Shown piece by piece: positions 1 to 64,000 of a DNA stretch of 64,000 nt. Position 1 is the stretch's first letter. Each line of letters begins with the position of its first letter. The stretch covers positions 13,630 through 77,629 of the forward strand of contig CACKYN010000002.1 in NCBI GenBank assembly GCA_902604355.1, read 5' to 3'. Origin of the DNA: an uncultured Pelagibacteraceae bacterium. GTDB taxonomy: Bacteria; Pseudomonadota; Alphaproteobacteria; Pelagibacterales; Pelagibacteraceae. The position numbers were made by a program, and so were the translations under genes. The notes beneath the pieces were generated by a model. That model searched no databases. It was not told where the DNA came from and saw only the letters and a program-made list of their open reading frames with translations.

Positions 1-167
1 GCGCCACCTAATCCATCAATTTGCCTAATATCAGGTGAGCCCATTACTGCTAGCAGAATTTTATCTCTTTTTGATGTATCCACAGGTAAATCTTTTTTTA
101 AAAAATATGGCCCTCTTGAAGTACCACCCCTCATAAACATACAAGGTATTTTAATTTGATCACTCAT
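1..167 (-). CDS. PrpF/4-oxalomesaconate tautomerase-family isomerase, 5' part (runs off window start)
   Basis: Not in ORF track; manual translation from ATG at 167 gives MSDQIKIPCMFMRGGTSRGPYFLKKDLP...LLAVMGSPDIRQIDGLGG, with the MRGGTS(R/K)G and GSPD-RQIDG-GG motifs of the PrpF/GalD/FldA family. Confidence 0.85.
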   Translation of the reverse strand, partial: MSDQIKIPCMFMRGGTSRGPYFLKKDLPVDTSKRDKILLAVMGSPDIRQIDGLGG

Positions 168-259
168 TATAAAATTTCTTAATACAAAAAATGTTCAAAG
201 TACATCAAATATATAAGGTGTTGGTAATTTGTTGGAATAATTAATGCCAAAAATTACTA

Positions 260-289
260 TTGAAAGTTACGAAAAATACATCTAACTTT
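260..289 (+). promoter_or_regulatory. Putative sigma70 promoter of tctC (TTGAAA-N17-TAACTT), overlapped by inverted repeat AAAGTTA...TAACTTT
   Basis: TTGAAA 260-265, TAACTT 283-288; repeat arms 263-269 and 283-289. Confidence 0.4.
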
Positions 290-322
290 TTCTATATTTA
301 AATTAATAACAGGGGATAATAA

Positions 323-1384
323 ATGTTAAAAAAAATACTAGCAGTTTTAGCTGCCTCGTTGTTTTCAGTTACTGCTGCATTAGCAGTAGATTATTCTGGA
401 AAGACCGTAACTATGTGGATACCATTTAAAGCAGGTGGTGGTTCTGATACATGGGCTAGAGCAATCGGACCTGCGTTTAGTGCAAACTTACCAGGCAATC
501 CTACAGTCGTTGTAAAAAATGTAACTGATGGAAAAGCTATCGGTGCATCAAATAAATATTTTGCTGAACATGGAAAAGATAAAGATGGTATGGTTGTATT
601 CGGAACTTCTGGATCAGTTCAAATGCCATTTATCTTTAAAGACGAAAGAGTAAGATACAACTATAAAAATATGGTTCCAATTTTTGCAAGTGGTACAGGG
701 GGAGTTGTTTATGTTAGAAAAGAAATGGGAGTAACTGATATAATAAAAGACTTCGATAAATTTAAAAGTTCTAAACTTGTTTATGGTTCTCAAGGAAAAA
801 CTTCTTTAGACGCTGTTCCAATTTTAGCGTTCGATATGATGGGTGTAGACGTAAATGTTGTCTATGGCATGAAGGGAAGAAAAGCAGGAAGAGCAGCAAT
901 CTTACGAGGTGAAACAACTGTTGATTATCAAACCACAGCATCATACTTAAAACATGTAAGGCCTTTAGTAGAAAAAGGAGAAATGGTTCCGATAATGACT
1001 TGGGGAGCACCAGTTGGTGGTAAAGTTGAGAGAGATCCTAACTTTCCAGATCTTCCAGCATTTCCAGAAGTTTATGAAGCGGTAACAGGAAATAAATTTA
1101 AAGGAACAGAAGCTAAATCTTGGACAGCATTATTTTATGCTGGTTTTGCAACACAAAAATATGTGATGCTTCCTAAATCAGCTAAAAAAGATGTTGTTAA
1201 AGCTTGGCAGAATGCAGCAGCAGCAATTGTAAATGATCCAGCGGCAATGAAAGTTTTAAATAAAAAACTAGGTAAGTATGATCAAGTTACTGGCTCTAAA
1301 GCTTTAAAATCTGCACTAAAAAAAGCTACTTCTATAGACAGTAAGTCAGAAAAATTCTTACAATCTTGGAAAGATACCAAGTAA
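323..1384 (+). CDS. tctC: Tripartite tricarboxylate transporter substrate-binding protein (TctC/Bug family)
   Basis: Signal peptide; IPFKAGGGSDTWAR motif; adjacent TctA-like gene. Confidence 0.85.
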   Translation: MLKKILAVLAASLFSVTAALAVDYSGKTVTMWIPFKAGGGSDTWARAIGPAFSANLPGNPTVVVKNVTDGKAIGASNKYFAEHGKDKDGMVVFGTSGSVQMPFIFKDERVRYNYKNMVPIFASGTGGVVYVRKEMGVTDIIKDFDKFKSSKLVYGSQGKTSLDAVPILAFDMMGVDVNVVYGMKGRKAGRAAILRGETTVDYQTTASYLKHVRPLVEKGEMVPIMTWGAPVGGKVERDPNFPDLPAFPEVYEAVTGNKFKGTEAKSWTALFYAGFATQKYVMLPKSAKKDVVKAWQNAAAAIVNDPAAMKVLNKKLGKYDQVTGSKALKSALKKATSIDSKSEKFLQSWKDTK

Positions 1385-1403
1385 AAGCTTAATACAATTA
1401 TTT

Positions 1404-1434
1404 AAAAAAAGGGGGCCATGCCCCCTTTTTTTTT
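1404..1434 (+). terminator. Intrinsic terminator-like hairpin between tctC and tctA
   Basis: A7-GGGGG-CCATG-CCCCC-T9. Confidence 0.75.
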
Positions 1435-1450
1435 ATATGATATAAACATT

Positions 1451-3457
1451 ATGTTTGAAGCATTATTTGCTGCACTTGCTACTATTGTTTCAGGTCCGTC
1501 ATTATTTTTTCTAATTCTCGGTGTTTTAATTGGTTTAGTAGTTGGGGTTATTCCTGGGTTTGGCGGAACTGTGGGATTATCATTGTTACTTCCATTTGTT
1601 TTTGGAATGGAACCAGTTTCTGGAATTGCAATGATGATGGGATTATTATCAGTCGTAGCAACTTCTGATACCTTCCCTGCAGTTTTAATTGGAGTTCCTG
1701 GTTCAGTTTCTGCTCAAGCAACTGTTATGGATGGCTTTCCATTAGCTAAAAAAGGACAAGCAGCAAGAGCATTATCTGCTGCGTTTTTTTCATCTTTATT
1801 TGGTGGACTTTTTGGTGCCGTTCTACTTACGATGGTTATTCAAATTGCAAAACCTATAATCTTAGCTTTTGGAACTGGTGAGATGTTGATGTTAGCAATT
1901 TTTGGAATTTCAGTTGTTGGAACATTAACCGGATCAAGTATTTTCAAAGGATTGGTAGCAGCATGTCTTGGAATGATAATTGGTTGTATAGGTATTTCAC
2001 CAGCAAGTTCTGAGTATAGACTAGATTTTAGCACGATATTAGAGGTTCAAAACCCTGTTGTAATGTATTTAGGAGGAGGAATTCATTTGATGGTGGTTGC
2101 TATTTCTATCTTTGCGTTCCCTGAAATTGTAGAACTTTTGAGGTCAAATAAAGCCGTATCTGAAAAAGCAGAATTGGAAAAATCTGGATGGTTCAAAGGT
2201 TTAAGAGATTTTTTAAGTAACAAGTTTTTAGTATTAAGGTGTTCTTTTATTGGAAGTGTTATAGGTTTAATCCCAGGTATCGGAGGATCTTGTATAGACT
2301 GGATTAGTTATAGTCATGCAAAAACAACTGTAAAAAATAATGAGAATTTTGGAAAAGGTGACATCAGAGGTGTTATTGGGCCTGAGTCTAGCTCCAATTC
2401 CAAAGAGGGTGGAGCACTAATTCCTACTTTATTATTTGGAATTCCTGGATCTGGTGGAACAGCAATTTTGATGGGTGGATTAATATTATTGGGTGTTGAT
2501 CCAGGTATAACGATGGTAGATACCCAACTAGATTTAATTTATACAATAATTTGGTCGCTAGCAGTCGCAAATATATTTGGTGCAATAATTTGTGTAGCAA
2601 TGGCTAAACCAATTTCACAGTTAACAACTATTAATTTCACAATTCTTGCACCATTTTTAATTTCATTAATACTGTTTGCGATTTTTAACTCAACAAGATC
2701 ATGGGGTGATTTAATATTTGCGACATTTATTGGAGTACTTGCTGTTTATATGAAAAGATTTGATTACTCTAGGGTTGCTTTAATGATCGGTTTTGTCTTA
2801 AGCGATAGTATTGAAACATACTTGTATCAGACAATGCAATTTTATACTTTTTCTGAGCTTTTTATAAGACCGATTTTTTTAGTTTTAATTTTGGTTTCAG
2901 CATTTTCAATTTATTCAGGAATTAAAATAATTAATAAAAAAGATAAAATAGCTAATACTAAATCAGATGTACTCAATGCTAAATCTAGACCGCAATGGGT
3001 CTTTTTAATTTTATTGTTATTAATATCTGTTTATACAGTATTTGTAACAGACCATTTACAATATCTAGGTAAAATATTTCCAATTAGTGTTGGTTTGTTT
3101 ATGCTTTTATTCTGTATCATTATAGGAATTCAAATGTTTGTAAGTAAATCTGGCTTAAAGGTATTTCATGATGCAGAAAATTTACTTTTAGGGAATACAG
3201 AAATTAGAAGTCAGTGGTTAACTATTTTCTGGTTTATCTCTCCATTATTTTTATCAGTATTTATAGGATTTTATATGTCTATTGGTTTATTTGTTTTTAT
3301 ATTTTTATCAAAAATTGCAAGAGTAAGTTTTAGATTTAGTTTAATTAGTTCAATTGGTGTATGGATCGCTCTTGCATCAATTTCACATTTTATGATAATG
3401 GATTTTCCTCCAGGAATTTTACAGGGCTATATTGAATTACCTTGGCCAATAAATTAA
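1451..3457 (+). CDS. tctA: Tripartite tricarboxylate transporter permease, TctA with fused C-terminal TctB-like domain
   Basis: TctA motifs (G..PG.G, DGFPLAKKGQA.RAL, GPESSSNSKEGGALIPTL.FGIPGS); extra ~150-aa hydrophobic C-terminus ending FPPGIL. Start moved from 1418 (inside hairpin) to ATG 1451. Confidence 0.85.
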   Translation: MFEALFAALATIVSGPSLFFLILGVLIGLVVGVIPGFGGTVGLSLLLPFVFGMEPVSGIAMMMGLLSVVATSDTFPAVLIGVPGSVSAQATVMDGFPLAKKGQAARALSAAFFSSLFGGLFGAVLLTMVIQIAKPIILAFGTGEMLMLAIFGISVVGTLTGSSIFKGLVAACLGMIIGCIGISPASSEYRLDFSTILEVQNPVVMYLGGGIHLMVVAISIFAFPEIVELLRSNKAVSEKAELEKSGWFKGLRDFLSNKFLVLRCSFIGSVIGLIPGIGGSCIDWISYSHAKTTVKNNENFGKGDIRGVIGPESSSNSKEGGALIPTLLFGIPGSGGTAILMGGLILLGVDPGITMVDTQLDLIYTIIWSLAVANIFGAIICVAMAKPISQLTTINFTILAPFLISLILFAIFNSTRSWGDLIFATFIGVLAVYMKRFDYSRVALMIGFVLSDSIETYLYQTMQFYTFSELFIRPIFLVLILVSAFSIYSGIKIINKKDKIANTKSDVLNAKSRPQWVFLILLLLISVYTVFVTDHLQYLGKIFPISVGLFMLLFCIIIGIQMFVSKSGLKVFHDAENLLLGNTEIRSQWLTIFWFISPLFLSVFIGFYMSIGLFVFIFLSKIARVSFRFSLISSIGVWIALASISHFMIMDFPPGILQGYIELPWPIN

Positions 3458-4536
3458 TTAAGAGTCTTTTTATATTCCTCTATAATCTTAGACCATTGGA
3501 ATTTGTTCACAAATTCTTTGGCATTCTTTCCATACTCTAAATATTTTTTATTTTGTAAAATTGCATTTGTAGATAAATAAACATCATCTAAATTATTCCC
3601 ATCACAAATTAAACCAGTTTTTTGATGATCAATTGCATCTGCTGCCCCTCCATCTTTACCTCCTATAGAAGGTATTCCATATTGAGCTGCCTCAACATAA
3701 GCGATTCCAAATCCTTCAACAGATGTTTTATGTATCACCGAGGGCATTACAAATACATTAGATTTTGCAACTAGGGCATTTTTCAGGTCATTACTTATAT
3801 CTTTAAAGAACATTACTTGTTCTTCTAAATTTAATTCTTTTACAAGGTTTTTAATATTTTCTTCCTCTTCGCCGTAACCTACACAAATATAAACTATATC
3901 AGGGTAAATTTGTTTTAAATTTCTTAAAGCCATAATTATTTTTTCATGGTTTTTTCTTTTATCGAACCTTGAAACAGTAATTAATCTTGGTGTTTTTACT
4001 TTTAACAAACTCTCAACTTTATCCAGAGTTTTTTTATCTAATTCTTTTTCTGGATATACTCCAGGGTTAATTACAATTATTTTATTTTCGTTAACACCAC
4101 ACTTAATTGCTAAATTTTTTGTAAATTGTGAATTTGCAATTACTCTCTCAACATTATTTAAAACATTTAAAACCCTTTTATTTAAATTTGAGCCTACTGG
4201 ATGATTAATTTCTTTACTGTGAATTAGGCAATATTTTTTTTTAGGTGATTTAATTAGTTCTAAACTTTTCCAGTGATCAGCAATTATTCCCTCTATCTTG
4301 TTATCTTTAATAAATTCATTTATTAACTGGGCTTTTCTGTATTTTCTTAAAAGTTTAATCCCTCCAACTCTTTCAATTGAAAAAGACGCTTGTTCATCAA
4401 ATTCTTTGTGACCTTCAATATAATCTGCAAAAACTTTAATCATAAAGTTTTTCGATAATTCTCTTGATAAACCCCACATTAAATTTTGCATTCCACCAAG
4501 CTCTGGTGGAAAAGATCTAGTAACGATTAAATACAT
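3454..4536 (-). CDS. Glycosyltransferase family 4
   Basis: FPPELGG N-terminus, KNHE, EGFGIAYVEA motifs. Confidence 0.9.
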   Translation of the reverse strand: MYLIVTRSFPPELGGMQNLMWGLSRELSKNFMIKVFADYIEGHKEFDEQASFSIERVGGIKLLRKYRKAQLINEFIKDNKIEGIIADHWKSLELIKSPKKKYCLIHSKEINHPVGSNLNKRVLNVLNNVERVIANSQFTKNLAIKCGVNENKIIVINPGVYPEKELDKKTLDKVESLLKVKTPRLITVSRFDKRKNHEKIIMALRNLKQIYPDIVYICVGYGEEEENIKNLVKELNLEEQVMFFKDISNDLKNALVAKSNVFVMPSVIHKTSVEGFGIAYVEAAQYGIPSIGGKDGGAADAIDHQKTGLICDGNNLDDVYLSTNAILQNKKYLEYGKNAKEFVNKFQWSKIIEEYKKTLN

Positions 4537-5090
4537 TAATCATATTTCCATTTAATGCCACAACCAGCACTAGGAATTTGTTCTTTTGGACCTTTACCTG
4601 TTTCAGCTATTTGTTTCATTGCTTGGAATAGATCACTTTCCCCACTTCTAACTGGAATAAGTTTTTTTAATTCTCTTATTCGACCTCTGTATTGAAGTTC
4701 TAAATTTTTATTGTATCCAAAGAAATCAGGAGTACACACAGCATCGTATGCTTTCGCTACTTCTTGGGTTTCATCTACTAAATAAGGAAAACTAAAACTA
4801 TTACTATTTGAGAATTTTATCATATTTTCAAATGAGTCTTCAGGATAATTAACAGCATCATTTGAACAAATTGCAACAGAGTTTATACCTACTTCTTTTA
4901 AAGTATTGCAGTCTTCAACTATATCTTTTGCAACAGCTTTAACATAGGGACAGTGGTTACAAATAAACATTATCAGAGTTCCATTTTCTCCTTTAACATC
5001 ATCAAGCTTGAGAATTTTTTCATCAGTTGATTTTAGTTCAAATGGAATAGCTTTTTTACCAAAATCACATATTGGAGTTTGTATTGGCAT
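4536..5090 (-). CDS. Thioredoxin-like/AhpC-TSA family protein
   Basis: FICNHCPYV, C-terminal PSAGCGIKW. Confidence 0.85.
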   Translation of the reverse strand: MPIQTPICDFGKKAIPFELKSTDEKILKLDDVKGENGTLIMFICNHCPYVKAVAKDIVEDCNTLKEVGINSVAICSNDAVNYPEDSFENMIKFSNSNSFSFPYLVDETQEVAKAYDAVCTPDFFGYNKNLELQYRGRIRELKKLIPVRSGESDLFQAMKQIAETGKGPKEQIPSAGCGIKWKYD

Positions 5091-5110
5091 AATGTAATAA
5101 TATATAAATT

Positions 5111-5623
5111 ATGTTTTACGATTTAAAAGATAAAAAACCAAAAAACTCCGGCGAAAATTGGGTAGCACCTAATGCAACTATAATAGGTGATGTTACTCTA
5201 GAGAAAAACACAAGTATTTGGTTTAATGCTGTTTTAAGAGGGGATGTTGAAAACATATTTATTGGTGAAGGGTCAAACGTTCAGGATGGGAGCGTTTTAC
5301 ATACTGATCCAGGATGCCCTTTAAAAGTGGGAAAAGATGTAACTATAGGCCATATGGTTATGCTTCATGGATGCACAATTGGTGATAATAGTTTGATTGG
5401 TATTGGAGCAGTTATTTTAAACAATGCTAAAATTGGAAAAAATTGTATTATTGGAGCTAAAGCTTTAATAACAGAAAATAAAGAAATACCAGATAATTCA
5501 TTAGTAGTTGGATCACCTGGTAAAGTTATAAGAGAAGTTACTAACGAAGAAAAAAAAGGAATAATTGAAAATACTAAGCATTATCAAGATAACTGGAAAA
5601 AATATTCAAAATCAATATTCTAG
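5111..5623 (+). CDS. Gamma-class carbonic anhydrase family (YrdA/CaiE-like)
   Basis: Hexapeptide repeats, LRGD, NVQDG..LH, GH...LHGC. Confidence 0.9.
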   Translation: MFYDLKDKKPKNSGENWVAPNATIIGDVTLEKNTSIWFNAVLRGDVENIFIGEGSNVQDGSVLHTDPGCPLKVGKDVTIGHMVMLHGCTIGDNSLIGIGAVILNNAKIGKNCIIGAKALITENKEIPDNSLVVGSPGKVIREVTNEEKKGIIENTKHYQDNWKKYSKSIF

Positions 5624-5628
5624 TTTAA

Positions 5629-6069
5629 ATGCCAACTTATACAGTAACAAATTCAAATTTTACTTTAACCTCAAAACAGCAAAAAAATTTAGCTGAAGGA
5701 ATTACAAAAGTTCATAATGTTGTAACAGGAGCAAATACTTATTTTGCACAAGTAATATTTAATAAAACAAAAAAAAATAATCATTTCATGGGAGGTAAAA
5801 AAGTAAAAGAGCCTTCAATATTTTTGCTAGGTCAAATTAGAGCTGGCAGACCAAAAAAAACAAAAGATAAATTAATTTCTGATCTTAGAGATATTATAGT
5901 TAAAAATTCTAAATTAGATGAAACTCAAGTATGGGTTTACATTGTTGATTTGCCTCCATCTCAAATGATCGAGTACGGAGAAGTATTACCTGAGTCAGGA
6001 AAAGAAAAAGAATGGTTCTCCAAACTTTCTAAAAAATTAAAAAAAAAATTGTCCAAAATAGGTAATTAG
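5629..6069 (+). CDS. Tautomerase superfamily, cis-3-chloroacrylate dehalogenase (cis-CaaD)/Cg10062 subgroup
   Basis: After Met removal: Pro1, His28, Arg70, Arg73, Tyr103, Glu114 at the cis-CaaD positions. Confidence 0.85.
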   Translation: MPTYTVTNSNFTLTSKQQKNLAEGITKVHNVVTGANTYFAQVIFNKTKKNNHFMGGKKVKEPSIFLLGQIRAGRPKKTKDKLISDLRDIIVKNSKLDETQVWVYIVDLPPSQMIEYGEVLPESGKEKEWFSKLSKKLKKKLSKIGN

Positions 6070-6182
6070 AAAATAAAAAATTTTTTCATTATTTAACAAG
6101 CTAATAAATACAACTAAGGATTGAATACATAATTGTTTTGTTTACAATTCCTTTTAATAGGTTTTTAATTTCATTTATATAA

Positions 6183-7916
6183 ATGGTTAAGAAAATTAAA
6201 AAAACCAAAAAGAAAAAAAAGAAATTAGTCAAAACTTCTAGAAAAATAAAAAGAAAAAAAAAGGTAAAGACTAAAAAAGTTGGGACAAAAAAGTCTGCGA
6301 CTAAGAAACCTTTAAAAAAATCTAGAAGATCTAATAACATCAAATCTAATAAAACAAGAGGAGTGAAAAAAATGAGTGCAGAAGCATTAAAAGTGTCATC
6401 AGCTCTAGACACATCTCATTTAAAGGTAGAATTTCCATTTAAAGCAAAATATGGAAACTACATTAATGGGAAATTTGTAGAGCCAAAATCGGGTAAATAT
6501 TTTGATAATCCAAGTCCAATATCAAATGAAGTTATCTGTTCAGTAGCAAGATCAAATGAAAAAGATGTTGAAGCAGCATTAGATGCAGCTCATGCAGCTT
6601 TTAAAGAATGGGGAAAGACAGACATCACTACAAGATCAAATATAATGATGAAAATAGCTGATGTATTAGAAAAAAATCTAAATTTACTTGCAACAGCTGA
6701 GTGTTTGGATAATGGAAAGCCAATTAGAGAATGTATGGCTGCAGATCTTCCACTAGTAATCGATCACTGGAGATATTTTGCAGGTGTGATTAGAGCTGAA
6801 GAAGGTTCAGTAGCTGAGATTAGTAATTCTCAGTACTCTTACAATATACCAGAACCTTTGGGTGTAGTTGGTCAGATAGTTCCATGGAACTTCCCATTAT
6901 TAATGGCAACATGGAAATTAGCTCCAGCATTAGCTGCAGGTAACTGTTCAGTTTTAAAACCAGCAGAACAAACTCCAGCATCTATCATGGTGATGATGGA
7001 ACTTATCGGTGATTTATTACCTCCAGGGGTTGTAAACATTGTTAGCGGTTTTGGACTAGAAGCAGGTAAACCTTTAGCTTCGTCTAAAAGAGTAGCAAAA
7101 GTTGCTTTTACTGGTGAAACTTCAACTGGAAGATTGATCATGCAGTACGCTGCTCAAAATATAATTCCAATTACATTAGAATTAGGCGGTAAGTCACCTA
7201 ACATATTCTTTGCAGATATTATGGATAAAGATGATGACTTCTTAGATAAGTGTGTTGAAGGTTTTGTAATGTTTAATTTAAACCAGGGTGAAGTATGTAC
7301 TTGTCCAAGTAGAGCATTAGTTCAAGAGTCTATCTATGATAAATTCATGGAAAAGTGTATCGCTAGAACAAAAGCTGTTATCCAAGATAATCCATTGAAA
7401 ATGGAAACGATGATCGGAGCACAAGCTTCGGTTGAGCAAATGGAGAAGATTAAATCTTATCTAGATCTTGGTAAAAAAGAAGGCGCTAAAGTTCTTGCTG
7501 GGGGAGAAGTGGGTAAACTAAATAGTGGATTAGAAAAAGGTAATTATATCCAACCTACTATTTTTGAGACCAATAATAGTTCTCGAATCTCTCAAGAAGA
7601 AATCTTTGGACCTGTAGTATCTGTAATTAAATTTAAAGATGAAGCAGAAGCATTGGAAATTGCTAATGATACTCTTTATGGTTTAGGTGCAGGTGTTTGG
7701 ACTAGAAATGGAAATATTGCATACAGAATGGGTAGGGCAATACAAGCAGGAATAGTATGGACTAATTGTTATCATGCTTATCCAGCTCACTCTCCATTTG
7801 GTGGTTACAAACAATCAGGTGTGGGAAGAGAAACACACAAAATGATGCTTAGCCATTACAGACAAAATAAGAATCTGCATGTTTCTTATGCTGAGAAGAA
7901 ATTAGGCTTCTTTTAA
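6183..7916 (+). CDS. aldB: Aldehyde dehydrogenase (AldB/ExaC type), possibly with a 63-aa Lys-rich N-terminal extension; alternative start at 6372
   Basis: [43 protein letters not shown]; adjacent DUF779; GAGGAG RBS at 6358-6363 before ATG 6372. Confidence 0.9.
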
Positions 7917-7934
7917 TAAATAATAATATATACT

Positions 7935-7959
7935 GGCCCATGATTCTAAATCATGGGCC
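7935..7959. repeat. Perfect 11-bp inverted repeat between aldB and DUF779
   Basis: GGCCCATGATT-CTA-AATCATGGGCC; no U-tract; GGAG follows. Confidence 0.8.
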
Positions 7960-7970
7960 GGAGTTTAAAA

Positions 7971-8321
7971 ATGAAAGTATCTGCAACTAACTCAGCGTTA
8001 AATCTTCTATCTGAACTTCAAGAAAAGTATGGTGAAAAATTGATGTTTCATCAATCTGGCGGTTGCTGCGATGGTAGTGCTCCGATGTGTTTTCCTGAAG
8101 GAGAATTTCCTTTAGGTGATAATGATGTAAAGTTAGGTGAAATTGGTGGAGTGCCTTTTTATATGAATGCTGATCAATACGAAAAGTGGAAACATACTGA
8201 TTTAACAATTGACGCTGTTAAAGGAATAGGTGGCATGTTCTCATTAGATAATGGAACAGGTCGCAGATTTCTGACTAAATCAGAAATCTGCTTAGTAGTC
8301 GATAACGACAAAAAAAATTAA
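7971..8321 (+). CDS. DUF779 family protein
   Basis: MFHQSGGCCDGSAPMCFP, WKHT.LTID..G.G.FSL..G.G.RF; start set to 7971 after GGAG. Confidence 0.9.
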   Translation: MKVSATNSALNLLSELQEKYGEKLMFHQSGGCCDGSAPMCFPEGEFPLGDNDVKLGEIGGVPFYMNADQYEKWKHTDLTIDAVKGIGGMFSLDNGTGRRFLTKSEICLVVDNDKKN

Positions 8322-8328
8322 TCTTTTA

Positions 8329-8655
8329 TTATTGACCTGGAGCTTTGTAAGCGCCTGAAGCGACTTCACTAGCTTTAGTTGTAGCTTTATTAAAATCAAT
8401 AGCTTCTAACAATGTTAGATTTTTTACAGCACCCGAAGCTTCCACTACAAGTTTCACTGCTGCAAAATCTTCAAAACTAGTTAATTCATTTACAACAACA
8501 AAATCATATGAACCTCTAACAATGTCCATGCTATGCATTGTTCCACCCATAGCTTTTGTTAATTGTTCTACTACTGCTTTCCTATCAGTTTTTGGATCCT
8601 TTAAAAAACCTTGAAAAGCTTTTTCGGTGTAGTTTCCCATTATATATGCTTTCAT
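8329..8655 (-). CDS. GYD domain protein
   Basis: RGSYDFVVV; size and N-terminal Y.EKA..G pattern. Confidence 0.75.
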   Translation of the reverse strand: MKAYIMGNYTEKAFQGFLKDPKTDRKAVVEQLTKAMGGTMHSMDIVRGSYDFVVVNELTSFEDFAAVKLVVEASGAVKNLTLLEAIDFNKATTKASEVASGAYKAPGQ

Positions 8656-8738
8656 TATTTCCTCCTATAAAATTAACAATCTAGCATGAGATAATACAAT
8701 TTTTTTTTACAAATTGTCTCAATAAAAATTAAGTAAAT

Positions 8739-9338
8739 CTAAGGTACAAGCCAATTATCTTTATTATTTTCCAAATCAAATCTGGCTCTTCTATGTCCTT
8801 TAGCTGCTAAATATAACCATTCAATAGATTTAATTTTACACTGAATAACAGTAAAATTTTTATAACCTTCTTCGCTTTGCTCTTTTGTATATTCAAAATT
8901 ATCAAGCTCGGGTTTTAAACCAGATGTCGGTTCATCTGAAATACTACCAGGACCATTATCTACTAAATAACATTTCCTGCTTATATGTTGAGTTTTTTCC
9001 CAAGATTTTTTAGAAATGTCATTTTCATGATTTACAATACATTCAACTTTTAATCTGACCTGAATTTTTTCTTCTTTATCATAAAATAACATTGCTGCAT
9101 TAGAATTTTTTTTAAGTATATCAATTTTATCCGATCTGATATCGCTGTGAAATTGAACTAAATTATTTTCCTTATCAGCTTTTCTTAAAACAACAATTCT
9201 ACCATTTATTTCTGAGCCATAACCACACATAAATGTAGGTATTCTAAATTGAGAATTACGGTTTGAAACAGCACCCTCTAACATATGCCAAATCTTTTTT
9301 TTTATTTCACTGAAATCTTCGTAGTATGCTGGTTGCAT
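8739..9338 (-). CDS. Pyridoxamine 5'-phosphate oxidase-related FMN-binding protein
   Basis: RIVVLR, FHSDIRSDK, EWLYL...GHRRA, C-terminal WLVP. Confidence 0.85.
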   Translation of the reverse strand: MQPAYYEDFSEIKKKIWHMLEGAVSNRNSQFRIPTFMCGYGSEINGRIVVLRKADKENNLVQFHSDIRSDKIDILKKNSNAAMLFYDKEEKIQVRLKVECIVNHENDISKKSWEKTQHISRKCYLVDNGPGSISDEPTSGLKPELDNFEYTKEQSEEGYKNFTVIQCKIKSIEWLYLAAKGHRRARFDLENNKDNWLVP

Positions 9339-9343
9339 ACTAT

Positions 9344-10213
9344 CTATTTTCTAAACCTTCTTATTAAACTTGAAGTATCCCATCTATTGCCACCCATTTC
9401 CTGAATCTCTCCATAATATTTATCAACCAGCTCAGTCACAGGTAATAGAGACCCATTATTTTTAGCTTCATCCATGGCAATTTTAAGATCTTTTCTCATC
9501 CAATCTACTGCAAATCCAAATTCAAATTTATCATCAATCATGGTTTTGTATCTATTTTCCATTTGCCATGATTGTGCAGCACCTTTTGAAATTACCTCAA
9601 TAACATCCTCCATTTTTAATCCAGCCTTAATTCCAAAATTGATGGCCTCAGATAAACCTTGAACTAAACCAGCTATACAAATTTGATTAACCATTTTAGC
9701 GAGTTGTCCATTCCCAGGACCACCAAGTAATTTCATTTTTTTGCTGTAGCAATCGATTACATTTTTTGCTTTTTCAAAATCAGCATGGTCACCTCCAATC
9801 ATAACGGTAAGTGCACCATTTTCTGCTCCTGCTTGTCCACCAGATACCGGCGCATCCAGAGATCCAAACCCATTTTTTCTTCCATAATCATGAATTTCTT
9901 TTGCTATAGTTGCTGAAGCAGTAGTATTATCAATATAGACAGACCCTTTTTTTATCGTTTTAAATGCACCACCATCTCCAAATGTAACCTCTCTTAAATC
10001 ATTGTCGTTTCCAACACAGGTAAAAACATATTCAGCATCTTTTGCTGCCTCAGCTGGTGTTTCTGCCATTTTACCTTTGTACTCACTTATCCATTTTTCA
10101 GCTTTAGATTTAGTTCTGTTAAAAACAGTTACATTGTGTCCAGCTTTTGATATATAACCAGCCATTGGGTAACCCATAACCCCAAGACCAATGAAAGTAA
10201 CATTACAAGTCAT
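9344..10213 (-). CDS. NAD(P)-dependent beta-hydroxyacid dehydrogenase (3-hydroxyisobutyrate DH/YihU-like)
   Basis: FIGLGVMGYPMA, LDAPVSGG, GQLAKMVNQ. Confidence 0.9.
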   Translation of the reverse strand: MTCNVTFIGLGVMGYPMAGYISKAGHNVTVFNRTKSKAEKWISEYKGKMAETPAEAAKDAEYVFTCVGNDNDLREVTFGDGGAFKTIKKGSVYIDNTTASATIAKEIHDYGRKNGFGSLDAPVSGGQAGAENGALTVMIGGDHADFEKAKNVIDCYSKKMKLLGGPGNGQLAKMVNQICIAGLVQGLSEAINFGIKAGLKMEDVIEVISKGAAQSWQMENRYKTMIDDKFEFGFAVDWMRKDLKIAMDEAKNNGSLLPVTELVDKYYGEIQEMGGNRWDTSSLIRRFRK

Positions 10214-10224
10214 ATCTTTTATCT

Positions 10225-11430
10225 ATGTTTAAAAGTTTAAGTTTAAAAGTAATTCTGTTTGGTTTTATTTTTACATTTTTTTCTAGTTTTGGACAGAGTT
10301 TTTTTCTAGGACTTTTTAATTCAAGCATTAGAGAGGCTTTATCAATTACACATGGACAATTTGGCTCAATCTATGCGTCTGCTACTTTATTAAGTAGTAT
10401 TGTCTTAGTTTGGATAGGTAAAAAAATTGATGATATTAATATATTAAAATTTTCATCATACGTAATTATATTTTTGTCAGCTTCATGTTTTATTTTTTCT
10501 AAAATTTCCTCAATTATTTTTTTATTTGTAGGAATTTTTTTAATGCGGCTATCAGGTCAAGGCTTATCAAGTCATACTGCTACAACAACAATTTCTCGTT
10601 ATTTTGAGAGAAACAGAGGTAGAGCTTTAAGTACGTGTTGGTTGGGATTATCTTTAGCAGAATTTATCTTGCCAGTTTTGATTGTTTTTTTATTAACATT
10701 TATAGAGTGGAGAGATATCTGGGTTTCAATTTCTATTTTAGTAATTATAGTTTTACCAATTGCATCGTATTTTTTAGTCAAAGAAATTAAACTTGATACA
10801 AGAGAAGATAGCAATAAAGAAGCTATTACCAAAGAAATAAAACAATGGAAAAGAATAGAAGTTTTGAAAGATTTCAGATTTTATATTATTTGTATGACCA
10901 TGTTAGCTATGCCTTGGATAGCGACAGGTGCATTTGTTTATCAATCTTTTATCACTAGCTCAAAAGACTGGGGTCCATATGTGATTGCACAATCCTTTAT
11001 GGTTTACTCAATTTTATCTGTGGTGACTTTATTTATTTCAGGTTTTTTGATTGATAAATTTTCAAGTAGAAAATTGTTAATTTACATGAATATTCCACTA
11101 TTTGCTGCAACTGGAGTTCTGTTCTTTTTTGATAATGAATTTTCATCATTTTTATTCTTTGGTTTGTTAGGTATTACCAACGGACTAGCTAATGTTCTGG
11201 GATCATCTACATGGGCTGAAATTTATGGTGTTAAGTATATTGGATCTATTAAAGCATTAACGACGGCCTTAATGGTATTTGCAACTGCTTTTGGAACAGC
11301 CTTATTTGGTATTCTTATAGATATTAATTTTTCAATTGAGCAAATAGCTATTGTTTCTGGGACATATATCTTGACCTCAATAATTCTACTTTATTCAATT
11401 AAGAGTAAGCTAAATCCTCAATATATATAA
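10225..11430 (+). CDS. MFS transporter
   Basis: About 12 TM segments, GKKIDD motif A-like, FGQSFF. Confidence 0.85.
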   Translation: MFKSLSLKVILFGFIFTFFSSFGQSFFLGLFNSSIREALSITHGQFGSIYASATLLSSIVLVWIGKKIDDINILKFSSYVIIFLSASCFIFSKISSIIFLFVGIFLMRLSGQGLSSHTATTTISRYFERNRGRALSTCWLGLSLAEFILPVLIVFLLTFIEWRDIWVSISILVIIVLPIASYFLVKEIKLDTREDSNKEAITKEIKQWKRIEVLKDFRFYIICMTMLAMPWIATGAFVYQSFITSSKDWGPYVIAQSFMVYSILSVVTLFISGFLIDKFSSRKLLIYMNIPLFAATGVLFFFDNEFSSFLFFGLLGITNGLANVLGSSTWAEIYGVKYIGSIKALTTALMVFATAFGTALFGILIDINFSIEQIAIVSGTYILTSIILLYSIKSKLNPQYI

Positions 11431-11473
11431 AAAACTGCTTGATTTTATATGGCTCACTGTATAGATACTGCGC

Positions 11474-11995
11474 ATGGCAAGAGTAACGGTAGAAGATTGC
11501 ATCGATAAAGTAGATAGTCCCTATGAATTGGTGTTAGTTGCTAAAGAAAGAGCTACTCAATTAAATGCTGGTATAGAACCAACCATTGATAGAGATAACG
11601 ACAAAAATACAGTTATTTCATTAAGAGAAATTGCAGAAGAAAAAATTCAGGTTTCTGATTTAACTGATAGTGCAGTTTATAAACTTAGAAAACATGTTGA
11701 ACAAGTTGATGATACTGCTGAGGATGATGAAGATATAGGTGATGATTTTGAAAATTTATACAAAGGTGAAATTTCAAAAAGTGGTACACCAATTCTGCCT
11801 TCTAAAAGAGCTAGAAAAACTCCAGAAAAAATCCAAGTTACAAAAGAAGATTTAGAAGAATTATCTGAAACAGCTAAAGCTGATGTTGATAGTTCATTTG
11901 ATGAAGAAACTATGAGTGAAGAGGGTGAAGTATCATTGGATGACGTTTCAAATAGTGAGGAGCCAACTCAAGAAGATATCCAAGAAGATCAATAA
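11474..11995 (+). CDS. rpoZ: RNA polymerase omega subunit with long acidic tail
   Basis: [25 protein letters not shown]. Confidence 0.95.
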
Positions 11996-11998
11996 ATT

Positions 11999-13144
11999 TT
12001 AATTTACAAATTCTTTAATTATTTTTTCTCTGTGCTCATCTAAATCAGGGATGTCACCTCTTTTATTAGGATCCTCATATGTAGACATTTTAATGGGGTT
12101 TCCTGCTAGCTGAAAATCTCCTATAACTTTATGATAAGCTTTTACTATCATGTTTCTTGCATCTACTTGAGGATTCTCAACCGCTTCTTTAATATTAAAT
12201 ATTGGACCACAAGGAATTTTATCTTTCTCCATCAAACTTACCCATTCATTAGTAGTTCTATTTGAAAGTTTATTTTCAAGAATTTTTTTTAGTTCATCCA
12301 TATTTTTTGCTCTTGAAGAATTTGAGATAAATTTTTCATCATTAAAAATTTCAGGGACCCCTATAATATTACAAAGCTTTTCAAATAATTTATCATTACC
12401 AGCAGCAATAATTATATAGCTGTCTTTAGTTTTAAATGCTTCAAACGGAGCAATAGATGGGTGTCTAGAACCCATTGGTTGAGGTATTTCATTTTTAGAT
12501 AAATATCTTGCAATTGCATTTTCAAGAATTGCAATTTGACAATCAAGCATCGAAACATCTATGTACATACCCTTACCAGTTTTTTGTCTATCATATAAAG
12601 CTGCATTAATTCCAATTGTTGTAAACAAGCCAGCTGTAATATCACCAATTGAAGTACCAACTCTTGTAGGTTCAGAATTGGGTTGACCCGTTACACTCAT
12701 TAATCCACCCATTCCTTGAACGACCATATCGTAAGCTGGTAATTCTTTTAAAGGACCAGTTTGTCCAAAACCAGATGCTGAAGCATAGATTAATTTTGGA
12801 AACTTTTTGTTTACTTCTTCCCAGCCATAGCCCCATTTTTTTAGAGTTCCTGGTTTAAAATTCTCAACTAAGATATCTGCTTTGGATAAAATTTTATCAA
12901 ATATTTTTTTATCATCTGAATTTTTTAAATTAAGAGCTATACTTTCTTTACCTCTGTTAAGTGACATGAAGTAGGCAGAGTAATCTTCAACAAAAGGTCC
13001 AAATTTTCTTGAGTCATCACCTATTTCTGGAGCCTCAACTTTTATAACTCTTGCACCAAGATCTGATAAAACCATTGTGCAATATGGTCCTACTAGAACC
13101 CTTGTTAAATCAACAACTAATAAGTTTTTTAAAGGTCCATCCAT
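11999..13144 (-). CDS. Class III CoA-transferase (CaiB/BaiF family)
   Basis: LSDLGARVIKVE, NRGKESIALNLK, ENFKPG, PAYD. Confidence 0.92.
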   Translation of the reverse strand: MDGPLKNLLVVDLTRVLVGPYCTMVLSDLGARVIKVEAPEIGDDSRKFGPFVEDYSAYFMSLNRGKESIALNLKNSDDKKIFDKILSKADILVENFKPGTLKKWGYGWEEVNKKFPKLIYASASGFGQTGPLKELPAYDMVVQGMGGLMSVTGQPNSEPTRVGTSIGDITAGLFTTIGINAALYDRQKTGKGMYIDVSMLDCQIAILENAIARYLSKNEIPQPMGSRHPSIAPFEAFKTKDSYIIIAAGNDKLFEKLCNIIGVPEIFNDEKFISNSSRAKNMDELKKILENKLSNRTTNEWVSLMEKDKIPCGPIFNIKEAVENPQVDARNMIVKAYHKVIGDFQLAGNPIKMSTYEDPNKRGDIPDLDEHREKIIKEFVN

Positions 13145-13179
13145 ATTATTTCTAATTATTAATTGTATTTTTTGTTAAC

Positions 13180-13208
13180 TTGACTCTTAACGATATCTTC
13201 ATTTTAAT
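13180..13208 (+). promoter_or_regulatory. Putative sigma70 promoter of the TRAP operon
   Basis: TTGACT(13180-85)-N17-TTTAAT(13203-08); GAGGGAG RBS at 13231. Confidence 0.5.
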
Positions 13209-13243
13209 ACAAGTATCACAAATAACAATAGAGGGAGAATTAA

Positions 13244-14254
13244 ATGTTAAAAAAAATATCTTTATGTTTAACTTCATTTGTTCTTGCGTTCACTTTAATT
13301 GGTTCTGCTTATGCTGTAACTTTAAAAGCAAGTCACCAATGGCCAGGAACTCCAAGAGCTGACGGTTCATTTGACCCAAGACACGAAATGGTTCAAATAA
13401 TTGCAGATGAGGTTAAAAAAGCTAATGTTGGAATAGATATAAGAATTTACCCAGCAAAATCTTTATACAAACCAAAAGAACAGTGGAAGCCAATGACAAC
13501 TGGTCAGTTAGATATTTCTGCTTTTCCTTTAGCATATGCCTCAAAATTCCATCCAGAATTTGATGCAACTTTAATGCCAGGAACTGTAAAAAATCATGAT
13601 CACGCATTAAGATTTAATAAAGGTCCAATGATGACTGAAATTAAAAGAATTATAACTGATGCAGGTGTAGTTGTTTTATCTGATGCTTGGTTAGGTGGTG
13701 GATTTGCCTCTAAGTCTAAATGCATCAAAAATCCAAGCGATGCAAAAGGTCAGGTTATGAGAGCTGCAGGAAAAGCATTTAACCAAATGTTAGAGGCAGC
13801 AGGTGCAGGTATCCAGAGTATGCCTTCATCTGAAATTTATACTGGTCTTCAAACAGGTGTATTAACAGGTGCAAATACTAGCTCAGGAAGTTTTGTAAGT
13901 TATAAAATTTACGAGCAAGTAACTTGTGCAACACCCCCAGGAAAATTTGGATTATGGTTTATGTATGAACCAATTCTAATGTCTAAAAAATCATATGATG
14001 CTTTAAATTCAAAACAACAAAAAGCACTTATGACTGCTGGTAAAGTAGCTGAAAAATATATGACAGCTCAAGTTGAGAATTTGGATAAAAAGTTTGAGGA
14101 TGCATATAAAGCTGCGGGCGTTAAATTAGTCTACATGGACGAGAAAGATCATGCCGCATGGGTAGAGATTGCAAAGAAATCTTCTCATAAAGCTTTTGCT
14201 GAGAAAGTTCCAGGTGGAGATAAACTAATGGAAATGGCTTTGGCAGTTAAATAA
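13244..14254 (+). CDS. dctP: TRAP transporter substrate-binding protein (DctP; MatP-like)
   Basis: Signal peptide, LKASHQWPG, MRAAG, MPSSEIYTGLQTG. Confidence 0.9.
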   Translation: MLKKISLCLTSFVLAFTLIGSAYAVTLKASHQWPGTPRADGSFDPRHEMVQIIADEVKKANVGIDIRIYPAKSLYKPKEQWKPMTTGQLDISAFPLAYASKFHPEFDATLMPGTVKNHDHALRFNKGPMMTEIKRIITDAGVVVLSDAWLGGGFASKSKCIKNPSDAKGQVMRAAGKAFNQMLEAAGAGIQSMPSSEIYTGLQTGVLTGANTSSGSFVSYKIYEQVTCATPPGKFGLWFMYEPILMSKKSYDALNSKQQKALMTAGKVAEKYMTAQVENLDKKFEDAYKAAGVKLVYMDEKDHAAWVEIAKKSSHKAFAEKVPGGDKLMEMALAVK

Positions 14255-14268
14255 AGTAATATATAAAG

Positions 14269-14306
14269 AACCCCTATTTATCAAAAATAAGTAGGGGTTT
14301 TTTTTT
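14269..14306 (+). terminator. Intrinsic terminator-like hairpin between dctP and dctQ
   Basis: AACCCCTATTTAT-CAAAA-ATAAGTAGGGGTT followed by T-tract. Confidence 0.75.
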
Positions 14307-14795
14307 ATGAAAAATAAATATTTAAAATTTTGTAATTTTATAGCTAAAGCTTGTGGAGCGTTTGCAGTTTTAGCCTTACTATTATCAATTTTGGTAATTG
14401 TTGAATTAGTATTTGAGAGATATTTTTTTCAAAGAGCGATTACATGGCAAACTGAGTTGGTAACAATGTTGTTAGTTGCATCTACTTTCATTGGAAGCGC
14501 TTATGTCTTAAGTGAAAAGGCACATGTTAGTATGGAATGGATATATGACTTTTTGTCCTCAAAAAACGTTCTAAGATTAAAAATTTTTACATCATTAGTA
14601 AGTTTATTATTTTTTTTAATTCTATTTTATTTTGGTTTTTTGATGGTTGAAGAGGCATTTATTAAGAATTACTCAACCGGTACAGTTTGGGATCCTCCAT
14701 TATGGATACCTTACTCATCAATGATGATTGGAGCTATTTTAATGATACTTCAGTACATTGCAGAAATTATTAAGTTAACAGACGAGGCAGACTAA
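14307..14795 (+). CDS. dctQ: TRAP small permease
   Basis: 4 TM, RY.F....WQTE, HVS.E. Confidence 0.88.
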   Translation: MKNKYLKFCNFIAKACGAFAVLALLLSILVIVELVFERYFFQRAITWQTELVTMLLVASTFIGSAYVLSEKAHVSMEWIYDFLSSKNVLRLKIFTSLVSLLFFLILFYFGFLMVEEAFIKNYSTGTVWDPPLWIPYSSMMIGAILMILQYIAEIIKLTDEAD

Positions 14796-14798
14796 AAA

Positions 14799-16130
14799 AT
14801 GGACCCATTAATAATAGCTATAATTGTTGCCGTTTTTACTTTGATAGTTCTTTTTTCAGGAATTCCAATTGCATTTGGTTTAAGCTTTGTATCAATAGTG
14901 CTTTTAGTGTCATTTGAAGGTTTTCAAATGCTAGACGTTTTTGCAGAAACGTTTTATGCAGGACTAAATTCATTTGTTTTACTTTCGATACCAATGTTTA
15001 TTTTAATGGGCATGGCTGTTGCCAATTCTCCAGCAGGAAAAGATTTATATACTGGCCTAGATAGGTGGCTTTGGAGACTTCCAGGAGGCTTAGTTATTTC
15101 TAACATAGGTGCTTGTTCTATTTTTGCAGCTTTAAGTGGATCTAGTCCAGCTACATGTGCAGCAATTGGAACAATGGGAATACCTGAGATGAGAAAAAGA
15201 GGTTATTCTGATCAAATTGCTACTGGTACTATCGCTGCAGGAGGAACTCTTGGAGTTCTTATTCCTCCAAGTATAGTTTTAATTGTTTATGGAATTGCAA
15301 CAGGTACATCCATTGGTAGACTGTTCTTATGTGGTTTAGTTCCAGGATTTATGCTGGCAGGTATGTTTGCAATTTGGGCTCTTATTCATAGTTACTTTAT
15401 TGATAAAGATGCTGCAAAAGCCTTAAGGAATAGAACACCTCCTACGTTAAGAGAAAAACTGGAAGTATTACCTAGAGTTCTTCCATTCTTAGCTATTATA
15501 GCAGGTGTTTTGTATGTGTTGTATGGTGGTGTTGCAACTCCATCAGAGGCATCAGGTGTTGGAGCATTCTTGGTTTTTGTATTGATAGCAATTGTTTATA
15601 AAATTTATCAACCGAAAAAAATATGGAATATTGTTAAAGTTTCAATGAAGGAAAGTGTAATGATAATGTTTATCATTGCAGCATCTTATCTTTTTGCATT
15701 TACACTTTCACAACTTTATGTAACTCAATCTTTAGCTCAAAGCATGGTAGAGTTAAGTTCCAATAAATGGATTGTATTTCTCTTAATAAATGTTTTTCTT
15801 TTAATTGCTGGTTTCTTTTTACCTCCTGTTGCAGTAATCGTTATGACTTCTGCTATATTATTACCCGTAATTACCACATTAGGTTTTGATCCATATTGGT
15901 TTGCAATTGTATTTACTATTAATATGGAGATTGGATTAATAACTCCACCTGTTGGATTAAATCTTTATATAATAAAAGGCATTACCCCAGATGTAAGTTT
16001 GTCAGAAATTTTAAAAGGCTCTATACCATTTATGATTATAATGGCATTAGCAATTTTAATTTTGTGTATCTTTCCAGAGATAGTTACATGGCTTCCTGAT
16101 AAAATAATGGGCAAACCTCTTGGATACTAA
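14799..16130 (+). CDS. dctM: TRAP large permease
   Basis: SGSSPAT, GGTLGVLIPPS, EIGLITPPVGLNL. Confidence 0.92.
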   Translation: MDPLIIAIIVAVFTLIVLFSGIPIAFGLSFVSIVLLVSFEGFQMLDVFAETFYAGLNSFVLLSIPMFILMGMAVANSPAGKDLYTGLDRWLWRLPGGLVISNIGACSIFAALSGSSPATCAAIGTMGIPEMRKRGYSDQIATGTIAAGGTLGVLIPPSIVLIVYGIATGTSIGRLFLCGLVPGFMLAGMFAIWALIHSYFIDKDAAKALRNRTPPTLREKLEVLPRVLPFLAIIAGVLYVLYGGVATPSEASGVGAFLVFVLIAIVYKIYQPKKIWNIVKVSMKESVMIMFIIAASYLFAFTLSQLYVTQSLAQSMVELSSNKWIVFLLINVFLLIAGFFLPPVAVIVMTSAILLPVITTLGFDPYWFAIVFTINMEIGLITPPVGLNLYIIKGITPDVSLSEILKGSIPFMIIMALAILILCIFPEIVTWLPDKIMGKPLGY

Positions 16131-17124
16131 AAACAAAATTAATAGAAAAATTTCTGTTGCTCCGATGATGGATTGCACAGACAGACATGATCGTTTTTTC
16201 TTAAGATTGATGAGCAAAAATGTGATGCTTTATACTGAAATGGTTGCTACTAAATCTGCAATACATGGAGATAGAAAAAAAATCTTATCTTATAGTCCTG
16301 AGGAAAAACCAATAGCATTACAGGTTGGTGGATCAAATAAAGAAGAGCTAGCTGAAGTTGCAAAGATTGCAGAAGATATGGGCTATGATGAAATTAATAT
16401 TAATTTAGGTTGTCCTAGTAAAAAGGTTCAAAAAAATAAGTTTGGCGCTTGTTTAATGAAAGAGCCTGATCTTGTAGCCGAATGCATAAGTGCGATGGTT
16501 AATTCATGCAAAATTCCAGTTACTGCAAAAACTAGAATTGGATTTGATAATGTAGAAAGCTTTGAGTATTTAAATAATTTCATTCACAAATTGAGAGATG
16601 TGGGTACAAAAACATTTATTTTACACGCTAGAAAAGCAATATTAACAGGACTTTCTCCTAAGCAAAATTTAAATATTCCAAAGCTTAATTACAATATGGT
16701 TTATGAGATTAAAAAACAAAACCCAGATTTAGAAATTATTATAAATGGAGGAATATCTAAAATAGATGAAATTAATAATCACTTAAATTATTGTGATGGA
16801 GTAATGATTGGAAGATCTATATATCAAAACCCATATTCATTAGTAGAAATTGAAAAGGAAATATTTAATAGGAAAATTAATCCTACCAGAGAGCAGGTAG
16901 CTGAGCAGCTTCTAGATTACGTTGAAAAAGAAGTTAAATTAGGAACAAAAGTTAATCATATAATGAGACATACTGTTGGTTTATACCATGGTCAAATAGG
17001 ATCAAAGGAATGGAAAAGATATCTAAGTGACAATTTAATGGCTCGTGAATCTGATTTTCAAAAAACAAAACATATTATGACAATTGTACAAAATAATGAA
17101 AAAGCTAATCAGACAAATACATAA
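16120..17124 (+). CDS. dusA: tRNA-dihydrouridine(20/20a) synthase
   Basis: SVAPMMDCTDRH, NLGCPS, HARKA.L.GLSPKQN; TTG start overlapping dctM. Confidence 0.9.
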   Translation: MDTKNKINRKISVAPMMDCTDRHDRFFLRLMSKNVMLYTEMVATKSAIHGDRKKILSYSPEEKPIALQVGGSNKEELAEVAKIAEDMGYDEININLGCPSKKVQKNKFGACLMKEPDLVAECISAMVNSCKIPVTAKTRIGFDNVESFEYLNNFIHKLRDVGTKTFILHARKAILTGLSPKQNLNIPKLNYNMVYEIKKQNPDLEIIINGGISKIDEINNHLNYCDGVMIGRSIYQNPYSLVEIEKEIFNRKINPTREQVAEQLLDYVEKEVKLGTKVNHIMRHTVGLYHGQIGSKEWKRYLSDNLMARESDFQKTKHIMTIVQNNEKANQTNT

Positions 17125-17960
17125 TGGATATTTCAAACATAAATGAGATTATAAATTTATTAGTTGTTTTAGCTATAGCTGCTGCAGTTGCTGGTTTTAT
17201 GGCAGGCTTACTCGGTGTTGGTGGAGGTATAATAATGGTTCCAGCATTATATTATGCTTTCTCAGTTTTAGATTTCGATATTGTTACTAGAATGCACCTT
17301 TCCGTTGGAACCTCATTAGCAATTATTGTCCCAACCTCAATCATCTCAACAAAGATACATATGCAACATGATGCTGTAGATTTTAAAATGGTTAAATCCT
17401 TTGGAATATTTATTTTAATAGGAGTAATCGCAGGAACATTTTTAGCTGTTAATTTAAAAACTCCAGCATTAGTTTTATTTTTTTCAATTTTTGCTTTTTT
17501 AGTGGGGGTATTTTTTATTTTTTTAAGAGAGCAGCTTGTTGAAAATCCAAAAAAAATCTCAGATTTAATTAAAAATATCTCTGGAATTGTAATTGGATTT
17601 ATATCCGTCCCACTTGGAATAGGTGGTGGATCATTAATGGTTCCTTTTATGAGAACTTTTGGTTACGACATTAGAAAATCTATTGGAACTGCAGCAGCAG
17701 TCGGTTTTTTGATAGCAGTTACTGGTACCACAACAATGATAATTAGTGGTAAAATTATTAATAATATAAACACACCTTTTAGTCTGGGGTACATAAATTT
17801 ATTAGGTTTTATTGTATTTGTGCCTGTGACGATGTTTATGGCGCGTATAGGGGCTAAAGCAGTATATAAAATTGATAAGCGTTTATTGAGTAAAATCTTT
17901 GGAACTTTTTTAATAATTGTTTCTATTAGATCTTTTTATGAATATTTAAGTATAAACTAG
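17124..17960 (+). CDS. TauE/SafE family (TSUP) membrane exporter
   Basis: GLLGVGGG..MVP, GTSLA, LGIGGG. Confidence 0.88.
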   Translation: MDISNINEIINLLVVLAIAAAVAGFMAGLLGVGGGIIMVPALYYAFSVLDFDIVTRMHLSVGTSLAIIVPTSIISTKIHMQHDAVDFKMVKSFGIFILIGVIAGTFLAVNLKTPALVLFFSIFAFLVGVFFIFLREQLVENPKKISDLIKNISGIVIGFISVPLGIGGGSLMVPFMRTFGYDIRKSIGTAAAVGFLIAVTGTTTMIISGKIINNINTPFSLGYINLLGFIVFVPVTMFMARIGAKAVYKIDKRLLSKIFGTFLIIVSIRSFYEYLSIN

Positions 17961-17962
17961 AT

Positions 17963-19276
17963 ATGAAAAACATGTTTAACTTAAAAGATATCATTTCATC
18001 TATCGCTGATGTAGGCCAAAAACTATTCAAAAAAAAACAGCTTAAAAAAAATGATTTAGAAACAATATTGTCATTATGTGATGATTTAATTTCTAATAAA
18101 GGTGCAGCTTTTGGTATCACTGTTGCAAGGGACGTGACAGATCTTTATCAAACCCTCACATCTGAGAATAAACTAACATTTTTTAAGAAGATAAATGAGA
18201 AATTTAAACCTAGTCATACCAAGGTATCAGAAGCTATAGAAACTTATCAAAAAACCCAGAATGATAAAAATTTATTTAATTTATTTATAGTATCTGAGGG
18301 AAAGAGAAGAGAATTATTTAGAAGAATGAATATGGCTCCAAATGGAATTTCTACCATAGTCTCTTTAAGAGAAGATTTATTGAAAGTATTAAAAGAAAAT
18401 TCAGAATTAAAACCTTTAGATGATGATTTAAGAGAATTATTTAAGTCATGGTTTAATCCAGGTTTTTTAAGATTAGCTAAAATTACTTGGGATACTAAAG
18501 CAGCTGTTTTAGAAAAAATTATGAAATATGAGAGAGTTCATAAAATTAAAGACATGGACGAACTAAAGAGAAGACTTGGAGAGGACAGAAGATTTTTTTC
18601 ATATTTTCATCCAGCACTTGAGGACGAGCCCATAATATTTGTTCAAGTAGCCCTCACGAATGGTCTAGGTAAATCGATACAAGAAATTACTAAGCCACAA
18701 ACAACAGGGAACAAAAAATATGATACCGCAACATTCTACTCAATCAGCAACTGTCAAGAGGGTTTATCAAGAGTTACTTTAGGAAATTTTTTAATTAAAA
18801 GAGTTGTTTATGAAATCCAAGAAGAATTACCTGACATAAAACACTTTGGAACCTTGTCACCTATACCAGGTTTTAGAGATTGGTTCTCATATTTAGAAGA
18901 AAATAAAATTAAAAATATTCTAGGAAACATTCCTTTAGAAAATATATCTTTCTTAAAATCCCCAGATTTAAAAATTGGTGACACAAGAATTGTATCTAAT
19001 AAAGATGCAATTTTAAAATTAGTTGCTTACTATTTGATAAATGAAAAAAATCATAAACAATTACCTATCAATGATGTCACAAGATTTCATTTAGGAAACG
19101 GGGCTATAGTTGAGGATATAAATATTAATGCTAATGTTTCAGAAGTTGGTTTTAACAGATCTTTTGGTGTTATGGTTAATTACTTATATGAACTTAAGAA
19201 TATCGAGAAAAACCATGAGGATTATATAAATAATAAAAAAGTAATAGTCTCAGATAAACTTAAAAAGTTTATTTAA
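17963..19276 (+). CDS. Malonyl-CoA decarboxylase (MatA-like)
   Basis: WFNPGFL, YERVH, FYSISNCQ.GL, TLSPIPGF, RFHLGNGA, MVNYLY. Confidence 0.92.
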   Translation: MKNMFNLKDIISSIADVGQKLFKKKQLKKNDLETILSLCDDLISNKGAAFGITVARDVTDLYQTLTSENKLTFFKKINEKFKPSHTKVSEAIETYQKTQNDKNLFNLFIVSEGKRRELFRRMNMAPNGISTIVSLREDLLKVLKENSELKPLDDDLRELFKSWFNPGFLRLAKITWDTKAAVLEKIMKYERVHKIKDMDELKRRLGEDRRFFSYFHPALEDEPIIFVQVALTNGLGKSIQEITKPQTTGNKKYDTATFYSISNCQEGLSRVTLGNFLIKRVVYEIQEELPDIKHFGTLSPIPGFRDWFSYLEENKIKNILGNIPLENISFLKSPDLKIGDTRIVSNKDAILKLVAYYLINEKNHKQLPINDVTRFHLGNGAIVEDININANVSEVGFNRSFGVMVNYLYELKNIEKNHEDYINNKKVIVSDKLKKFI

Positions 19277-19473
19277 TTGGTACCCCATTTAACTTTATTC
19301 CATATCCTCTCGTGAAAATAATAGAAAAAGAGAGGAATGATTGAGCCAACTCCTAGTATCCCAGCACCAACAAATGTACCAGTATAAATATAGCCAAATA
19401 TTACCCAATAAATAAAAATAAAAAGCCTCCAAGAAAAAGTTTTTGCAACTGATCTTATTTTTTTATCTGCCAT
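19273..19473 (-). CDS. DUF2061-like small membrane protein
   Basis: RS.AKT.SWR ... YYFHERIW..VKWG. Confidence 0.8.
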   Translation of the reverse strand: MADKKIRSVAKTFSWRLFIFIYWVIFGYIYTGTFVGAGILGVGSIIPLFFYYFHERIWNKVKWGTN

Positions 19474-19513
19474 TACATAAATATATAAGAAAATTAGAGC
19501 TTATAAATTAAAC

Positions 19514-19600
19514 AAAAAAAAGAGGTGATTTCAGTCTCCCTCCATCACCTCATAATTAAATTTAGTCGATTCTTTTAATTTCTTTTAACACTTAATAGTT
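19514..19600 (-). ncRNA. Candidate small RNA or attenuator leader (~88 nt) ending in a terminator hairpin
   Basis: Minus-strand TTGATA-N17-CATACT (19634-19606); hairpin GAGGTGAT/ATCACCTC (19522-19551) followed by U8 on the minus strand. Confidence 0.45.
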
Positions 19601-19722
19601 GAAAAAGTATGTTATAAACAAACTAAAATATCAACAATCCTTAGTTGTATTTAGTTTTGTGAAAAACTCAATTTAGCCACACATAATATTTAGTGTTATA
19701 AATCAAATTGGTACTTTGAAAA

Positions 19723-20799
19723 ATGGTTTCAATAAAAAATAGTAATAAAAATATTAAAAAAATTTTATTTGATCCAATAGAAAAAACAAAAAATAAATTT
19801 TCCTCAGTTTTAAATAATTTAAAAAAAAAAAGAGTTAAAAAAGATTTAGCATTAAAAAAACAATTAGAAAAAGAAAAAAAAAGAGAATTAATTTTAGAAA
19901 AAAAATTAGCAAAAAAAGCAAAACAGGATGAAGTAAAAGAAGAAAGAAAGAAAATTCTTTTTCAAAAAAAATTAATTATTGAAAATGAAAAACAAAAGAA
20001 AAAAAATGAGGAAAAAAGACAAAAAATAGAAGCTCAAAGAATTAAAATAGAACAGAAAAAAATTAAAGACGAAGAAGCGAAAAAACTTAGGGAAGAAGCT
20101 AGAAAACTTAAGCAAGAAGATTTAAGGCTAAAGATGCTCGAAAGACAAAGAATTAGAGAAGAAAATTTTAAAATCAAAGAAGAGCAGCTAAAAAATAAAG
20201 AACTTGAATCTCAAAAGATAAGAGATGAAAAAGAAAAGGAAAGACAAGAAAAAGTAAGATTAAAAGAAATTGAGAGAAAAAATCGACTTGAGGAGGAGCA
20301 AAGATTAAGAGAGGCAGCTAGAAAATTGAAATATGAGCAAGAAAAACTTAAAGAAATGGAGCAAAGATTAAGAGATCTAGAAACCGAGAGACAGCAAGAA
20401 ATTCAAAGGCAGATTTTAAAAGAAGAGACAGAACAAAGAGCCAAAGAAGAAGAATTAAGAATTAAAGAAAAAGAACTTAAACAAGCCGAACGTGAAAGAA
20501 TAAGTAAAGAAAATGAAAGGCGTCAAAGAGAAAGAGAATTGAAAATAGAAGAGGAAAGACAAAAAAGAATTGAAAAAGAAGAAGAAAGAATTCGATTAAG
20601 TGAAATGGCCCAAAAACAGAGAATTGATGAGGAAAATAGACGAATGAAGGAGTGGGAAAAAAAATTTGATGAGGAGCAAAGATTAAAAGAGGAAGAGGTA
20701 GTTAAAAAATTTTACAGTGATGAAATTTACAAACAAGAAAATAATCACAATGATAATAATCTAGACACTAAAACTGATGAAGATAATTTAAAAAATTAA
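19723..20799 (+). CDS. Hypothetical highly charged E/K/R/Q-rich helical protein
   Basis: 358-aa ORF, almost no Gly/Pro, alternating E-rich and K/R-rich runs, no TM segment. Confidence 0.7.
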   Translation: MVSIKNSNKNIKKILFDPIEKTKNKFSSVLNNLKKKRVKKDLALKKQLEKEKKRELILEKKLAKKAKQDEVKEERKKILFQKKLIIENEKQKKKNEEKRQKIEAQRIKIEQKKIKDEEAKKLREEARKLKQEDLRLKMLERQRIREENFKIKEEQLKNKELESQKIRDEKEKERQEKVRLKEIERKNRLEEEQRLREAARKLKYEQEKLKEMEQRLRDLETERQQEIQRQILKEETEQRAKEEELRIKEKELKQAERERISKENERRQRERELKIEEERQKRIEKEEERIRLSEMAQKQRIDEENRRMKEWEKKFDEEQRLKEEEVVKKFYSDEIYKQENNHNDNNLDTKTDEDNLKN

Positions 20800-22250
20800 A
20801 TTTTCTGGTCATATTCACCAACCTTACCTGTTTTTTGTAATAAATCGTCAATAAAGTCAAAGATTTTTTTCTTCCTTTCGTCTGATGTCGGACTTTCCGT
20901 AACAACTACTAAAGAAGGTTTATTTGATGATGCTCTGATTAAACCCCATGAGCCGTCCTCAAAAGAAAATCTAATTCCATTAACTGTTAAAATCTCTGCA
21001 ATAATTTGATTATCAATTTGTATTTTATTATTTTTAACTTGCTCCACTTGTTTTACCAATTCTTCAACTACTTGATATTTTTCGGCATCTTTACAAAAAG
21101 GGGCCATTGTAGGTGATTGGTAAGTTATAGGTAATTCATCAATAATTTCACTCATTTTTTTATTTTGATTATTTAGTAAATGACAAACTTGAATTGCAGA
21201 ATTAATCCCATCATCATACCCATAACCTAGTGGTTGATTAAAAAAGAAATGTCCACTTTTTTCAAATCCAGCCAAAGCTTTTTCTGTGTTAACTTTTCTT
21301 TTAATATGAGAATGACCTGTTTTCCAATAAATGGTATCGCAGTTGTTTTTTGCTAATACTTTATCTTTTGCGTATAAACCTGTAGATTTAACATCTACTA
21401 CAAACTTAGAATTTTGGTGCTTGGTAGACAAATTTCTTGCAATTAATAAACCAATTTTATCTGAGAATATCTCATTACCTTTGTTGTCAATCACTCCAAC
21501 TCTGTCACCATCTCCGTCAAAGCCAAATCCTATATCAGCATTATTTTCTTTTACAGATTTTGCTATTTCATGAAGCATTTCTAAATCTTCAGGGTTGGGA
21601 TTGTATTTTGGAAATGTCCAGTCTAAATTACAATCTAGTTCAATTACTTCACAACCTATTCCCCTTAATATATCTGGAGCAAACACACCTGCGGTACCAT
21701 TTCCACATGCAACAACAGCTTTTATTTTTTTATTAATTTTATTATTTTTAATTAAATCTTTTTTGTAAATTTGCTGGAAATTTTCGATTAGTTTCTCACT
21801 TCCTTGTCCTAATACAAATTTTTCATTTAAAGTTATTTTTTTTAATTCCTTCATTTCCTCAGGAGCATGAGTTAATCCCTTTTTGATACCCATCTTAACT
21901 CCGGTCCATCCATTTTCATTATGACTTGCAGTTACCATTGCAACAGCATCAGAATTTAAATTAAACTGTGCAAAATAAACCATTGGTGATAATGACAACC
22001 CAACATCTTCGACATTACACCCAGTCGATAGTAATCCTTTTTTTAGAGCAATTTTTATCTCTTCGCTGTAAGAACGATAGTCATGTCCAACTATAACTCT
22101 TGGGTTATTTTTTTTAGTATTATTAATAATTTGTGTACCTAAACCTTTTCCAAGATTCTCTATTCCAGCTTTATTTATGTCTTTTTCATACAACCATCGG
22201 GCGTCATATTCTCTGAATCCGTAGGGGTCGATTTTAATATTTTCTGTCAT
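20796..22250 (-). CDS. Phosphomannomutase/phosphoglucomutase
   Basis: FREYDAR, VTASHN, FDGDGDR, GFEKSGH; start probably ATG 22250 rather than 22325. Confidence 0.92.
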   Translation of the reverse strand: MTENIKIDPYGFREYDARWLYEKDINKAGIENLGKGLGTQIINNTKKNNPRVIVGHDYRSYSEEIKIALKKGLLSTGCNVEDVGLSLSPMVYFAQFNLNSDAVAMVTASHNENGWTGVKMGIKKGLTHAPEEMKELKKITLNEKFVLGQGSEKLIENFQQIYKKDLIKNNKINKKIKAVVACGNGTAGVFAPDILRGIGCEVIELDCNLDWTFPKYNPNPEDLEMLHEIAKSVKENNADIGFGFDGDGDRVGVIDNKGNEIFSDKIGLLIARNLSTKHQNSKFVVDVKSTGLYAKDKVLAKNNCDTIYWKTGHSHIKRKVNTEKALAGFEKSGHFFFNQPLGYGYDDGINSAIQVCHLLNNQNKKMSEIIDELPITYQSPTMAPFCKDAEKYQVVEELVKQVEQVKNNKIQIDNQIIAEILTVNGIRFSFEDGSWGLIRASSNKPSLVVVTESPTSDERKKKIFDFIDDLLQKTGKVGEYDQKI

Positions 22251-22325
22251 TTGATAATTTTTTATATCTTTTATGTTAATTAACCCTAATTTTTTAATTT
22301 TTTTTATTGATATATAATTTATCAT

Positions 22326-22340
22326 GTTCTATAAATGTTC
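22326..22340. promoter_or_regulatory. Alphaproteobacterial LexA (SOS) box
   Basis: GTTC-TATAAAT-GTTC, exact GTTC-N7-GTTC, in the pgm/nrdA intergenic region. Confidence 0.6.
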
Positions 22341-22380
22341 TATTGATTTACTGATTATATAGTATATTAAGTCAAAACGC

Positions 22381-22396
22381 CTACAACATGTAGTTG
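22381..22396. promoter_or_regulatory. Putative NrdR box
   Basis: CTACAACATGTAGTTG matches the core of acaCwAtATaTwGtgt; just upstream of nrdA. Confidence 0.55.
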
Positions 22397-22429
22397 TTTT
22401 CGTTAAATAAACTAAATATAATAAGAGTT

Positions 22430-24367
22430 ATGAACAAAATTTTATCGCAGGCTCTAAAGAAAGCTGTCTCTGAATATAGCCCTCAAGTTAATGAAGTTTC
22501 AAAAGACAAAAGACCCGATCTTTTCTCATTAAATAACGAAACTGAGCTATTTCAAAATGACAAGGGTATTATTATTAAGATTGATCGTTCAAAAGACAAA
22601 AATTTAACTGACTTTGGTAAAGCGACTTTAAAAGACAGATATCTTGGTCACAACGAATCTTTTCAAGATCTATTTGCTAGAGTTGCAAGCTCATACGCTG
22701 ATGACAATCTTCATGCTCAAAGAATTTATAATTATATAAGTAATCTTTGGTTTATGCCGGCTACTCCTGTTTTATCTAATGGAGGTACCAAAAGAGGATT
22801 GCCTATTTCTTGTTTTTTAAACGAAGCATCAGATAGCTTGGATGGTATTTTAGATTTGTGGAGCGAAAATGTTTGGCTTGCGGCTAAAGGTGGTGGCATT
22901 GGAAGTTATTGGGGTAATCTAAGATCTATTGGTGAAAAAATTGGTAAAGTTGGAAAGACTTCAGGAATAATTCCATTTATTAAAGTTATGGACTCTTTAA
23001 CTATGGCTATTAGCCAAGGCTCTTTAAGAAGAGGTTCTGCTGCTTGTTATCTTCCAGTTGATCATCCTGAGATAGAAGAGTTTATAGAAATGAGAAGACC
23101 AACAGGTGGTGACCCAAACAGAAAAGCATTAAATTTACATCACGGTGTTTTAGTTTCAGATGCATTCATGAGAGCTGTAGAAACTGATGAACAATGGGCA
23201 TTGAAAAGTCCTGCAGACGGAACAGTTCAACAAACTATTTCAGCAAGAAATTTATGGATAAGATTATTAACTGCTAGAATAGAGACTGGTGAACCATATA
23301 TAATTTATATTGATACAGTTAATAGACAAATACCACAGCATCATAAATTAGCTAATCTGACAGTTAAAACTTCTAACTTGTGCAGTGAAATAACTTTACC
23401 AACAGGAATAGATAAAGACGGTAGAGATAGAACAGCAGTTTGTTGTTTGTCATCTTTGAACTTAGAAAAATATGACGAATGGAAAGATGATCCAAACATG
23501 ATTAATGATGTTATGAGATTCTTAGATAATGTTTTATCTGACTTCATAAATAAAGCACCTGATCAATTTAAAGATGCAAAGTATTCAGCAGAAAGAGAAC
23601 GAAGTGTTGGATTAGGTGTAATGGGTTTCCATTCATTTTTACAAAAAAATAGAATTCCTTTAGAATCTGTAATGGCTAAGTCTTGGAATAAAAAAATATT
23701 TAAAGACATAGATGCAAAAGTAAATCAAGCTTCTAAAGACTTAGCAGAAGAAAGAGGTGCATGTCCCGATGCTGCAGAATACGGTTATCAAGAAAGGTTT
23801 TCTAACAAGACCGCAATTGCACCAACAGCTTCAATTTCTATTATTTGTGGTGGAGCGTCACCAGGAGTTGAGCCAATTGCTGCTAACAGTTATACTCACA
23901 AGACCTTGTCTGGTTCATTTAATGTTAAAAATAGATATTTAGAAGAAATCCTAGAAAGTCACGGAAAAAATGACGACGAAACATGGTCAAGTATTACAAC
24001 AAATCAAGGCTCGGTTTCTCATCTAGACTTTTTAACTGATTTAGAGAAAGATGTTTTTAAAACAGCATTTGAGTTAAACCAAAATTGGATTATTGAGCTA
24101 AGTGGAGATAGAACTCCATTTATATCTCAAGCACAATCAGTAAACTTGTTTTTACCCGCTGACGTTCATAAAAAAGAACTTCATAAAATTCATTTTGACG
24201 CCTGGAAAAAAGGTTTAAAAAGCCTTTATTACTGTAGATCAAAATCAATCCAAAGAGCTGAAAATATTAATGATGCCAAATCAACAGATATTATGGCCAA
24301 TGTTTACAAAAATAAATCAACCAAAACTGAAGAAACAGAATACGAGGAGTGTTTATCATGTCAGTAG
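22430..24367 (+). CDS. nrdA: Ribonucleotide reductase class Ia alpha subunit (no obvious ATP cone)
   Basis: PATPVLSN, ISCF, SNLCSEI, AIAPTAS, LKSLYY, C-terminal CLSCQ; ATG 22430 preferred to TTG 22394. Confidence 0.95.
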   Translation: MNKILSQALKKAVSEYSPQVNEVSKDKRPDLFSLNNETELFQNDKGIIIKIDRSKDKNLTDFGKATLKDRYLGHNESFQDLFARVASSYADDNLHAQRIYNYISNLWFMPATPVLSNGGTKRGLPISCFLNEASDSLDGILDLWSENVWLAAKGGGIGSYWGNLRSIGEKIGKVGKTSGIIPFIKVMDSLTMAISQGSLRRGSAACYLPVDHPEIEEFIEMRRPTGGDPNRKALNLHHGVLVSDAFMRAVETDEQWALKSPADGTVQQTISARNLWIRLLTARIETGEPYIIYIDTVNRQIPQHHKLANLTVKTSNLCSEITLPTGIDKDGRDRTAVCCLSSLNLEKYDEWKDDPNMINDVMRFLDNVLSDFINKAPDQFKDAKYSAERERSVGLGVMGFHSFLQKNRIPLESVMAKSWNKKIFKDIDAKVNQASKDLAEERGACPDAAEYGYQERFSNKTAIAPTASISIICGGASPGVEPIAANSYTHKTLSGSFNVKNRYLEEILESHGKNDDETWSSITTNQGSVSHLDFLTDLEKDVFKTAFELNQNWIIELSGDRTPFISQAQSVNLFLPADVHKKELHKIHFDAWKKGLKSLYYCRSKSIQRAENINDAKSTDIMANVYKNKSTKTEETEYEECLSCQ

Positions 24368-25389
24368 CAGAAAAAATAAGTTCAGAAATCATACAATCTG
24401 AAAAAAAAGAAATTATTAAACCAAAAAAAATGGGATTATTAGTAGAAAACCCAGTTTATAAACCATTTAGATATCCTTGGTGTTATGATGCTTGGTTAAC
24501 ACAACAAAGAATTCATTGGTTACCTGAAGAAGTTCCTTTAGGAGATGATGTAAGAGATTGGCAAAAAAATTTATCTCAGTCTGAAAAAAATTTACTAACA
24601 CAAATTTTTAGATTCTTTACTCAAGCTGATGTTGAAGTAAACAATTGTTACTTAAGACATTACACAACAGTTTTTAAACCTACCGAAGTCTTAATGATGA
24701 TGACTGCTTTTGCATCAATGGAAACAGTTCATGTTGCTGCTTACTCACATCTTTTAGATACCATTGGCATGCCAGAGTCGGAATATTCTGCCTTCATGAA
24801 GTATAAAGAAATGAAAGATAAATATGATTATATGCAAAACTTTAATGTAAATTCAAAAGAAGATATTGCTAAAACTGTTGCCGTATTTAGTGCATTTACC
24901 GAGGGACTTCAGTTATTTGCAAGTTTTGCAATTTTGTTAAATTTTCCAAGACATAATAAAATGAAGGGTATGGGCCAAATTGTTACCTGGTCTGTTAGAG
25001 ATGAAACTCTTCACTGTAATTCTATGATAAGAGTTTTTAAGGAATTCATTAATGAAAATCCTGAGATATGGACACCAAAACTAAAAAAAGAACTTTATGA
25101 AGCTTGCAGAACTATCATAGAGCATGAAGATGCATTTATTGATTTAGCTTTTGAAATGGGCCCAATGGAGGGTTTAACTGCAAAAGATGTTAAAGATTAT
25201 ATTCGATTTATAGCTAATAGAAGACTAGTTCAGCTTGGTTTAGAGGCAATTTATGATGTTGAAAAAAATCCTCTAGGTTGGTTAGATACTATGCTTAATG
25301 CTGTCGAGCATATGAACTTTTTTGAAGGTCGTGCAACAGAATATTCTAAAGCATCCACACAAGGAACTTGGGTAGAAGCTTTTAGTTAA
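24358..25389 (+). CDS. nrdB: Ribonucleotide reductase class Ia beta subunit
   Basis: HWLPEEV, FFTQAD, ETVH..AY, RDETLH, NFFE.RATEY; start 24349 or 24358. Confidence 0.95.
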   Translation: MSVAEKISSEIIQSEKKEIIKPKKMGLLVENPVYKPFRYPWCYDAWLTQQRIHWLPEEVPLGDDVRDWQKNLSQSEKNLLTQIFRFFTQADVEVNNCYLRHYTTVFKPTEVLMMMTAFASMETVHVAAYSHLLDTIGMPESEYSAFMKYKEMKDKYDYMQNFNVNSKEDIAKTVAVFSAFTEGLQLFASFAILLNFPRHNKMKGMGQIVTWSVRDETLHCNSMIRVFKEFINENPEIWTPKLKKELYEACRTIIEHEDAFIDLAFEMGPMEGLTAKDVKDYIRFIANRRLVQLGLEAIYDVEKNPLGWLDTMLNAVEHMNFFEGRATEYSKASTQGTWVEAFS

Positions 25390-25390
25390 T

Positions 25391-26020
25391 TTGATTTATA
25401 AGAAATACTTTCGAAAGACCAGCTTAAAACAAAAAGGAGTTGGTGATTTTTTTTTAGAAGAAATCAAGTCTAGAAAACCAAAAATTTTCCTTGAGGTAGG
25501 GGTTTTTCATGGTGTTACAGCCAGAAATGTATGTGAATTACTTAACTCTATTCATGGAAATGACTTTAAATATATAGGTTTAGACTTATTTAATGAAGGT
25601 CAGGAAAATATTAATGAAATTATACCTAACACTAAGTTTAATAATCCATTAAAAACTATCTATTTTAATTATATTAAAAAACAAGATCCTTACAGTTTAG
25701 AGGCAGTACAGGATTTACTCAAAAAATTTAAAAATAACATTTCTTTGCTTAAAGGTAATTCGAATACAATTTTAAAAAAAATAGATATGTCAAAAATAGA
25801 TTATGTTTTTTTAGATGGAGGTCATGAATATTTAACAGTATTAAATGATCTAAATTGTTGTATTGAAGTTATAAATAATAATGGGACAGTATTATGTGAT
25901 GATTATGACTTAAGTTACGCTCCAGGTGTAAAAAAAGCTGTTGATGAATTTATCTTGAATAATAAATTTAGATGTCAGATTATTTGCAATAATAGATTTG
26001 CCAAAATAGAGAAAAGCTAA
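25391..26020 (+). CDS. Class I SAM-dependent methyltransferase (Methyltransf_24-like)
   Basis: LEVGVFHG, VFLDGGH.Y, DDY. Confidence 0.8.
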   Translation: MIYKKYFRKTSLKQKGVGDFFLEEIKSRKPKIFLEVGVFHGVTARNVCELLNSIHGNDFKYIGLDLFNEGQENINEIIPNTKFNNPLKTIYFNYIKKQDPYSLEAVQDLLKKFKNNISLLKGNSNTILKKIDMSKIDYVFLDGGHEYLTVLNDLNCCIEVINNNGTVLCDDYDLSYAPGVKKAVDEFILNNKFRCQIICNNRFAKIEKS

Positions 26021-26021
26021 A

Positions 26022-27146
26022 TTATCTCTGATTTAACTCCAAAACTTTTCTGTGCCTATTTCCTTTGTAACTAGCAAGAGGTCTAATAAGTTTGTTAGCA
26101 GCATGTTGTTCCATGATATGAGCTGACCAACCAGTAATTCTTGAAATTACAAATATGGGTGTAAAAAAATCAGTATCAAAACCCATTAAATGATACGTAG
26201 GTCCTGTTGGATAATCTACATTTGGGTGGATATTTTTTTCTTTAATCATAACTTTTTCAACAATGTCATATATTTTCTCAAATTTTTTATCTTTTTTAAG
26301 TTTTGCAACTTTTCCAAAATATTTTCTCATTGTAGGAACCCTTGAGTCACCTGACTTATAAACTCTGTGACCAAAACCCATTACAACTTCTTTATTTTTT
26401 AAAGCATTATTAATCCACTTTAATGCGTTCTCTGGTTTTTTAATTTTATTCATCATATGCATTACTTCTTCGTTTGCTCCACCATGTAATGGTCCTTTTA
26501 AGCTAGCAATAGCTCCGGTAATTGCTCCATGAATATCTGACAAACTGCTTGTTATAGTTCGTGCAGTGAATGTTGAAACATTAAAGCTGTGTTCTGCATA
26601 CAAAATTAAAGAAACATCAAATGCTTTAACAATTTCATTTTGTGGTACTTTACCAAAACACATATAAAAGAAATTTTCGGCAAAAGTTAAGTTTTTTTTT
26701 GGTTTTATTATTTTTTTTCCTTTTCTAATTCTATAAAATGCTGCTAGAGCAGTTGGAGTCTTTGCAAAAATTCTTAAAGCTTTTCTGGTGTTTGCTTCTG
26801 GGGAAGAGTCTTGAGTTTCTTTATCTTCCAGTCCCATGACGCTTACAGCAGTTCTAGCTACATCCATTGGATGAGATTTTTTAGGCATATGTTTAATTAT
26901 CTCATATAAATTTTTTGATAAATCTCTGTTATTTTTTTCTTCTTTTTCAAATTTTCTAAGTTCTATGGTATTTGGTAAATCTTTATTTAAAATTAAGTAA
27001 GCAACTTCTTCAAATCTACAATACTCGCATAAGTCTTGTGCGGCATACCCTCTGTAGGTAAGAGAATTTATTTCTGGCATAACTTTTGAAACTTCAGTTT
27101 CATCTACAACAATTCCTAGTAATCCTTTTTTTATATCTTCATTCAT
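26022..27146 (-). CDS. prpC: 2-methylcitrate synthase/citrate synthase II
   Basis: LYAEHSFN, GPLHGGANE, GFGHRVYK, NVD; downstream of prpB. Confidence 0.88.
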   Translation of the reverse strand: MNEDIKKGLLGIVVDETEVSKVMPEINSLTYRGYAAQDLCEYCRFEEVAYLILNKDLPNTIELRKFEKEEKNNRDLSKNLYEIIKHMPKKSHPMDVARTAVSVMGLEDKETQDSSPEANTRKALRIFAKTPTALAAFYRIRKGKKIIKPKKNLTFAENFFYMCFGKVPQNEIVKAFDVSLILYAEHSFNVSTFTARTITSSLSDIHGAITGAIASLKGPLHGGANEEVMHMMNKIKKPENALKWINNALKNKEVVMGFGHRVYKSGDSRVPTMRKYFGKVAKLKKDKKFEKIYDIVEKVMIKEKNIHPNVDYPTGPTYHLMGFDTDFFTPIFVISRITGWSAHIMEQHAANKLIRPLASYKGNRHRKVLELNQR

Positions 27147-28042
27147 TATTCATGTCCTTCTGTACTAAAGTTGTAAATTTTTTCATCCAATGAGTTATAT
27201 TTTTCGTATTCAACAAGCTCATAAAGTCTTTTTCTAGTTTGCATTTTATCAATTATGTTATTCTGATGTCCATTAACATAAATGTCTCTTAATCCGTCTT
27301 CTACATTTTTCATAGCTAATCTTTGAGTGGTTACAGGATAAATTACAATGTTAAATCCTATATTTTCCAATTCTTTATAATTAAATAATTTTGATTTTCC
27401 AAATTCAGTCATGTTAGCTAGTAAATAACAACTAAGTTCTTTTCTCACTACTTCAAAATCTTTTTCATTTTGCAAAGCTTCTGGAAAAATAATCTCAGCA
27501 CCAGCATCTACATAAGCTTTACATCTCTCTATCATTTTATCTATCCCCTCAACACTTTTTGCATCAGATCTTGCAATTATTTTAAAATTTGGATCTTTTT
27601 TAGCAGATACACATTCCTTAATTTTTTTCACCATAGCTTCTGTTGAAATAAGTTCTTTATTGTCAAGGTGACCACATCTTTTTCTCTCAATTTGGTCTTC
27701 TAAATGAACTCCAGTTATTCCAAATTCCTCAAATGTTTCAATTGTCTCTTTGCAAGATTTAAAACCCGTATCTATATCAACAATAGTAGGAAGATTTGTG
27801 ACTCTGGATATTAAGTACGATCTAGTGCTTACATCTTGTAAAGTAGTAAGTCCTATATCAGGAAAACCAAGATCATTAGCCATAACTCCACCAGAAACAT
27901 AAACAGCATCATATCCAATTTCTTCAACTAATTTTGCTGTAAGCGGATTATAAGCACCGGGAACTCTTAATATTTTATTAGATTTTAATTTTTCACTAAA
28001 ATCTATTCTTTTTTGACTTGGTTCTTTATCTATAAAATGCAA
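27146..28042 (-). CDS. prpB: 2-methylisocitrate lyase
   Basis: KRCGH, DIDTGF, LANMTEFGK, MQTRKRLY. Confidence 0.92.
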   Translation of the reverse strand: MHFIDKEPSQKRIDFSEKLKSNKILRVPGAYNPLTAKLVEEIGYDAVYVSGGVMANDLGFPDIGLTTLQDVSTRSYLISRVTNLPTIVDIDTGFKSCKETIETFEEFGITGVHLEDQIERKRCGHLDNKELISTEAMVKKIKECVSAKKDPNFKIIARSDAKSVEGIDKMIERCKAYVDAGAEIIFPEALQNEKDFEVVRKELSCYLLANMTEFGKSKLFNYKELENIGFNIVIYPVTTQRLAMKNVEDGLRDIYVNGHQNNIIDKMQTRKRLYELVEYEKYNSLDEKIYNFSTEGHE

Positions 28043-28100
28043 TTTAAATACCTCGAATTCTTTTGTAGATGTTTTAAAGGTTAAATTAAATTAATCAATA

Positions 28101-28781
28101 TTAAAGATAATTTGAAATGATTTTTTCAATTCCAACAAAATCTTTAATTAAGTGATTATGATAAATGTCATCAATATTTTTTTCAGTGTAACCATCTTCC
28201 AATAATATCATTGGTATTTCAGCAGCCTTTGCAGCATTAGCATCAGTTTCGCTGTCGCCGATCATAATAGATTTACTTTTCTCACCGTCTAAAATTTCAA
28301 TAACCGTGGTTAAATGTCTTGGATCTGGTTTACAATATTCGAAAGTGTTATAACCCGCAACATATTCGAAGTAATCATGAACTCCGATTTTTTTTAGTAG
28401 ATCAATAGCAAGATGTTCTGTTTTGTTTGTACATACTGCCATAGATATGGTCTCTTTTTTACACCAATTTAAAAAATCTTTAACACCTTCTAATAACTTG
28501 CTCTCATTTAAAATATTTTTGCCGTAGTAAGATAAAAATTCGTCAGTCATCTGGCTTTTTACTTTTTCATTTATAGATGTTAATTCTTTTTTTGCTTGAC
28601 TCCATATGGATCTTCCAATCATTGCGCCTGCACCTTTTCCAACTGATGTTTTCAATTCTTCCAAAGATTTGGTAGGATAGCCAAATTTCTTCATTACGTG
28701 GTTGTGAGCATGCATTAAATCTGGTGCTGTATCAACAAGTGTACCATCTAGATCAAATAAAATAGTGAATTTTTGTTTCAT
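28101..28781 (-). CDS. gph: Phosphoglycolate phosphatase (HAD)
   Basis: FDLDGTLVDTAPDL, TNK, KPDP, IGDS..D. Confidence 0.85.
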   Translation of the reverse strand: MKQKFTILFDLDGTLVDTAPDLMHAHNHVMKKFGYPTKSLEELKTSVGKGAGAMIGRSIWSQAKKELTSINEKVKSQMTDEFLSYYGKNILNESKLLEGVKDFLNWCKKETISMAVCTNKTEHLAIDLLKKIGVHDYFEYVAGYNTFEYCKPDPRHLTTVIEILDGEKSKSIMIGDSETDANAAKAAEIPMILLEDGYTEKNIDDIYHNHLIKDFVGIEKIISNYL

Positions 28782-28849
28782 TATAAAAGTATTTTAAAGA
28801 AATAATTTGTGAGTTAATTAAGTTCTATACTTAATATAATTAAAAACAA

Positions 28850-29470
28850 ATGAAACCTTTAAATTCACAAAAAATCCAAAGTAAGTTAAGAAATAAATTT
28901 TTAAAAGAAGGTGTAAAAATGTTAGGGGGTGAAACAATTTTTTTTTCTAAAGATACAAAAATCGGTAAGAATGTGTTAATAGAGCCTTATGTTGTTTTTG
29001 GTCCAAAAGTAAAAATTGGAAACAATGTGACAATTAAATCTTTTTCTCATTTAGAGGGGTGCAAGATTGAAAATAAAGTTGAAGTTGGTCCATATGCTAG
29101 AATTAGACCTGATACACTTTTAAAAGAGGGATCTAAAATAGGGAATTTTGTTGAAGTTAAAAAAAGTACTGTAGGGAAAAAGTCCAAAGTGAATCATTTA
29201 TCCTATATTGGTGATACAGATATTGGTAAAGCTACGAATGTTGGAGCAGGAACGATTACTTGTAATTATGATGGTATTAAAAAACATAAAACAAAAATCA
29301 AAGACAAAGTATTTATAGGCTCAAATTCTTCCTTAGTAGCACCTGTTATAATTGATAACGAAAGTATTGTTGGAGCAGGTTCTGTTATTACTAAGAATGT
29401 ATCTAAAAAATCACTAGCACTTACAAGAGCTTTACAGACAGAAATTAAAAATTATGAGAGAAAAAAATAA
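28850..29470 (+). CDS. glmU: GlmU acetyltransferase (left-handed beta-helix) domain only
   Basis: GPYARIRP, GNFVEVK, NHLSYIGD, GAGTITCNYDG; upstream of glmS; 206 aa, no uridyltransferase domain. Confidence 0.85.
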   Translation: MKPLNSQKIQSKLRNKFLKEGVKMLGGETIFFSKDTKIGKNVLIEPYVVFGPKVKIGNNVTIKSFSHLEGCKIENKVEVGPYARIRPDTLLKEGSKIGNFVEVKKSTVGKKSKVNHLSYIGDTDIGKATNVGAGTITCNYDGIKKHKTKIKDKVFIGSNSSLVAPVIIDNESIVGAGSVITKNVSKKSLALTRALQTEIKNYERKK

Positions 29471-29473
29471 ATT

Positions 29474-31294
29474 ATGTGTGGTATAATTGGTATTTCAAGT
29501 AATAAGTCTGTATCAGTGAGTATTATCAACTCATTGAAAAAGCTTGAGTACAGGGGTTACGACTCTGCTGGAATAGCAACTCTTTTTGATGGTGAAATAA
29601 CGGAGGTAAAGTCTGAGGGAAGAGTAAATGTTTTAGAAGAAAATTTTGATTTAAAAAATTTAAAAGGTAATATTGGAATTGGTCATGTTAGATGGGCCAC
29701 TCATGGAGCACCAAACAGTATTAATGCTCACCCACATTCTTCCGATAATGTTTCTGTTGTGCACAATGGAATTATTGAAAATTCAACAATATTAAAAAAA
29801 TATCTGACAAGCAAAGGTCATATATTTAAATCTCAAACTGATACAGAAGTTATAGTCCATTTAATTACAGAAAATTTAAAAACTGATGAATTGGATTTAG
29901 CTATTACAAAAACATTAAAACAGCTTCATGGAAGTTTTGCCTTAGGAATTATTTTTAAGGATAGTCCAAACTTAATTGTTGGGGCCAGAAGAGGTTCACC
30001 CTTAGCTGTTGGTTATGGACCAAATGAAAATTATTTAGGATCAGACTCATATGCTTTAAAGGCGATGACAAATAAAATTACATATCTTGATGATGGTGAA
30101 TTTTGTATTATTAGAAATGATCAAGTCCTTTTTTTTAATGAAGATGGAAAAAAGATAAATAAAAAAATTATGGAACTATCTTCAGATGAATCTAGTTATG
30201 AAAAAGGTGAATTTAAACATTTTATGGCTAAGGAAATCGAAGAGCAACCAACAACAATTAAAACTGGAATTAAAGAGTACATAGATAAAACAAATTTAGA
30301 TATAAATATTTATAATTTTCCATGGAAAGTAGATGAAATTAATTCTATTACTTTAATTGGTTGTGGTACTGCTTACCATTCGTGTCTGATGGCAAAATAT
30401 TGGTTTGAAAATTTAACTCAACTAGACGTAAATATTGATATTGCCTCAGAATTTAGATACCGAAAAAATAGATTTAAGAAAGATTCTTTATATATATTTG
30501 TATCACAATCTGGAGAAACAGCAGATACTTATGCAGCACTAGACCTATGTAACAGAAATAAAATGAAAACTTGTGCTGTAGTGAATGTAATTGAAAGCTC
30601 GATTGCAAGAGACTCTAATTTTGTATTGCCAATTCATTGTGGACCTGAAATTGGTGTTGCATCAACAAAAGCTTTTTTAGGCCAAATATTAATTTTATAT
30701 ATTTTAGCTTTAAAATTTGGAGACTTAAGAAAAGAAACTAACAAAGAAAATTATAAAAATAAGATTAAAGGCTTACTTAACTTACCAAGTTTGATTGAAA
30801 AGTCTTTATTAATGGATAATGATATTCAAGCAATATCTTCCACTTTTAATGAAGCAAAAGGCTCAATGTTTTTGGGTAGAGGTTTTTCATATCCAATTGC
30901 ACTTGAAGGTGCTTTAAAATTAAAAGAATTATCTTATGTCCACGCAGAAGGTTATCCAGCTGGTGAAATGAAACATGGTCCATTAGCATTGATAGAAGAT
31001 GGAATGCCGGTTGTAGTTTTGGCCCCAAGAGATAGTTATTATAAAAAAACAATTTCAAACATGCAGGAAGTAATAGCAAGAGGAGCAAAAGTTTTATTAA
31101 TTACAAATAAGAGTAAAGATGAAATTATTTCTGAGAATATTTGGGAAACAATTGAAGTTGAAAATACAAACGATGATTTATTACCTTTTCTTTTGACTAT
31201 ACCTCTACAAAAACTAGCTTATTACTCAGCTCTACAAAAAGGATATGACATCGATAAGCCAAGAAATTTGGCTAAATCTGTCACTGTTGAATAA
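29474..31294 (+). CDS. glmS: Glutamine--fructose-6-phosphate aminotransferase
   Basis: MCGIIG, LEYRGYDSAG, SQSGETAD, PRNLAKSVTVE. Confidence 0.97.
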   Translation: MCGIIGISSNKSVSVSIINSLKKLEYRGYDSAGIATLFDGEITEVKSEGRVNVLEENFDLKNLKGNIGIGHVRWATHGAPNSINAHPHSSDNVSVVHNGIIENSTILKKYLTSKGHIFKSQTDTEVIVHLITENLKTDELDLAITKTLKQLHGSFALGIIFKDSPNLIVGARRGSPLAVGYGPNENYLGSDSYALKAMTNKITYLDDGEFCIIRNDQVLFFNEDGKKINKKIMELSSDESSYEKGEFKHFMAKEIEEQPTTIKTGIKEYIDKTNLDINIYNFPWKVDEINSITLIGCGTAYHSCLMAKYWFENLTQLDVNIDIASEFRYRKNRFKKDSLYIFVSQSGETADTYAALDLCNRNKMKTCAVVNVIESSIARDSNFVLPIHCGPEIGVASTKAFLGQILILYILALKFGDLRKETNKENYKNKIKGLLNLPSLIEKSLLMDNDIQAISSTFNEAKGSMFLGRGFSYPIALEGALKLKELSYVHAEGYPAGEMKHGPLALIEDGMPVVVLAPRDSYYKKTISNMQEVIARGAKVLLITNKSKDEIISENIWETIEVENTNDDLLPFLLTIPLQKLAYYSALQKGYDIDKPRNLAKSVTVE

Positions 31295-31329
31295 AGCATA
31301 AACTCTGTTAAAACACTTTCAGGTTGCAT

Positions 31330-32709
31330 ATGAAAAATTGGAAAAAAAATAGTTGGAGAAAATATCCTGTTAAACATATACCAGAGTATCCTGATAAAAA
31401 AGAATTGGATACTGTTCTGGATAAGATAGGAACGTTTCCACCATTAGTTTTTGCAGGAGAGACTAGACATTTAAAAGATCAACTTGCTGAAGTTGTAGAC
31501 GGAAAAGCTTTTCTTCTTCAAGGCGGAGATTGTGCTGAAAGTTTTGCTGAATTTAATCCAGACAATATAAGAGACACATTTAAACTATTGTTACAGATGT
31601 CGTTAGTTTTAACATATTCAGCGTCCTTACCGGTTGTGAAACTTGGAAGAATTGCTGGTCAATTTTCAAAACCGAGAAGTTCACCAATTGAAACAAAAAA
31701 TGGAGTTGAGCTTCCTAGTTATTTAGGAGACAATATTAATGGAATGGAATTTACTGAAAAAGCAAGAATTCCTGATCCTAAAAGATTATTTAAAGCTTAT
31801 TCTCAATCAGCTGCAACGCTTAATCTTATAAGAGCATTTTCAAAAGGAGGTTTTGCAGATTTAAACAAAGTACATTTGTGGAACCTAGATTATATTAAAA
31901 AAAGTCCACAAGCTAAAAAATTTAAAGAACTTGAAGATAAAATTGCTGATGCAATAGCTTTTATGAGAGCATGTGGAATTACATCAGATTTTAATAACAG
32001 ACTTTACACTGTTAATTTTTGGACGTCACATGAGGCATTATTATTACCTTTTGAAGAGTCAATGACAAGAACAGACTCTACGACAGGTGAATACCATGAT
32101 ACCTCAGCTCATTTTGTCTGGATTGGAGATAGAACTAGGCAATTAGATGGTGGACATGTTGAATTTTGTAGAGGAATAGAAAATCCAATTGGAATTAAGT
32201 GTGGACCAACTTTAAAAGCTGATGATCTTATAAATTTGTGTAAGAGGATTAATCCATCAAATGAAAAAGGTAAAATTACTCTAATATCAAGATTTGGAGC
32301 AGATAACGTATCAAAACATTTACCTAAACTTATTCGAGCAATTAAAAAAGAAGGACTTAATGTAATTTGGTCTTGTGATCCATGTCATGGTAACACTATA
32401 CAAGCAGTTACTGGATTTAAAACAAGACCTTTCAATAAAGTCTTAAAAGAAGTTAAAGATGTTTTTGCTTGTCATCAAAGTGAAGGAAGCTATGCAGGAG
32501 GCCTTCATATTGAGCTTACTGGTCAAAATGTAACAGAATGTATAGGAGGTGCTCAAAAAATATCTGAGCAAGACCTATCATCAAGATATCATACTCATTG
32601 CGACCCAAGATTGAATTCAAATCAGGCTTTGGAATTAGCTTTTTTAATATCTGATGAGATTAAAAAGAATAGCTCTTATTCAAAAAATGCAAATAGAGCG
32701 GCATCTTAA
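31330..32709 (+). CDS. Class II DAHP synthase
   Basis: LQGGDCAESF, GQFSKPRS, WIGDRTRQ, CDPRLN; start 31330 (ATG) or 31324 (TTG). Confidence 0.93.
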   Translation: MKNWKKNSWRKYPVKHIPEYPDKKELDTVLDKIGTFPPLVFAGETRHLKDQLAEVVDGKAFLLQGGDCAESFAEFNPDNIRDTFKLLLQMSLVLTYSASLPVVKLGRIAGQFSKPRSSPIETKNGVELPSYLGDNINGMEFTEKARIPDPKRLFKAYSQSAATLNLIRAFSKGGFADLNKVHLWNLDYIKKSPQAKKFKELEDKIADAIAFMRACGITSDFNNRLYTVNFWTSHEALLLPFEESMTRTDSTTGEYHDTSAHFVWIGDRTRQLDGGHVEFCRGIENPIGIKCGPTLKADDLINLCKRINPSNEKGKITLISRFGADNVSKHLPKLIRAIKKEGLNVIWSCDPCHGNTIQAVTGFKTRPFNKVLKEVKDVFACHQSEGSYAGGLHIELTGQNVTECIGGAQKISEQDLSSRYHTHCDPRLNSNQALELAFLISDEIKKNSSYSKNANRAAS

Positions 32710-32747
32710 AACATTGCAAAATCATAAATAATTAATATTTAAGTGAT

Positions 32748-33485
32748 ATGAATACTTCTGAAAAAGCTAAATTTATTTCTAATTGGATTAAAGATTATGC
32801 TAATAAGATGCCATCTAAAGCAGAGTCTTTAGTAATAGGTATATCAGGGGGAATAGACTCCTCAGTATCAAGCACTTTAAGTGCTATGACAGGTTTAAAA
32901 ACAATTGTTTTATCCATGCCGATTAAGCAAAAATCCTACCAGCATGATTTAAGTTTAAAACATCAAGAATGGTTAGTTAAAAATTTTAAAAATGTTGAAG
33001 GACACACAGTTAACTTAGATGAATTATTTTTAGCTTTTAGTGCCAGTTTATCTAAATTTGATAACGAACATGGGATGGCAAATTCAAGAGCAAGATTAAG
33101 AATGACAACTCTTTACCAGGTAGCTGCTGCTAATAAAGGAATTGTTGTAGGAACAGGAAACAAAGTCGAAGATTTTGGAGTAGGGTTTTATACTAAGTAT
33201 GGAGATGGTGGAGTAGATATATCACCAATAGCCGACTGTAATAAAACTCAAATTTGGGAACTAGGAAAGGAACTTGGAATTTTAAACGAAATAATTGAAG
33301 CTGCACCAACTGATGGATTATGGGATGATGGTAGAACTGACGAAGGTCAACTAGGTTTAAAATATGAAGAATTAGAGGAGGCTATGGCTAATCCCAATTC
33401 TCCGAATCGAGCTAAATACGAAACTATAAGAAAACAAAATATGCATAAAATGGAGCCTATTCCAGTATGCATAATTCCAAATTAA
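32748..33485 (+). CDS. nadE: NH3-dependent NAD+ synthetase
   Basis: GISGGIDS, RARLRM, TKYGDGG, PTDGLW. Confidence 0.93.
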   Translation: MNTSEKAKFISNWIKDYANKMPSKAESLVIGISGGIDSSVSSTLSAMTGLKTIVLSMPIKQKSYQHDLSLKHQEWLVKNFKNVEGHTVNLDELFLAFSASLSKFDNEHGMANSRARLRMTTLYQVAAANKGIVVGTGNKVEDFGVGFYTKYGDGGVDISPIADCNKTQIWELGKELGILNEIIEAAPTDGLWDDGRTDEGQLGLKYEELEEAMANPNSPNRAKYETIRKQNMHKMEPIPVCIIPN

Positions 33486-33530
33486 TCAAATAGATTCACA
33501 AATCTATTTTTTAAGTATATTCCTAAAATC

Positions 33531-34886
33531 ATGAGTGATGATATTTTTTTAACTAATAATCTAAGCAACAAAAAAGAAAAATTTGTTCCTATAGATAAAA
33601 AAAATATTAGAATGTACGTTTGTGGTCCAACCGTATACGACGATCCTCATATTGGTAATGCAAGACCAATAGTTATTTTTGATATTCTTTATAAAATTTT
33701 TAAGAAAAAATATTCAAAAGTTACTTATGTTAGAAATATAACTGATATTGACGATAAAATTATAAATTCATCAAAGAAAAAAAATATTTCAATTTCTGAA
33801 TTGACCAAGACTATAATTAATAGTTTTGACAAAGATTGTAATTACTTAAATTGTGATATCCCAACACATCAACCTAAAGCAACAGAGTATATAGATATAA
33901 TGATCGAAATGATTTCTGACTTAACAAAAAAAGGATTTGCTTATGAGGAAAATCAGCATGTGTATTTTGAAGTAAATAAATTTAAAGATTATGGAAAACT
34001 TTCAAATAAAAATCTTAATGAATTAATTGCCGGTTCAAGAGTTGAAGTAAGTGATAATAAAAAGAATTCACAAGATTTTGTTCTGTGGAAACCTTCTAAA
34101 GATGATGAGCCTTCTTGGGAGTCACCTTGGGGTAAAGGACGACCTGGTTGGCATTTAGAATGTTCTGCTATGTCAAAAAAGCTTCTTGGAAATGAGTTTG
34201 ATATTCATGGAGGTGGTATAGACTTAATGTTCCCACATCATGAAAATGAAATTGCACAATCAAGGTGTGCAAATGATACAAAAGTTTTTGCAAATTATTG
34301 GTTGCATAATGCATTTATAACAATGTCCAATGAAAAAATGGCAAAATCGCAAGGTAATATTTTAAAAATAAAGGATTTTAGGAATAAAATAAGTGGTCAA
34401 GTATTAAGATTGGCTTTAATGAGTGCACATTATAAACAACCATTGGACTGGAATGATAAACTTTTAAAAGATTGTCAAAATACAATTAGTAAATGGTATA
34501 ATATTTACTCATCTGATAATCATAAAGAAAAAGTTGATGATGATATTCTAAAACCACTTTATGACGATTTAAATACACCAGGCTACATTGCCAACCTCCA
34601 TAAATTGTATGAGAAAGCACAAAAAGGTAATTCCACTGACAAAGCATTATTTACCTCTGCATGTAACTTTGTAGGTTTATTAAATGAAACAGAAATCGAA
34701 TGGTTAGAATTTAGGAAAAATAAACTTTCAATAAATGAAGCTGAAATTTTAGATAAAATTAATCAAAGAAATAAAGCTAGGGAAGATAAAAACTATAAAG
34801 AAGCAGATAAAATAAGAGATGAGCTTTTCGACAAAGGTGTTTTAATAGAAGATAAAGATGATAAAACCACGTGGAAATTTAAATGA
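33531..34886 (+). CDS. cysS: Cysteinyl-tRNA synthetase
   Basis: CGPTVYD, HIGN, GRPGWHLEC, KMAKS. Confidence 0.96.
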   Translation: MSDDIFLTNNLSNKKEKFVPIDKKNIRMYVCGPTVYDDPHIGNARPIVIFDILYKIFKKKYSKVTYVRNITDIDDKIINSSKKKNISISELTKTIINSFDKDCNYLNCDIPTHQPKATEYIDIMIEMISDLTKKGFAYEENQHVYFEVNKFKDYGKLSNKNLNELIAGSRVEVSDNKKNSQDFVLWKPSKDDEPSWESPWGKGRPGWHLECSAMSKKLLGNEFDIHGGGIDLMFPHHENEIAQSRCANDTKVFANYWLHNAFITMSNEKMAKSQGNILKIKDFRNKISGQVLRLALMSAHYKQPLDWNDKLLKDCQNTISKWYNIYSSDNHKEKVDDDILKPLYDDLNTPGYIANLHKLYEKAQKGNSTDKALFTSACNFVGLLNETEIEWLEFRKNKLSINEAEILDKINQRNKAREDKNYKEADKIRDELFDKGVLIEDKDDKTTWKFK

Positions 34887-36484
34887 TTAAAGAGCAACTA
34901 TATATATTTGACACCACTCTTAGAGACGGAGCACAAACGCAAGGTGTAGATTTTTCAATTGATGACAAAGAGAAAATATCATCTTCTTTAGATGAGCTTG
35001 GTGTTGATTATATAGAAGGGGGTTGGCCCGGAGCAAATCCAACAGATACCGAATTTTTTAACAAAGACCACAATTTTAAATCAGCTAACTTGACTGCCTT
35101 TGGAATGACCAAGAAATCAGAACATAGCGCTGAAAATGATCCAATGTTATCTTCTTTAATTAATTCAAAAAGTAAATCAGTTTGCTTATTTGGAAAGTCA
35201 TGGGATTTTCAAGTTGAAATAGCGCTTGGTATTTCAAAAAAGGACAACCTAAACAATATTACCGAAAGTGCAAAACACATCGTTAAATCAGGTAAAGAAT
35301 TTATGTTTGATGCTGAACATTTTTTTGATGGATATAAAGCAAATGCTGATTATGCGCTTGCTTGTATAAAATCTGCTTATGATAATGGAGCACGATGGAT
35401 AGTCCTGTGCGATACAAATGGTGGAACACTTCCTCATGAAGTTGAAAAAATTATCTCGGATGTCACAAAACATGTACCAGGAAAAAATTTAGGAATTCAT
35501 GCACACAATGATACAGAAAATGCAGTTGCAAATAGTTTAACCGCAGTTCAAGCTGGTGTGAGACAAGTTCAAGGAACTATAAATGGGTTAGGTGAAAGAT
35601 GTGGTAATGCAAATTTAACATCTTTGATCCCAACTTTTTTTTTAAAAAAAGATTTTTATGAAAATTACAAACTAAATATTAAACGCAAAAATTTGAAAAA
35701 TTTAACACAATGCTCTAGATTATTAGATGAATTACTCAATAGAAAACCTAATAAGCACTTACCATATGTCGGTGCATCTGCTTTTTCTCACAAAGGGGGA
35801 ATGCATGTTTCTGCTGTCCAAAAGGATCCAAAAACTTATGAACACATAAATCCTGAGGAGGTAGGAAACTCTAGAAATATAGTTGTTTCAGACCAATCAG
35901 GGCAGTCTAATATTATGTCTAGATTAAATTTAATAGGCATAAAGGTAGAGAAAAATGATCCTAAAATAAAAAAACTTCTTGAAGAGGTAAAAGATAGAGA
36001 ATTTATAGGATATAGTTACGACGGTGCAGATGCTTCTTTTGAATTACTGGCACGAAGATTAATGGGCGACATACCAAGATATATTTCAATTAATGAATAT
36101 GATGTTTCTGTTAAAAAGGACAAATCGGGAGAAATTATCTCTTATGCAAAGGCCAAATTAGAAGTAGATGGCCAAAAAATATTATGCGAGGGAGAAGGGA
36201 ATGGACCGGTTAATGCTTTGGATAACGCAATTAGAAAAAATGTTAATAAACTTGATAAGTATTCTGAATATTTAAAAGATTTAAGATTAGTTGATTATAA
36301 GGTAAGAATTTTAAATACGGGAACTGAAGCGGTTACTAGAGTTAGTATTGAAAGCACCGACTCCAAAGGATTAAATTGGTTTACGATAGGTGTCTCACCA
36401 AATATTATAGATGCATCCTTTAAGGCACTCATTGATAGTTTAGATTACAAATTATTTAAAGATAAAGCTCCAGCTAGTCTTTAG
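34883..36484 (+). CDS. cimA: Citramalate synthase
   Basis: DTTLRDGAQ, EGGWPGANP, DAEHFFDG, GERCGNANL, HKGG.H. Confidence 0.9.
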   Translation: MIKEQLYIFDTTLRDGAQTQGVDFSIDDKEKISSSLDELGVDYIEGGWPGANPTDTEFFNKDHNFKSANLTAFGMTKKSEHSAENDPMLSSLINSKSKSVCLFGKSWDFQVEIALGISKKDNLNNITESAKHIVKSGKEFMFDAEHFFDGYKANADYALACIKSAYDNGARWIVLCDTNGGTLPHEVEKIISDVTKHVPGKNLGIHAHNDTENAVANSLTAVQAGVRQVQGTINGLGERCGNANLTSLIPTFFLKKDFYENYKLNIKRKNLKNLTQCSRLLDELLNRKPNKHLPYVGASAFSHKGGMHVSAVQKDPKTYEHINPEEVGNSRNIVVSDQSGQSNIMSRLNLIGIKVEKNDPKIKKLLEEVKDREFIGYSYDGADASFELLARRLMGDIPRYISINEYDVSVKKDKSGEIISYAKAKLEVDGQKILCEGEGNGPVNALDNAIRKNVNKLDKYSEYLKDLRLVDYKVRILNTGTEAVTRVSIESTDSKGLNWFTIGVSPNIIDASFKALIDSLDYKLFKDKAPASL

Positions 36485-36486
36485 GC

Positions 36487-37350
36487 ATGAAGATTAAAAA
36501 ATTTTCTACCAAACCCTTAGATATCAATGAGAGAATTGGTGCAAAACCAGTTGTTTGTTATCCAAATAATAATATTGAAGAAAAAAACTTAAATATTTTA
36601 CATTTAGCTCGAAAAAATTTGAATAAAAAAGATGAAATAATAATTTCTCCAAGAGACGCTAAAACATTTCAAGTTAAAAGGGGCGAATTCTTTAGAATAG
36701 AAAGCATAGAAGGACCTCAAGTAGGAGATTTAAATCTTTTTAATTTAAATAACTTAAATGAAAAATTTTATTCTGGGAAAACTAGAGCACTTTATGGAAC
36801 ACACCTTTCAGTAGGGGATAAAATGTTTAGTAGTTTTCCTTATTTAAGATCTTTAGCAACTATTACATGGGATACATTAGATTGGTATGATTATGATAAT
36901 GATGGCGGATCTGTACATGATGTAATTGGAACTAGATGCGATCCTTATACTTCAAAACTTTTAATGGGTAACGATTATCATTATTGCTGTCATTCAAATC
37001 TAACTAGAGCATTAGTTAAAGAAAAAAAATTTAAAATTGATGAAGCTGAAAAAATGGTTCATGATGTTTTAAATGTTTTTATGTTAACTGGATTTACTAA
37101 TGATACTAAACAATATTTTATGAAGGCAAGTCCTGTGAGACCAGGTGATTTCTTAGAATTTTTTGCAGAGACTGATCTATTAGGAGCTCTATCAGCTTGC
37201 CCTGGTGGAGATTGTGGATCTGAACATTCCTCTGATGCAGCAAAATGTTATCCATTAAAAGTGAGTATATGGCAAACGGATGAAAAATATTTAAAAGATC
37301 TAGATACACCTGAAATTTCAAATTATGACAGAAGTCATGGTATAGAATAG
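36487..37350 (+). CDS. DUF1989/urea carboxylase-associated family protein
   Basis: GPQVGDLNL, HDVIGTRC, HYCCHSNL, LSACPGGD. Confidence 0.8.
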   Translation: MKIKKFSTKPLDINERIGAKPVVCYPNNNIEEKNLNILHLARKNLNKKDEIIISPRDAKTFQVKRGEFFRIESIEGPQVGDLNLFNLNNLNEKFYSGKTRALYGTHLSVGDKMFSSFPYLRSLATITWDTLDWYDYDNDGGSVHDVIGTRCDPYTSKLLMGNDYHYCCHSNLTRALVKEKKFKIDEAEKMVHDVLNVFMLTGFTNDTKQYFMKASPVRPGDFLEFFAETDLLGALSACPGGDCGSEHSSDAAKCYPLKVSIWQTDEKYLKDLDTPEISNYDRSHGIE

Positions 37351-38066
37351 TGATGTCAAATAATAATATTTCATTTATTTTACATAAACCTCAACTATCA
37401 GAAAATATCGGTGCCTGTGCAAGAGCTATGAAAAATTTTAATTTTCAAAAAATGATTGTTGTAGACCCAAAACCCATTTTCCCAAATGATAAAATTTTAG
37501 CTACATCTGTGGGAGCAAAAAATATAATAAGAAAAAGTAAAAATTTTAATACTTTGGAGACTGCTTTAAAAAATACTGATTTAGTAATTGCTACTTCAGC
37601 AAGATTTAGAAATAAAAATATTAAACATATTCAGTTAGAGGATTTAAGGAAAATTGATTATAAAAAAAAAGTGGCTTTCTTATTTGGATCTGAAGCTTCA
37701 GGACTATCAAATAATGAGATGAGTTATGCAAATTATACTCTTCAGATTCCAACTCACCCTGATTTTAAATCTCTGAACTTGTCTCATAGTTTAATTATAA
37801 TTGCTCAATTTGTACATAGCATCATTAACTCAAAGGTTTTTAGATTTAAAAAATCTAAAAAAATAAAGTCAGCCTCAAAAAAAGACCTATTATCAATGAC
37901 CAATTTATGTATCAAAAATTTAGAGGACATAGGGTTTTTCAAACCAAAAGAAAAGAAATCTATAATGCTGGAGAACTTAAGAAACATTTTTTATAGAATG
38001 GAATTATCCTCAAAGGAAACTCGTATTTTATCAAGTGTATTTGCGAGTTTAGGAAAAAAACGTTGA
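37350..38066 (+). CDS. tRNA/rRNA SPOUT methyltransferase (TrmJ/LasT)
   Basis: PQLSENIGACARAM.NF, FGSE.SGL.N.E, SLNLSH. Confidence 0.88.
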   Translation: MMSNNNISFILHKPQLSENIGACARAMKNFNFQKMIVVDPKPIFPNDKILATSVGAKNIIRKSKNFNTLETALKNTDLVIATSARFRNKNIKHIQLEDLRKIDYKKKVAFLFGSEASGLSNNEMSYANYTLQIPTHPDFKSLNLSHSLIIIAQFVHSIINSKVFRFKKSKKIKSASKKDLLSMTNLCIKNLEDIGFFKPKEKKSIMLENLRNIFYRMELSSKETRILSSVFASLGKKR

Positions 38067-38094
38067 TTGACAAAACAATGAGTAAGTTTATAAC
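38067..38094 (+). promoter_or_regulatory. sigma70 promoter of rpsD
   Basis: TTGACA-N16-TATAAC ending 12 nt before the ATG. Confidence 0.65.
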
Positions 38095-38106
38095 CGCCTC
38101 TATTAA

Positions 38107-38724
38107 ATGACAAAAAGATTAAACTCTAAACATAAAGTAGATAGAAGGTTAAAGGTTAACCTTTGGGGAAGACCTAAAAGTCCATTTAACACTAGAGCTT
38201 ATGGACCAGGTCAACATGGCCAAACTAGAACTTCAAAACCGTCAGATTATGGGATTCAATTACAAGCTAAACAAAAACTAAAAGCTTATTATGGCAACAT
38301 AAACGAAAGACAATTTAGAAATATTTATAAAAAAGCAGTAATGCTCAAAGGTGATACTGGTGAAAATTTAATAGGTTTACTTGAAAGAAGATTAGATGCA
38401 GTAATTTATAGAGCAAAATTCGCAACAACGATATTTTCAGCTAGACAATTAATTAATCATGGACATGTTAAGGTTAATGGTAAAAAGGTTAACATTGGAA
38501 GTTATTTGGTGAAAGAGGAAGACTCTATAGAGATAAGAGATAAGTCTAAACAGTTAGCGATTATTGATATTGCTCTTGCTAATAAGGAAAGAGAAACACC
38601 AGAATATCTTCAAATGGATGAAAAGAATAAAAAATTTAAATTTGTAAGAATTCCTAAATTTGATGAAGTTCCATATCCAATTGTGATGGAACCAAACTTG
38701 GTTATAGAATATTACTCAAGATAA
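38107..38724 (+). CDS. rpsD: 30S ribosomal protein S4
   Basis: PGQHG, SDYG.QL..KQK, LLERRLD, IEYYSR. Confidence 0.98.
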
Positions 38725-40305
38725 TTGAGCTATAAAATTCAAAATACTAGTTTAATTTTATTAATAATTTATCTAATTGTAGGTATTTATTTAAGTATAA
38801 ATACCGGAATATCACATGATGAATATCACGAACAATTAAATTGGGAAATTAACATCAAGGCAATAAAAAATTTTTATGAAACTGGTACTTATAAAGATTT
38901 ATTAGAATACAAAGATAGATACCACGGAATTGGCTTTAATTTTTTAAGCCAACCTTTTCAATATTTAACCAAAGATCTTTTATTGAGTTACCTAGATGTA
39001 AGTGAATATGGGTCTATTTTAATATCTAAGCATCTAGTAATATTTACTTTGTTTTTTATATCAGGATTATTTTTTTACAAAATATGTCTAATTTTTTTTA
39101 ATAATAAAAATTTTGCATTAATTTCTTTATTTTTATTTTTATTATATCCATACTTTTTAGGTCACTCTTTAATAAACCCCAAAGATATTCCATTTTTATC
39201 TTTTTGGATTATCAGTACCTTTATTACATGCAAAATTTTAAAAAAACTTTATAAAGAAGAGACAGTCCCAATTAAATATTTAGTTTATTTATCTATTTCT
39301 ACCTCTTTTTTAATTTCCATAAGAGTTGTAGGTTTTTTGATTTTGCTACAGTTTCTTATTTTCATTATTACTTTTTGTGAAATTAAAAATAAAAGTTTTT
39401 TAAATCTTCTTAAAAGTAATATTAAAAATCTTATAATATTATTTTTTAATCTTGCTTTTTTTACATATCTTTTAAATCCTATTTTCTGGCACGACCCCAG
39501 AGAAGTAATCAACTCCTTGATATGGATGAGTAAATATCAACAAGATGTAAGCACCTTAACACTTGGTGAATATATGAAAGCGTTAAATTTACCAGCCAGT
39601 TATTATTTTATATGGCTATTTTTTAAGTTACCAATTTTAATAATTTTAGGATTTTTTTTGTTTCCTTTAATAGAAAAAAAACTTCTTAAAAATAACTTAA
39701 ATAAGATATTAACATATTCACTAATTTTCACTTGTTTAATAATTTTGCTACTTTTCATTTTGCTTGATGTTGCAATATATAATGAAATTAGACATTTGAT
39801 GTTTTTAATTCCTCTTATTTTCTTAATTTCATTAAATAATTTATATATGTGGAGTAGGAAATTTTTTTATTTTTCAGGTGTTTTATTTATTATTTTTTTT
39901 GTAATAGAAAATATTTCTATCAATCCCTATCAATATACATGGATGAATTCATTTTCAAAATTTTACAAAATAAATAAAAACTTTGAAGTTGATTATTGGG
40001 GTATTAGCAATAAGAATTTATACAATAAAATTGTTAAACATTCTTCTAAAAATAATTTCAATAAAAATAATTGTGTATATGGTGATCTGTACTCAAATGT
40101 TTTCTTAGAAAAACAAAACTTTAAATGTTTTAAAATGTACAGTGAATTAGATGCTGCTAAGCTGCGTCCTTATTATGTGATGAAAAATCATAGAAACCTT
40201 AAAAGATCTAATCCAAAAGATTGTAAATTAATCAGTAGTGAGCTTTATAAGTATTCATTTAGCAACCAAACAATTAATGTTGGATCTGCATGGTATTGCG
40301 ATTAA
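38725..40305 (+). CDS. Polytopic membrane protein, GT-C/PMT-like glycosyltransferase candidate
   Basis: Many TM segments, DE motif in first loop (SHDEYHE), NPKDIPF, DYWG. Confidence 0.6.
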   Translation: MSYKIQNTSLILLIIYLIVGIYLSINTGISHDEYHEQLNWEINIKAIKNFYETGTYKDLLEYKDRYHGIGFNFLSQPFQYLTKDLLLSYLDVSEYGSILISKHLVIFTLFFISGLFFYKICLIFFNNKNFALISLFLFLLYPYFLGHSLINPKDIPFLSFWIISTFITCKILKKLYKEETVPIKYLVYLSISTSFLISIRVVGFLILLQFLIFIITFCEIKNKSFLNLLKSNIKNLIILFFNLAFFTYLLNPIFWHDPREVINSLIWMSKYQQDVSTLTLGEYMKALNLPASYYFIWLFFKLPILIILGFFLFPLIEKKLLKNNLNKILTYSLIFTCLIILLLFILLDVAIYNEIRHLMFLIPLIFLISLNNLYMWSRKFFYFSGVLFIIFFVIENISINPYQYTWMNSFSKFYKINKNFEVDYWGISNKNLYNKIVKHSSKNNFNKNNCVYGDLYSNVFLEKQNFKCFKMYSELDAAKLRPYYVMKNHRNLKRSNPKDCKLISSELYKYSFSNQTINVGSAWYCD

Positions 40306-40568
40306 TTTTCACTATTCTTTAATTCAATAGTAATTTTTTGAATAAATTTATTTATTAATCTAGCATCTTCTTTTGACAGGTATCTATCTTTTTTTATAGC
40401 TTTTTTAATTTCTTCTCTTAACTTTTCTACTCCTTCTTTTCGGCCTTCTTTACTCAGAAAAATTTCACTTTGGTCAGTAATTTGTTTGATTTGTTTGGAA
40501 ATAGTGAACTCATAAATGACAACAATAGCAATAATTACAATGATGGTTTTATAAATGAATTGTTTCAT
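40302..40568 (-). CDS. Hypothetical single-TM protein
   Basis: N-terminal hydrophobic helix; co-oriented with grxD/bolA. Confidence 0.6.
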   Translation of the reverse strand: MKQFIYKTIIVIIAIVVIYEFTISKQIKQITDQSEIFLSKEGRKEGVEKLREEIKKAIKKDRYLSKEDARLINKFIQKITIELKNSEN

Positions 40569-40585
40569 TATTTGTGAAGAGGATG

Positions 40586-40924
40586 TTAGTTTTTACTTTT
40601 AAAGTTAATACCTTTGCTTTCAAATAGTTTTGCTAATTCTCCAGTTTCAAACATTTCTTTAACTATATCACACCCACCAACAAATACGTTTTTAACATAT
40701 AATTGTGGAATCGTAGGCCAGTCACTATAAACCTTGATACCTTCTCTAAGATTTTGGCTTTCTAAGACATTTATTCCTTTAAATTTTACTTCAAGCACTT
40801 TTAAAATATTGGATGTGGCCATTGAAAATCCACATTGAGGAGCATCTGGGGTTCCCTTCATAAATAAGCAAACTTCGTTATTTTCAATTTCATTTTTAAT
40901 TAAATCATTCGTTTGTTGGTCCAT
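40586..40924 (-). CDS. grxD: Monothiol glutaredoxin
   Basis: PQCGFS, WPTIPQLY, GGCDI. Confidence 0.95.
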   Translation of the reverse strand: MDQQTNDLIKNEIENNEVCLFMKGTPDAPQCGFSMATSNILKVLEVKFKGINVLESQNLREGIKVYSDWPTIPQLYVKNVFVGGCDIVKEMFETGELAKLFESKGINFKSKN

Positions 40925-40925
40925 T

Positions 40926-41156
40926 TTAATTTTCCTTTGTTTTTATTGCTAAAGCATGTAATTCGTTACCCATTCTACCTTTTAATGAATTGTATACCAT
41001 TTTATGTTGTTCAATTTTACTTTTTCCTGAAAATTGAGATGAAGTTATGGTAGCAGAATAGTGATTTCCATCACCAGCTAAATCTTGTATTTCTACGATA
41101 GCATCGGGCATTGCCTCTTTAATTAAACTTTCAATTTCATTCAAATTCATTGCCAT
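40926..41156 (-). CDS. bolA: BolA family protein
   Basis: DLAGDGNHY, QHKMVY, LHALAI. Confidence 0.92.
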   Translation of the reverse strand: MAMNLNEIESLIKEAMPDAIVEIQDLAGDGNHYSATITSSQFSGKSKIEQHKMVYNSLKGRMGNELHALAIKTKEN

Positions 41157-43348
41157 TAGCTACTCATATAATCCTTTAACCACTTTGTATTAAACCCTTT
41201 TAATTCGTCAATTGTAACTTTTGTTTTTTCATTCAATAATAGCATATTTTCGTTGATTGTTCCAAGTTCATCATAATGTACTGCATTTTTGTTTAATATA
41301 TCAAGGACCTTTTTTTGATCTTTCTTACTAATTTCAATAATGTATCTTCCTTGATCTTCTGCAAAGAAATATTCTATTTCGCTGATTAAGTATTTTGGTT
41401 TTTTAAGATTAATACCTTTATTACCTTTAATACACATTTTTGAAATTGCAGTGATTATACCACCTAGAGAAATATCATGAGCACTTTTAATTAAATTTGC
41501 ATCAATTAACTTTAAAAGTGTTTCTCCATTATTTTTTTCATTAAATAGATTTATTTCTGGTGGAGGACCATTTTTTTCATTTAATATAACTCTTGCAAAT
41601 AAACTTTGATCAATATGACCCTCAGTTTTTCCAATAACTAAGACAACATTATCAACTTCCTTGAAATCCATAGTGATCATTTTAGAATAATCTTTTATAA
41701 GTCCAACTCCACCTATAGATGGAGTGGGCTTAATCCCTCGATCTTTTGTTTGATTATAGAAAGAAACATTTCCAGATACTACAGGAAATTTCAAATAAGA
41801 ACTTGCTTCTCCAATACCCTGAACACATTCAACAAACTCACCCATGTTTTCCTCATTTTCAGGACTACCAAAATTTAAACAATTTGTAATAGCAATAGGT
41901 TTTGCTCCAACAGATATTAAATTTCTAAAACTTTCACATACCACTTGTTTTCCTCCAGTAAGAGGATGGGCCCAACAATATACTGCAGATGAATCCACCG
42001 ATGCAGCAACTGCTTTATTGGTTCCATGAACCCTAACTACACCAGAGTCTCCACCAGGCTTTTGAATTGTGTCTCCCATCACAGTGTGATCATATTGTTG
42101 CCAGATCCATTCTTTACTACAGATATTTGGATTAGCTAAAACTTTTTTTAAAACCTCAATTATTTTTAAGTTATTTATATCATCTTTATTAATTTTATTT
42201 TTTTTTGGAAGTTTTGCTTTTTTCCATTTACGATCATACATTGGTGAATTTTCAACAAGAGTATTTACTGGTATGTCTGCAACTTTTTCTTTATCAAAAA
42301 AAAGTTCGATTTTTTTTGAGTTAGTTGTTTTTCCAATTATAGCAAAATCCAAGTTCCATTTATCAAATATTTTTTTTGCTAGATCTTCTTTTCCATTTTC
42401 TAAAACAATCAACATTCTCTCTTGACTTTCTGAAAGCATGATTTCATAAGGGGTCATTTTTGTTTCTCTACAAGGCACTTTATTTAAATTTATTTCTATA
42501 CCCAGATTTCCTTTTGAGGCCATTTCAATACTTGAGGAAGTTAGACCTGCCGCTCCCATATCTTGAATAGCAATAATTGAGTCTCCTTCCATTAATTCCA
42601 AACATGCTTCAAGTAAAAGTTTTTCTGTAAAAGGATCACCAACTTGGACGGTCGGTTTTTTTTCCTCAATTTTATCATCAAAACTAGCAGAAGCCATACT
42701 TGCTCCATGAATACCATCACGACCTGTCTTAGATCCAACGTATATTACAGGCTTGTCTAAACCTGCAGCTTTTGAATAAAAAATCTTATCTTTCTTAACT
42801 AATCCTAAGGTCATTGCGTTTACTAGAATATTCCCGTTATAAGAACTGTCAAAACTGGTTTGTCCTGCAACAGTTGGAACTCCCATGCAATTTCCATATC
42901 CTCCTATTCCATGTACAACACCTCTTAATAGATTTTTTGTTTTTTTATGCTGAGTTGAACCAAAGTGTATTGAATTTAAATTGGCTATTGGTCTAGCACC
43001 CATCGTGAACACATCTCTCATTATTCCACCAACTCCAGTGGCAGCACCTTGATAAGGTTCAATGAAAGAAGGATGGTTATGACTTTCAATTTTAAAAACA
43101 ATTGCATCATTATCTCCAATGTCCACTACTCCAGCATTTTCACCAGGCCCTTGAATAACTTGTTTACCTTTTGTTGGTAATTTTTTTAAATGTAATCTTG
43201 ATGATTTATAGGAACAGTGTTCGTTCCACATTGCTGAAAAAATTCCTAACTCTGTAATGTTAGGAGTTCTCTTTAAAAGTTGACAGATTTTTTTATACTC
43301 TTCTTCTTTTAATCCATGATCGATAGCTATTTTTTCGTTTACAGTCAT
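41156..43348 (-). CDS. purL: FGAM synthase subunit PurL
   Basis: [32 protein letters not shown]. Confidence 0.97.
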
Positions 43349-44028
43349 TTTAAATTATTAATTAAGTTTTTAAAAAAAAGAGAGCCATCTTCACCTGACA
43401 AAGAAGGGTCAATCATCCTTTCAGGATGAGGCATCATTCCCAAAACATTTTTTTCTTTATTAAAAATTCCAGCAATATTTTTTAAAGATCCGTTGGGATT
43501 AAATAATTCTTCAATTTTACCTTCGTTATTGCAATAATTGATTGCAACTTGAGCATTGTCTTCAATTTCTTTTAATTGATCATTTGTACAAAAATAGTTT
43601 CCCTCATTATGAGCGATGTGTAGTTCTAATATATTGTTATTAATATTTTTAAAATAAGCATTATCTTTATCGCTAATTTTAACAAAAACATTTTTACAAA
43701 TAAATTCTAAATATTTATTTCTTAATAAAACTCCAGGTACTAATCCTGTTTCAACTAAAATTTGAAAACCATTACAAATACCCATCACCATTCCACCAGA
43801 ATTTGCAAAATTAATTACAGATTGCATAATTTTAGATTTAGAGGCCATGCTTCCACATCTTAGATAATCCCCATAAGAAAAACCACCAGGTAAAACTACC
43901 AGGTCACTTTTTGGTAATTCAACATCTTGATGCCAAACCATTTTGTTTTTAAAACCAAACTTTTTCAGAGCAACATCCATATCTCTATCACAATTAGAAC
44001 CTGGAAATGTAATAACTGCTGATTTCAT
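43345..44028 (-). CDS. purQ: FGAM synthase subunit PurQ
   Basis: [31 protein letters not shown]. Confidence 0.97.
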
Positions 44029-44031
44029 TAA

Positions 44032-44274
44032 TTACAGTGCATCAATAATTTTGTAATTTTCAATTACAAGATTAGCTAAAAGTTTTTTGCACATTTCTTC
44101 AACTTTATCTTTTGCTTTTTTAGGATTTGTTTCTTTAGTATCAATTTCAAAATATTTACCTTGTCTTACCTCATTAACATCATTAAAGCCCATACCATCG
44201 AGGGCTTGATGAATAACTTTACCTTGAGGATCTAAAACATCTTTTTTAAGTGTTATAATTACTGATATTTTCAT
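44032..44274 (-). CDS. purS: FGAM synthase subunit PurS
   Basis: [19 protein letters not shown]. Confidence 0.96.
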
Positions 44275-45056
44275 TTGCGCTTTCTTTTAACTGAAGATAG
44301 TTTTGTTACGTTGACTGCGCTTAAATTGGATTGTTCATGAAGAATTCCAAGTCTTTTTGCGACTTCAGTATAAGCTGGAATTAGATCTCCAAGATCTTTT
44401 CTAAATCTATCTTTATCTAATTTTTTGTCAGTTAAACTGTCCCATAACCTGCAAGTATCAGGACTTATTTCGTCAGCTAAGATCACATCTTTTTTTCCAT
44501 TAGTATCCAGTCTTCCAAACTCTAATTTAAAGTCTATAAGCTTTATTCCAACACCTCTAAACATTCCAATCATAAAATCGTTTATTCTTAAAATCATTTT
44601 TTTTACTTTTTCTATTTCTTTTTTAGATGCCCAATCAAAAGCAAGAATATGTTCTTCAGCAATTAATGGATCACCAAGTTTGTCATCTTTTAAGCAATAT
44701 TCAATTAAAGGCTCTTTTAAAATAGTTCCATCTTCAATTCCAAGACGTTTTGTTAAAGATCCTGTAGCAACATTTCTTACAATAAATTCAATAGGAATTA
44801 TTTCAACAAGTTTAACAACTTGCTCACGCATATTTAATCTTTTAACTAAGTGGTTTTTGATACCTATTTGTGAAAGGCTTGAAAGTATATGTTCAGAAAT
44901 TCTATTGTTTAAAACACCTTTTCCTTCAATTGTAGATTTTTTTTGATTATTAAAAGCTGTTGCGTCATCTTTAAAATATTGAATTACTAAGTCTTTATCT
45001 GATGTAGCATAAATAATTTTAGCTTTTCCTTCGTATAATTTTTTCCCTTTTTTCAT
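44271..45056 (-). CDS. purC: SAICAR synthase
   Basis: [22 protein letters not shown]. Confidence 0.97.
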
Positions 45057-46348
45057 TATTTAAAAACTCTTCTAAAGATTAAGTTTACATTTTTAAAATG
45101 TTTAGAGTAACTGAAAATAGATTTTAGTCTTTTTTGAGAAATTTTCGTCATGATTAATTTATCCTTTAAAAGAACATCATATAAATTTAGATTTTCCGCA
45201 AAACACTTTTTTGCATAGCTCTGAACCATTTTATAGGATTTTTCTCTGCTTAACCCAGATTTTGTTAGTTCTAACATAACTTCTTGAGAAAAAATTAAAC
45301 CTTTGGTTATATTTAAATTTTCAAGCATTTTTTTTGGATAAACAATCATAGTATCTAAAATATTCGCAAGTCTAACTAAAGCAAAGTCTGTTGTGATATT
45401 GGCGTCTGGACCAATGTTTCTCTCAACACTTGAATGAGATATATCTCTCTCATGCCATAGCGCAATATTTTCTAATGCAGGCATAACCATACTTCTTACC
45501 ATTCTTGCTAGCCCAGTTAGGTTTTCACTTAAAATAGGATTTTTTTTGTGAGGCATAGCAGATGAACCTTTTTGATTTTTTGAAAAATATTCCTGCAATT
45601 CGTAAACTTCTGTTCTCTGCAAGTGTCTAATTTCAATAGCAACTCTCTCAATTGAACCTGCTATAATTCCTAAAACTGAAAAATAGAATGCATGTCTATC
45701 TCTAGGAATAATTTGTGTTGAAATTGGTTCAACTTTTAGACCTAATTTCTTTGCAACATGTTTTTCAACACCAGGATTGATGTTGGCAAATGTCCCAACA
45801 GCTCCTGAAATTGCACAGGTAGATACTTCATCGATAGCATTTGCCAATCTGTTCCTATTTCTCTTAAATTCCTCGTAAAATGAAGCTAATTTTAAACCAA
45901 ACGTAATTGGTTCTGCGTGAATACCATGACTACGTCCCATACAAGGAGTGAGTTTATATTTTTTTGCTTGTCTTTTAAGAACCTTTAAAATTTGATCTAT
46001 ATCTTTTAAAATGATTTTTCCTGATTGGATTAATTGAATGTTAAAACTAGTATCCAAAACATCCGAGGAAGTCATTCCTTGATGAAGGTATCTAGCTTTA
46101 ATTCCTGCTTGTTCAGTAACAGATGTTAGAAACGCAATCACATCATGTTTAACTTCGGACTCTATTTTATGAATTCTCGATACATTAATTTTAGTTTTTT
46201 TTCTAACAACAGATGAAACACCCCTAGGAATTTGTCCGAGCTTTTCCATTGCTTCTGCAGCAGCAATTTCAACATCTAACCAGATTTTATATTTATTTTC
46301 TTCTGACCAAATATCAGTTAATTGTTTACGCGAGTATCTTTTTATCAT
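45056..46348 (-). CDS. purB: Adenylosuccinate lyase
   Basis: [30 protein letters not shown]. Confidence 0.97.
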
Positions 46349-46351
46349 TAA

Positions 46352-47122
46352 TTATAAGTATGGAGGCTTTGAATAACCTTTAGCAGATTCTGTAAAGATT
46401 TCATAACCATTTTCAGTAATTCCTAACGTATGTTCAAATTGAGCAGATAAAGATTTATCTTTTGTAACTGCTGTCCAACCATCATTTAACATTTTTACAT
46501 CATATTTTCCTGAGTTAATCATAGGTTCAATAGTAAAAGTCATTCCAGGTCTAAGTTCCATACCTGTATTCTTGCTGCCATAATGTAAAATATTAGGAGC
46601 TTCATGAAATGTTGTGCTAATACCATGACCACAAAAATCTCTTACTACAGAAAAACCTTTTTCTTCAACGTATGACTGAATTGTGTATCCAATATCACCT
46701 AATTTTATTCCTGGTCTTAAAATTTTAATTGCTCTCATCATTGACTCGTAAGTTGTCTCGATTAAGTTATTTAATTTAACTGGAGTTTTGCCAACACAAA
46801 ACATTCTACTAGTGTCACCATAATGCTCATCAACAATTGCGGTAACGTCTACATTAACTGCGTCACCATCTCTTAAAATTCTATCAGAAGGTATACCGTG
46901 ACAAACAACATGATTTAAAGATGTACATAGTGATTTTGTAAATCCTCTGTAATAAAGTGGAGCAGAGTAACCTCCATTATCTCTTATGAATTCATATCCT
47001 AATTTATCAATGTAATCTGTACTTACACCTTCCTTAATGTTTTCTGTCAACATATCCAAGGTCCTTGCTGCAAGATTACCTGCAACTTTCATCTTTTTAA
47101 ATTTTTCTTTATAATCACTCAT
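46352..47122 (-). CDS. map: Methionine aminopeptidase type I
   Basis: VCHGIP, GDTSR, CGHGI, FTIEPM, AQFEHT. Confidence 0.97.
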   Translation of the reverse strand: MSDYKEKFKKMKVAGNLAARTLDMLTENIKEGVSTDYIDKLGYEFIRDNGGYSAPLYYRGFTKSLCTSLNHVVCHGIPSDRILRDGDAVNVDVTAIVDEHYGDTSRMFCVGKTPVKLNNLIETTYESMMRAIKILRPGIKLGDIGYTIQSYVEEKGFSVVRDFCGHGISTTFHEAPNILHYGSKNTGMELRPGMTFTIEPMINSGKYDVKMLNDGWTAVTKDKSLSAQFEHTLGITENGYEIFTESAKGYSKPPYL

Positions 47123-47813
47123 CTATTATTTTAAGTTTTTGATCTATAAAAATTCTTTTTGAACTTATGTTGCATCTGTAAGCTAAAAAATTTACTCCTG
47201 CTTTTTTAGCTAGCAAATAATTTTTATAATACTGCTCATCTATATCTTTAGCTATTTTAAAATATTTCATATTTTGAATTTGAACTAAAAATAATAGATA
47301 GGTTTTATAACCTTTTTTTATGGCATCAATAAGGGTTAATAGATGTTTTGATCCTCTAGAGGTTACAGCATCAGGAAATTCGGCAGTGTTTTTGTCTCTA
47401 AATAAAGTAACATTTTTAACTTCTAGGAAGCTTTTTTGGGTTTTTTTTTCTAATAAAAAATCAAATCTGGTCTCTTTATTAAAAAATACCTCTGGTTTAA
47501 TAACATCGTTGTTTTTAAGTTCATTGATTAGGTTATTTTCTAAACCATGCTGTGCAATTCTATTAGCCATGTGAGTATTAACTCCAACCAAATTCTTCCT
47601 TGAATTTATAATCTCTAGCCCAAACTTAAGTTTTCGCTTAGGATCATTATTTGGAAGTAAATAAACTTCGTTACCCTTATCTAATAAGCCTTTCATTGAT
47701 CCTGTATTTGGGCAATGAGCTGTGACAGTTTCTTTTTGCAACTTCACATCAGTAAAAAATCTTTTATAGCGTTTGATTAATTTGCCTTTTATTAAAGACT
47801 TGGTAAATTCCAT
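47115..47813 (-). CDS. sfsA: SfsA family nuclease-like protein
   Basis: RYKRF, AHCPNTGSM, EVKNV, FPDAVT.RG.KHL; start ATG 47813. Confidence 0.93.
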   Translation of the reverse strand: MEFTKSLIKGKLIKRYKRFFTDVKLQKETVTAHCPNTGSMKGLLDKGNEVYLLPNNDPKRKLKFGLEIINSRKNLVGVNTHMANRIAQHGLENNLINELKNNDVIKPEVFFNKETRFDFLLEKKTQKSFLEVKNVTLFRDKNTAEFPDAVTSRGSKHLLTLIDAIKKGYKTYLLFLVQIQNMKYFKIAKDIDEQYYKNYLLAKKAGVNFLAYRCNISSKRIFIDQKLKIIDE

Positions 47814-47833
47814 CACTAAATTATATATATAAA

Positions 47834-48583
47834 ATGAGCAAAAAAACAAAAGTTAATGCCGCGATTTTGATTATAGGCAATGAAATATTGTCTGGCAGAA
47901 CTCAGGATACTAACACTTCAACTATAGCTATTTGGTTAAACTCAATTGGTGTTAAAGTAGAGGAGGTTAGGGTAATTCCTGATGTTGAAAAAACAATTAT
48001 TGATACATTAAATTTATTAAAATCAACTTACGATTATGTTTTTACAACTGGAGGTATAGGTCCAACTCACGACGATATCACAGCAGAATCTGTTTCGAAA
48101 ACATTTGGTATAAAATATGAAATACATAAAGAAGCTTTTAAAATTTTAGAAGCATACTACAAACCAGGTGAATTTAATGAAGGGCGACAGAAAATGTGCT
48201 GGATGCCTGAAAACGCAAATTTAATTTTAAACCCAACAAGTGGTGCTCCTGGATTTAACGTTGAAAATGTTTTTTGCTTGCCAGGTGTGCCATCTATACT
48301 TAAATCAATGCTAGGGGGTCTAACAAATATTATAGTTGGAGGAGAACCAATTAAAAGTCATACGATAAGTTTAAGAACAGTTGAAAGCGAAATAGCAAAC
48401 TCTTTAACCAAAGTACAAAATGATAATCAAGATGTTGAAATAGGAAGCTATCCTTTTTTTCATGCTGGAAAATTAGGTGTTTCAATTGTAATTAGATCTG
48501 AGGATCAATCAAAAATAGATTTATGTAATTCTCAAATTCTAAAATTTGTCAATGCAAAAAAAATTGAGGTAGTTGAGAGGTAA
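47834..48583 (+). CDS. CinA N-terminal-like/molybdopterin-binding domain protein
   Basis: IGNEILSGRT.DTN, TGGIGPTHDDIT, LPGVP. Confidence 0.88.
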   Translation: MSKKTKVNAAILIIGNEILSGRTQDTNTSTIAIWLNSIGVKVEEVRVIPDVEKTIIDTLNLLKSTYDYVFTTGGIGPTHDDITAESVSKTFGIKYEIHKEAFKILEAYYKPGEFNEGRQKMCWMPENANLILNPTSGAPGFNVENVFCLPGVPSILKSMLGGLTNIIVGGEPIKSHTISLRTVESEIANSLTKVQNDNQDVEIGSYPFFHAGKLGVSIVIRSEDQSKIDLCNSQILKFVNAKKIEVVER

Positions 48584-48984
48584 TGCTTTATTTTGCATAT
48601 GGAAGTAATTTGCATCACTTTCAGATGAAAAGAAGATGCAAAGACTGTATTTTTTTAAAAAAAATTAATTTAAAAGATTTTAGACTTACCTTTAGAAGTA
48701 AATACAGAGCTGCAGATATTGAAATTAAAAAAAATTCAATTGTACCTGGAGCCCTTTTTGAGATTTCAAAAAGTGATGAAAAAAAATTGGATGTATATGA
48801 AGACTATCCAACACTCTATAAGAAACATTATTTTTATTATTATGGAAAAAAAGTAATGACTTATACAATGGTTAAAAAATCACCATTTAAGTTTCCAACA
48901 GAAAGATATTTAAATGTTGTGAAAAGAGGATACAAAGATTGTAAGCTTGATAAAATGTATCTAATTAATGCCTTGAGACCTTAA
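48583..48984 (+). CDS. Gamma-glutamylcyclotransferase family
   Basis: YFAYGSNL, LD.YE. Confidence 0.85.
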   Translation: MLYFAYGSNLHHFQMKRRCKDCIFLKKINLKDFRLTFRSKYRAADIEIKKNSIVPGALFEISKSDEKKLDVYEDYPTLYKKHYFYYYGKKVMTYTMVKKSPFKFPTERYLNVVKRGYKDCKLDKMYLINALRP

Positions 48985-48992
48985 AATTTATT

Positions 48993-50291
48993 ATGTTTTT
49001 ACATACAAAATTAGAAAATAGAAAGGATCCTATAAAAATTTGTTTTATTGGATGTGGTAAATTTGTGAGTATGTTTTTAGCTCAATACAATCATTTAGAT
49101 AAAATTCAAATCGACAGCATTGTTGACATTAATATAGATCAAGCAAAGCAAAATTGCCAAAAAAGTGGTTTAAATGAGCGAACTGTTAGACAAATAAATT
49201 ATTCAAGTTCATTAGAGGAAGTTCTAGATAGAGATATCGAAATCTTTATCGAAGCAACAGGCAACCCAATAGTTGGCACTGTCCATGCAGCTAAGATAAT
49301 AAAAAATAAAAAACATGTAATATTAGTCAATGTTGAAGCAGATATAACTTGTGGGAAATATTTATCTGATCTTGCAAAAGAAAAAGGCGTTATTTGTTCA
49401 ATGGCTTACGGAGATCAACCATCTTTAATTCTAGAACAAATAGAGTGGGCAAGATTAAATGGATTTTCAATAGTTTGCGCTGGTAAAGGTACGAAATATC
49501 ACCCAACTTTTGAATATTCTACACCTGATACTGTTTGGGGTCACTATGGTCTAACTAAAGAACGAGCTGAGAATGAGTCAGGAATGAATCCAAAAATGTT
49601 TAATAGTTTTTTATGTGGAGACAAGTCTGCAATTGAAATGTGTGCAGTTAGCAATGCAGCTAATTTAAAGTGCCCCAGTAATGGATTAACTTTTCCTCCA
49701 GTTGGTGTTTATGATATTGCAAAAAAAATGATCCCAAAAAATGATGGTGGATTAATTGAGTTTGACGGGCAAGTTGAGGTTATTTCAAGTATAGACTTAA
49801 AAAAAAAAGATATTCCAAATGATTTAAGATGGGGTGTTTATATTGTTATTAAAGCGCAAAATGAATATGTAAAAAATTGTTTTAAAGATTATGGAATGGT
49901 AACAGATAAGTCTGGAAACTACTCAGCAATCTGGAGACCTTATCATTACATTGGATTAGAGTTAGCACAATCAGTTTATACAATAGCATTAGATAACAGA
50001 GCAACAGGCTATACAAAAAATTATAATGCAGATGTTGCAAGTATTGCTAAAAAAGATCTTAAAGCAGGTGAAAAACTAGATGGAGAGGGAGGGTTTTGTG
50101 CAAGAGGTAGATTAATTACATCTAAAAAATCTAAAAAAGAAATGATTTTACCGCTGGGTTTAACTGATAATGCAGTTTTAAAAAAAAATATAAATAAGGA
50201 TGAAGTTATCAAGATTGATGATGTTGAGTTAAATCTTCCAAATGAAGTAACTGAGGCAAGAAATTATCAGTATAATTTATTAAACAGTTAA
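48993..50291 (+). CDS. NAD(P)-dependent oxidoreductase with C-terminal SAF domain (homoserine dehydrogenase-like)
   Basis: IGCGKF, EATG, AYGDQP, NPKMFNSF, AKKDLKAGE.LDGEGG. Confidence 0.8.
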   Translation: MFLHTKLENRKDPIKICFIGCGKFVSMFLAQYNHLDKIQIDSIVDINIDQAKQNCQKSGLNERTVRQINYSSSLEEVLDRDIEIFIEATGNPIVGTVHAAKIIKNKKHVILVNVEADITCGKYLSDLAKEKGVICSMAYGDQPSLILEQIEWARLNGFSIVCAGKGTKYHPTFEYSTPDTVWGHYGLTKERAENESGMNPKMFNSFLCGDKSAIEMCAVSNAANLKCPSNGLTFPPVGVYDIAKKMIPKNDGGLIEFDGQVEVISSIDLKKKDIPNDLRWGVYIVIKAQNEYVKNCFKDYGMVTDKSGNYSAIWRPYHYIGLELAQSVYTIALDNRATGYTKNYNADVASIAKKDLKAGEKLDGEGGFCARGRLITSKKSKKEMILPLGLTDNAVLKKNINKDEVIKIDDVELNLPNEVTEARNYQYNLLNS

Positions 50292-50303
50292 AGAAAAAAG
50301 AAA

Positions 50304-51575
50304 TTAGTTATATTTTTTCTCCATTAATAGATCTAAAAATAACGAAGCAGTCCATGAAAAATTGTTTGCTCCAAATGCTTCTCCAGTTTTAAAACTATAG
50401 TATTCATAGAAGCCATTTTTTTTAATGAGATTGATTGTTTTTTCCTTAATTTTATCAGCAAATTTTTTATCTTTATTCTTTAACCCTTGATAGATAATCC
50501 AGTTACAATTTATCCAGACTGGGCCTCTCCAGTAGCGCTTTTCCTCAAATTTTCCATAATTTGGTTTAATACTAGAAAATAGATAACTTTCATGTTGGTT
50601 GTGATTTTTCAAATGTCTGATTATTTTTTTATTAATAAGTTGATTTTTTAAATCAGCAAATAATATAAAATAATTTGTAATTGAAGGAACAATAATTTTT
50701 TTTTTATTTTTTCTATCATAATTTACAAAGACTCCTTTTTTTGTATCAAATAATTTCTCAATCTGACTTTCCGACTTTAAAATAAATTTTTGTAATTTAT
50801 TATGTTCTAAATTAAATGATTTAAGTAACTCTAATAAATCTTTATTTGCTTTTAAAAAGATTGAATTAAACCCTACATCTACCACATTAAACATAGATTT
50901 ATCGTAAAGTTTTTTTGGGTTATATTTATTTTTTCTTAAATGATTTTTGATGGTCACATATCTATCATAATCTTCGTCTAAGGGTCTGTAGTCTGGATTT
51001 ATAACTTTATTATCTCCTCTTTTATATTTTAAATTTTTTTCAACTTTAACTTCATTCATCGAATAATCCCAAAGAGGAGAATTATCATATCCACTCTCCC
51101 AAGGATGTAATATAGATACTAATCCAGTATTTTTTGGATCCCTATATTTAATTAACCATTCATGATATTTTTTTAATTTTTTAATTATTGATTTAATTTT
51201 TATTTTTTCAGAAACTTTAATTTTATTTTTATCTAAAATTTTTTTTAACATAATCGCTAGCACTGGTGGCTGAGTTATTCCTGAAGAATGTATCTTGTTT
51301 CCACAATTCCACACAGAATGATTTGGATAATAATTTGTGTTTAAATCGTGAAATAAAATATGAGGTATCATACCGTCTTTCCATTGGCCTTTTAAAAGGG
51401 TTGTTATTTCATCAAGGGCATATTTAAGATTAAAATGTGAATATCCTAAAGCAATAAAACCCGAGTCCCATTTCCATTGTGCAGGATATAGCTTATTATT
51501 TGTAGGTAATGTAAAACCTTTTTTTTTATTACCCAACAAAACCTTTTTTGCCTTTTCTATTAAATTTTGTCTCAA
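50304..51575 (-). CDS. GH63-like glucosyl/mannosylglycerate hydrolase
   Basis: LYPAQWKWDSGF, SGITQPP, HPWESGYDNSP, YWRGPVW, FSWTA. Confidence 0.82.
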   Translation of the reverse strand: MRQNLIEKAKKVLLGNKKKGFTLPTNNKLYPAQWKWDSGFIALGYSHFNLKYALDEITTLLKGQWKDGMIPHILFHDLNTNYYPNHSVWNCGNKIHSSGITQPPVLAIMLKKILDKNKIKVSEKIKIKSIIKKLKKYHEWLIKYRDPKNTGLVSILHPWESGYDNSPLWDYSMNEVKVEKNLKYKRGDNKVINPDYRPLDEDYDRYVTIKNHLRKNKYNPKKLYDKSMFNVVDVGFNSIFLKANKDLLELLKSFNLEHNKLQKFILKSESQIEKLFDTKKGVFVNYDRKNKKKIIVPSITNYFILFADLKNQLINKKIIRHLKNHNQHESYLFSSIKPNYGKFEEKRYWRGPVWINCNWIIYQGLKNKDKKFADKIKEKTINLIKKNGFYEYYSFKTGEAFGANNFSWTASLFLDLLMEKKYN

Positions 51576-52765
51576 CCTTTTACACTCCCTGCAGTAAGAC
51601 CACTAACTAGATATTTTTCAAAATAAACAAAAATAAATAGAACGGGCAAAGTCACAATCACAGAACCCGCCATTAAATATTGTCTAGGCGTTTCTGCATC
51701 ACCACTTAAATATTGTATGGCTCTTGAAAGAGTAAAAGAATTTGGGTTATCTAGAAACATTAAAGAAAATAAAAATTCGTTCCAAGCTATCATAAAAACA
51801 TATAAAGCCACAGAAGATATTGCAGGAATACTAAGTGGAATGATAATTTTAGTAATTATTCCAAACCAACTAAGTTTATCTAATATAGCAGCCTCCTCCA
51901 ATTCTTTAGGGATACTTTTAAAATATCCTTGTAGCATATAAATTGCTACTGGAAGAGTTGTGGCTGTATAAACAATCAACAAACCCTCTATAGAATTTCT
52001 TAGACCTAATTGACTAAAGATTGTGTATAGAGGAATTACCAAAACAATTGCAGGAAACATATAAATTATCAATATTGATGTCGACATAAATGTTTTTCCA
52101 AAAAAATTTAATCTAGCAATTGCATACGCTGCTGGTATAGCAAAAATAAGAGTTATGATTACAGTACCCACAGAGACGATGGTGCTAGTTAAAATATATC
52201 TACCAAAATTATAGGACTCAAAAATTACAAAATATGATTTAAATAAACCCTTCAAATCTTGACCAAAATTAATACTAAAGTCTAATGGATTAACTAATAA
52301 TGCTATTTGAGTTTTAAAACTTGTTATTAACATCATATAAAAAGGAAAAAGTATAACAAAAGAAAAAAATAAAATTCCAAATAAAGTTAAGAAGTCAAAA
52401 AAGATAACCTGCGTTGAGTGTTGTTCTCTTAAATTTACAAAACTATATTTATTTATTTTATTAACAAAAAAATATAAAATTAAAAAAACACCAATATTAT
52501 ACCACAGCGGCAATTTTTGAATTAGGTAACCATCACAAATAACAAAAATTAAAGAAAAAAGAATTGATTTATAAAAATCTTTAATTTTATTGCCTATCCT
52601 TAAGTTAGCAAATGATATTAGAACACCAAAAATAAAAATTATTTGTAGGTTAAAGTTTTGAATATTTAAACCTTGTAATGTTGCTAATATTTTCCATATA
52701 GAAACTATAAATATCAAAAAAAATGATGATATTAATGCAAATAAAATTAAATTTTTAGTTTTCAT
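51572..52765 (-). CDS. Carbohydrate ABC transporter permease (MalG-like) with extra N-terminal TMs
   Basis: IPKELEEAA..D, AWNEFL, GLTAGSVKG. Confidence 0.9.
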   Translation of the reverse strand: MKTKNLILFALISSFFLIFIVSIWKILATLQGLNIQNFNLQIIFIFGVLISFANLRIGNKIKDFYKSILFSLIFVICDGYLIQKLPLWYNIGVFLILYFFVNKINKYSFVNLREQHSTQVIFFDFLTLFGILFFSFVILFPFYMMLITSFKTQIALLVNPLDFSINFGQDLKGLFKSYFVIFESYNFGRYILTSTIVSVGTVIITLIFAIPAAYAIARLNFFGKTFMSTSILIIYMFPAIVLVIPLYTIFSQLGLRNSIEGLLIVYTATTLPVAIYMLQGYFKSIPKELEEAAILDKLSWFGIITKIIIPLSIPAISSVALYVFMIAWNEFLFSLMFLDNPNSFTLSRAIQYLSGDAETPRQYLMAGSVIVTLPVLFIFVYFEKYLVSGLTAGSVKG

Positions 52766-54014
52766 CGACTCTCTTTCCTAAAAGCTTGAAGTACAAAAAC
52801 ATAAAAATTAAAAGTAAAGCAACTATTACTATAGAAACTGCCGATCCCATTCCAATATCAGATATTGCAAAACCTTGTTGATAAACATTAATTGGTAAAG
52901 TTCTTGTACCTGAAGCGCCACCAGTAAGTAAGAAAACATCTTCAAACTTATTAAAATTCCAAATAAATCTTATCATAAATAAAATCGATATAACTGCAGT
53001 AATTTGAGGTAGCGTTATATTAAAAAACTTCTGAAAAGGGCTTGCTCCATCAACATCAGCTGCTTCATATAATTCTTTTGGAATAGCTTGAAGTCTTGCA
53101 AGAATAAATAAAAAAGCTAAAGGAAAATATCTCCAAATTTCAAACATGATAACTGTTGTAAGAGCTAGTCTTAGTTTAAAATCGAACCCTAATATATTAA
53201 TATTAATATATTTTTGGCCAAGTAAATTTATAGGGGTTTCAATAATTTGGTAGTTGATCAGTAAACTGTTTAAAGTCCCACTATTAGGATCCAATAAAAG
53301 TTCCCATGTATAAGCTAAAGCGACAACCGGAGCTACGTAGGGAAAAAGTAACACACTTCGCATAAATGTTCTTCCATAAAATTTTTGATTAACCATTTGG
53401 GCTGTTAAAATACCAAATATGATAGAGCCAACAGTGCCAAAAAATGTGTAGTAAAAAGTTGTCAGGAGTAGGTCAACAAATTCATTATCAAATAAAACTT
53501 TCTTGAAATTTTTTAAAGTAAAATTAGTATTAAGCAGTATGTTATCTGATGTACCGTTTAATGTAGGTTTAATTGATTTGAGAGCTTTTTTATCTATTTT
53601 TGAACCATCATTTGTTTCAAATTTTACTTGAAAATTTTCCCTATACTTTGCTGGCCAGTTTCCAAATTTACATTTTAGAGTGTACTTTTTGAATTCACAA
53701 CGTGGATCTAATTTTTCAATTTCAAAATTTTTTGGAAATTTATCTTGAAACGAAACATCCCTAATTTCTTGAATTAAAGAGCTGTTTCTTAGTTTATATA
53801 AAATCTTTATTTTAGATGTATCTTCAGAAATAGATTTAACAATTTTTTTAGCCCTTGGTTCAGGTATTCTTATATCTTTAAGCTCAACTTCTTTAAAACT
53901 AATCCACACATTTGCAAAAATAGGAAATAAAATTATTGCAAAAACTAAAGCAACCGCAGGTAATGTTAGAATGTAAGCGGTTTTCTTTTCAGTATTTGCT
54001 AAAGTGTCTTTCAT
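52755..54014 (-). CDS. Carbohydrate ABC transporter permease (MalF-like) with large periplasmic insertion
   Basis: IPKELYEAADVDGA, FNKFEDV.LLTGG. Confidence 0.9.
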   Translation of the reverse strand: MKDTLANTEKKTAYILTLPAVALVFAIILFPIFANVWISFKEVELKDIRIPEPRAKKIVKSISEDTSKIKILYKLRNSSLIQEIRDVSFQDKFPKNFEIEKLDPRCEFKKYTLKCKFGNWPAKYRENFQVKFETNDGSKIDKKALKSIKPTLNGTSDNILLNTNFTLKNFKKVLFDNEFVDLLLTTFYYTFFGTVGSIIFGILTAQMVNQKFYGRTFMRSVLLFPYVAPVVALAYTWELLLDPNSGTLNSLLINYQIIETPINLLGQKYININILGFDFKLRLALTTVIMFEIWRYFPLAFLFILARLQAIPKELYEAADVDGASPFQKFFNITLPQITAVISILFMIRFIWNFNKFEDVFLLTGGASGTRTLPINVYQQGFAISDIGMGSAVSIVIVALLLIFMFLYFKLLGKRVDEN

Positions 54015-54049
54015 AAAAAAAGCGGATAAGTAATCTTATCCGCTTTTTT
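54015..54049 (-). terminator. Bidirectional terminator-like hairpin between SBP and permease genes
   Basis: A-tract-GCGGATAAG-TAAT-CTTATCCGC-T6. Confidence 0.8.
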
Positions 54050-54064
54050 AATTAATTTAAATTA

Positions 54065-55393
54065 TTAGAAACTAGCTAATCCAGCATTTATTTTATCTAC
54101 TGCTTCATCAACTGAAATTTCATCATCAATGTATTCTCTTGTGATTCTATTTATGAATTGTGAATTAATAATTTTAGATGCTCTTGATAGCTCACCTTCT
54201 TTAACTCCCCATCTATTTGCGGTATCTAAACCAGCAACAATGTTATTAATAACATCAGGGTCATACAGATCTGACAAAGGAGCTTTTCTATCAACTCCAA
54301 CTGGCAGTTTGCTCCAAGCTTTTGTAAATGCTTCAGGATCGCTTGCATTTCCTCTTCTTACTGGAAATTTACCTTCTGGAGCAATTGATAAGGTACTTGT
54401 ATAACCTTCGTCCATTGAGTACATGATAAACTGCTTTGCTTCATCAGTATCAGCATCAGCTGTTATACCAAAGTATCTAATATCTGCCCATGCAGCACCT
54501 TTTTTGTTACTTGGTCCACTAAAATTAGTTATAAAACCAGTTTTAGATGCTAGTTCAGGAGATGTTGGATCACTATTTATAGTAGGTGGAGCTGAGTCTC
54601 TTAAACCTGCAAGCTCGTCCATAATAAATGGAGACCAAATTATCATTGGTGTCTTTCCAGCAAAATAAAGTGCTCTAGATTGTTTCCAATAAAGTTCACC
54701 CGGAGGACTTGCCTTCGCGATGACTTTATAAAACTCTAATGCTTCTTTTAATTTTTTACCTTGCTTCTTGATACCACCTTTTTTAACAATATTAACTCCA
54801 TTTGCTAAAAGAACATGTTCTAAAACTTGACTCATAAAATTCTCATCAGTTTTAGTTGCTGCTACAAAACCAAACACACCATTTACTTTTGATAATTTCT
54901 CAACAGCTTTGACAATGTTGGCGTAACTTGTTGGTGGCTCTAGATCAGCGTTTTCAAAAAGATCCTTTCTGTAAACGACCATCTGTGTCCATCCATCAAC
55001 AGGGACAGCAGCAATTTTCGATCCTGACTTAGCCATGTTAAGAGCGCCTGGAGCAAAAGTATTTTTGCCAAGTGCTTTAACCACAGCGTTATTAGCATCA
55101 ACATCTAAAATTCCAGCCTCAGCCCAAGGTAAGACATATTGTAATGTGTGATAAATCACATCTGGTAAATCACCAGCCGCTGCTGCCGCTGTTGCTCTAG
55201 TACCCAAATCTTTTTCCTCGATTGGAATCACATCAACTTTGATACCTGTTTTAGCCTCAAAAGCTTTAGCCATTTCCTCTTGCTTAGCCATTCGAGCAGG
55301 TTGGACTTCTGTAGTCCAAAATTTAATATCTGCATAAACCGTGCTTGTAATGAATAAAGATATTATGCAAAATATTTTTAATATATTTTTCAT
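54065..55393 (-). CDS. Carbohydrate ABC transporter substrate-binding protein
   Basis: Signal peptide MKNILKIF..., AAGDLPDV, YRKDLF; RBS AGGAGG before ATG 55393. Confidence 0.9.
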   Translation of the reverse strand: MKNILKIFCIISLFITSTVYADIKFWTTEVQPARMAKQEEMAKAFEAKTGIKVDVIPIEEKDLGTRATAAAAAGDLPDVIYHTLQYVLPWAEAGILDVDANNAVVKALGKNTFAPGALNMAKSGSKIAAVPVDGWTQMVVYRKDLFENADLEPPTSYANIVKAVEKLSKVNGVFGFVAATKTDENFMSQVLEHVLLANGVNIVKKGGIKKQGKKLKEALEFYKVIAKASPPGELYWKQSRALYFAGKTPMIIWSPFIMDELAGLRDSAPPTINSDPTSPELASKTGFITNFSGPSNKKGAAWADIRYFGITADADTDEAKQFIMYSMDEGYTSTLSIAPEGKFPVRRGNASDPEAFTKAWSKLPVGVDRKAPLSDLYDPDVINNIVAGLDTANRWGVKEGELSRASKIINSQFINRITREYIDDEISVDEAVDKINAGLASF

Positions 55394-55521
55394 TTCCCCT
55401 CCTAGATTTTTTAAAAAACTACTATATTTGACAGGATGTCGCAAATATTTGATTAATACTAATTTATATAAATTATTATCTAATTTATTAAAAAATTAAG
55501 TTTCATCAATTTAAAGTTGTA

Positions 55522-56577
55522 TTAAAGTTTAACTCTAATCTTATTTTTATCAAAGATTAATAAATCCTGAAGATTAAAACCAATTTTATTTGAAATCTCC
55601 GTGTTGCTTGGAATTTTTGCATTTAATTGGTCCTTATCTTTTTTGAAGTAAATAATTTTTTCATTGCCAAGATTTTCAATCAACTCTACTTCTGGATCAA
55701 AAGTAAAATCACTTTTTTGGTTAAATTTTAAATGCTCAGGTCTAATTCCAATGTAATGTTTAGTTTTTTCAAATTTAAAATTATTAAATTTGATTTCTAA
55801 ACCAAATAATTTTAATGCATTATCTGAAATAATATTTTCTTCACTAATTTCCAGTATATTCATCTTTGGTGATCCAATAAATTGAGCTACAAAAATATTA
55901 GAAGGATTATTATATATTTCATCAGGGGTCCCAACTTGCTCAATATTTCCTTTATTAAGAATTACTATTCTGTCGGCTAAGGTCATTGCTTCCACCTGAT
56001 CATGGGTTACATAAATCATATTAGTCTTAATTTGATTATGTAGTTTTGATATTTCAACTCTCATTTCAGCTCTTAGCGCTGCATCTAAATTGGACAAAGG
56101 TTCATCAAAGAGAAATATCTTTGGATTTCTTGTTATTGCTCTACCAATTGCAACTCTTTGTCTTTGTCCACCAGATAATTCCTTTGGACGCCTATCTAAA
56201 AGCTCTTCTATTTTTAAAATCTTTGCAGCTTCTTTTACTTTTGAAGCAATTTCTTCTTTTGGTCTTTTCTCAATTTTTAATCCGAATGACATATTCTCAA
56301 ATACGTTCATATGCGGATAAAGTGCATACGACTGAAATACCATAGCAGTTTGCCTCTTAGAAGGATGAAGTTCGTTTATCTTTTGATCATTTATAAATAT
56401 TTCACCATTGTCAATTTTCTCAAGGCCAGCAATCATTCTTAATAATGTTGATTTTCCACATCCCGATGGTCCCACTAAAACAAGAAATTCATCTTCTTTA
56501 CCCTTTAAATTAAAATCTGAAATTATCTTATTTGAACCAAAGGATTTATGAATTCCTTTAAATTGTATGTTTGCCAT
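55522..56577 (-). CDS. Carbohydrate ABC transporter ATPase (MalK/UgpC type)
   Basis: GPSGCGKST, LSGGQRQR, DEPLSNLD, YVTHDQVEA. Confidence 0.95.
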   Translation of the reverse strand: MANIQFKGIHKSFGSNKIISDFNLKGKEDEFLVLVGPSGCGKSTLLRMIAGLEKIDNGEIFINDQKINELHPSKRQTAMVFQSYALYPHMNVFENMSFGLKIEKRPKEEIASKVKEAAKILKIEELLDRRPKELSGGQRQRVAIGRAITRNPKIFLFDEPLSNLDAALRAEMRVEISKLHNQIKTNMIYVTHDQVEAMTLADRIVILNKGNIEQVGTPDEIYNNPSNIFVAQFIGSPKMNILEISEENIISDNALKLFGLEIKFNNFKFEKTKHYIGIRPEHLKFNQKSDFTFDPEVELIENLGNEKIIYFKKDKDQLNAKIPSNTEISNKIGFNLQDLLIFDKNKIRVKL

Positions 56578-56674
56578 GTCTCATATCAATTATTTTAATG
56601 ATGTAGATTAATTTATTTTAATAAATCAGGTATATCAATTAGAAAAATTTTTTAGCAAAATTGTCTTTGGCTAA

Positions 56675-57895
56675 TTAAAGATAGTGTCTGTTGTCTTCAT
56701 TAACAGCTTTTTCCAATCTTATTAAAAAATCTGGTATTGCACTTTTAACTCTACTCCATGTAGGAATAAAAGGAGCATCCATTGGGTTTAGATAAAAATC
56801 CTCTCCAGCTCTTATGATATTACTTGAAAATAATTCAACAGCTTTTTCTTCAGTGTGGGAGTCAAATTTTAAACCATTTATTTCAGCATCAGCTCTATAA
56901 GCGTCTATAAGATCTAAAGCAGATCGATAATATGTTGCTTTTAATGATCTTAATTGTTCTCTACTAAATGAATGACCTTGTGTTGCTAATTTTTTAATAA
57001 AAGTTTTTATGATATCTATAGACATTCTTGATAAGCCTTTTTTTTCATCATCTAGAGATAAATCTTGGTGCTTATGATCATACGTATCAGCTAGATCTAC
57101 CTGGCAAATATTTTGAGGTGAAAAATTTCTCTGCATTTCTGATAAAATTCCTATTTCAATACCCCAGTCTGATGAAATTCTAAGTTCAGGTAAGATATTT
57201 CTTCTAAATGAAAACTCGCCTGCAAGAGGATATTTAAAAGATTTCATAAAATCTAAGTAATCACTTTTGCCAATAGTTTTTTCTAAAGCATTTAATAATG
57301 GAAACACTAATAGTCTTGCTACTCGTCCATTCATTTTATTATCAGCCACTCTTGGATAAAAACCTTTACAAAATTCAAAGTTAAAAAGGGGGTTTACAAC
57401 TGGATAAAATAATTTTGCTAACATCCTTCTGTCGTAAGTTTTTATATCACAATCATGTAATGCGACAGATCGTGCACTATCTCGTGCAATAGACATTCCT
57501 ATGCAATACCAAACGTTTCTTCCTTTACCATATTCATTTGGTGCTAATCCTTTTTTTTGTAACTCTTTATCTAATTTTTTTAAATTAGGACCATCGTTCC
57601 ATAAAATAGTAAAAGGAGTTTCTAATTTTTCAAAAAAAGTCCAAGCCTTTCTCGCTTGTGACTCACTTGCTTGATCTAAGCCTATGATTATATGATGTAT
57701 GTAATTAGTTTTTGATATCTCTTCGACAATCTTGGGTAACGCATCTCCCTTTAATTCTGAATAAAGACATGGCAAGATAAGCTCCATCTTTCTCTCTTTA
57801 GAAAAACCTAAAAGTTCCTTTTCTATTTGCTCTGAAGACTTTGTTCCAAAATCATGAAGTGTTGAAATTATTCCATTTTGAGAAAAATCACTCAT
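56675..57895 (-). CDS. gpgS: Glucosyl-3-phosphoglycerate synthase-like glycosyltransferase (cyanobacterial/proteobacterial GpgS type)
   Basis: DF.QNG.I.TLH, GKGRNVW, LHDCDI, YPLAGEF, DWG.E.G.L.E, YDHKHQ; adjacent MPGP-family phosphatase. Confidence 0.75.
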   Translation of the reverse strand: MSDFSQNGIISTLHDFGTKSSEQIEKELLGFSKERKMELILPCLYSELKGDALPKIVEEISKTNYIHHIIIGLDQASESQARKAWTFFEKLETPFTILWNDGPNLKKLDKELQKKGLAPNEYGKGRNVWYCIGMSIARDSARSVALHDCDIKTYDRRMLAKLFYPVVNPLFNFEFCKGFYPRVADNKMNGRVARLLVFPLLNALEKTIGKSDYLDFMKSFKYPLAGEFSFRRNILPELRISSDWGIEIGILSEMQRNFSPQNICQVDLADTYDHKHQDLSLDDEKKGLSRMSIDIIKTFIKKLATQGHSFSREQLRSLKATYYRSALDLIDAYRADAEINGLKFDSHTEEKAVELFSSNIIRAGEDFYLNPMDAPFIPTWSRVKSAIPDFLIRLEKAVNEDNRHYL

Positions 57896-57903
57896 AATGA
57901 ACC

Positions 57904-58701
57904 TTAGTAATTTTTATTTATTTTAACCAGAGCCATTTTGATCACATCTGCCCAGCCTTCAGGTGATGGCTTATTTGTTGTTATTAAATCATTTATAGGG
58001 ATTTGATCTAATGTAAATTTATCATTAAAGACAAGACAAGGAAAATCACTAATTTTAAGCATATCTAAATCGTTGTAGTTATCACCAACCGCAATTGTTT
58101 TTACATTTTTATTATTTTTTTTAAAAAATCTGACAAATACTTGAAGTGCTTTAGCTTTATTTACTTTATCAGTTAAATTAATAACTCTTCCACCTTCTTG
58201 TAAAGATAAACCTTTTTTTTTAACAATTTTGAATAACTCATTTTTTTCATTTTTGTTTCCCTCGAATATAAAAGGAATAGTGTATTTGCGATTTAAAGCC
58301 ATTTTGAGCTTTTCGTCTTCTAAACCAAAAATTTTGCTTTGTTTCTTTTTATCCATCTCAGATAACCATTTACATTTAATTTGTAAATTTTCTGGGACTG
58401 ATTTTTTAAAAATTTTTATTAAATTATCTTTTTCTCTACTTAGAATTAATTCTTTTGGTAAATTAGAATTTAGTAGTTCTAAACCTTTAATAGCTGCTCC
58501 ATTTTCACAAATATAAGGTAAACTTGAACCTAGCTCATTGTTAAATTCTAAAATTTCCTTCTCTGTTTTGCTAGTATTAGGTATGATAAAAATACCTTTA
58601 GAAATTAGCTGTTTTAGATAGTCTTTTATTTCATCAAATTTGAAAGTATCTCTATGAAGAAGTGAGCCATCAAGATCGGTAAATATTAAAATTTTTTGCA
58701 T
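57904..58701 (-). CDS. gpgP: Glucosyl/mannosyl-3-phosphoglycerate phosphatase (HAD-IIB)
   Basis: IFTDLDGSLL, TSKT..E, ENGA, GGR, GD..ND..ML, P.GW. Confidence 0.8.
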   Translation of the reverse strand: MQKILIFTDLDGSLLHRDTFKFDEIKDYLKQLISKGIFIIPNTSKTEKEILEFNNELGSSLPYICENGAAIKGLELLNSNLPKELILSREKDNLIKIFKKSVPENLQIKCKWLSEMDKKKQSKIFGLEDEKLKMALNRKYTIPFIFEGNKNEKNELFKIVKKKGLSLQEGGRVINLTDKVNKAKALQVFVRFFKKNNKNVKTIAVGDNYNDLDMLKISDFPCLVFNDKFTLDQIPINDLITTNKPSPEGWADVIKMALVKINKNY

Positions 58702-58735
58702 GTTAGGTAATTATGGAATAATAACATTTATGGTC

Positions 58736-59662
58736 ATGAAAAAAATTATTTCAATAGTTATATTTTTGTTAATCTCTACCCATACTGCAGTAGCTGTTGA
58801 AAAATTTAAGTTCAAATATAACTTGCATGAAAATTTACCAAAGAAATGGGTTACTGAATTTAATAATATAATTAATATTGTTCAAGAAGTTATGCCTATA
58901 AATGAGAACACTAACCATTGGGTTAAGAATAATATGACATTGATGAACATGAAACAGGGCTATGGAATGGATATCTATGCATGGAAAAGAACAAAAAATC
59001 CTTTTCCTGAAAAGCGAGCTAATATGAAAGGCTCATGTATTTGTGAGACTAATTCTCCAGCACCATGGGTGCAACTAGACATAAACCCAAAAGATTTAGC
59101 AGACTCAAGAAATAGAATTCGTACTTACTCTGTTATTGTTCATGAGTATTTTCATGTTTATCAAAGAGCACTTTCTCATGACAAATTTTCAGATAGAAAC
59201 TCTCCTAAATGGTTATTTGAGGGTGGTGCTAAGGTTCTACAAGAAATTTATGCTAGACAATATTATAAAAAATATCTTTTAAAGAGCGACCTTCAGGAAC
59301 AAAAGAGATGGAGTATTAAAAAGGTTTCTAAAGAACCTAACTTATATGAAAAATATAACACATCACCACAAAAAGATGGATTTGATAGCAATTACGCTGG
59401 CTCTGCTTTTATATTGCTGGCTTTAGTTAATGAGTTAAAAAAAAATAATATTTCTGAACAAAAAGCATTTGAGTTAGTTTTTAGAGAATTCTGGATACAG
59501 AGGGCTAAAAAACCTCAGGGCTGGAATTGGCAACCAGCTTTTAAGAATACTTTTGGAATGACCGTACCTGAATTTTATGAAAGATTAAGTAAATACAAAA
59601 GAAAAGATCTTAAAAAAATACTCCCAAGTAAGTCTTTAAAGATACAGGATATTTTTAGCTAA
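58736..59662 (+). CDS. Secreted hypothetical protein with HExxH zincin-like motif
   Basis: Signal peptide MKKIISIVIFLLISTHTAVA; VHEYFH then WLFEGGA. Confidence 0.6.
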   Translation: MKKIISIVIFLLISTHTAVAVEKFKFKYNLHENLPKKWVTEFNNIINIVQEVMPINENTNHWVKNNMTLMNMKQGYGMDIYAWKRTKNPFPEKRANMKGSCICETNSPAPWVQLDINPKDLADSRNRIRTYSVIVHEYFHVYQRALSHDKFSDRNSPKWLFEGGAKVLQEIYARQYYKKYLLKSDLQEQKRWSIKKVSKEPNLYEKYNTSPQKDGFDSNYAGSAFILLALVNELKKNNISEQKAFELVFREFWIQRAKKPQGWNWQPAFKNTFGMTVPEFYERLSKYKRKDLKKILPSKSLKIQDIFS

Positions 59663-59756
59663 CAATCAGCGTCTAGAAAGATAAAATAAATAAATTTTAC
59701 TTATTCCTCTTGTTCAATTATAAATATTGGCATAAACACTCATGAAATTCATTAAT

Positions 59757-59796
59757 GCCCTCGTGGTGAAATTGGTAGACACAAAGGACTTAAAAT
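59757..59796 (+). tRNA. tRNA-Leu(TAA), 5' half only; left attachment junction
   Basis: GCCCTCG-TG-GTG-AAATTGGTAGA-CAC-A-AAGGA-CTTAAAA-T, then ATTCC instead of CCTT; no T-arm or acceptor 3' strand; integrase follows. Confidence 0.85.
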
Positions 59797-59824
59797 ATTC
59801 CAGTCTTTCAATTTAATTAATCCT

Positions 59825-59850
59825 CACTGACCCACAGCGACCCAGGACCC
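59825..59850 (+). repeat. Tandem 10-bp direct repeats, candidate integrase arm-type sites
   Basis: CACTGACCCA/CAGCGACCCA (8/10 identical) plus a third GACCC, between att core and integrase. Confidence 0.45.
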
Positions 59851-59895
59851 TTATAAATATTAGCCTTCTTGTTTTGGTTGATTATATCTCAAACT

Positions 59896-61464
59896 ATGAG
59901 ACCGAAACTAAATGATAAAAAAGGAACACACCAGTTCCACACAATACAATTCACCGATAAGGCGATAATTAATCTTAAATACAATAAGAAGACCGAGAAG
60001 AGACAAAGAATAAGAGTTAAGTTAAAGAATGCCCCTAGAGGTATCTCTTTGAGATGGACACCTATAAGTAATAAAAAGGTATTCCAATTAGAGTTTAGGT
60101 TTAGAGGTAAGAAGTATAGACACGATTGTGGAGTGTTTACACCTGGAGTTTACACTTGTAATTCTCTTATGGATTACATGGTGAAGCTCAATGAGAAACA
60201 CCTGGACACAGAAGGAAACTATAAGACTAATCCTAATGTTGATGTCATTACAAAGAAACAATTAAAGAATTCACAATTAAAAACTTGTAGAGAATGTATA
60301 GAGTTAATCCACAAAGATAATTACCCTAGGAAAAAAATAGAAGGAAACTTATCTGCGTTGTCACAAAAGGACCACTCCAGGTTTCTACTAGGTTATAACA
60401 AAAGAAGAGACCACATCACCTTTATAGATAATAATAAGGGATGGGGTGAAGCTATATTTAAAGATAAGTCCTCAATAAAAGACTGGGATACATTATTCAA
60501 AACATATCCTAAAGGTGTTGGTGTTGAACCTGGTGATGAAACCAGTGTGTACGATAGTTATTTGGGTGATGTAATAATTGATGATTTAAACCCTGGTGCC
60601 ATTGAGATTTACCTTAATGAGAAGACTAGAAGTTATGGCCAAAAGGAAAACATAAGGAAGGCTTTAGCTTGTTTGTGGGGTTATGCGAGAGAAAGAGGTT
60701 TTATGGGTCCAAACCCTCCATTAAATCCAACAAGAAAAGAGAAGGGTGGAATTACAATTAAAAAAGCTGAAGAGAGTTTATGGGTGGGGAGTAAATACAA
60801 TGAGCTTTCTTTTGATGTCACACAATTAGAAGCCATTGATAATGCCTTGTTTACATTAAGAGATAAGTTTCCATTTCAATCTGAATGTTTACGACTGATG
60901 TTGCACACTGGAATGAGAGCTGAAGAGTGCAAAAAGATAACTAGAGAGATGATAACTACTGATGAAGATGGTGACCCAATAATATTATTAAAAAGGTATA
61001 TTGCCAAAGGCAGAACCCAACAACAACAAAAGGATATTACTTACGATATCACCACACCAATAAGAGAAGTATTAGATAGTGTTAAATACCAATTAGATAA
61101 ACCTAAATATAAACCTTATCAGTTTGTCCCTTGGTTATTTCCAACAACAAGAATATCTATTGAGAAACTATCTGACCCTGACAAATACCCTGGTTATGCA
61201 GTGTCACATAATTGCAGAATAAAAAGCCTGGATGATTGTTGGGAGGCAGTAAGAGAGATAACTAAATTAGAAGGCAGTATTAAAACTTTGCGTAAAGCCT
61301 TTGTGAACCTGGCCAATGAGACACTTGGAGGTGCACATAAAGGTAAATCTGTGAGTAAACATAAGACTGAATTCACAAATAGTAGTGCTTATGATAAATC
61401 CAGTAGAAAGAACACCAAGAAGATGGCACAAAAAGTTGGCCAGGTGTTGACCTTTAAGAGATGA
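59896..61464 (+). CDS. int: Tyrosine recombinase/integrase with P4-like arm-binding N-terminus
   Basis: TGMRAEE (R), IAKG (K), KTLRK (H-x-x-R variant), SKHK (H), SAYD (Y); N-terminal FTDKAI...GISLR...KVFQLEFRFRGK; start ATG 59896 or TTG 59869. Confidence 0.88.
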   Translation: MRPKLNDKKGTHQFHTIQFTDKAIINLKYNKKTEKRQRIRVKLKNAPRGISLRWTPISNKKVFQLEFRFRGKKYRHDCGVFTPGVYTCNSLMDYMVKLNEKHLDTEGNYKTNPNVDVITKKQLKNSQLKTCRECIELIHKDNYPRKKIEGNLSALSQKDHSRFLLGYNKRRDHITFIDNNKGWGEAIFKDKSSIKDWDTLFKTYPKGVGVEPGDETSVYDSYLGDVIIDDLNPGAIEIYLNEKTRSYGQKENIRKALACLWGYARERGFMGPNPPLNPTRKEKGGITIKKAEESLWVGSKYNELSFDVTQLEAIDNALFTLRDKFPFQSECLRLMLHTGMRAEECKKITREMITTDEDGDPIILLKRYIAKGRTQQQQKDITYDITTPIREVLDSVKYQLDKPKYKPYQFVPWLFPTTRISIEKLSDPDKYPGYAVSHNCRIKSLDDCWEAVREITKLEGSIKTLRKAFVNLANETLGGAHKGKSVSKHKTEFTNSSAYDKSSRKNTKKMAQKVGQVLTFKR

Positions 61465-61616
61465 ATAAGAAGGCAACAAAACCTTATCCCTTCATCATAA
61501 AAAAGAATGGAATTTTATATAAGCTAGTTTGTTTCTATGGTCGTTGCTATTTAAGAGAATGCGATAAGAATGGTAAAATATTCAAAAGAAATAATGTTGT
61601 AAAACTATTTGATTGA
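61461..61616 (+). CDS. Small hypothetical protein (51 aa), translationally coupled to int
   Basis: ATGA overlap with int stop; MNKKATKPYPFIIKKNGILYKLVCFYGRCYLRECDKNGKIFKRNNVVKLFD; below ORF-track cutoff. Confidence 0.5.
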   Translation: MNKKATKPYPFIIKKNGILYKLVCFYGRCYLRECDKNGKIFKRNNVVKLFD

Positions 61617-61618
61617 AG

Positions 61619-61646
61619 TTATCCCCTGAATTCATATAAGGGATAA
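61619..61646. promoter_or_regulatory. 28-bp palindromic operator-like site 1
   Basis: TTATCCC-N14-GGGATAA, abutting start codon 61648. Confidence 0.55.
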
Positions 61647-61647
61647 T

Positions 61648-62157
61648 ATGGGAGTTAAAAAAGACATAATAGATACACCATTAAAAATTACAGAAATTTT
61701 TAGAGTAGGTCCTAGAGTAAAAGCACCTAGGGATAAAAGAGACTGGGACTTTCTTATTTATGAATTAAAGAAACTCAAAGTCACACCTGGGGAGGCTTAT
61801 AGAATTATTGCAGAAAAAAAAGATAAAACCTCTTCAGTTAGATACGACTGGAAGATGTTAAGACTGACAATGTATGTATGGGAAAGATTACACGAAAGTG
61901 AGAAATTATTTAATAGACCCAAAATAGATACAATTAGAGAGGTTGTTGGTCATAGAAAATTTAGACAATTCTTTTATGGTTTCTTTCCTGACCTGGAGTT
62001 AGACCACGAAAAAGAAGTAAAGCTACTCTATAAATTAATTACAGAAAAACCAAACTATCCATACCTGAAAGAAGGTTATTATTTCTACCCAGGAACGAAA
62101 AAGGTGATACCTCAAAAGGTCCTGGACAAGATATTGTTTGATACCCCCAAAAAGTAA
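61648..62157 (+). CDS. Hypothetical protein of the element (candidate regulator)
   Basis: 169-aa ORF with no recognised motif, flanked by palindromes. Confidence 0.7.
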   Translation: MGVKKDIIDTPLKITEIFRVGPRVKAPRDKRDWDFLIYELKKLKVTPGEAYRIIAEKKDKTSSVRYDWKMLRLTMYVWERLHESEKLFNRPKIDTIREVVGHRKFRQFFYGFFPDLELDHEKEVKLLYKLITEKPNYPYLKEGYYFYPGTKKVIPQKVLDKILFDTPKK

Positions 62158-62169
62158 AAAAAGGGATAA

Positions 62170-62205
62170 TTACCCCTTGAACTAATCCAGGGGGTAGTAT
62201 ATATA
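62170..62205 (+). promoter_or_regulatory. Palindromic operator-like site 2 overlapping a putative sigma70 promoter
   Basis: TTACCCC-N14-GGGGTAG (62170-62197) around TTGAAC (62177-82)-N17-TATATA (62200-05). Confidence 0.55.
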
Positions 62206-62233
62206 TTATCTATGAGACTTTTAGGTAATATAA

Positions 62234-62560
62234 ATGTTCAATTTTAACTATACGAAACCTTATTATTCGGAGGATGAGATATTAGAGTTATTTTCTCTAA
62301 CTAAATCATCACTACAAAGAATGCGTGAGGAATGCCTGAAGAGTGGAGGGGACCTATTTTTAGAGATGGGTTATTTCCACATTAAAGGAATTAAGACTGC
62401 AATGTATGAGCCAGTTAAATTTTCTGCTTGGTTATTTGAACATAGAGTAGAGCCTGAAAGTAAATATGACTACGAGATTAATGAGACTAACAAAGTCAAA
62501 GAAGGATTAATTAAGTTGTCACAATATAAACCAATAACAAAGAAATGGAGTACTAAATGA
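62234..62560 (+). CDS. AlpA/excisionase-like winged HTH protein
   Basis: YYSEDEILELFSLTKSSLQRMR...FHIKG...MYEPVKFSAWL pattern; position near int. Confidence 0.55.
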   Translation: MFNFNYTKPYYSEDEILELFSLTKSSLQRMREECLKSGGDLFLEMGYFHIKGIKTAMYEPVKFSAWLFEHRVEPESKYDYEINETNKVKEGLIKLSQYKPITKKWSTK

Positions 62561-62958
62561 CAAAAGACTGGCGAGATGATTTTGACTGGACTGACCCTGA
62601 TGATGTCCAATTAATGAGAGATATGTTGCCTGACCCTAAAGGTGACCAATCAAATGGCCTAGATACAAAAGAACTTGGTCCTGACAATAAAGAGGCTTGT
62701 AAGTTAATGGAAGCACAACAAAATCTATTACCTTATGAGAAGAAATATGAAGAGCCAATAGTTTCTGAACCTGGCGAATTCCAACAAATAGAAGGAGTGG
62801 GTAAAGATATTTATGGCAAATATTCTTATTCAGTTATGGAATACAAAGGCAAACAATATTTTGTCCAGGTGAGAGATTATGAAACTTACCAGGGTTATAA
62901 CGAAATTAACAATGGCAAAATACTTGTTGGTGAGGCTAGGAAAGAGAGGGTTCAATGA
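62557..62958 (+). CDS. Hypothetical acidic protein of the element
   Basis: ATGA-coupled ORF in the operon. Confidence 0.65.
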   Translation: MTKDWRDDFDWTDPDDVQLMRDMLPDPKGDQSNGLDTKELGPDNKEACKLMEAQQNLLPYEKKYEEPIVSEPGEFQQIEGVGKDIYGKYSYSVMEYKGKQYFVQVRDYETYQGYNEINNGKILVGEARKERVQ

Positions 62959-63524
62959 GTAAACCTTTAATCTTAACTACACCTAAAGGTAAAGCTGAAT
63001 GGCCACATTTAGTTGAACCTGATGTTGCTTTTAATCCTGAAGGTTTATTTCATACTAAATTGATATGTAAAAAATCTGAAAGTGTTGAAGTTAAAAAAGC
63101 TATTGATGACTTGATTGCACAAGAGATTAAAAAACAACACGACAAAGACCCTAAAAAAGAAATAAAAAAATCACTGCCTTACACTGAAGATGGTGATGAC
63201 ATTATTTTTAATTTCAAATTAAGAGCCAGTGGAACTAGAAAAAGTGATGGGAAACCTTTTACCCAGGAACCTAACATAGTTAATGCTGACCTTACTCCCT
63301 TTGACAAAAACCAAAAGATATGGAGTGAAAGTATTTTAAAAATTACTTTTGAGCCATACTCTTGGAATATGCCAGTAGGAATTGGATGTACTTTAAGAAT
63401 AAAAACTATCCAGGTCCTAGAGCTTGTCACTGGGAAAACATCTAACACTTTGGGTGACCTTAAAGTTGAAACCATGGTGGAACCTAAAGTTAAAGAACAA
63501 GAAGAGGCACATAATAATTACTAA
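62955..63524 (+). CDS. Single-stranded DNA-binding protein, T7 gp2.5-like
   Basis: TTPKG.A.WP.L..PD..FNP.G, IW..S..K..F.PY, G..LR...IQV.ELV; acidic tail ending in an aromatic residue. Confidence 0.8.
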   Translation: MSKPLILTTPKGKAEWPHLVEPDVAFNPEGLFHTKLICKKSESVEVKKAIDDLIAQEIKKQHDKDPKKEIKKSLPYTEDGDDIIFNFKLRASGTRKSDGKPFTQEPNIVNADLTPFDKNQKIWSESILKITFEPYSWNMPVGIGCTLRIKTIQVLELVTGKTSNTLGDLKVETMVEPKVKEQEEAHNNY

Positions 63525-63544
63525 AGGTAAAGGAGGTAAATTAT

Positions 63545-63916
63545 ATGCCAGTAAATAATGTAGACAAAAGAATGGAAGGTAAAGGGACTATGAAGGTCGC
63601 TGAAAAAGACCCTCTTACACATATTGATTTAGAGTTGATGGACAATATGAAGAGAGTTTTTGATGAGGCGAAGAAGGAAGGATTTAAAGGAACCTTCAAA
63701 GACTTTCTTGATACTCTTTCTGAAGAGGACCTAAAAACTTTATTCTTGGAAAAAGGAGGACTGGTTGCAAAAGTCAAAGAACCAAAAGCAGTAAAAAAAA
63801 TAAACATTGCTGAATACTTTGCACCAGGAAAAACAGTTTCCTCTCTCACTGATAACGAGAGAGCACAAATAAAAGCAATGCTAAATAAAATGTTGAAGGG
63901 AGTTAGTGCGAACTAA
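63545..63916 (+). CDS. Hypothetical protein of the element
   Basis: Strong AAGGAGGT RBS; 123-aa ORF. Confidence 0.7.
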   Translation: MPVNNVDKRMEGKGTMKVAEKDPLTHIDLELMDNMKRVFDEAKKEGFKGTFKDFLDTLSEEDLKTLFLEKGGLVAKVKEPKAVKKINIAEYFAPGKTVSSLTDNERAQIKAMLNKMLKGVSAN

Positions 63917-64000
63917 TGGCTTACAATATGAGTTTCTATAAGGGGAGGTATCCTGGTGAACCTGGTTATGAAGAATGGACTGGGTTTGAAGTACAAATGA
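63916..64000 (+). CDS. Partial ORF running off the window
   Basis: TAATG overlap; MAYNMSFYKGRYPGEPGYEEWTGFEVQM... with no stop. Confidence 0.55.
   Translation, partial: MAYNMSFYKGRYPGEPGYEEWTGFEVQM

Follow-up and report, generated by a model that had tools for sequence, protein, structure and literature searches.

The Tautomerase Gene and Its Flanks

The window, a stretch of 64,000 nucleotides from an uncultured Pelagibacteraceae bacterium, carries at positions 5629–6069 of the plus strand a gene for a 146-residue protein (P0001). We assigned this protein as a Cg10062/cis-CaaD-type enzyme of the tautomerase superfamily, based on its catalytic hexad, the Pfam family PF14832, matches to Cg10062 and cis-CaaD, and an AF2 model. 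A gene for a gamma-carbonic-anhydrase-like (gammaCA-like) hexapeptide-repeat protein (5111–5623, plus strand; Hexapep PF00132) ends 5 bp upstream of it. That protein scored 186 bits against the NCBIfam gamma carbonic anhydrase model, under the cut-off of 250, and matches to PaaY and CaiE were weaker. Downstream of the tautomerase gene are an aldehyde dehydrogenase (ALDH) gene, a DUF779 gene and a GYD-domain gene. The core flank beyond these, identified by Pfam and NCBIfam profiles, consists of minus-strand genes for a PPOX-like flavoprotein (8739–9338) and a beta-hydroxyacid dehydrogenase of the HIBADH/tartronate-semialdehyde-reductase family (9344–10213).

The source assembly comprises 0.97 Mb at 75% completeness. 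Its attribution to SAR11 is correct, since the 80 closest tautomerase loci in the species-genome collection were all Pelagibacteraceae/Pelagibacterales records and the G+C content of the window is about 30%. The search that gave these loci was seeded with an 11-sequence tautomerase alignment and returned Pelagibacteraceae loci only; contexts outside SAR11 were taken from genome-set searches and from metagenomic contigs encoding homologues.

Identity and Conservation of the Tautomerase

The translated protein begins MPTYTV, with a proline immediately after the initiator methionine, and residues are numbered here from that proline. On this numbering the catalytic hexad (Pro1, His28, Arg70, Arg73, Tyr103 and Glu114) is at exactly the cis-CaaD positions, and residues 34 and 69 are Ala and Ile, matching Cg10062. 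The top match among solved relatives was Cg10062 (PDB 3n4g), to which residues 2–144 aligned on residues 1–143 without gaps in a phmmer comparison (E = 1.2e-25), each hexad residue and Ile69 facing an identical residue. The solved structures of cis-CaaD matched with E = 1.3e-22. The Pfam model Tautomerase_3 (PF14832) was matched with 47.3 bits (cut-off 25.7) over profile positions 1–134 of 138. The AF2 model had a pLDDT of 94.6 and consisted of two fused beta-alpha-beta units (E3–9, H15–33, E41–46 and E63–71, H76–94, E101–108), with TM scores of 0.93 to Cg10062 (3n4g) and 0.91 to the cis-CaaD structures. By likeness to the solved trimers, the SAR11 protein is predicted to form a homotrimer in which the neighbouring subunit supplies Tyr103. 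The sequence-only reading had named the hexad, Ile69 and the family, and the translation, the alignment and the profile search all bear it out. Together, these comparisons place the predicted product of 5629–6069 in the cis-CaaD/Cg10062 subgroup, with all catalytic residues present; it is a previously undescribed member of an already known family.

Conservation of the active site was pronounced. Across 107 distinct SAR11 tautomerases (63–100% identity), the hexad, including Pro1 in 107/107, was invariant, as were Tyr3, Trp101, Thr32, Gly33, Ala34, Ile69 and Leu119. Among 44 diverse homologues, Tyr3, His28 and Arg70 were invariant, and Pro1, Arg73, Trp101, Tyr103 and Glu114 were conserved in at least 90%.

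The hexad, Ala34 and Ile69 are common to the SAR11 protein and Cg10062 of Corynebacterium glutamicum (PDB 3n4g, 7ms0; "CgX" in PMC5818174), and the ungapped match between the two extends over 143 residues and includes the C-terminal helix. Identity is roughly a third to two-fifths, or 33% in the structure-based alignment. The two proteins differ in the loop of residues 32–38, which is TGANTYF in the SAR11 protein and AHAPKYL in Cg10062, and at position 117, where SAR11 proteins have Glu or Ala and Cg10062 has Arg. Their hosts differ as well, that of the SAR11 protein being a streamlined marine oligotroph.

With cis-CaaD the SAR11 protein shares the fold (TM about 0.91), the hexad at identical numbering and Thr32-Gly33, whereas cis-CaaD has Thr34 and His69 (2flt alignment) in place of Ala34 and Ile69. 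The founder-type residues Thr34 and His69 were absent from all 107 distinct SAR11 sequences. The one hint that residues 34 and 69 have a role in specificity comes from the existing structure of a T34A mutant, which suggests as much. Cis-CaaD acts together with malonate semialdehyde decarboxylase (MSAD) in the 1,3-dichloropropene pathway, and the compound on which this founder enzyme acts arises in the degradation of a synthetic nematicide. No match to an MSAD-type PF14552 gene was obtained in the 75%-complete assembly. We know of no native substrate for the Cg10062/cis-CaaD subgroup since its discovery.

The ALDH-DUF779-GYD Module

The sequence-only reading had placed an aldehyde dehydrogenase and a DUF779 gene next on the same strand, and profile searches agreed. 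The former (6372–7916, plus strand; PF00171, 520 bits) encodes a probable ExaC-type NAD-dependent aldehyde dehydrogenase with a 514-residue core, or 577 residues when read from 6183. It scored 852.2 bits against the NCBIfam ExaC model NF050026, for which the equivalog cut-off is 900, and 467 bits against the next-best model. The solved structures PDB 9fm9 and ExaC 9koi gave 807 and 726 bits, respectively.

Two starts are candidates for the dehydrogenase. One is the ATG at 6372, with AGAGGAG ahead of it and the tautomerase stop 302 bp upstream. An alternative long start opens a lysine-rich leader of 63 codons (6183–6371, plus strand) in frame with the dehydrogenase. At 30 of 42 distinct SAR11 ALDH loci the corresponding region was an ATG-started open frame of 51–76 codons; stops in frames 0, 1 and 2 of the leader region totalled 0, 118 and 321, and shuffled leader sequences had a mean of 5.3 stops and were stop-free in only 0.15% of cases. 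The leader was missing at the other 12 loci, such as that of genome G018. Its lack in G018 had suggested that the 6183 start is an artefact of A-rich sequence; this was rejected based on the open and conserved frame at the majority of loci. The gap of 113 bp reported by the sequence-only reading thus holds for the start at 6183 and gives way to 302 bp for the ATG at 6372.

The 113-bp spacer from the tautomerase stop to the long-form start (6070–6182) contains a promoter-like TTGAAT-N16-TACAAT at 6121–6148. It also holds a motif resembling TACAAyTAnnnnTnGAA that is seen again ahead of the ALDH modules located at unlinked loci. The spacer showed no hairpin resembling a terminator, so that transcription may read through from the tautomerase gene.

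The DUF779 gene was called at 7953–8321 (plus strand; PF05610, 142 bits), and no solved structural relative of its product was found. A conserved G+C-rich hairpin with an 11-bp stem (7935–7961, plus strand) separates the ALDH stop from the DUF779 start. It was present in 24/24 distinct ALDH-DUF779 spacers examined, and its stem covaries through compensatory changes (CCCATGA/TCATGGG, CCCGTGA/TCACGGG and CCTGTGA/TCACAGG). The ATG at 7953 falls within this hairpin, relatives of the DUF779 protein align from residue 5–7 of the called protein, and a ATGAAAGTA start is conserved downstream of the hairpin. Taken with the hairpin, these alignments make the ATG at 7971 (MKVSAT...) the probable true start.

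Convergent with DUF779 is the gene for the GYD-domain protein (8329–8655, minus strand; PF08734, 66.7 bits). The GYD gene accompanies ALDH-DUF779 at unlinked loci too, and it is missing together with that pair where the tautomerase gene abuts the PPOX-like gene. It is the third member of a mobile ALDH-DUF779-GYD module. As in the SAR11 pair, ExaC/AldB/AcoD-type acetaldehyde dehydrogenases with a DUF779 partner have DUF779 immediately downstream. The peculiarities of the SAR11 module relative to those systems are its score just below the ExaC cut-off, the GYD gene that travels along, the lysine-rich leader of 51–76 residues in many copies, and the conserved hairpin before DUF779.

Distribution and Genomic Slots of the Tautomerase

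Carriers of the tautomerase numbered 62 among 401 genomes of the genus (about 15%) and 9 among the 72 near-complete ones; the sister family had 0 carriers in 24 genomes. At E ≤ 1e-10, 11 of 393 near-complete Pseudomonadota genomes had a match. A search for tautomerase remnants in genomes without the gene found none. In SAR11 the tautomerase is a solitary accessory gene.

In most carriers the gammaCA-like gene is directly upstream, with a gap of 5–9 bp, and the PPOX-like and beta-hydroxyacid dehydrogenase genes come straight after the tautomerase (gammaCA>taut> <PPOX). The gammaCA-like gene is a core gene, kept in 5/5 checked genomes without the tautomerase, and in genomes of this kind other cargo sits behind it. 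The tautomerase gene is probably co-transcribed with it. Other contexts were fabA-fabB-fabI>taut, FecR-like>taut and ABC> <taut SSF>, so that the gene occupies at least four different genomic slots in SAR11, alone in each. The divergent SSF symporter of the last context was considered as a candidate importer and rejected, being a core gene that occurs in the genome studied here without an adjoining tautomerase.

No conserved partner gene was seen in any context examined, whether in SAR11 or around distant homologues. Neighbours of the latter included DGC and phasin genes, MarR and TetR genes, an SDR-ADH-SDR set, an enolase-superfamily gene, and DUF2252 with a phosphatase gene. Seven strong homologues in other members of the Pseudomonadota had no ALDH gene within 8 kb, and none was present on three metagenomic contigs encoding homologues. 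Two remote homologues (28% identity) near unrelated ALDH-family genes were judged to belong to other subgroups.

Linkage and Co-Occurrence with the Module

In an even sample of the genus, the dehydrogenase gene adjoins the tautomerase gene in 8 of the 62 carriers; among the 80 closest species representatives, it does so in 20. In the gene tree all 23 distinct linked tautomerase copies grouped as a single clade within a node that has support 0.97, indicating that the junction arose once. The module itself was present in 160 of the same 401 genomes, usually at a locus away from the tautomerase, and the order ALDH>DUF779>GYD< was found at other loci in 20/20 further genomes examined. Conservation of the aldB-type linkage across SAR11, the synteny check that the sequence-only reading had proposed, was therefore not what we observed: the linkage is confined to one clade, and it is neither conserved nor repeatedly arisen. 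The adjacency probably reflects a single relocation of a self-contained module in one sub-lineage, in which case the genes would not form a dedicated operon.

Within that clade the arrangement has persisted. DUF779 is single-copy in genomes with the linked arrangement, which spans two ALDH-DUF779 alleles, with about 79–82% and about 95% identity to the ALDH of this window; the ALDH of G018 is 80% identical to it. Having lasted in a clade of 23 sequences with differing alleles, the linkage must at least be tolerated, and selection could favour it.

An association was also apparent at the level of whole genomes. In near-complete genomes the module, scored by DUF779, was present in 9/9 with the tautomerase versus 28/63 without it, a raw count that ignores kinship, and over all genomes the figures were 44/62 versus 116/339. 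The 18 carriers without a DUF779 match were all less than 90% complete. This association fits obligatory metabolic coupling and shared ancestry equally well.

Interpretation

Our preferred reading, to which we give a probability of roughly 55%, is that the gene encodes a cis-CaaD-subgroup enzyme predicted to be functional, that it is a solitary accessory gene of SAR11, and that it came to lie beside the dehydrogenase through one relocation, with no dedicated pathway. The tautomerase gene most often occupies the variable slot behind the core gammaCA-like gene, this being one of several core-genome intergenic slots in which it lies. In the putative mechanism, drawn by analogy with the solved enzymes, a small C3 or C4 acid activated at C3 would be bound through its carboxylate by Arg70, Arg73 and His28; 3-haloacrylate, propiolate and an allenoate are candidates for this acid. 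Water activation would fall to Glu114 and Tyr103, with Pro1 serving as the general acid or acting through a covalent enamine or iminium. The predicted product is malonate semialdehyde, or acetaldehyde and CO2 where a decarboxylation step like that of Cg10062 ensues. These products may then be taken up by enzymes that the cell has anyway, namely a CoA-acylating (methyl)malonate-semialdehyde dehydrogenase encoded elsewhere and the ExaC-type dehydrogenase wherever it is located. A match to the MmsA-type model TIGR01722 (701 bits, cut-off 448) was found on contig C30 of this genome.

The sequence-only reading had gone further and proposed a cofactor-free route from a marine halo- or acetylenic C3 acid through acetaldehyde to acetate. 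In such a route the tautomerase would hydrate and decarboxylate the acid as Cg10062 does, the dehydrogenase, with DUF779, would oxidise the acetaldehyde, and their adjacency in this lineage would be selected clustering of two genes already working together. Its gene and family identities stood, and we regard the route that it drew from the neighbourhood as rather unlikely. In favour of the route, Ala34 and Ile69 are shared with the homologue that yields acetaldehyde, the junction was kept across two ALDH allele classes, and its spacer has no terminator-like site. The co-occurrence counts point the same way, the module-bearing carriers being spread over several contexts of the tautomerase and three classes of DUF779 identity, but these counts ignore relatedness. 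Production of haloacrylic acids has been reported for a red alga (PMC10919026), and a passage in PMC12599314, citing Moore et al. 2020, reports that Pelagibacter metabolises acetaldehyde. Against the route are the single origin of the junction, the 54/62 carriers in which the genes are unlinked, and at least 116 genomes that have the module but lack the tautomerase. In addition, the gap of 113–302 bp with its promoter-like site contrasts with the 5–9 bp between the gammaCA-like and tautomerase genes, and the strong homologues from other Pseudomonadota and the metagenomic contigs have no ALDH nearby. With the adjacency being a one-off and such homologues lacking it, the expectation that this context could reveal the native role of the family also fell.

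A different departure from our preferred reading would be that the cis-CaaD scaffold serves another native reaction, such as enol-keto tautomerisation or hydration of a different unsaturated acid, in which case haloacrylate and propiolate would be irrelevant and neither malonate semialdehyde nor acetaldehyde would be a product. Cg10062 has been described as a poor, non-specific cis-CaaD without a known physiological function, in a subgroup that is mostly uncharacterised (PMC5818174). Consistent with another reaction are the lack of a conserved partner gene in the contexts examined, the lack of an MSAD-type gene in the 75%-complete genome, and the JGI annotation of two near-identical proteins as PptA-type (phenylpyruvate tautomerase PptA), although that automatic label is a superfamily-level name and not a tested function. 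The full hydratase/dehalogenase hexad, with the water-activating pair Glu114/Tyr103 and the carboxylate clamp Arg70/Arg73, is nevertheless invariant in the 107 SAR11 sequences, which would be unexpected if Pro1-based tautomerisation alone mattered. We consider another native reaction quite improbable.

Significance

SAR11 are reputed to be the most abundant marine bacteria. The retention of all catalytic residues in a gene carried by about one in seven genomes of this SAR11 genus argues for a natural substrate in seawater. Because the adjacency to the dehydrogenase is a one-off rearrangement, that substrate will not be found through the neighbouring genes; the genome-level association between the tautomerase and ALDH-DUF779 is the one lead that remains, and the SAR11 tautomerase is a clean, small target for enzymology. 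We speculate, as an unlikely but consequential extension, that SAR11 cells with the gene might scavenge C3 acids made naturally in the surface ocean, such as algal bromo- and chloroacrylates or acetylenic and allenic acids. Malonate semialdehyde would then pass through MmsA, or acetaldehyde through the ExaC-type dehydrogenase, into central metabolism with no need of cofactors, and the gene would depend on ALDH-DUF779 in the same genome. If this speculation is correct, it would explain the presence of the module in every near-complete tautomerase carrier and would be the first natural, non-xenobiotic role for the cis-CaaD/Cg10062 family.

Family assignment of the tautomerase

The tautomerase gene of the window (5629-6069, plus strand) encodes a protein of 146 residues, the translation of which has P1, H28, I69, R70, R73, Y103 and E114 when numbered from the proline after the methionine. 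This confirmed the placement of Pro1, His28, Arg70, Arg73, Tyr103 and Glu114 at cis-CaaD numbering in the sequence-only reading. The protein scored well over the cut-off for Pfam Tautomerase_3, and its top solved relative was Cg10062 (3n4g; E 1.2e-25, gapless over 143 residues), with cis-CaaD next (E 1.3e-22). An AlphaFold model, for which 44 diverse homologues were the input, reached a mean pLDDT of 94.6, showed both of the beta-alpha-beta units that were expected, and superposed with a TM of 0.93 on Cg10062 and about 0.91 on cis-CaaD. The likeness to Cg10062 at position 69 was correct and extends to position 34: the SAR11 protein and Cg10062 both have Ala34 and Ile69, whereas cis-CaaD has Thr34 and His69.

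Among the 44 diverse homologues, Y3, H28 and R70 were invariant and P1, R73, W101, Y103 and E114 were at least 90% conserved. All these residues were invariant in 107 distinct SAR11 tautomerases (63-100% identity), as were T32, G33, A34, I69 and L119, with residue 117 being variable. Purifying selection clearly acts on the gene. The protein is an authentic Cg10062-type enzyme of SAR11 that selection has kept intact, and it adds a new member to a known family. The 80 closest loci in the species-genome collection all came from single-cell or metagenome-assembled genomes of Pelagibacteraceae or Pelagibacterales, so the attribution to SAR11 is sound. The G+C content is about 30% over the entire window.

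Distribution and genomic slots

The tautomerase gene is accessory. It was identified in 6/37 genus genomes and 0/24 sister-family genomes in a first draw; an even sample of 401 genomes from the genus had 62 carriers, including 9 of the 72 near-complete genomes. A homologue at E <= 1e-10 was present in only 11 of the 393 near-complete Pseudomonadota genomes sampled. An exhaustive representative search returned 532 clusters at E <= 0.001 among 1.8 billion, indicating a small family of sporadic occurrence. In marine metagenomes, the SAR11 form is common, with 1713 clusters at 90% identity, the largest of 441 members.

Neighbors were classified for every tautomerase copy that could be fetched. In the dominant order, a gamma-carbonic-anhydrase-like hexapeptide gene (gammaCA; 5111-5623, plus strand, in the window) is followed after 5-9 bp by the tautomerase and then by convergent PPOX-like and dehydrogenase genes, the PPOX-like flavoprotein gene lying at 8739-9338 (minus) in the window. 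Upstream of gammaCA are genes for a GT4 glycosyltransferase (3454-4536) and an AhpC/TSA-like redoxin (4536-5090), both on the minus strand. Other slots were the tail of a fabA-fabB-fabI operon, a position 3' of a FecR-like gene and, for the most divergent clade (63-81% identity), a position with an ABC transporter on one side and a divergently transcribed SSF symporter on the other. The symporter is a core gene, and the window's own genome has a copy with no adjoining tautomerase. Tautomerase-free genomes have different genes behind gammaCA, and a search there for tautomerase remnants found none. Together, these data indicated a small variable slot with several alternative cargoes, of which the tautomerase is one; the tight spacing of the tautomerase to gammaCA is positional and not evidence for a common function.

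The slot between gammaCA and the PPOX-like gene (5624-8738 in the window; loci L118-L122) is a small variable islet. Depending on the SAR11 genome, it held the tautomerase alone, the tautomerase with genes for an aldehyde dehydrogenase (ALDH), DUF779 and a GYD-domain protein, or unrelated ORFs of 121-468 aa, and some islets were enlarged by additional insertions (0.3-4.4 kb) to either side of the tautomerase. The usual gammaCA-PPOX slot of one genome (G174:C9:24561-24991) holds what looks like a pseudogene: the tautomerase gene is broken into two overlapping pieces, with TAA and TAG stops.

The aldehyde dehydrogenase module

In the window, the tautomerase is followed by an ExaC-type ALDH ORF (6183-7916, plus), DUF779 (7953-8321, plus) and a GYD-domain gene (8329-8655, minus). 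The ALDH ORF begins with a lysine-rich, in-frame leader of 63 codons (6183-6371). Leaders of this kind, ATG-started open frames of 51-76 codons, were present in 30 of 42 distinct SAR11 ALDH loci, both linked to the tautomerase and unlinked, and absent from the other 12. There were no stops in frame 0, compared with 118 and 321 in frames 1 and 2; since openness was the criterion by which these 30 loci were selected, the meaningful comparison is that of 30/42 with the 0.15% of shuffles that were stop-free. The conserved TRGEKK at the leader end corresponds to a strong ribosome-binding site (AGAGGAG) of an internal ATG at 6372, which makes long and short ALDH isoforms plausible.

A G+C-rich hairpin, GGCCCATGATT...AATCATGGGCC (7935-7961), sits in the spacer that separates the ALDH stop from DUF779. 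This hairpin was present in all 24 distinct ALDH-DUF779 spacers examined, with compensatory stem changes, and is probably an intercistronic RNA element. Its position favors a DUF779 start at 7971 (MKVSAT) over that at 7953.

The spacer 5' of the ALDH contains a promoter-like site and a motif common to unlinked modules. A TACAAyTAnnnnTnGAA-like motif was observed about 75-95 bp 5' of the long-form ATG at linked and unlinked loci (6100-6182 in the window; loci L098-L117), and the unlinked upstream regions have the further blocks ACAAGATGTAGTAT, ATAGAC and TAGTTTAAT in common. The motif and blocks may represent the module's own control region.

Proposed chemistry and product sinks

The sequence-only reading had proposed a route in which the tautomerase and ALDH convert haloacrylate or propiolate through acetaldehyde to acetate. 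According to PDB titles, covalent intermediates form at Pro1 when acetylenecarboxylate and cis-3-chloroacrylate are hydrated, or hydrated and decarboxylated. By analogy, the SAR11 tautomerase would most likely hydrate a small activated unsaturated acid at C3, and the product released would be malonate semialdehyde, or acetaldehyde and CO2. A CoA-acylating (methyl)malonate-semialdehyde dehydrogenase is encoded on another contig of the same genome (701 bits; cut-off 448) and, with the ExaC-type ALDH, offers a ready sink for either product. No MSAD-type gene was found in this genome, which is only 75% complete. Haloacrylates occur naturally in the sea, a red alga being cited as a producer of haloacrylic acids (PMC10919026), and acetaldehyde metabolism is reported for Pelagibacter (PMC12599314, citing Moore et al. 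2020). PMC5818174 still assigns no known function to Cg10062 itself.

Genes for a CoA-transferase III (11999-13144), a TRAP DctPQM transporter (13244-16130) and malonyl-CoA decarboxylase (17963-19276) lie 6-13 kb downstream, and these functions could take malonate if the ALDH oxidized malonate semialdehyde. All three are core genes, with unrelated genes between them and the tautomerase locus. The core genome at 9344-19276 holds candidate C3-acid sinks, including a beta-hydroxyacid dehydrogenase of the HIBADH/tartronate-semialdehyde-reductase family (9344-10213, minus) and an MFS transporter, with rpoZ and dusA interspersed.

Origin of the junction and genome-level association

Conserved linkage to aldB, on which the proposed route leaned, was absent from most of the family. 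The ALDH was directly 3' of the tautomerase in 8 of the 62 carriers of the even sample and in 20 of the 80 closest species representatives. When 108 distinct tautomerase genes were placed in a maximum-likelihood tree, the 23 linked copies all grouped in a single clade within a node of support 0.97, indicating that the junction arose once. No ALDH was found within 8 kb of seven strong homologues outside SAR11, and tautomerase homologues there had heterogeneous neighbors. DUF779 is present in 160 of 401 genus genomes, and in 20 further genomes the ALDH, DUF779 and oppositely oriented GYD gene were at other loci, with the window's flanking genes all absent nearby. Two of these unlinked loci were annotated, one between molybdenum-cofactor genes and a formate-dehydrogenase-like operon and the other adjoining a homocysteine-methyltransferase gene. 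As DUF779 was single-copy in linked genomes, the module had moved rather than been duplicated. The tautomerase-ALDH adjacency is a lineage-specific accident of gene order.

The linked clade contains two ALDH-DUF779 allele classes, with the ALDHs of two genomes (G018 and G401) being about 79-82% identical to that of the window and the others about 95%; the tautomerases of these two genomes were 90-94% identical. The two classes indicated that the arrangement survived recombination, and the divergent alleles suggest that recombination replaced one allele by another and that decay may also have occurred. The G018 locus (L007, 6663-8604) has no lysine-rich leader, and the G401 DUF779 (G401:C4:58448-58798) has an internal TAA.

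DUF779 was present in 9/9 near-complete tautomerase genomes vs 28/63 near-complete genomes lacking the tautomerase, a difference with a one-sided hypergeometric estimate of about 0.0015 in which kinship is ignored. The nine carriers covered linked, gammaCA-type, FecR-type and SSF-type contexts and three DUF779 identity classes. Overall, DUF779 was found in 44 of 62 carriers vs 116 of 339 non-carriers, and the 18 carriers with no match were all less than 90% complete. This co-occurrence, together with a junction that survived recombination, keeps metabolic coupling of the tautomerase and the module alive as a minority reading, and the residual association between them across genomes merits a proper test.
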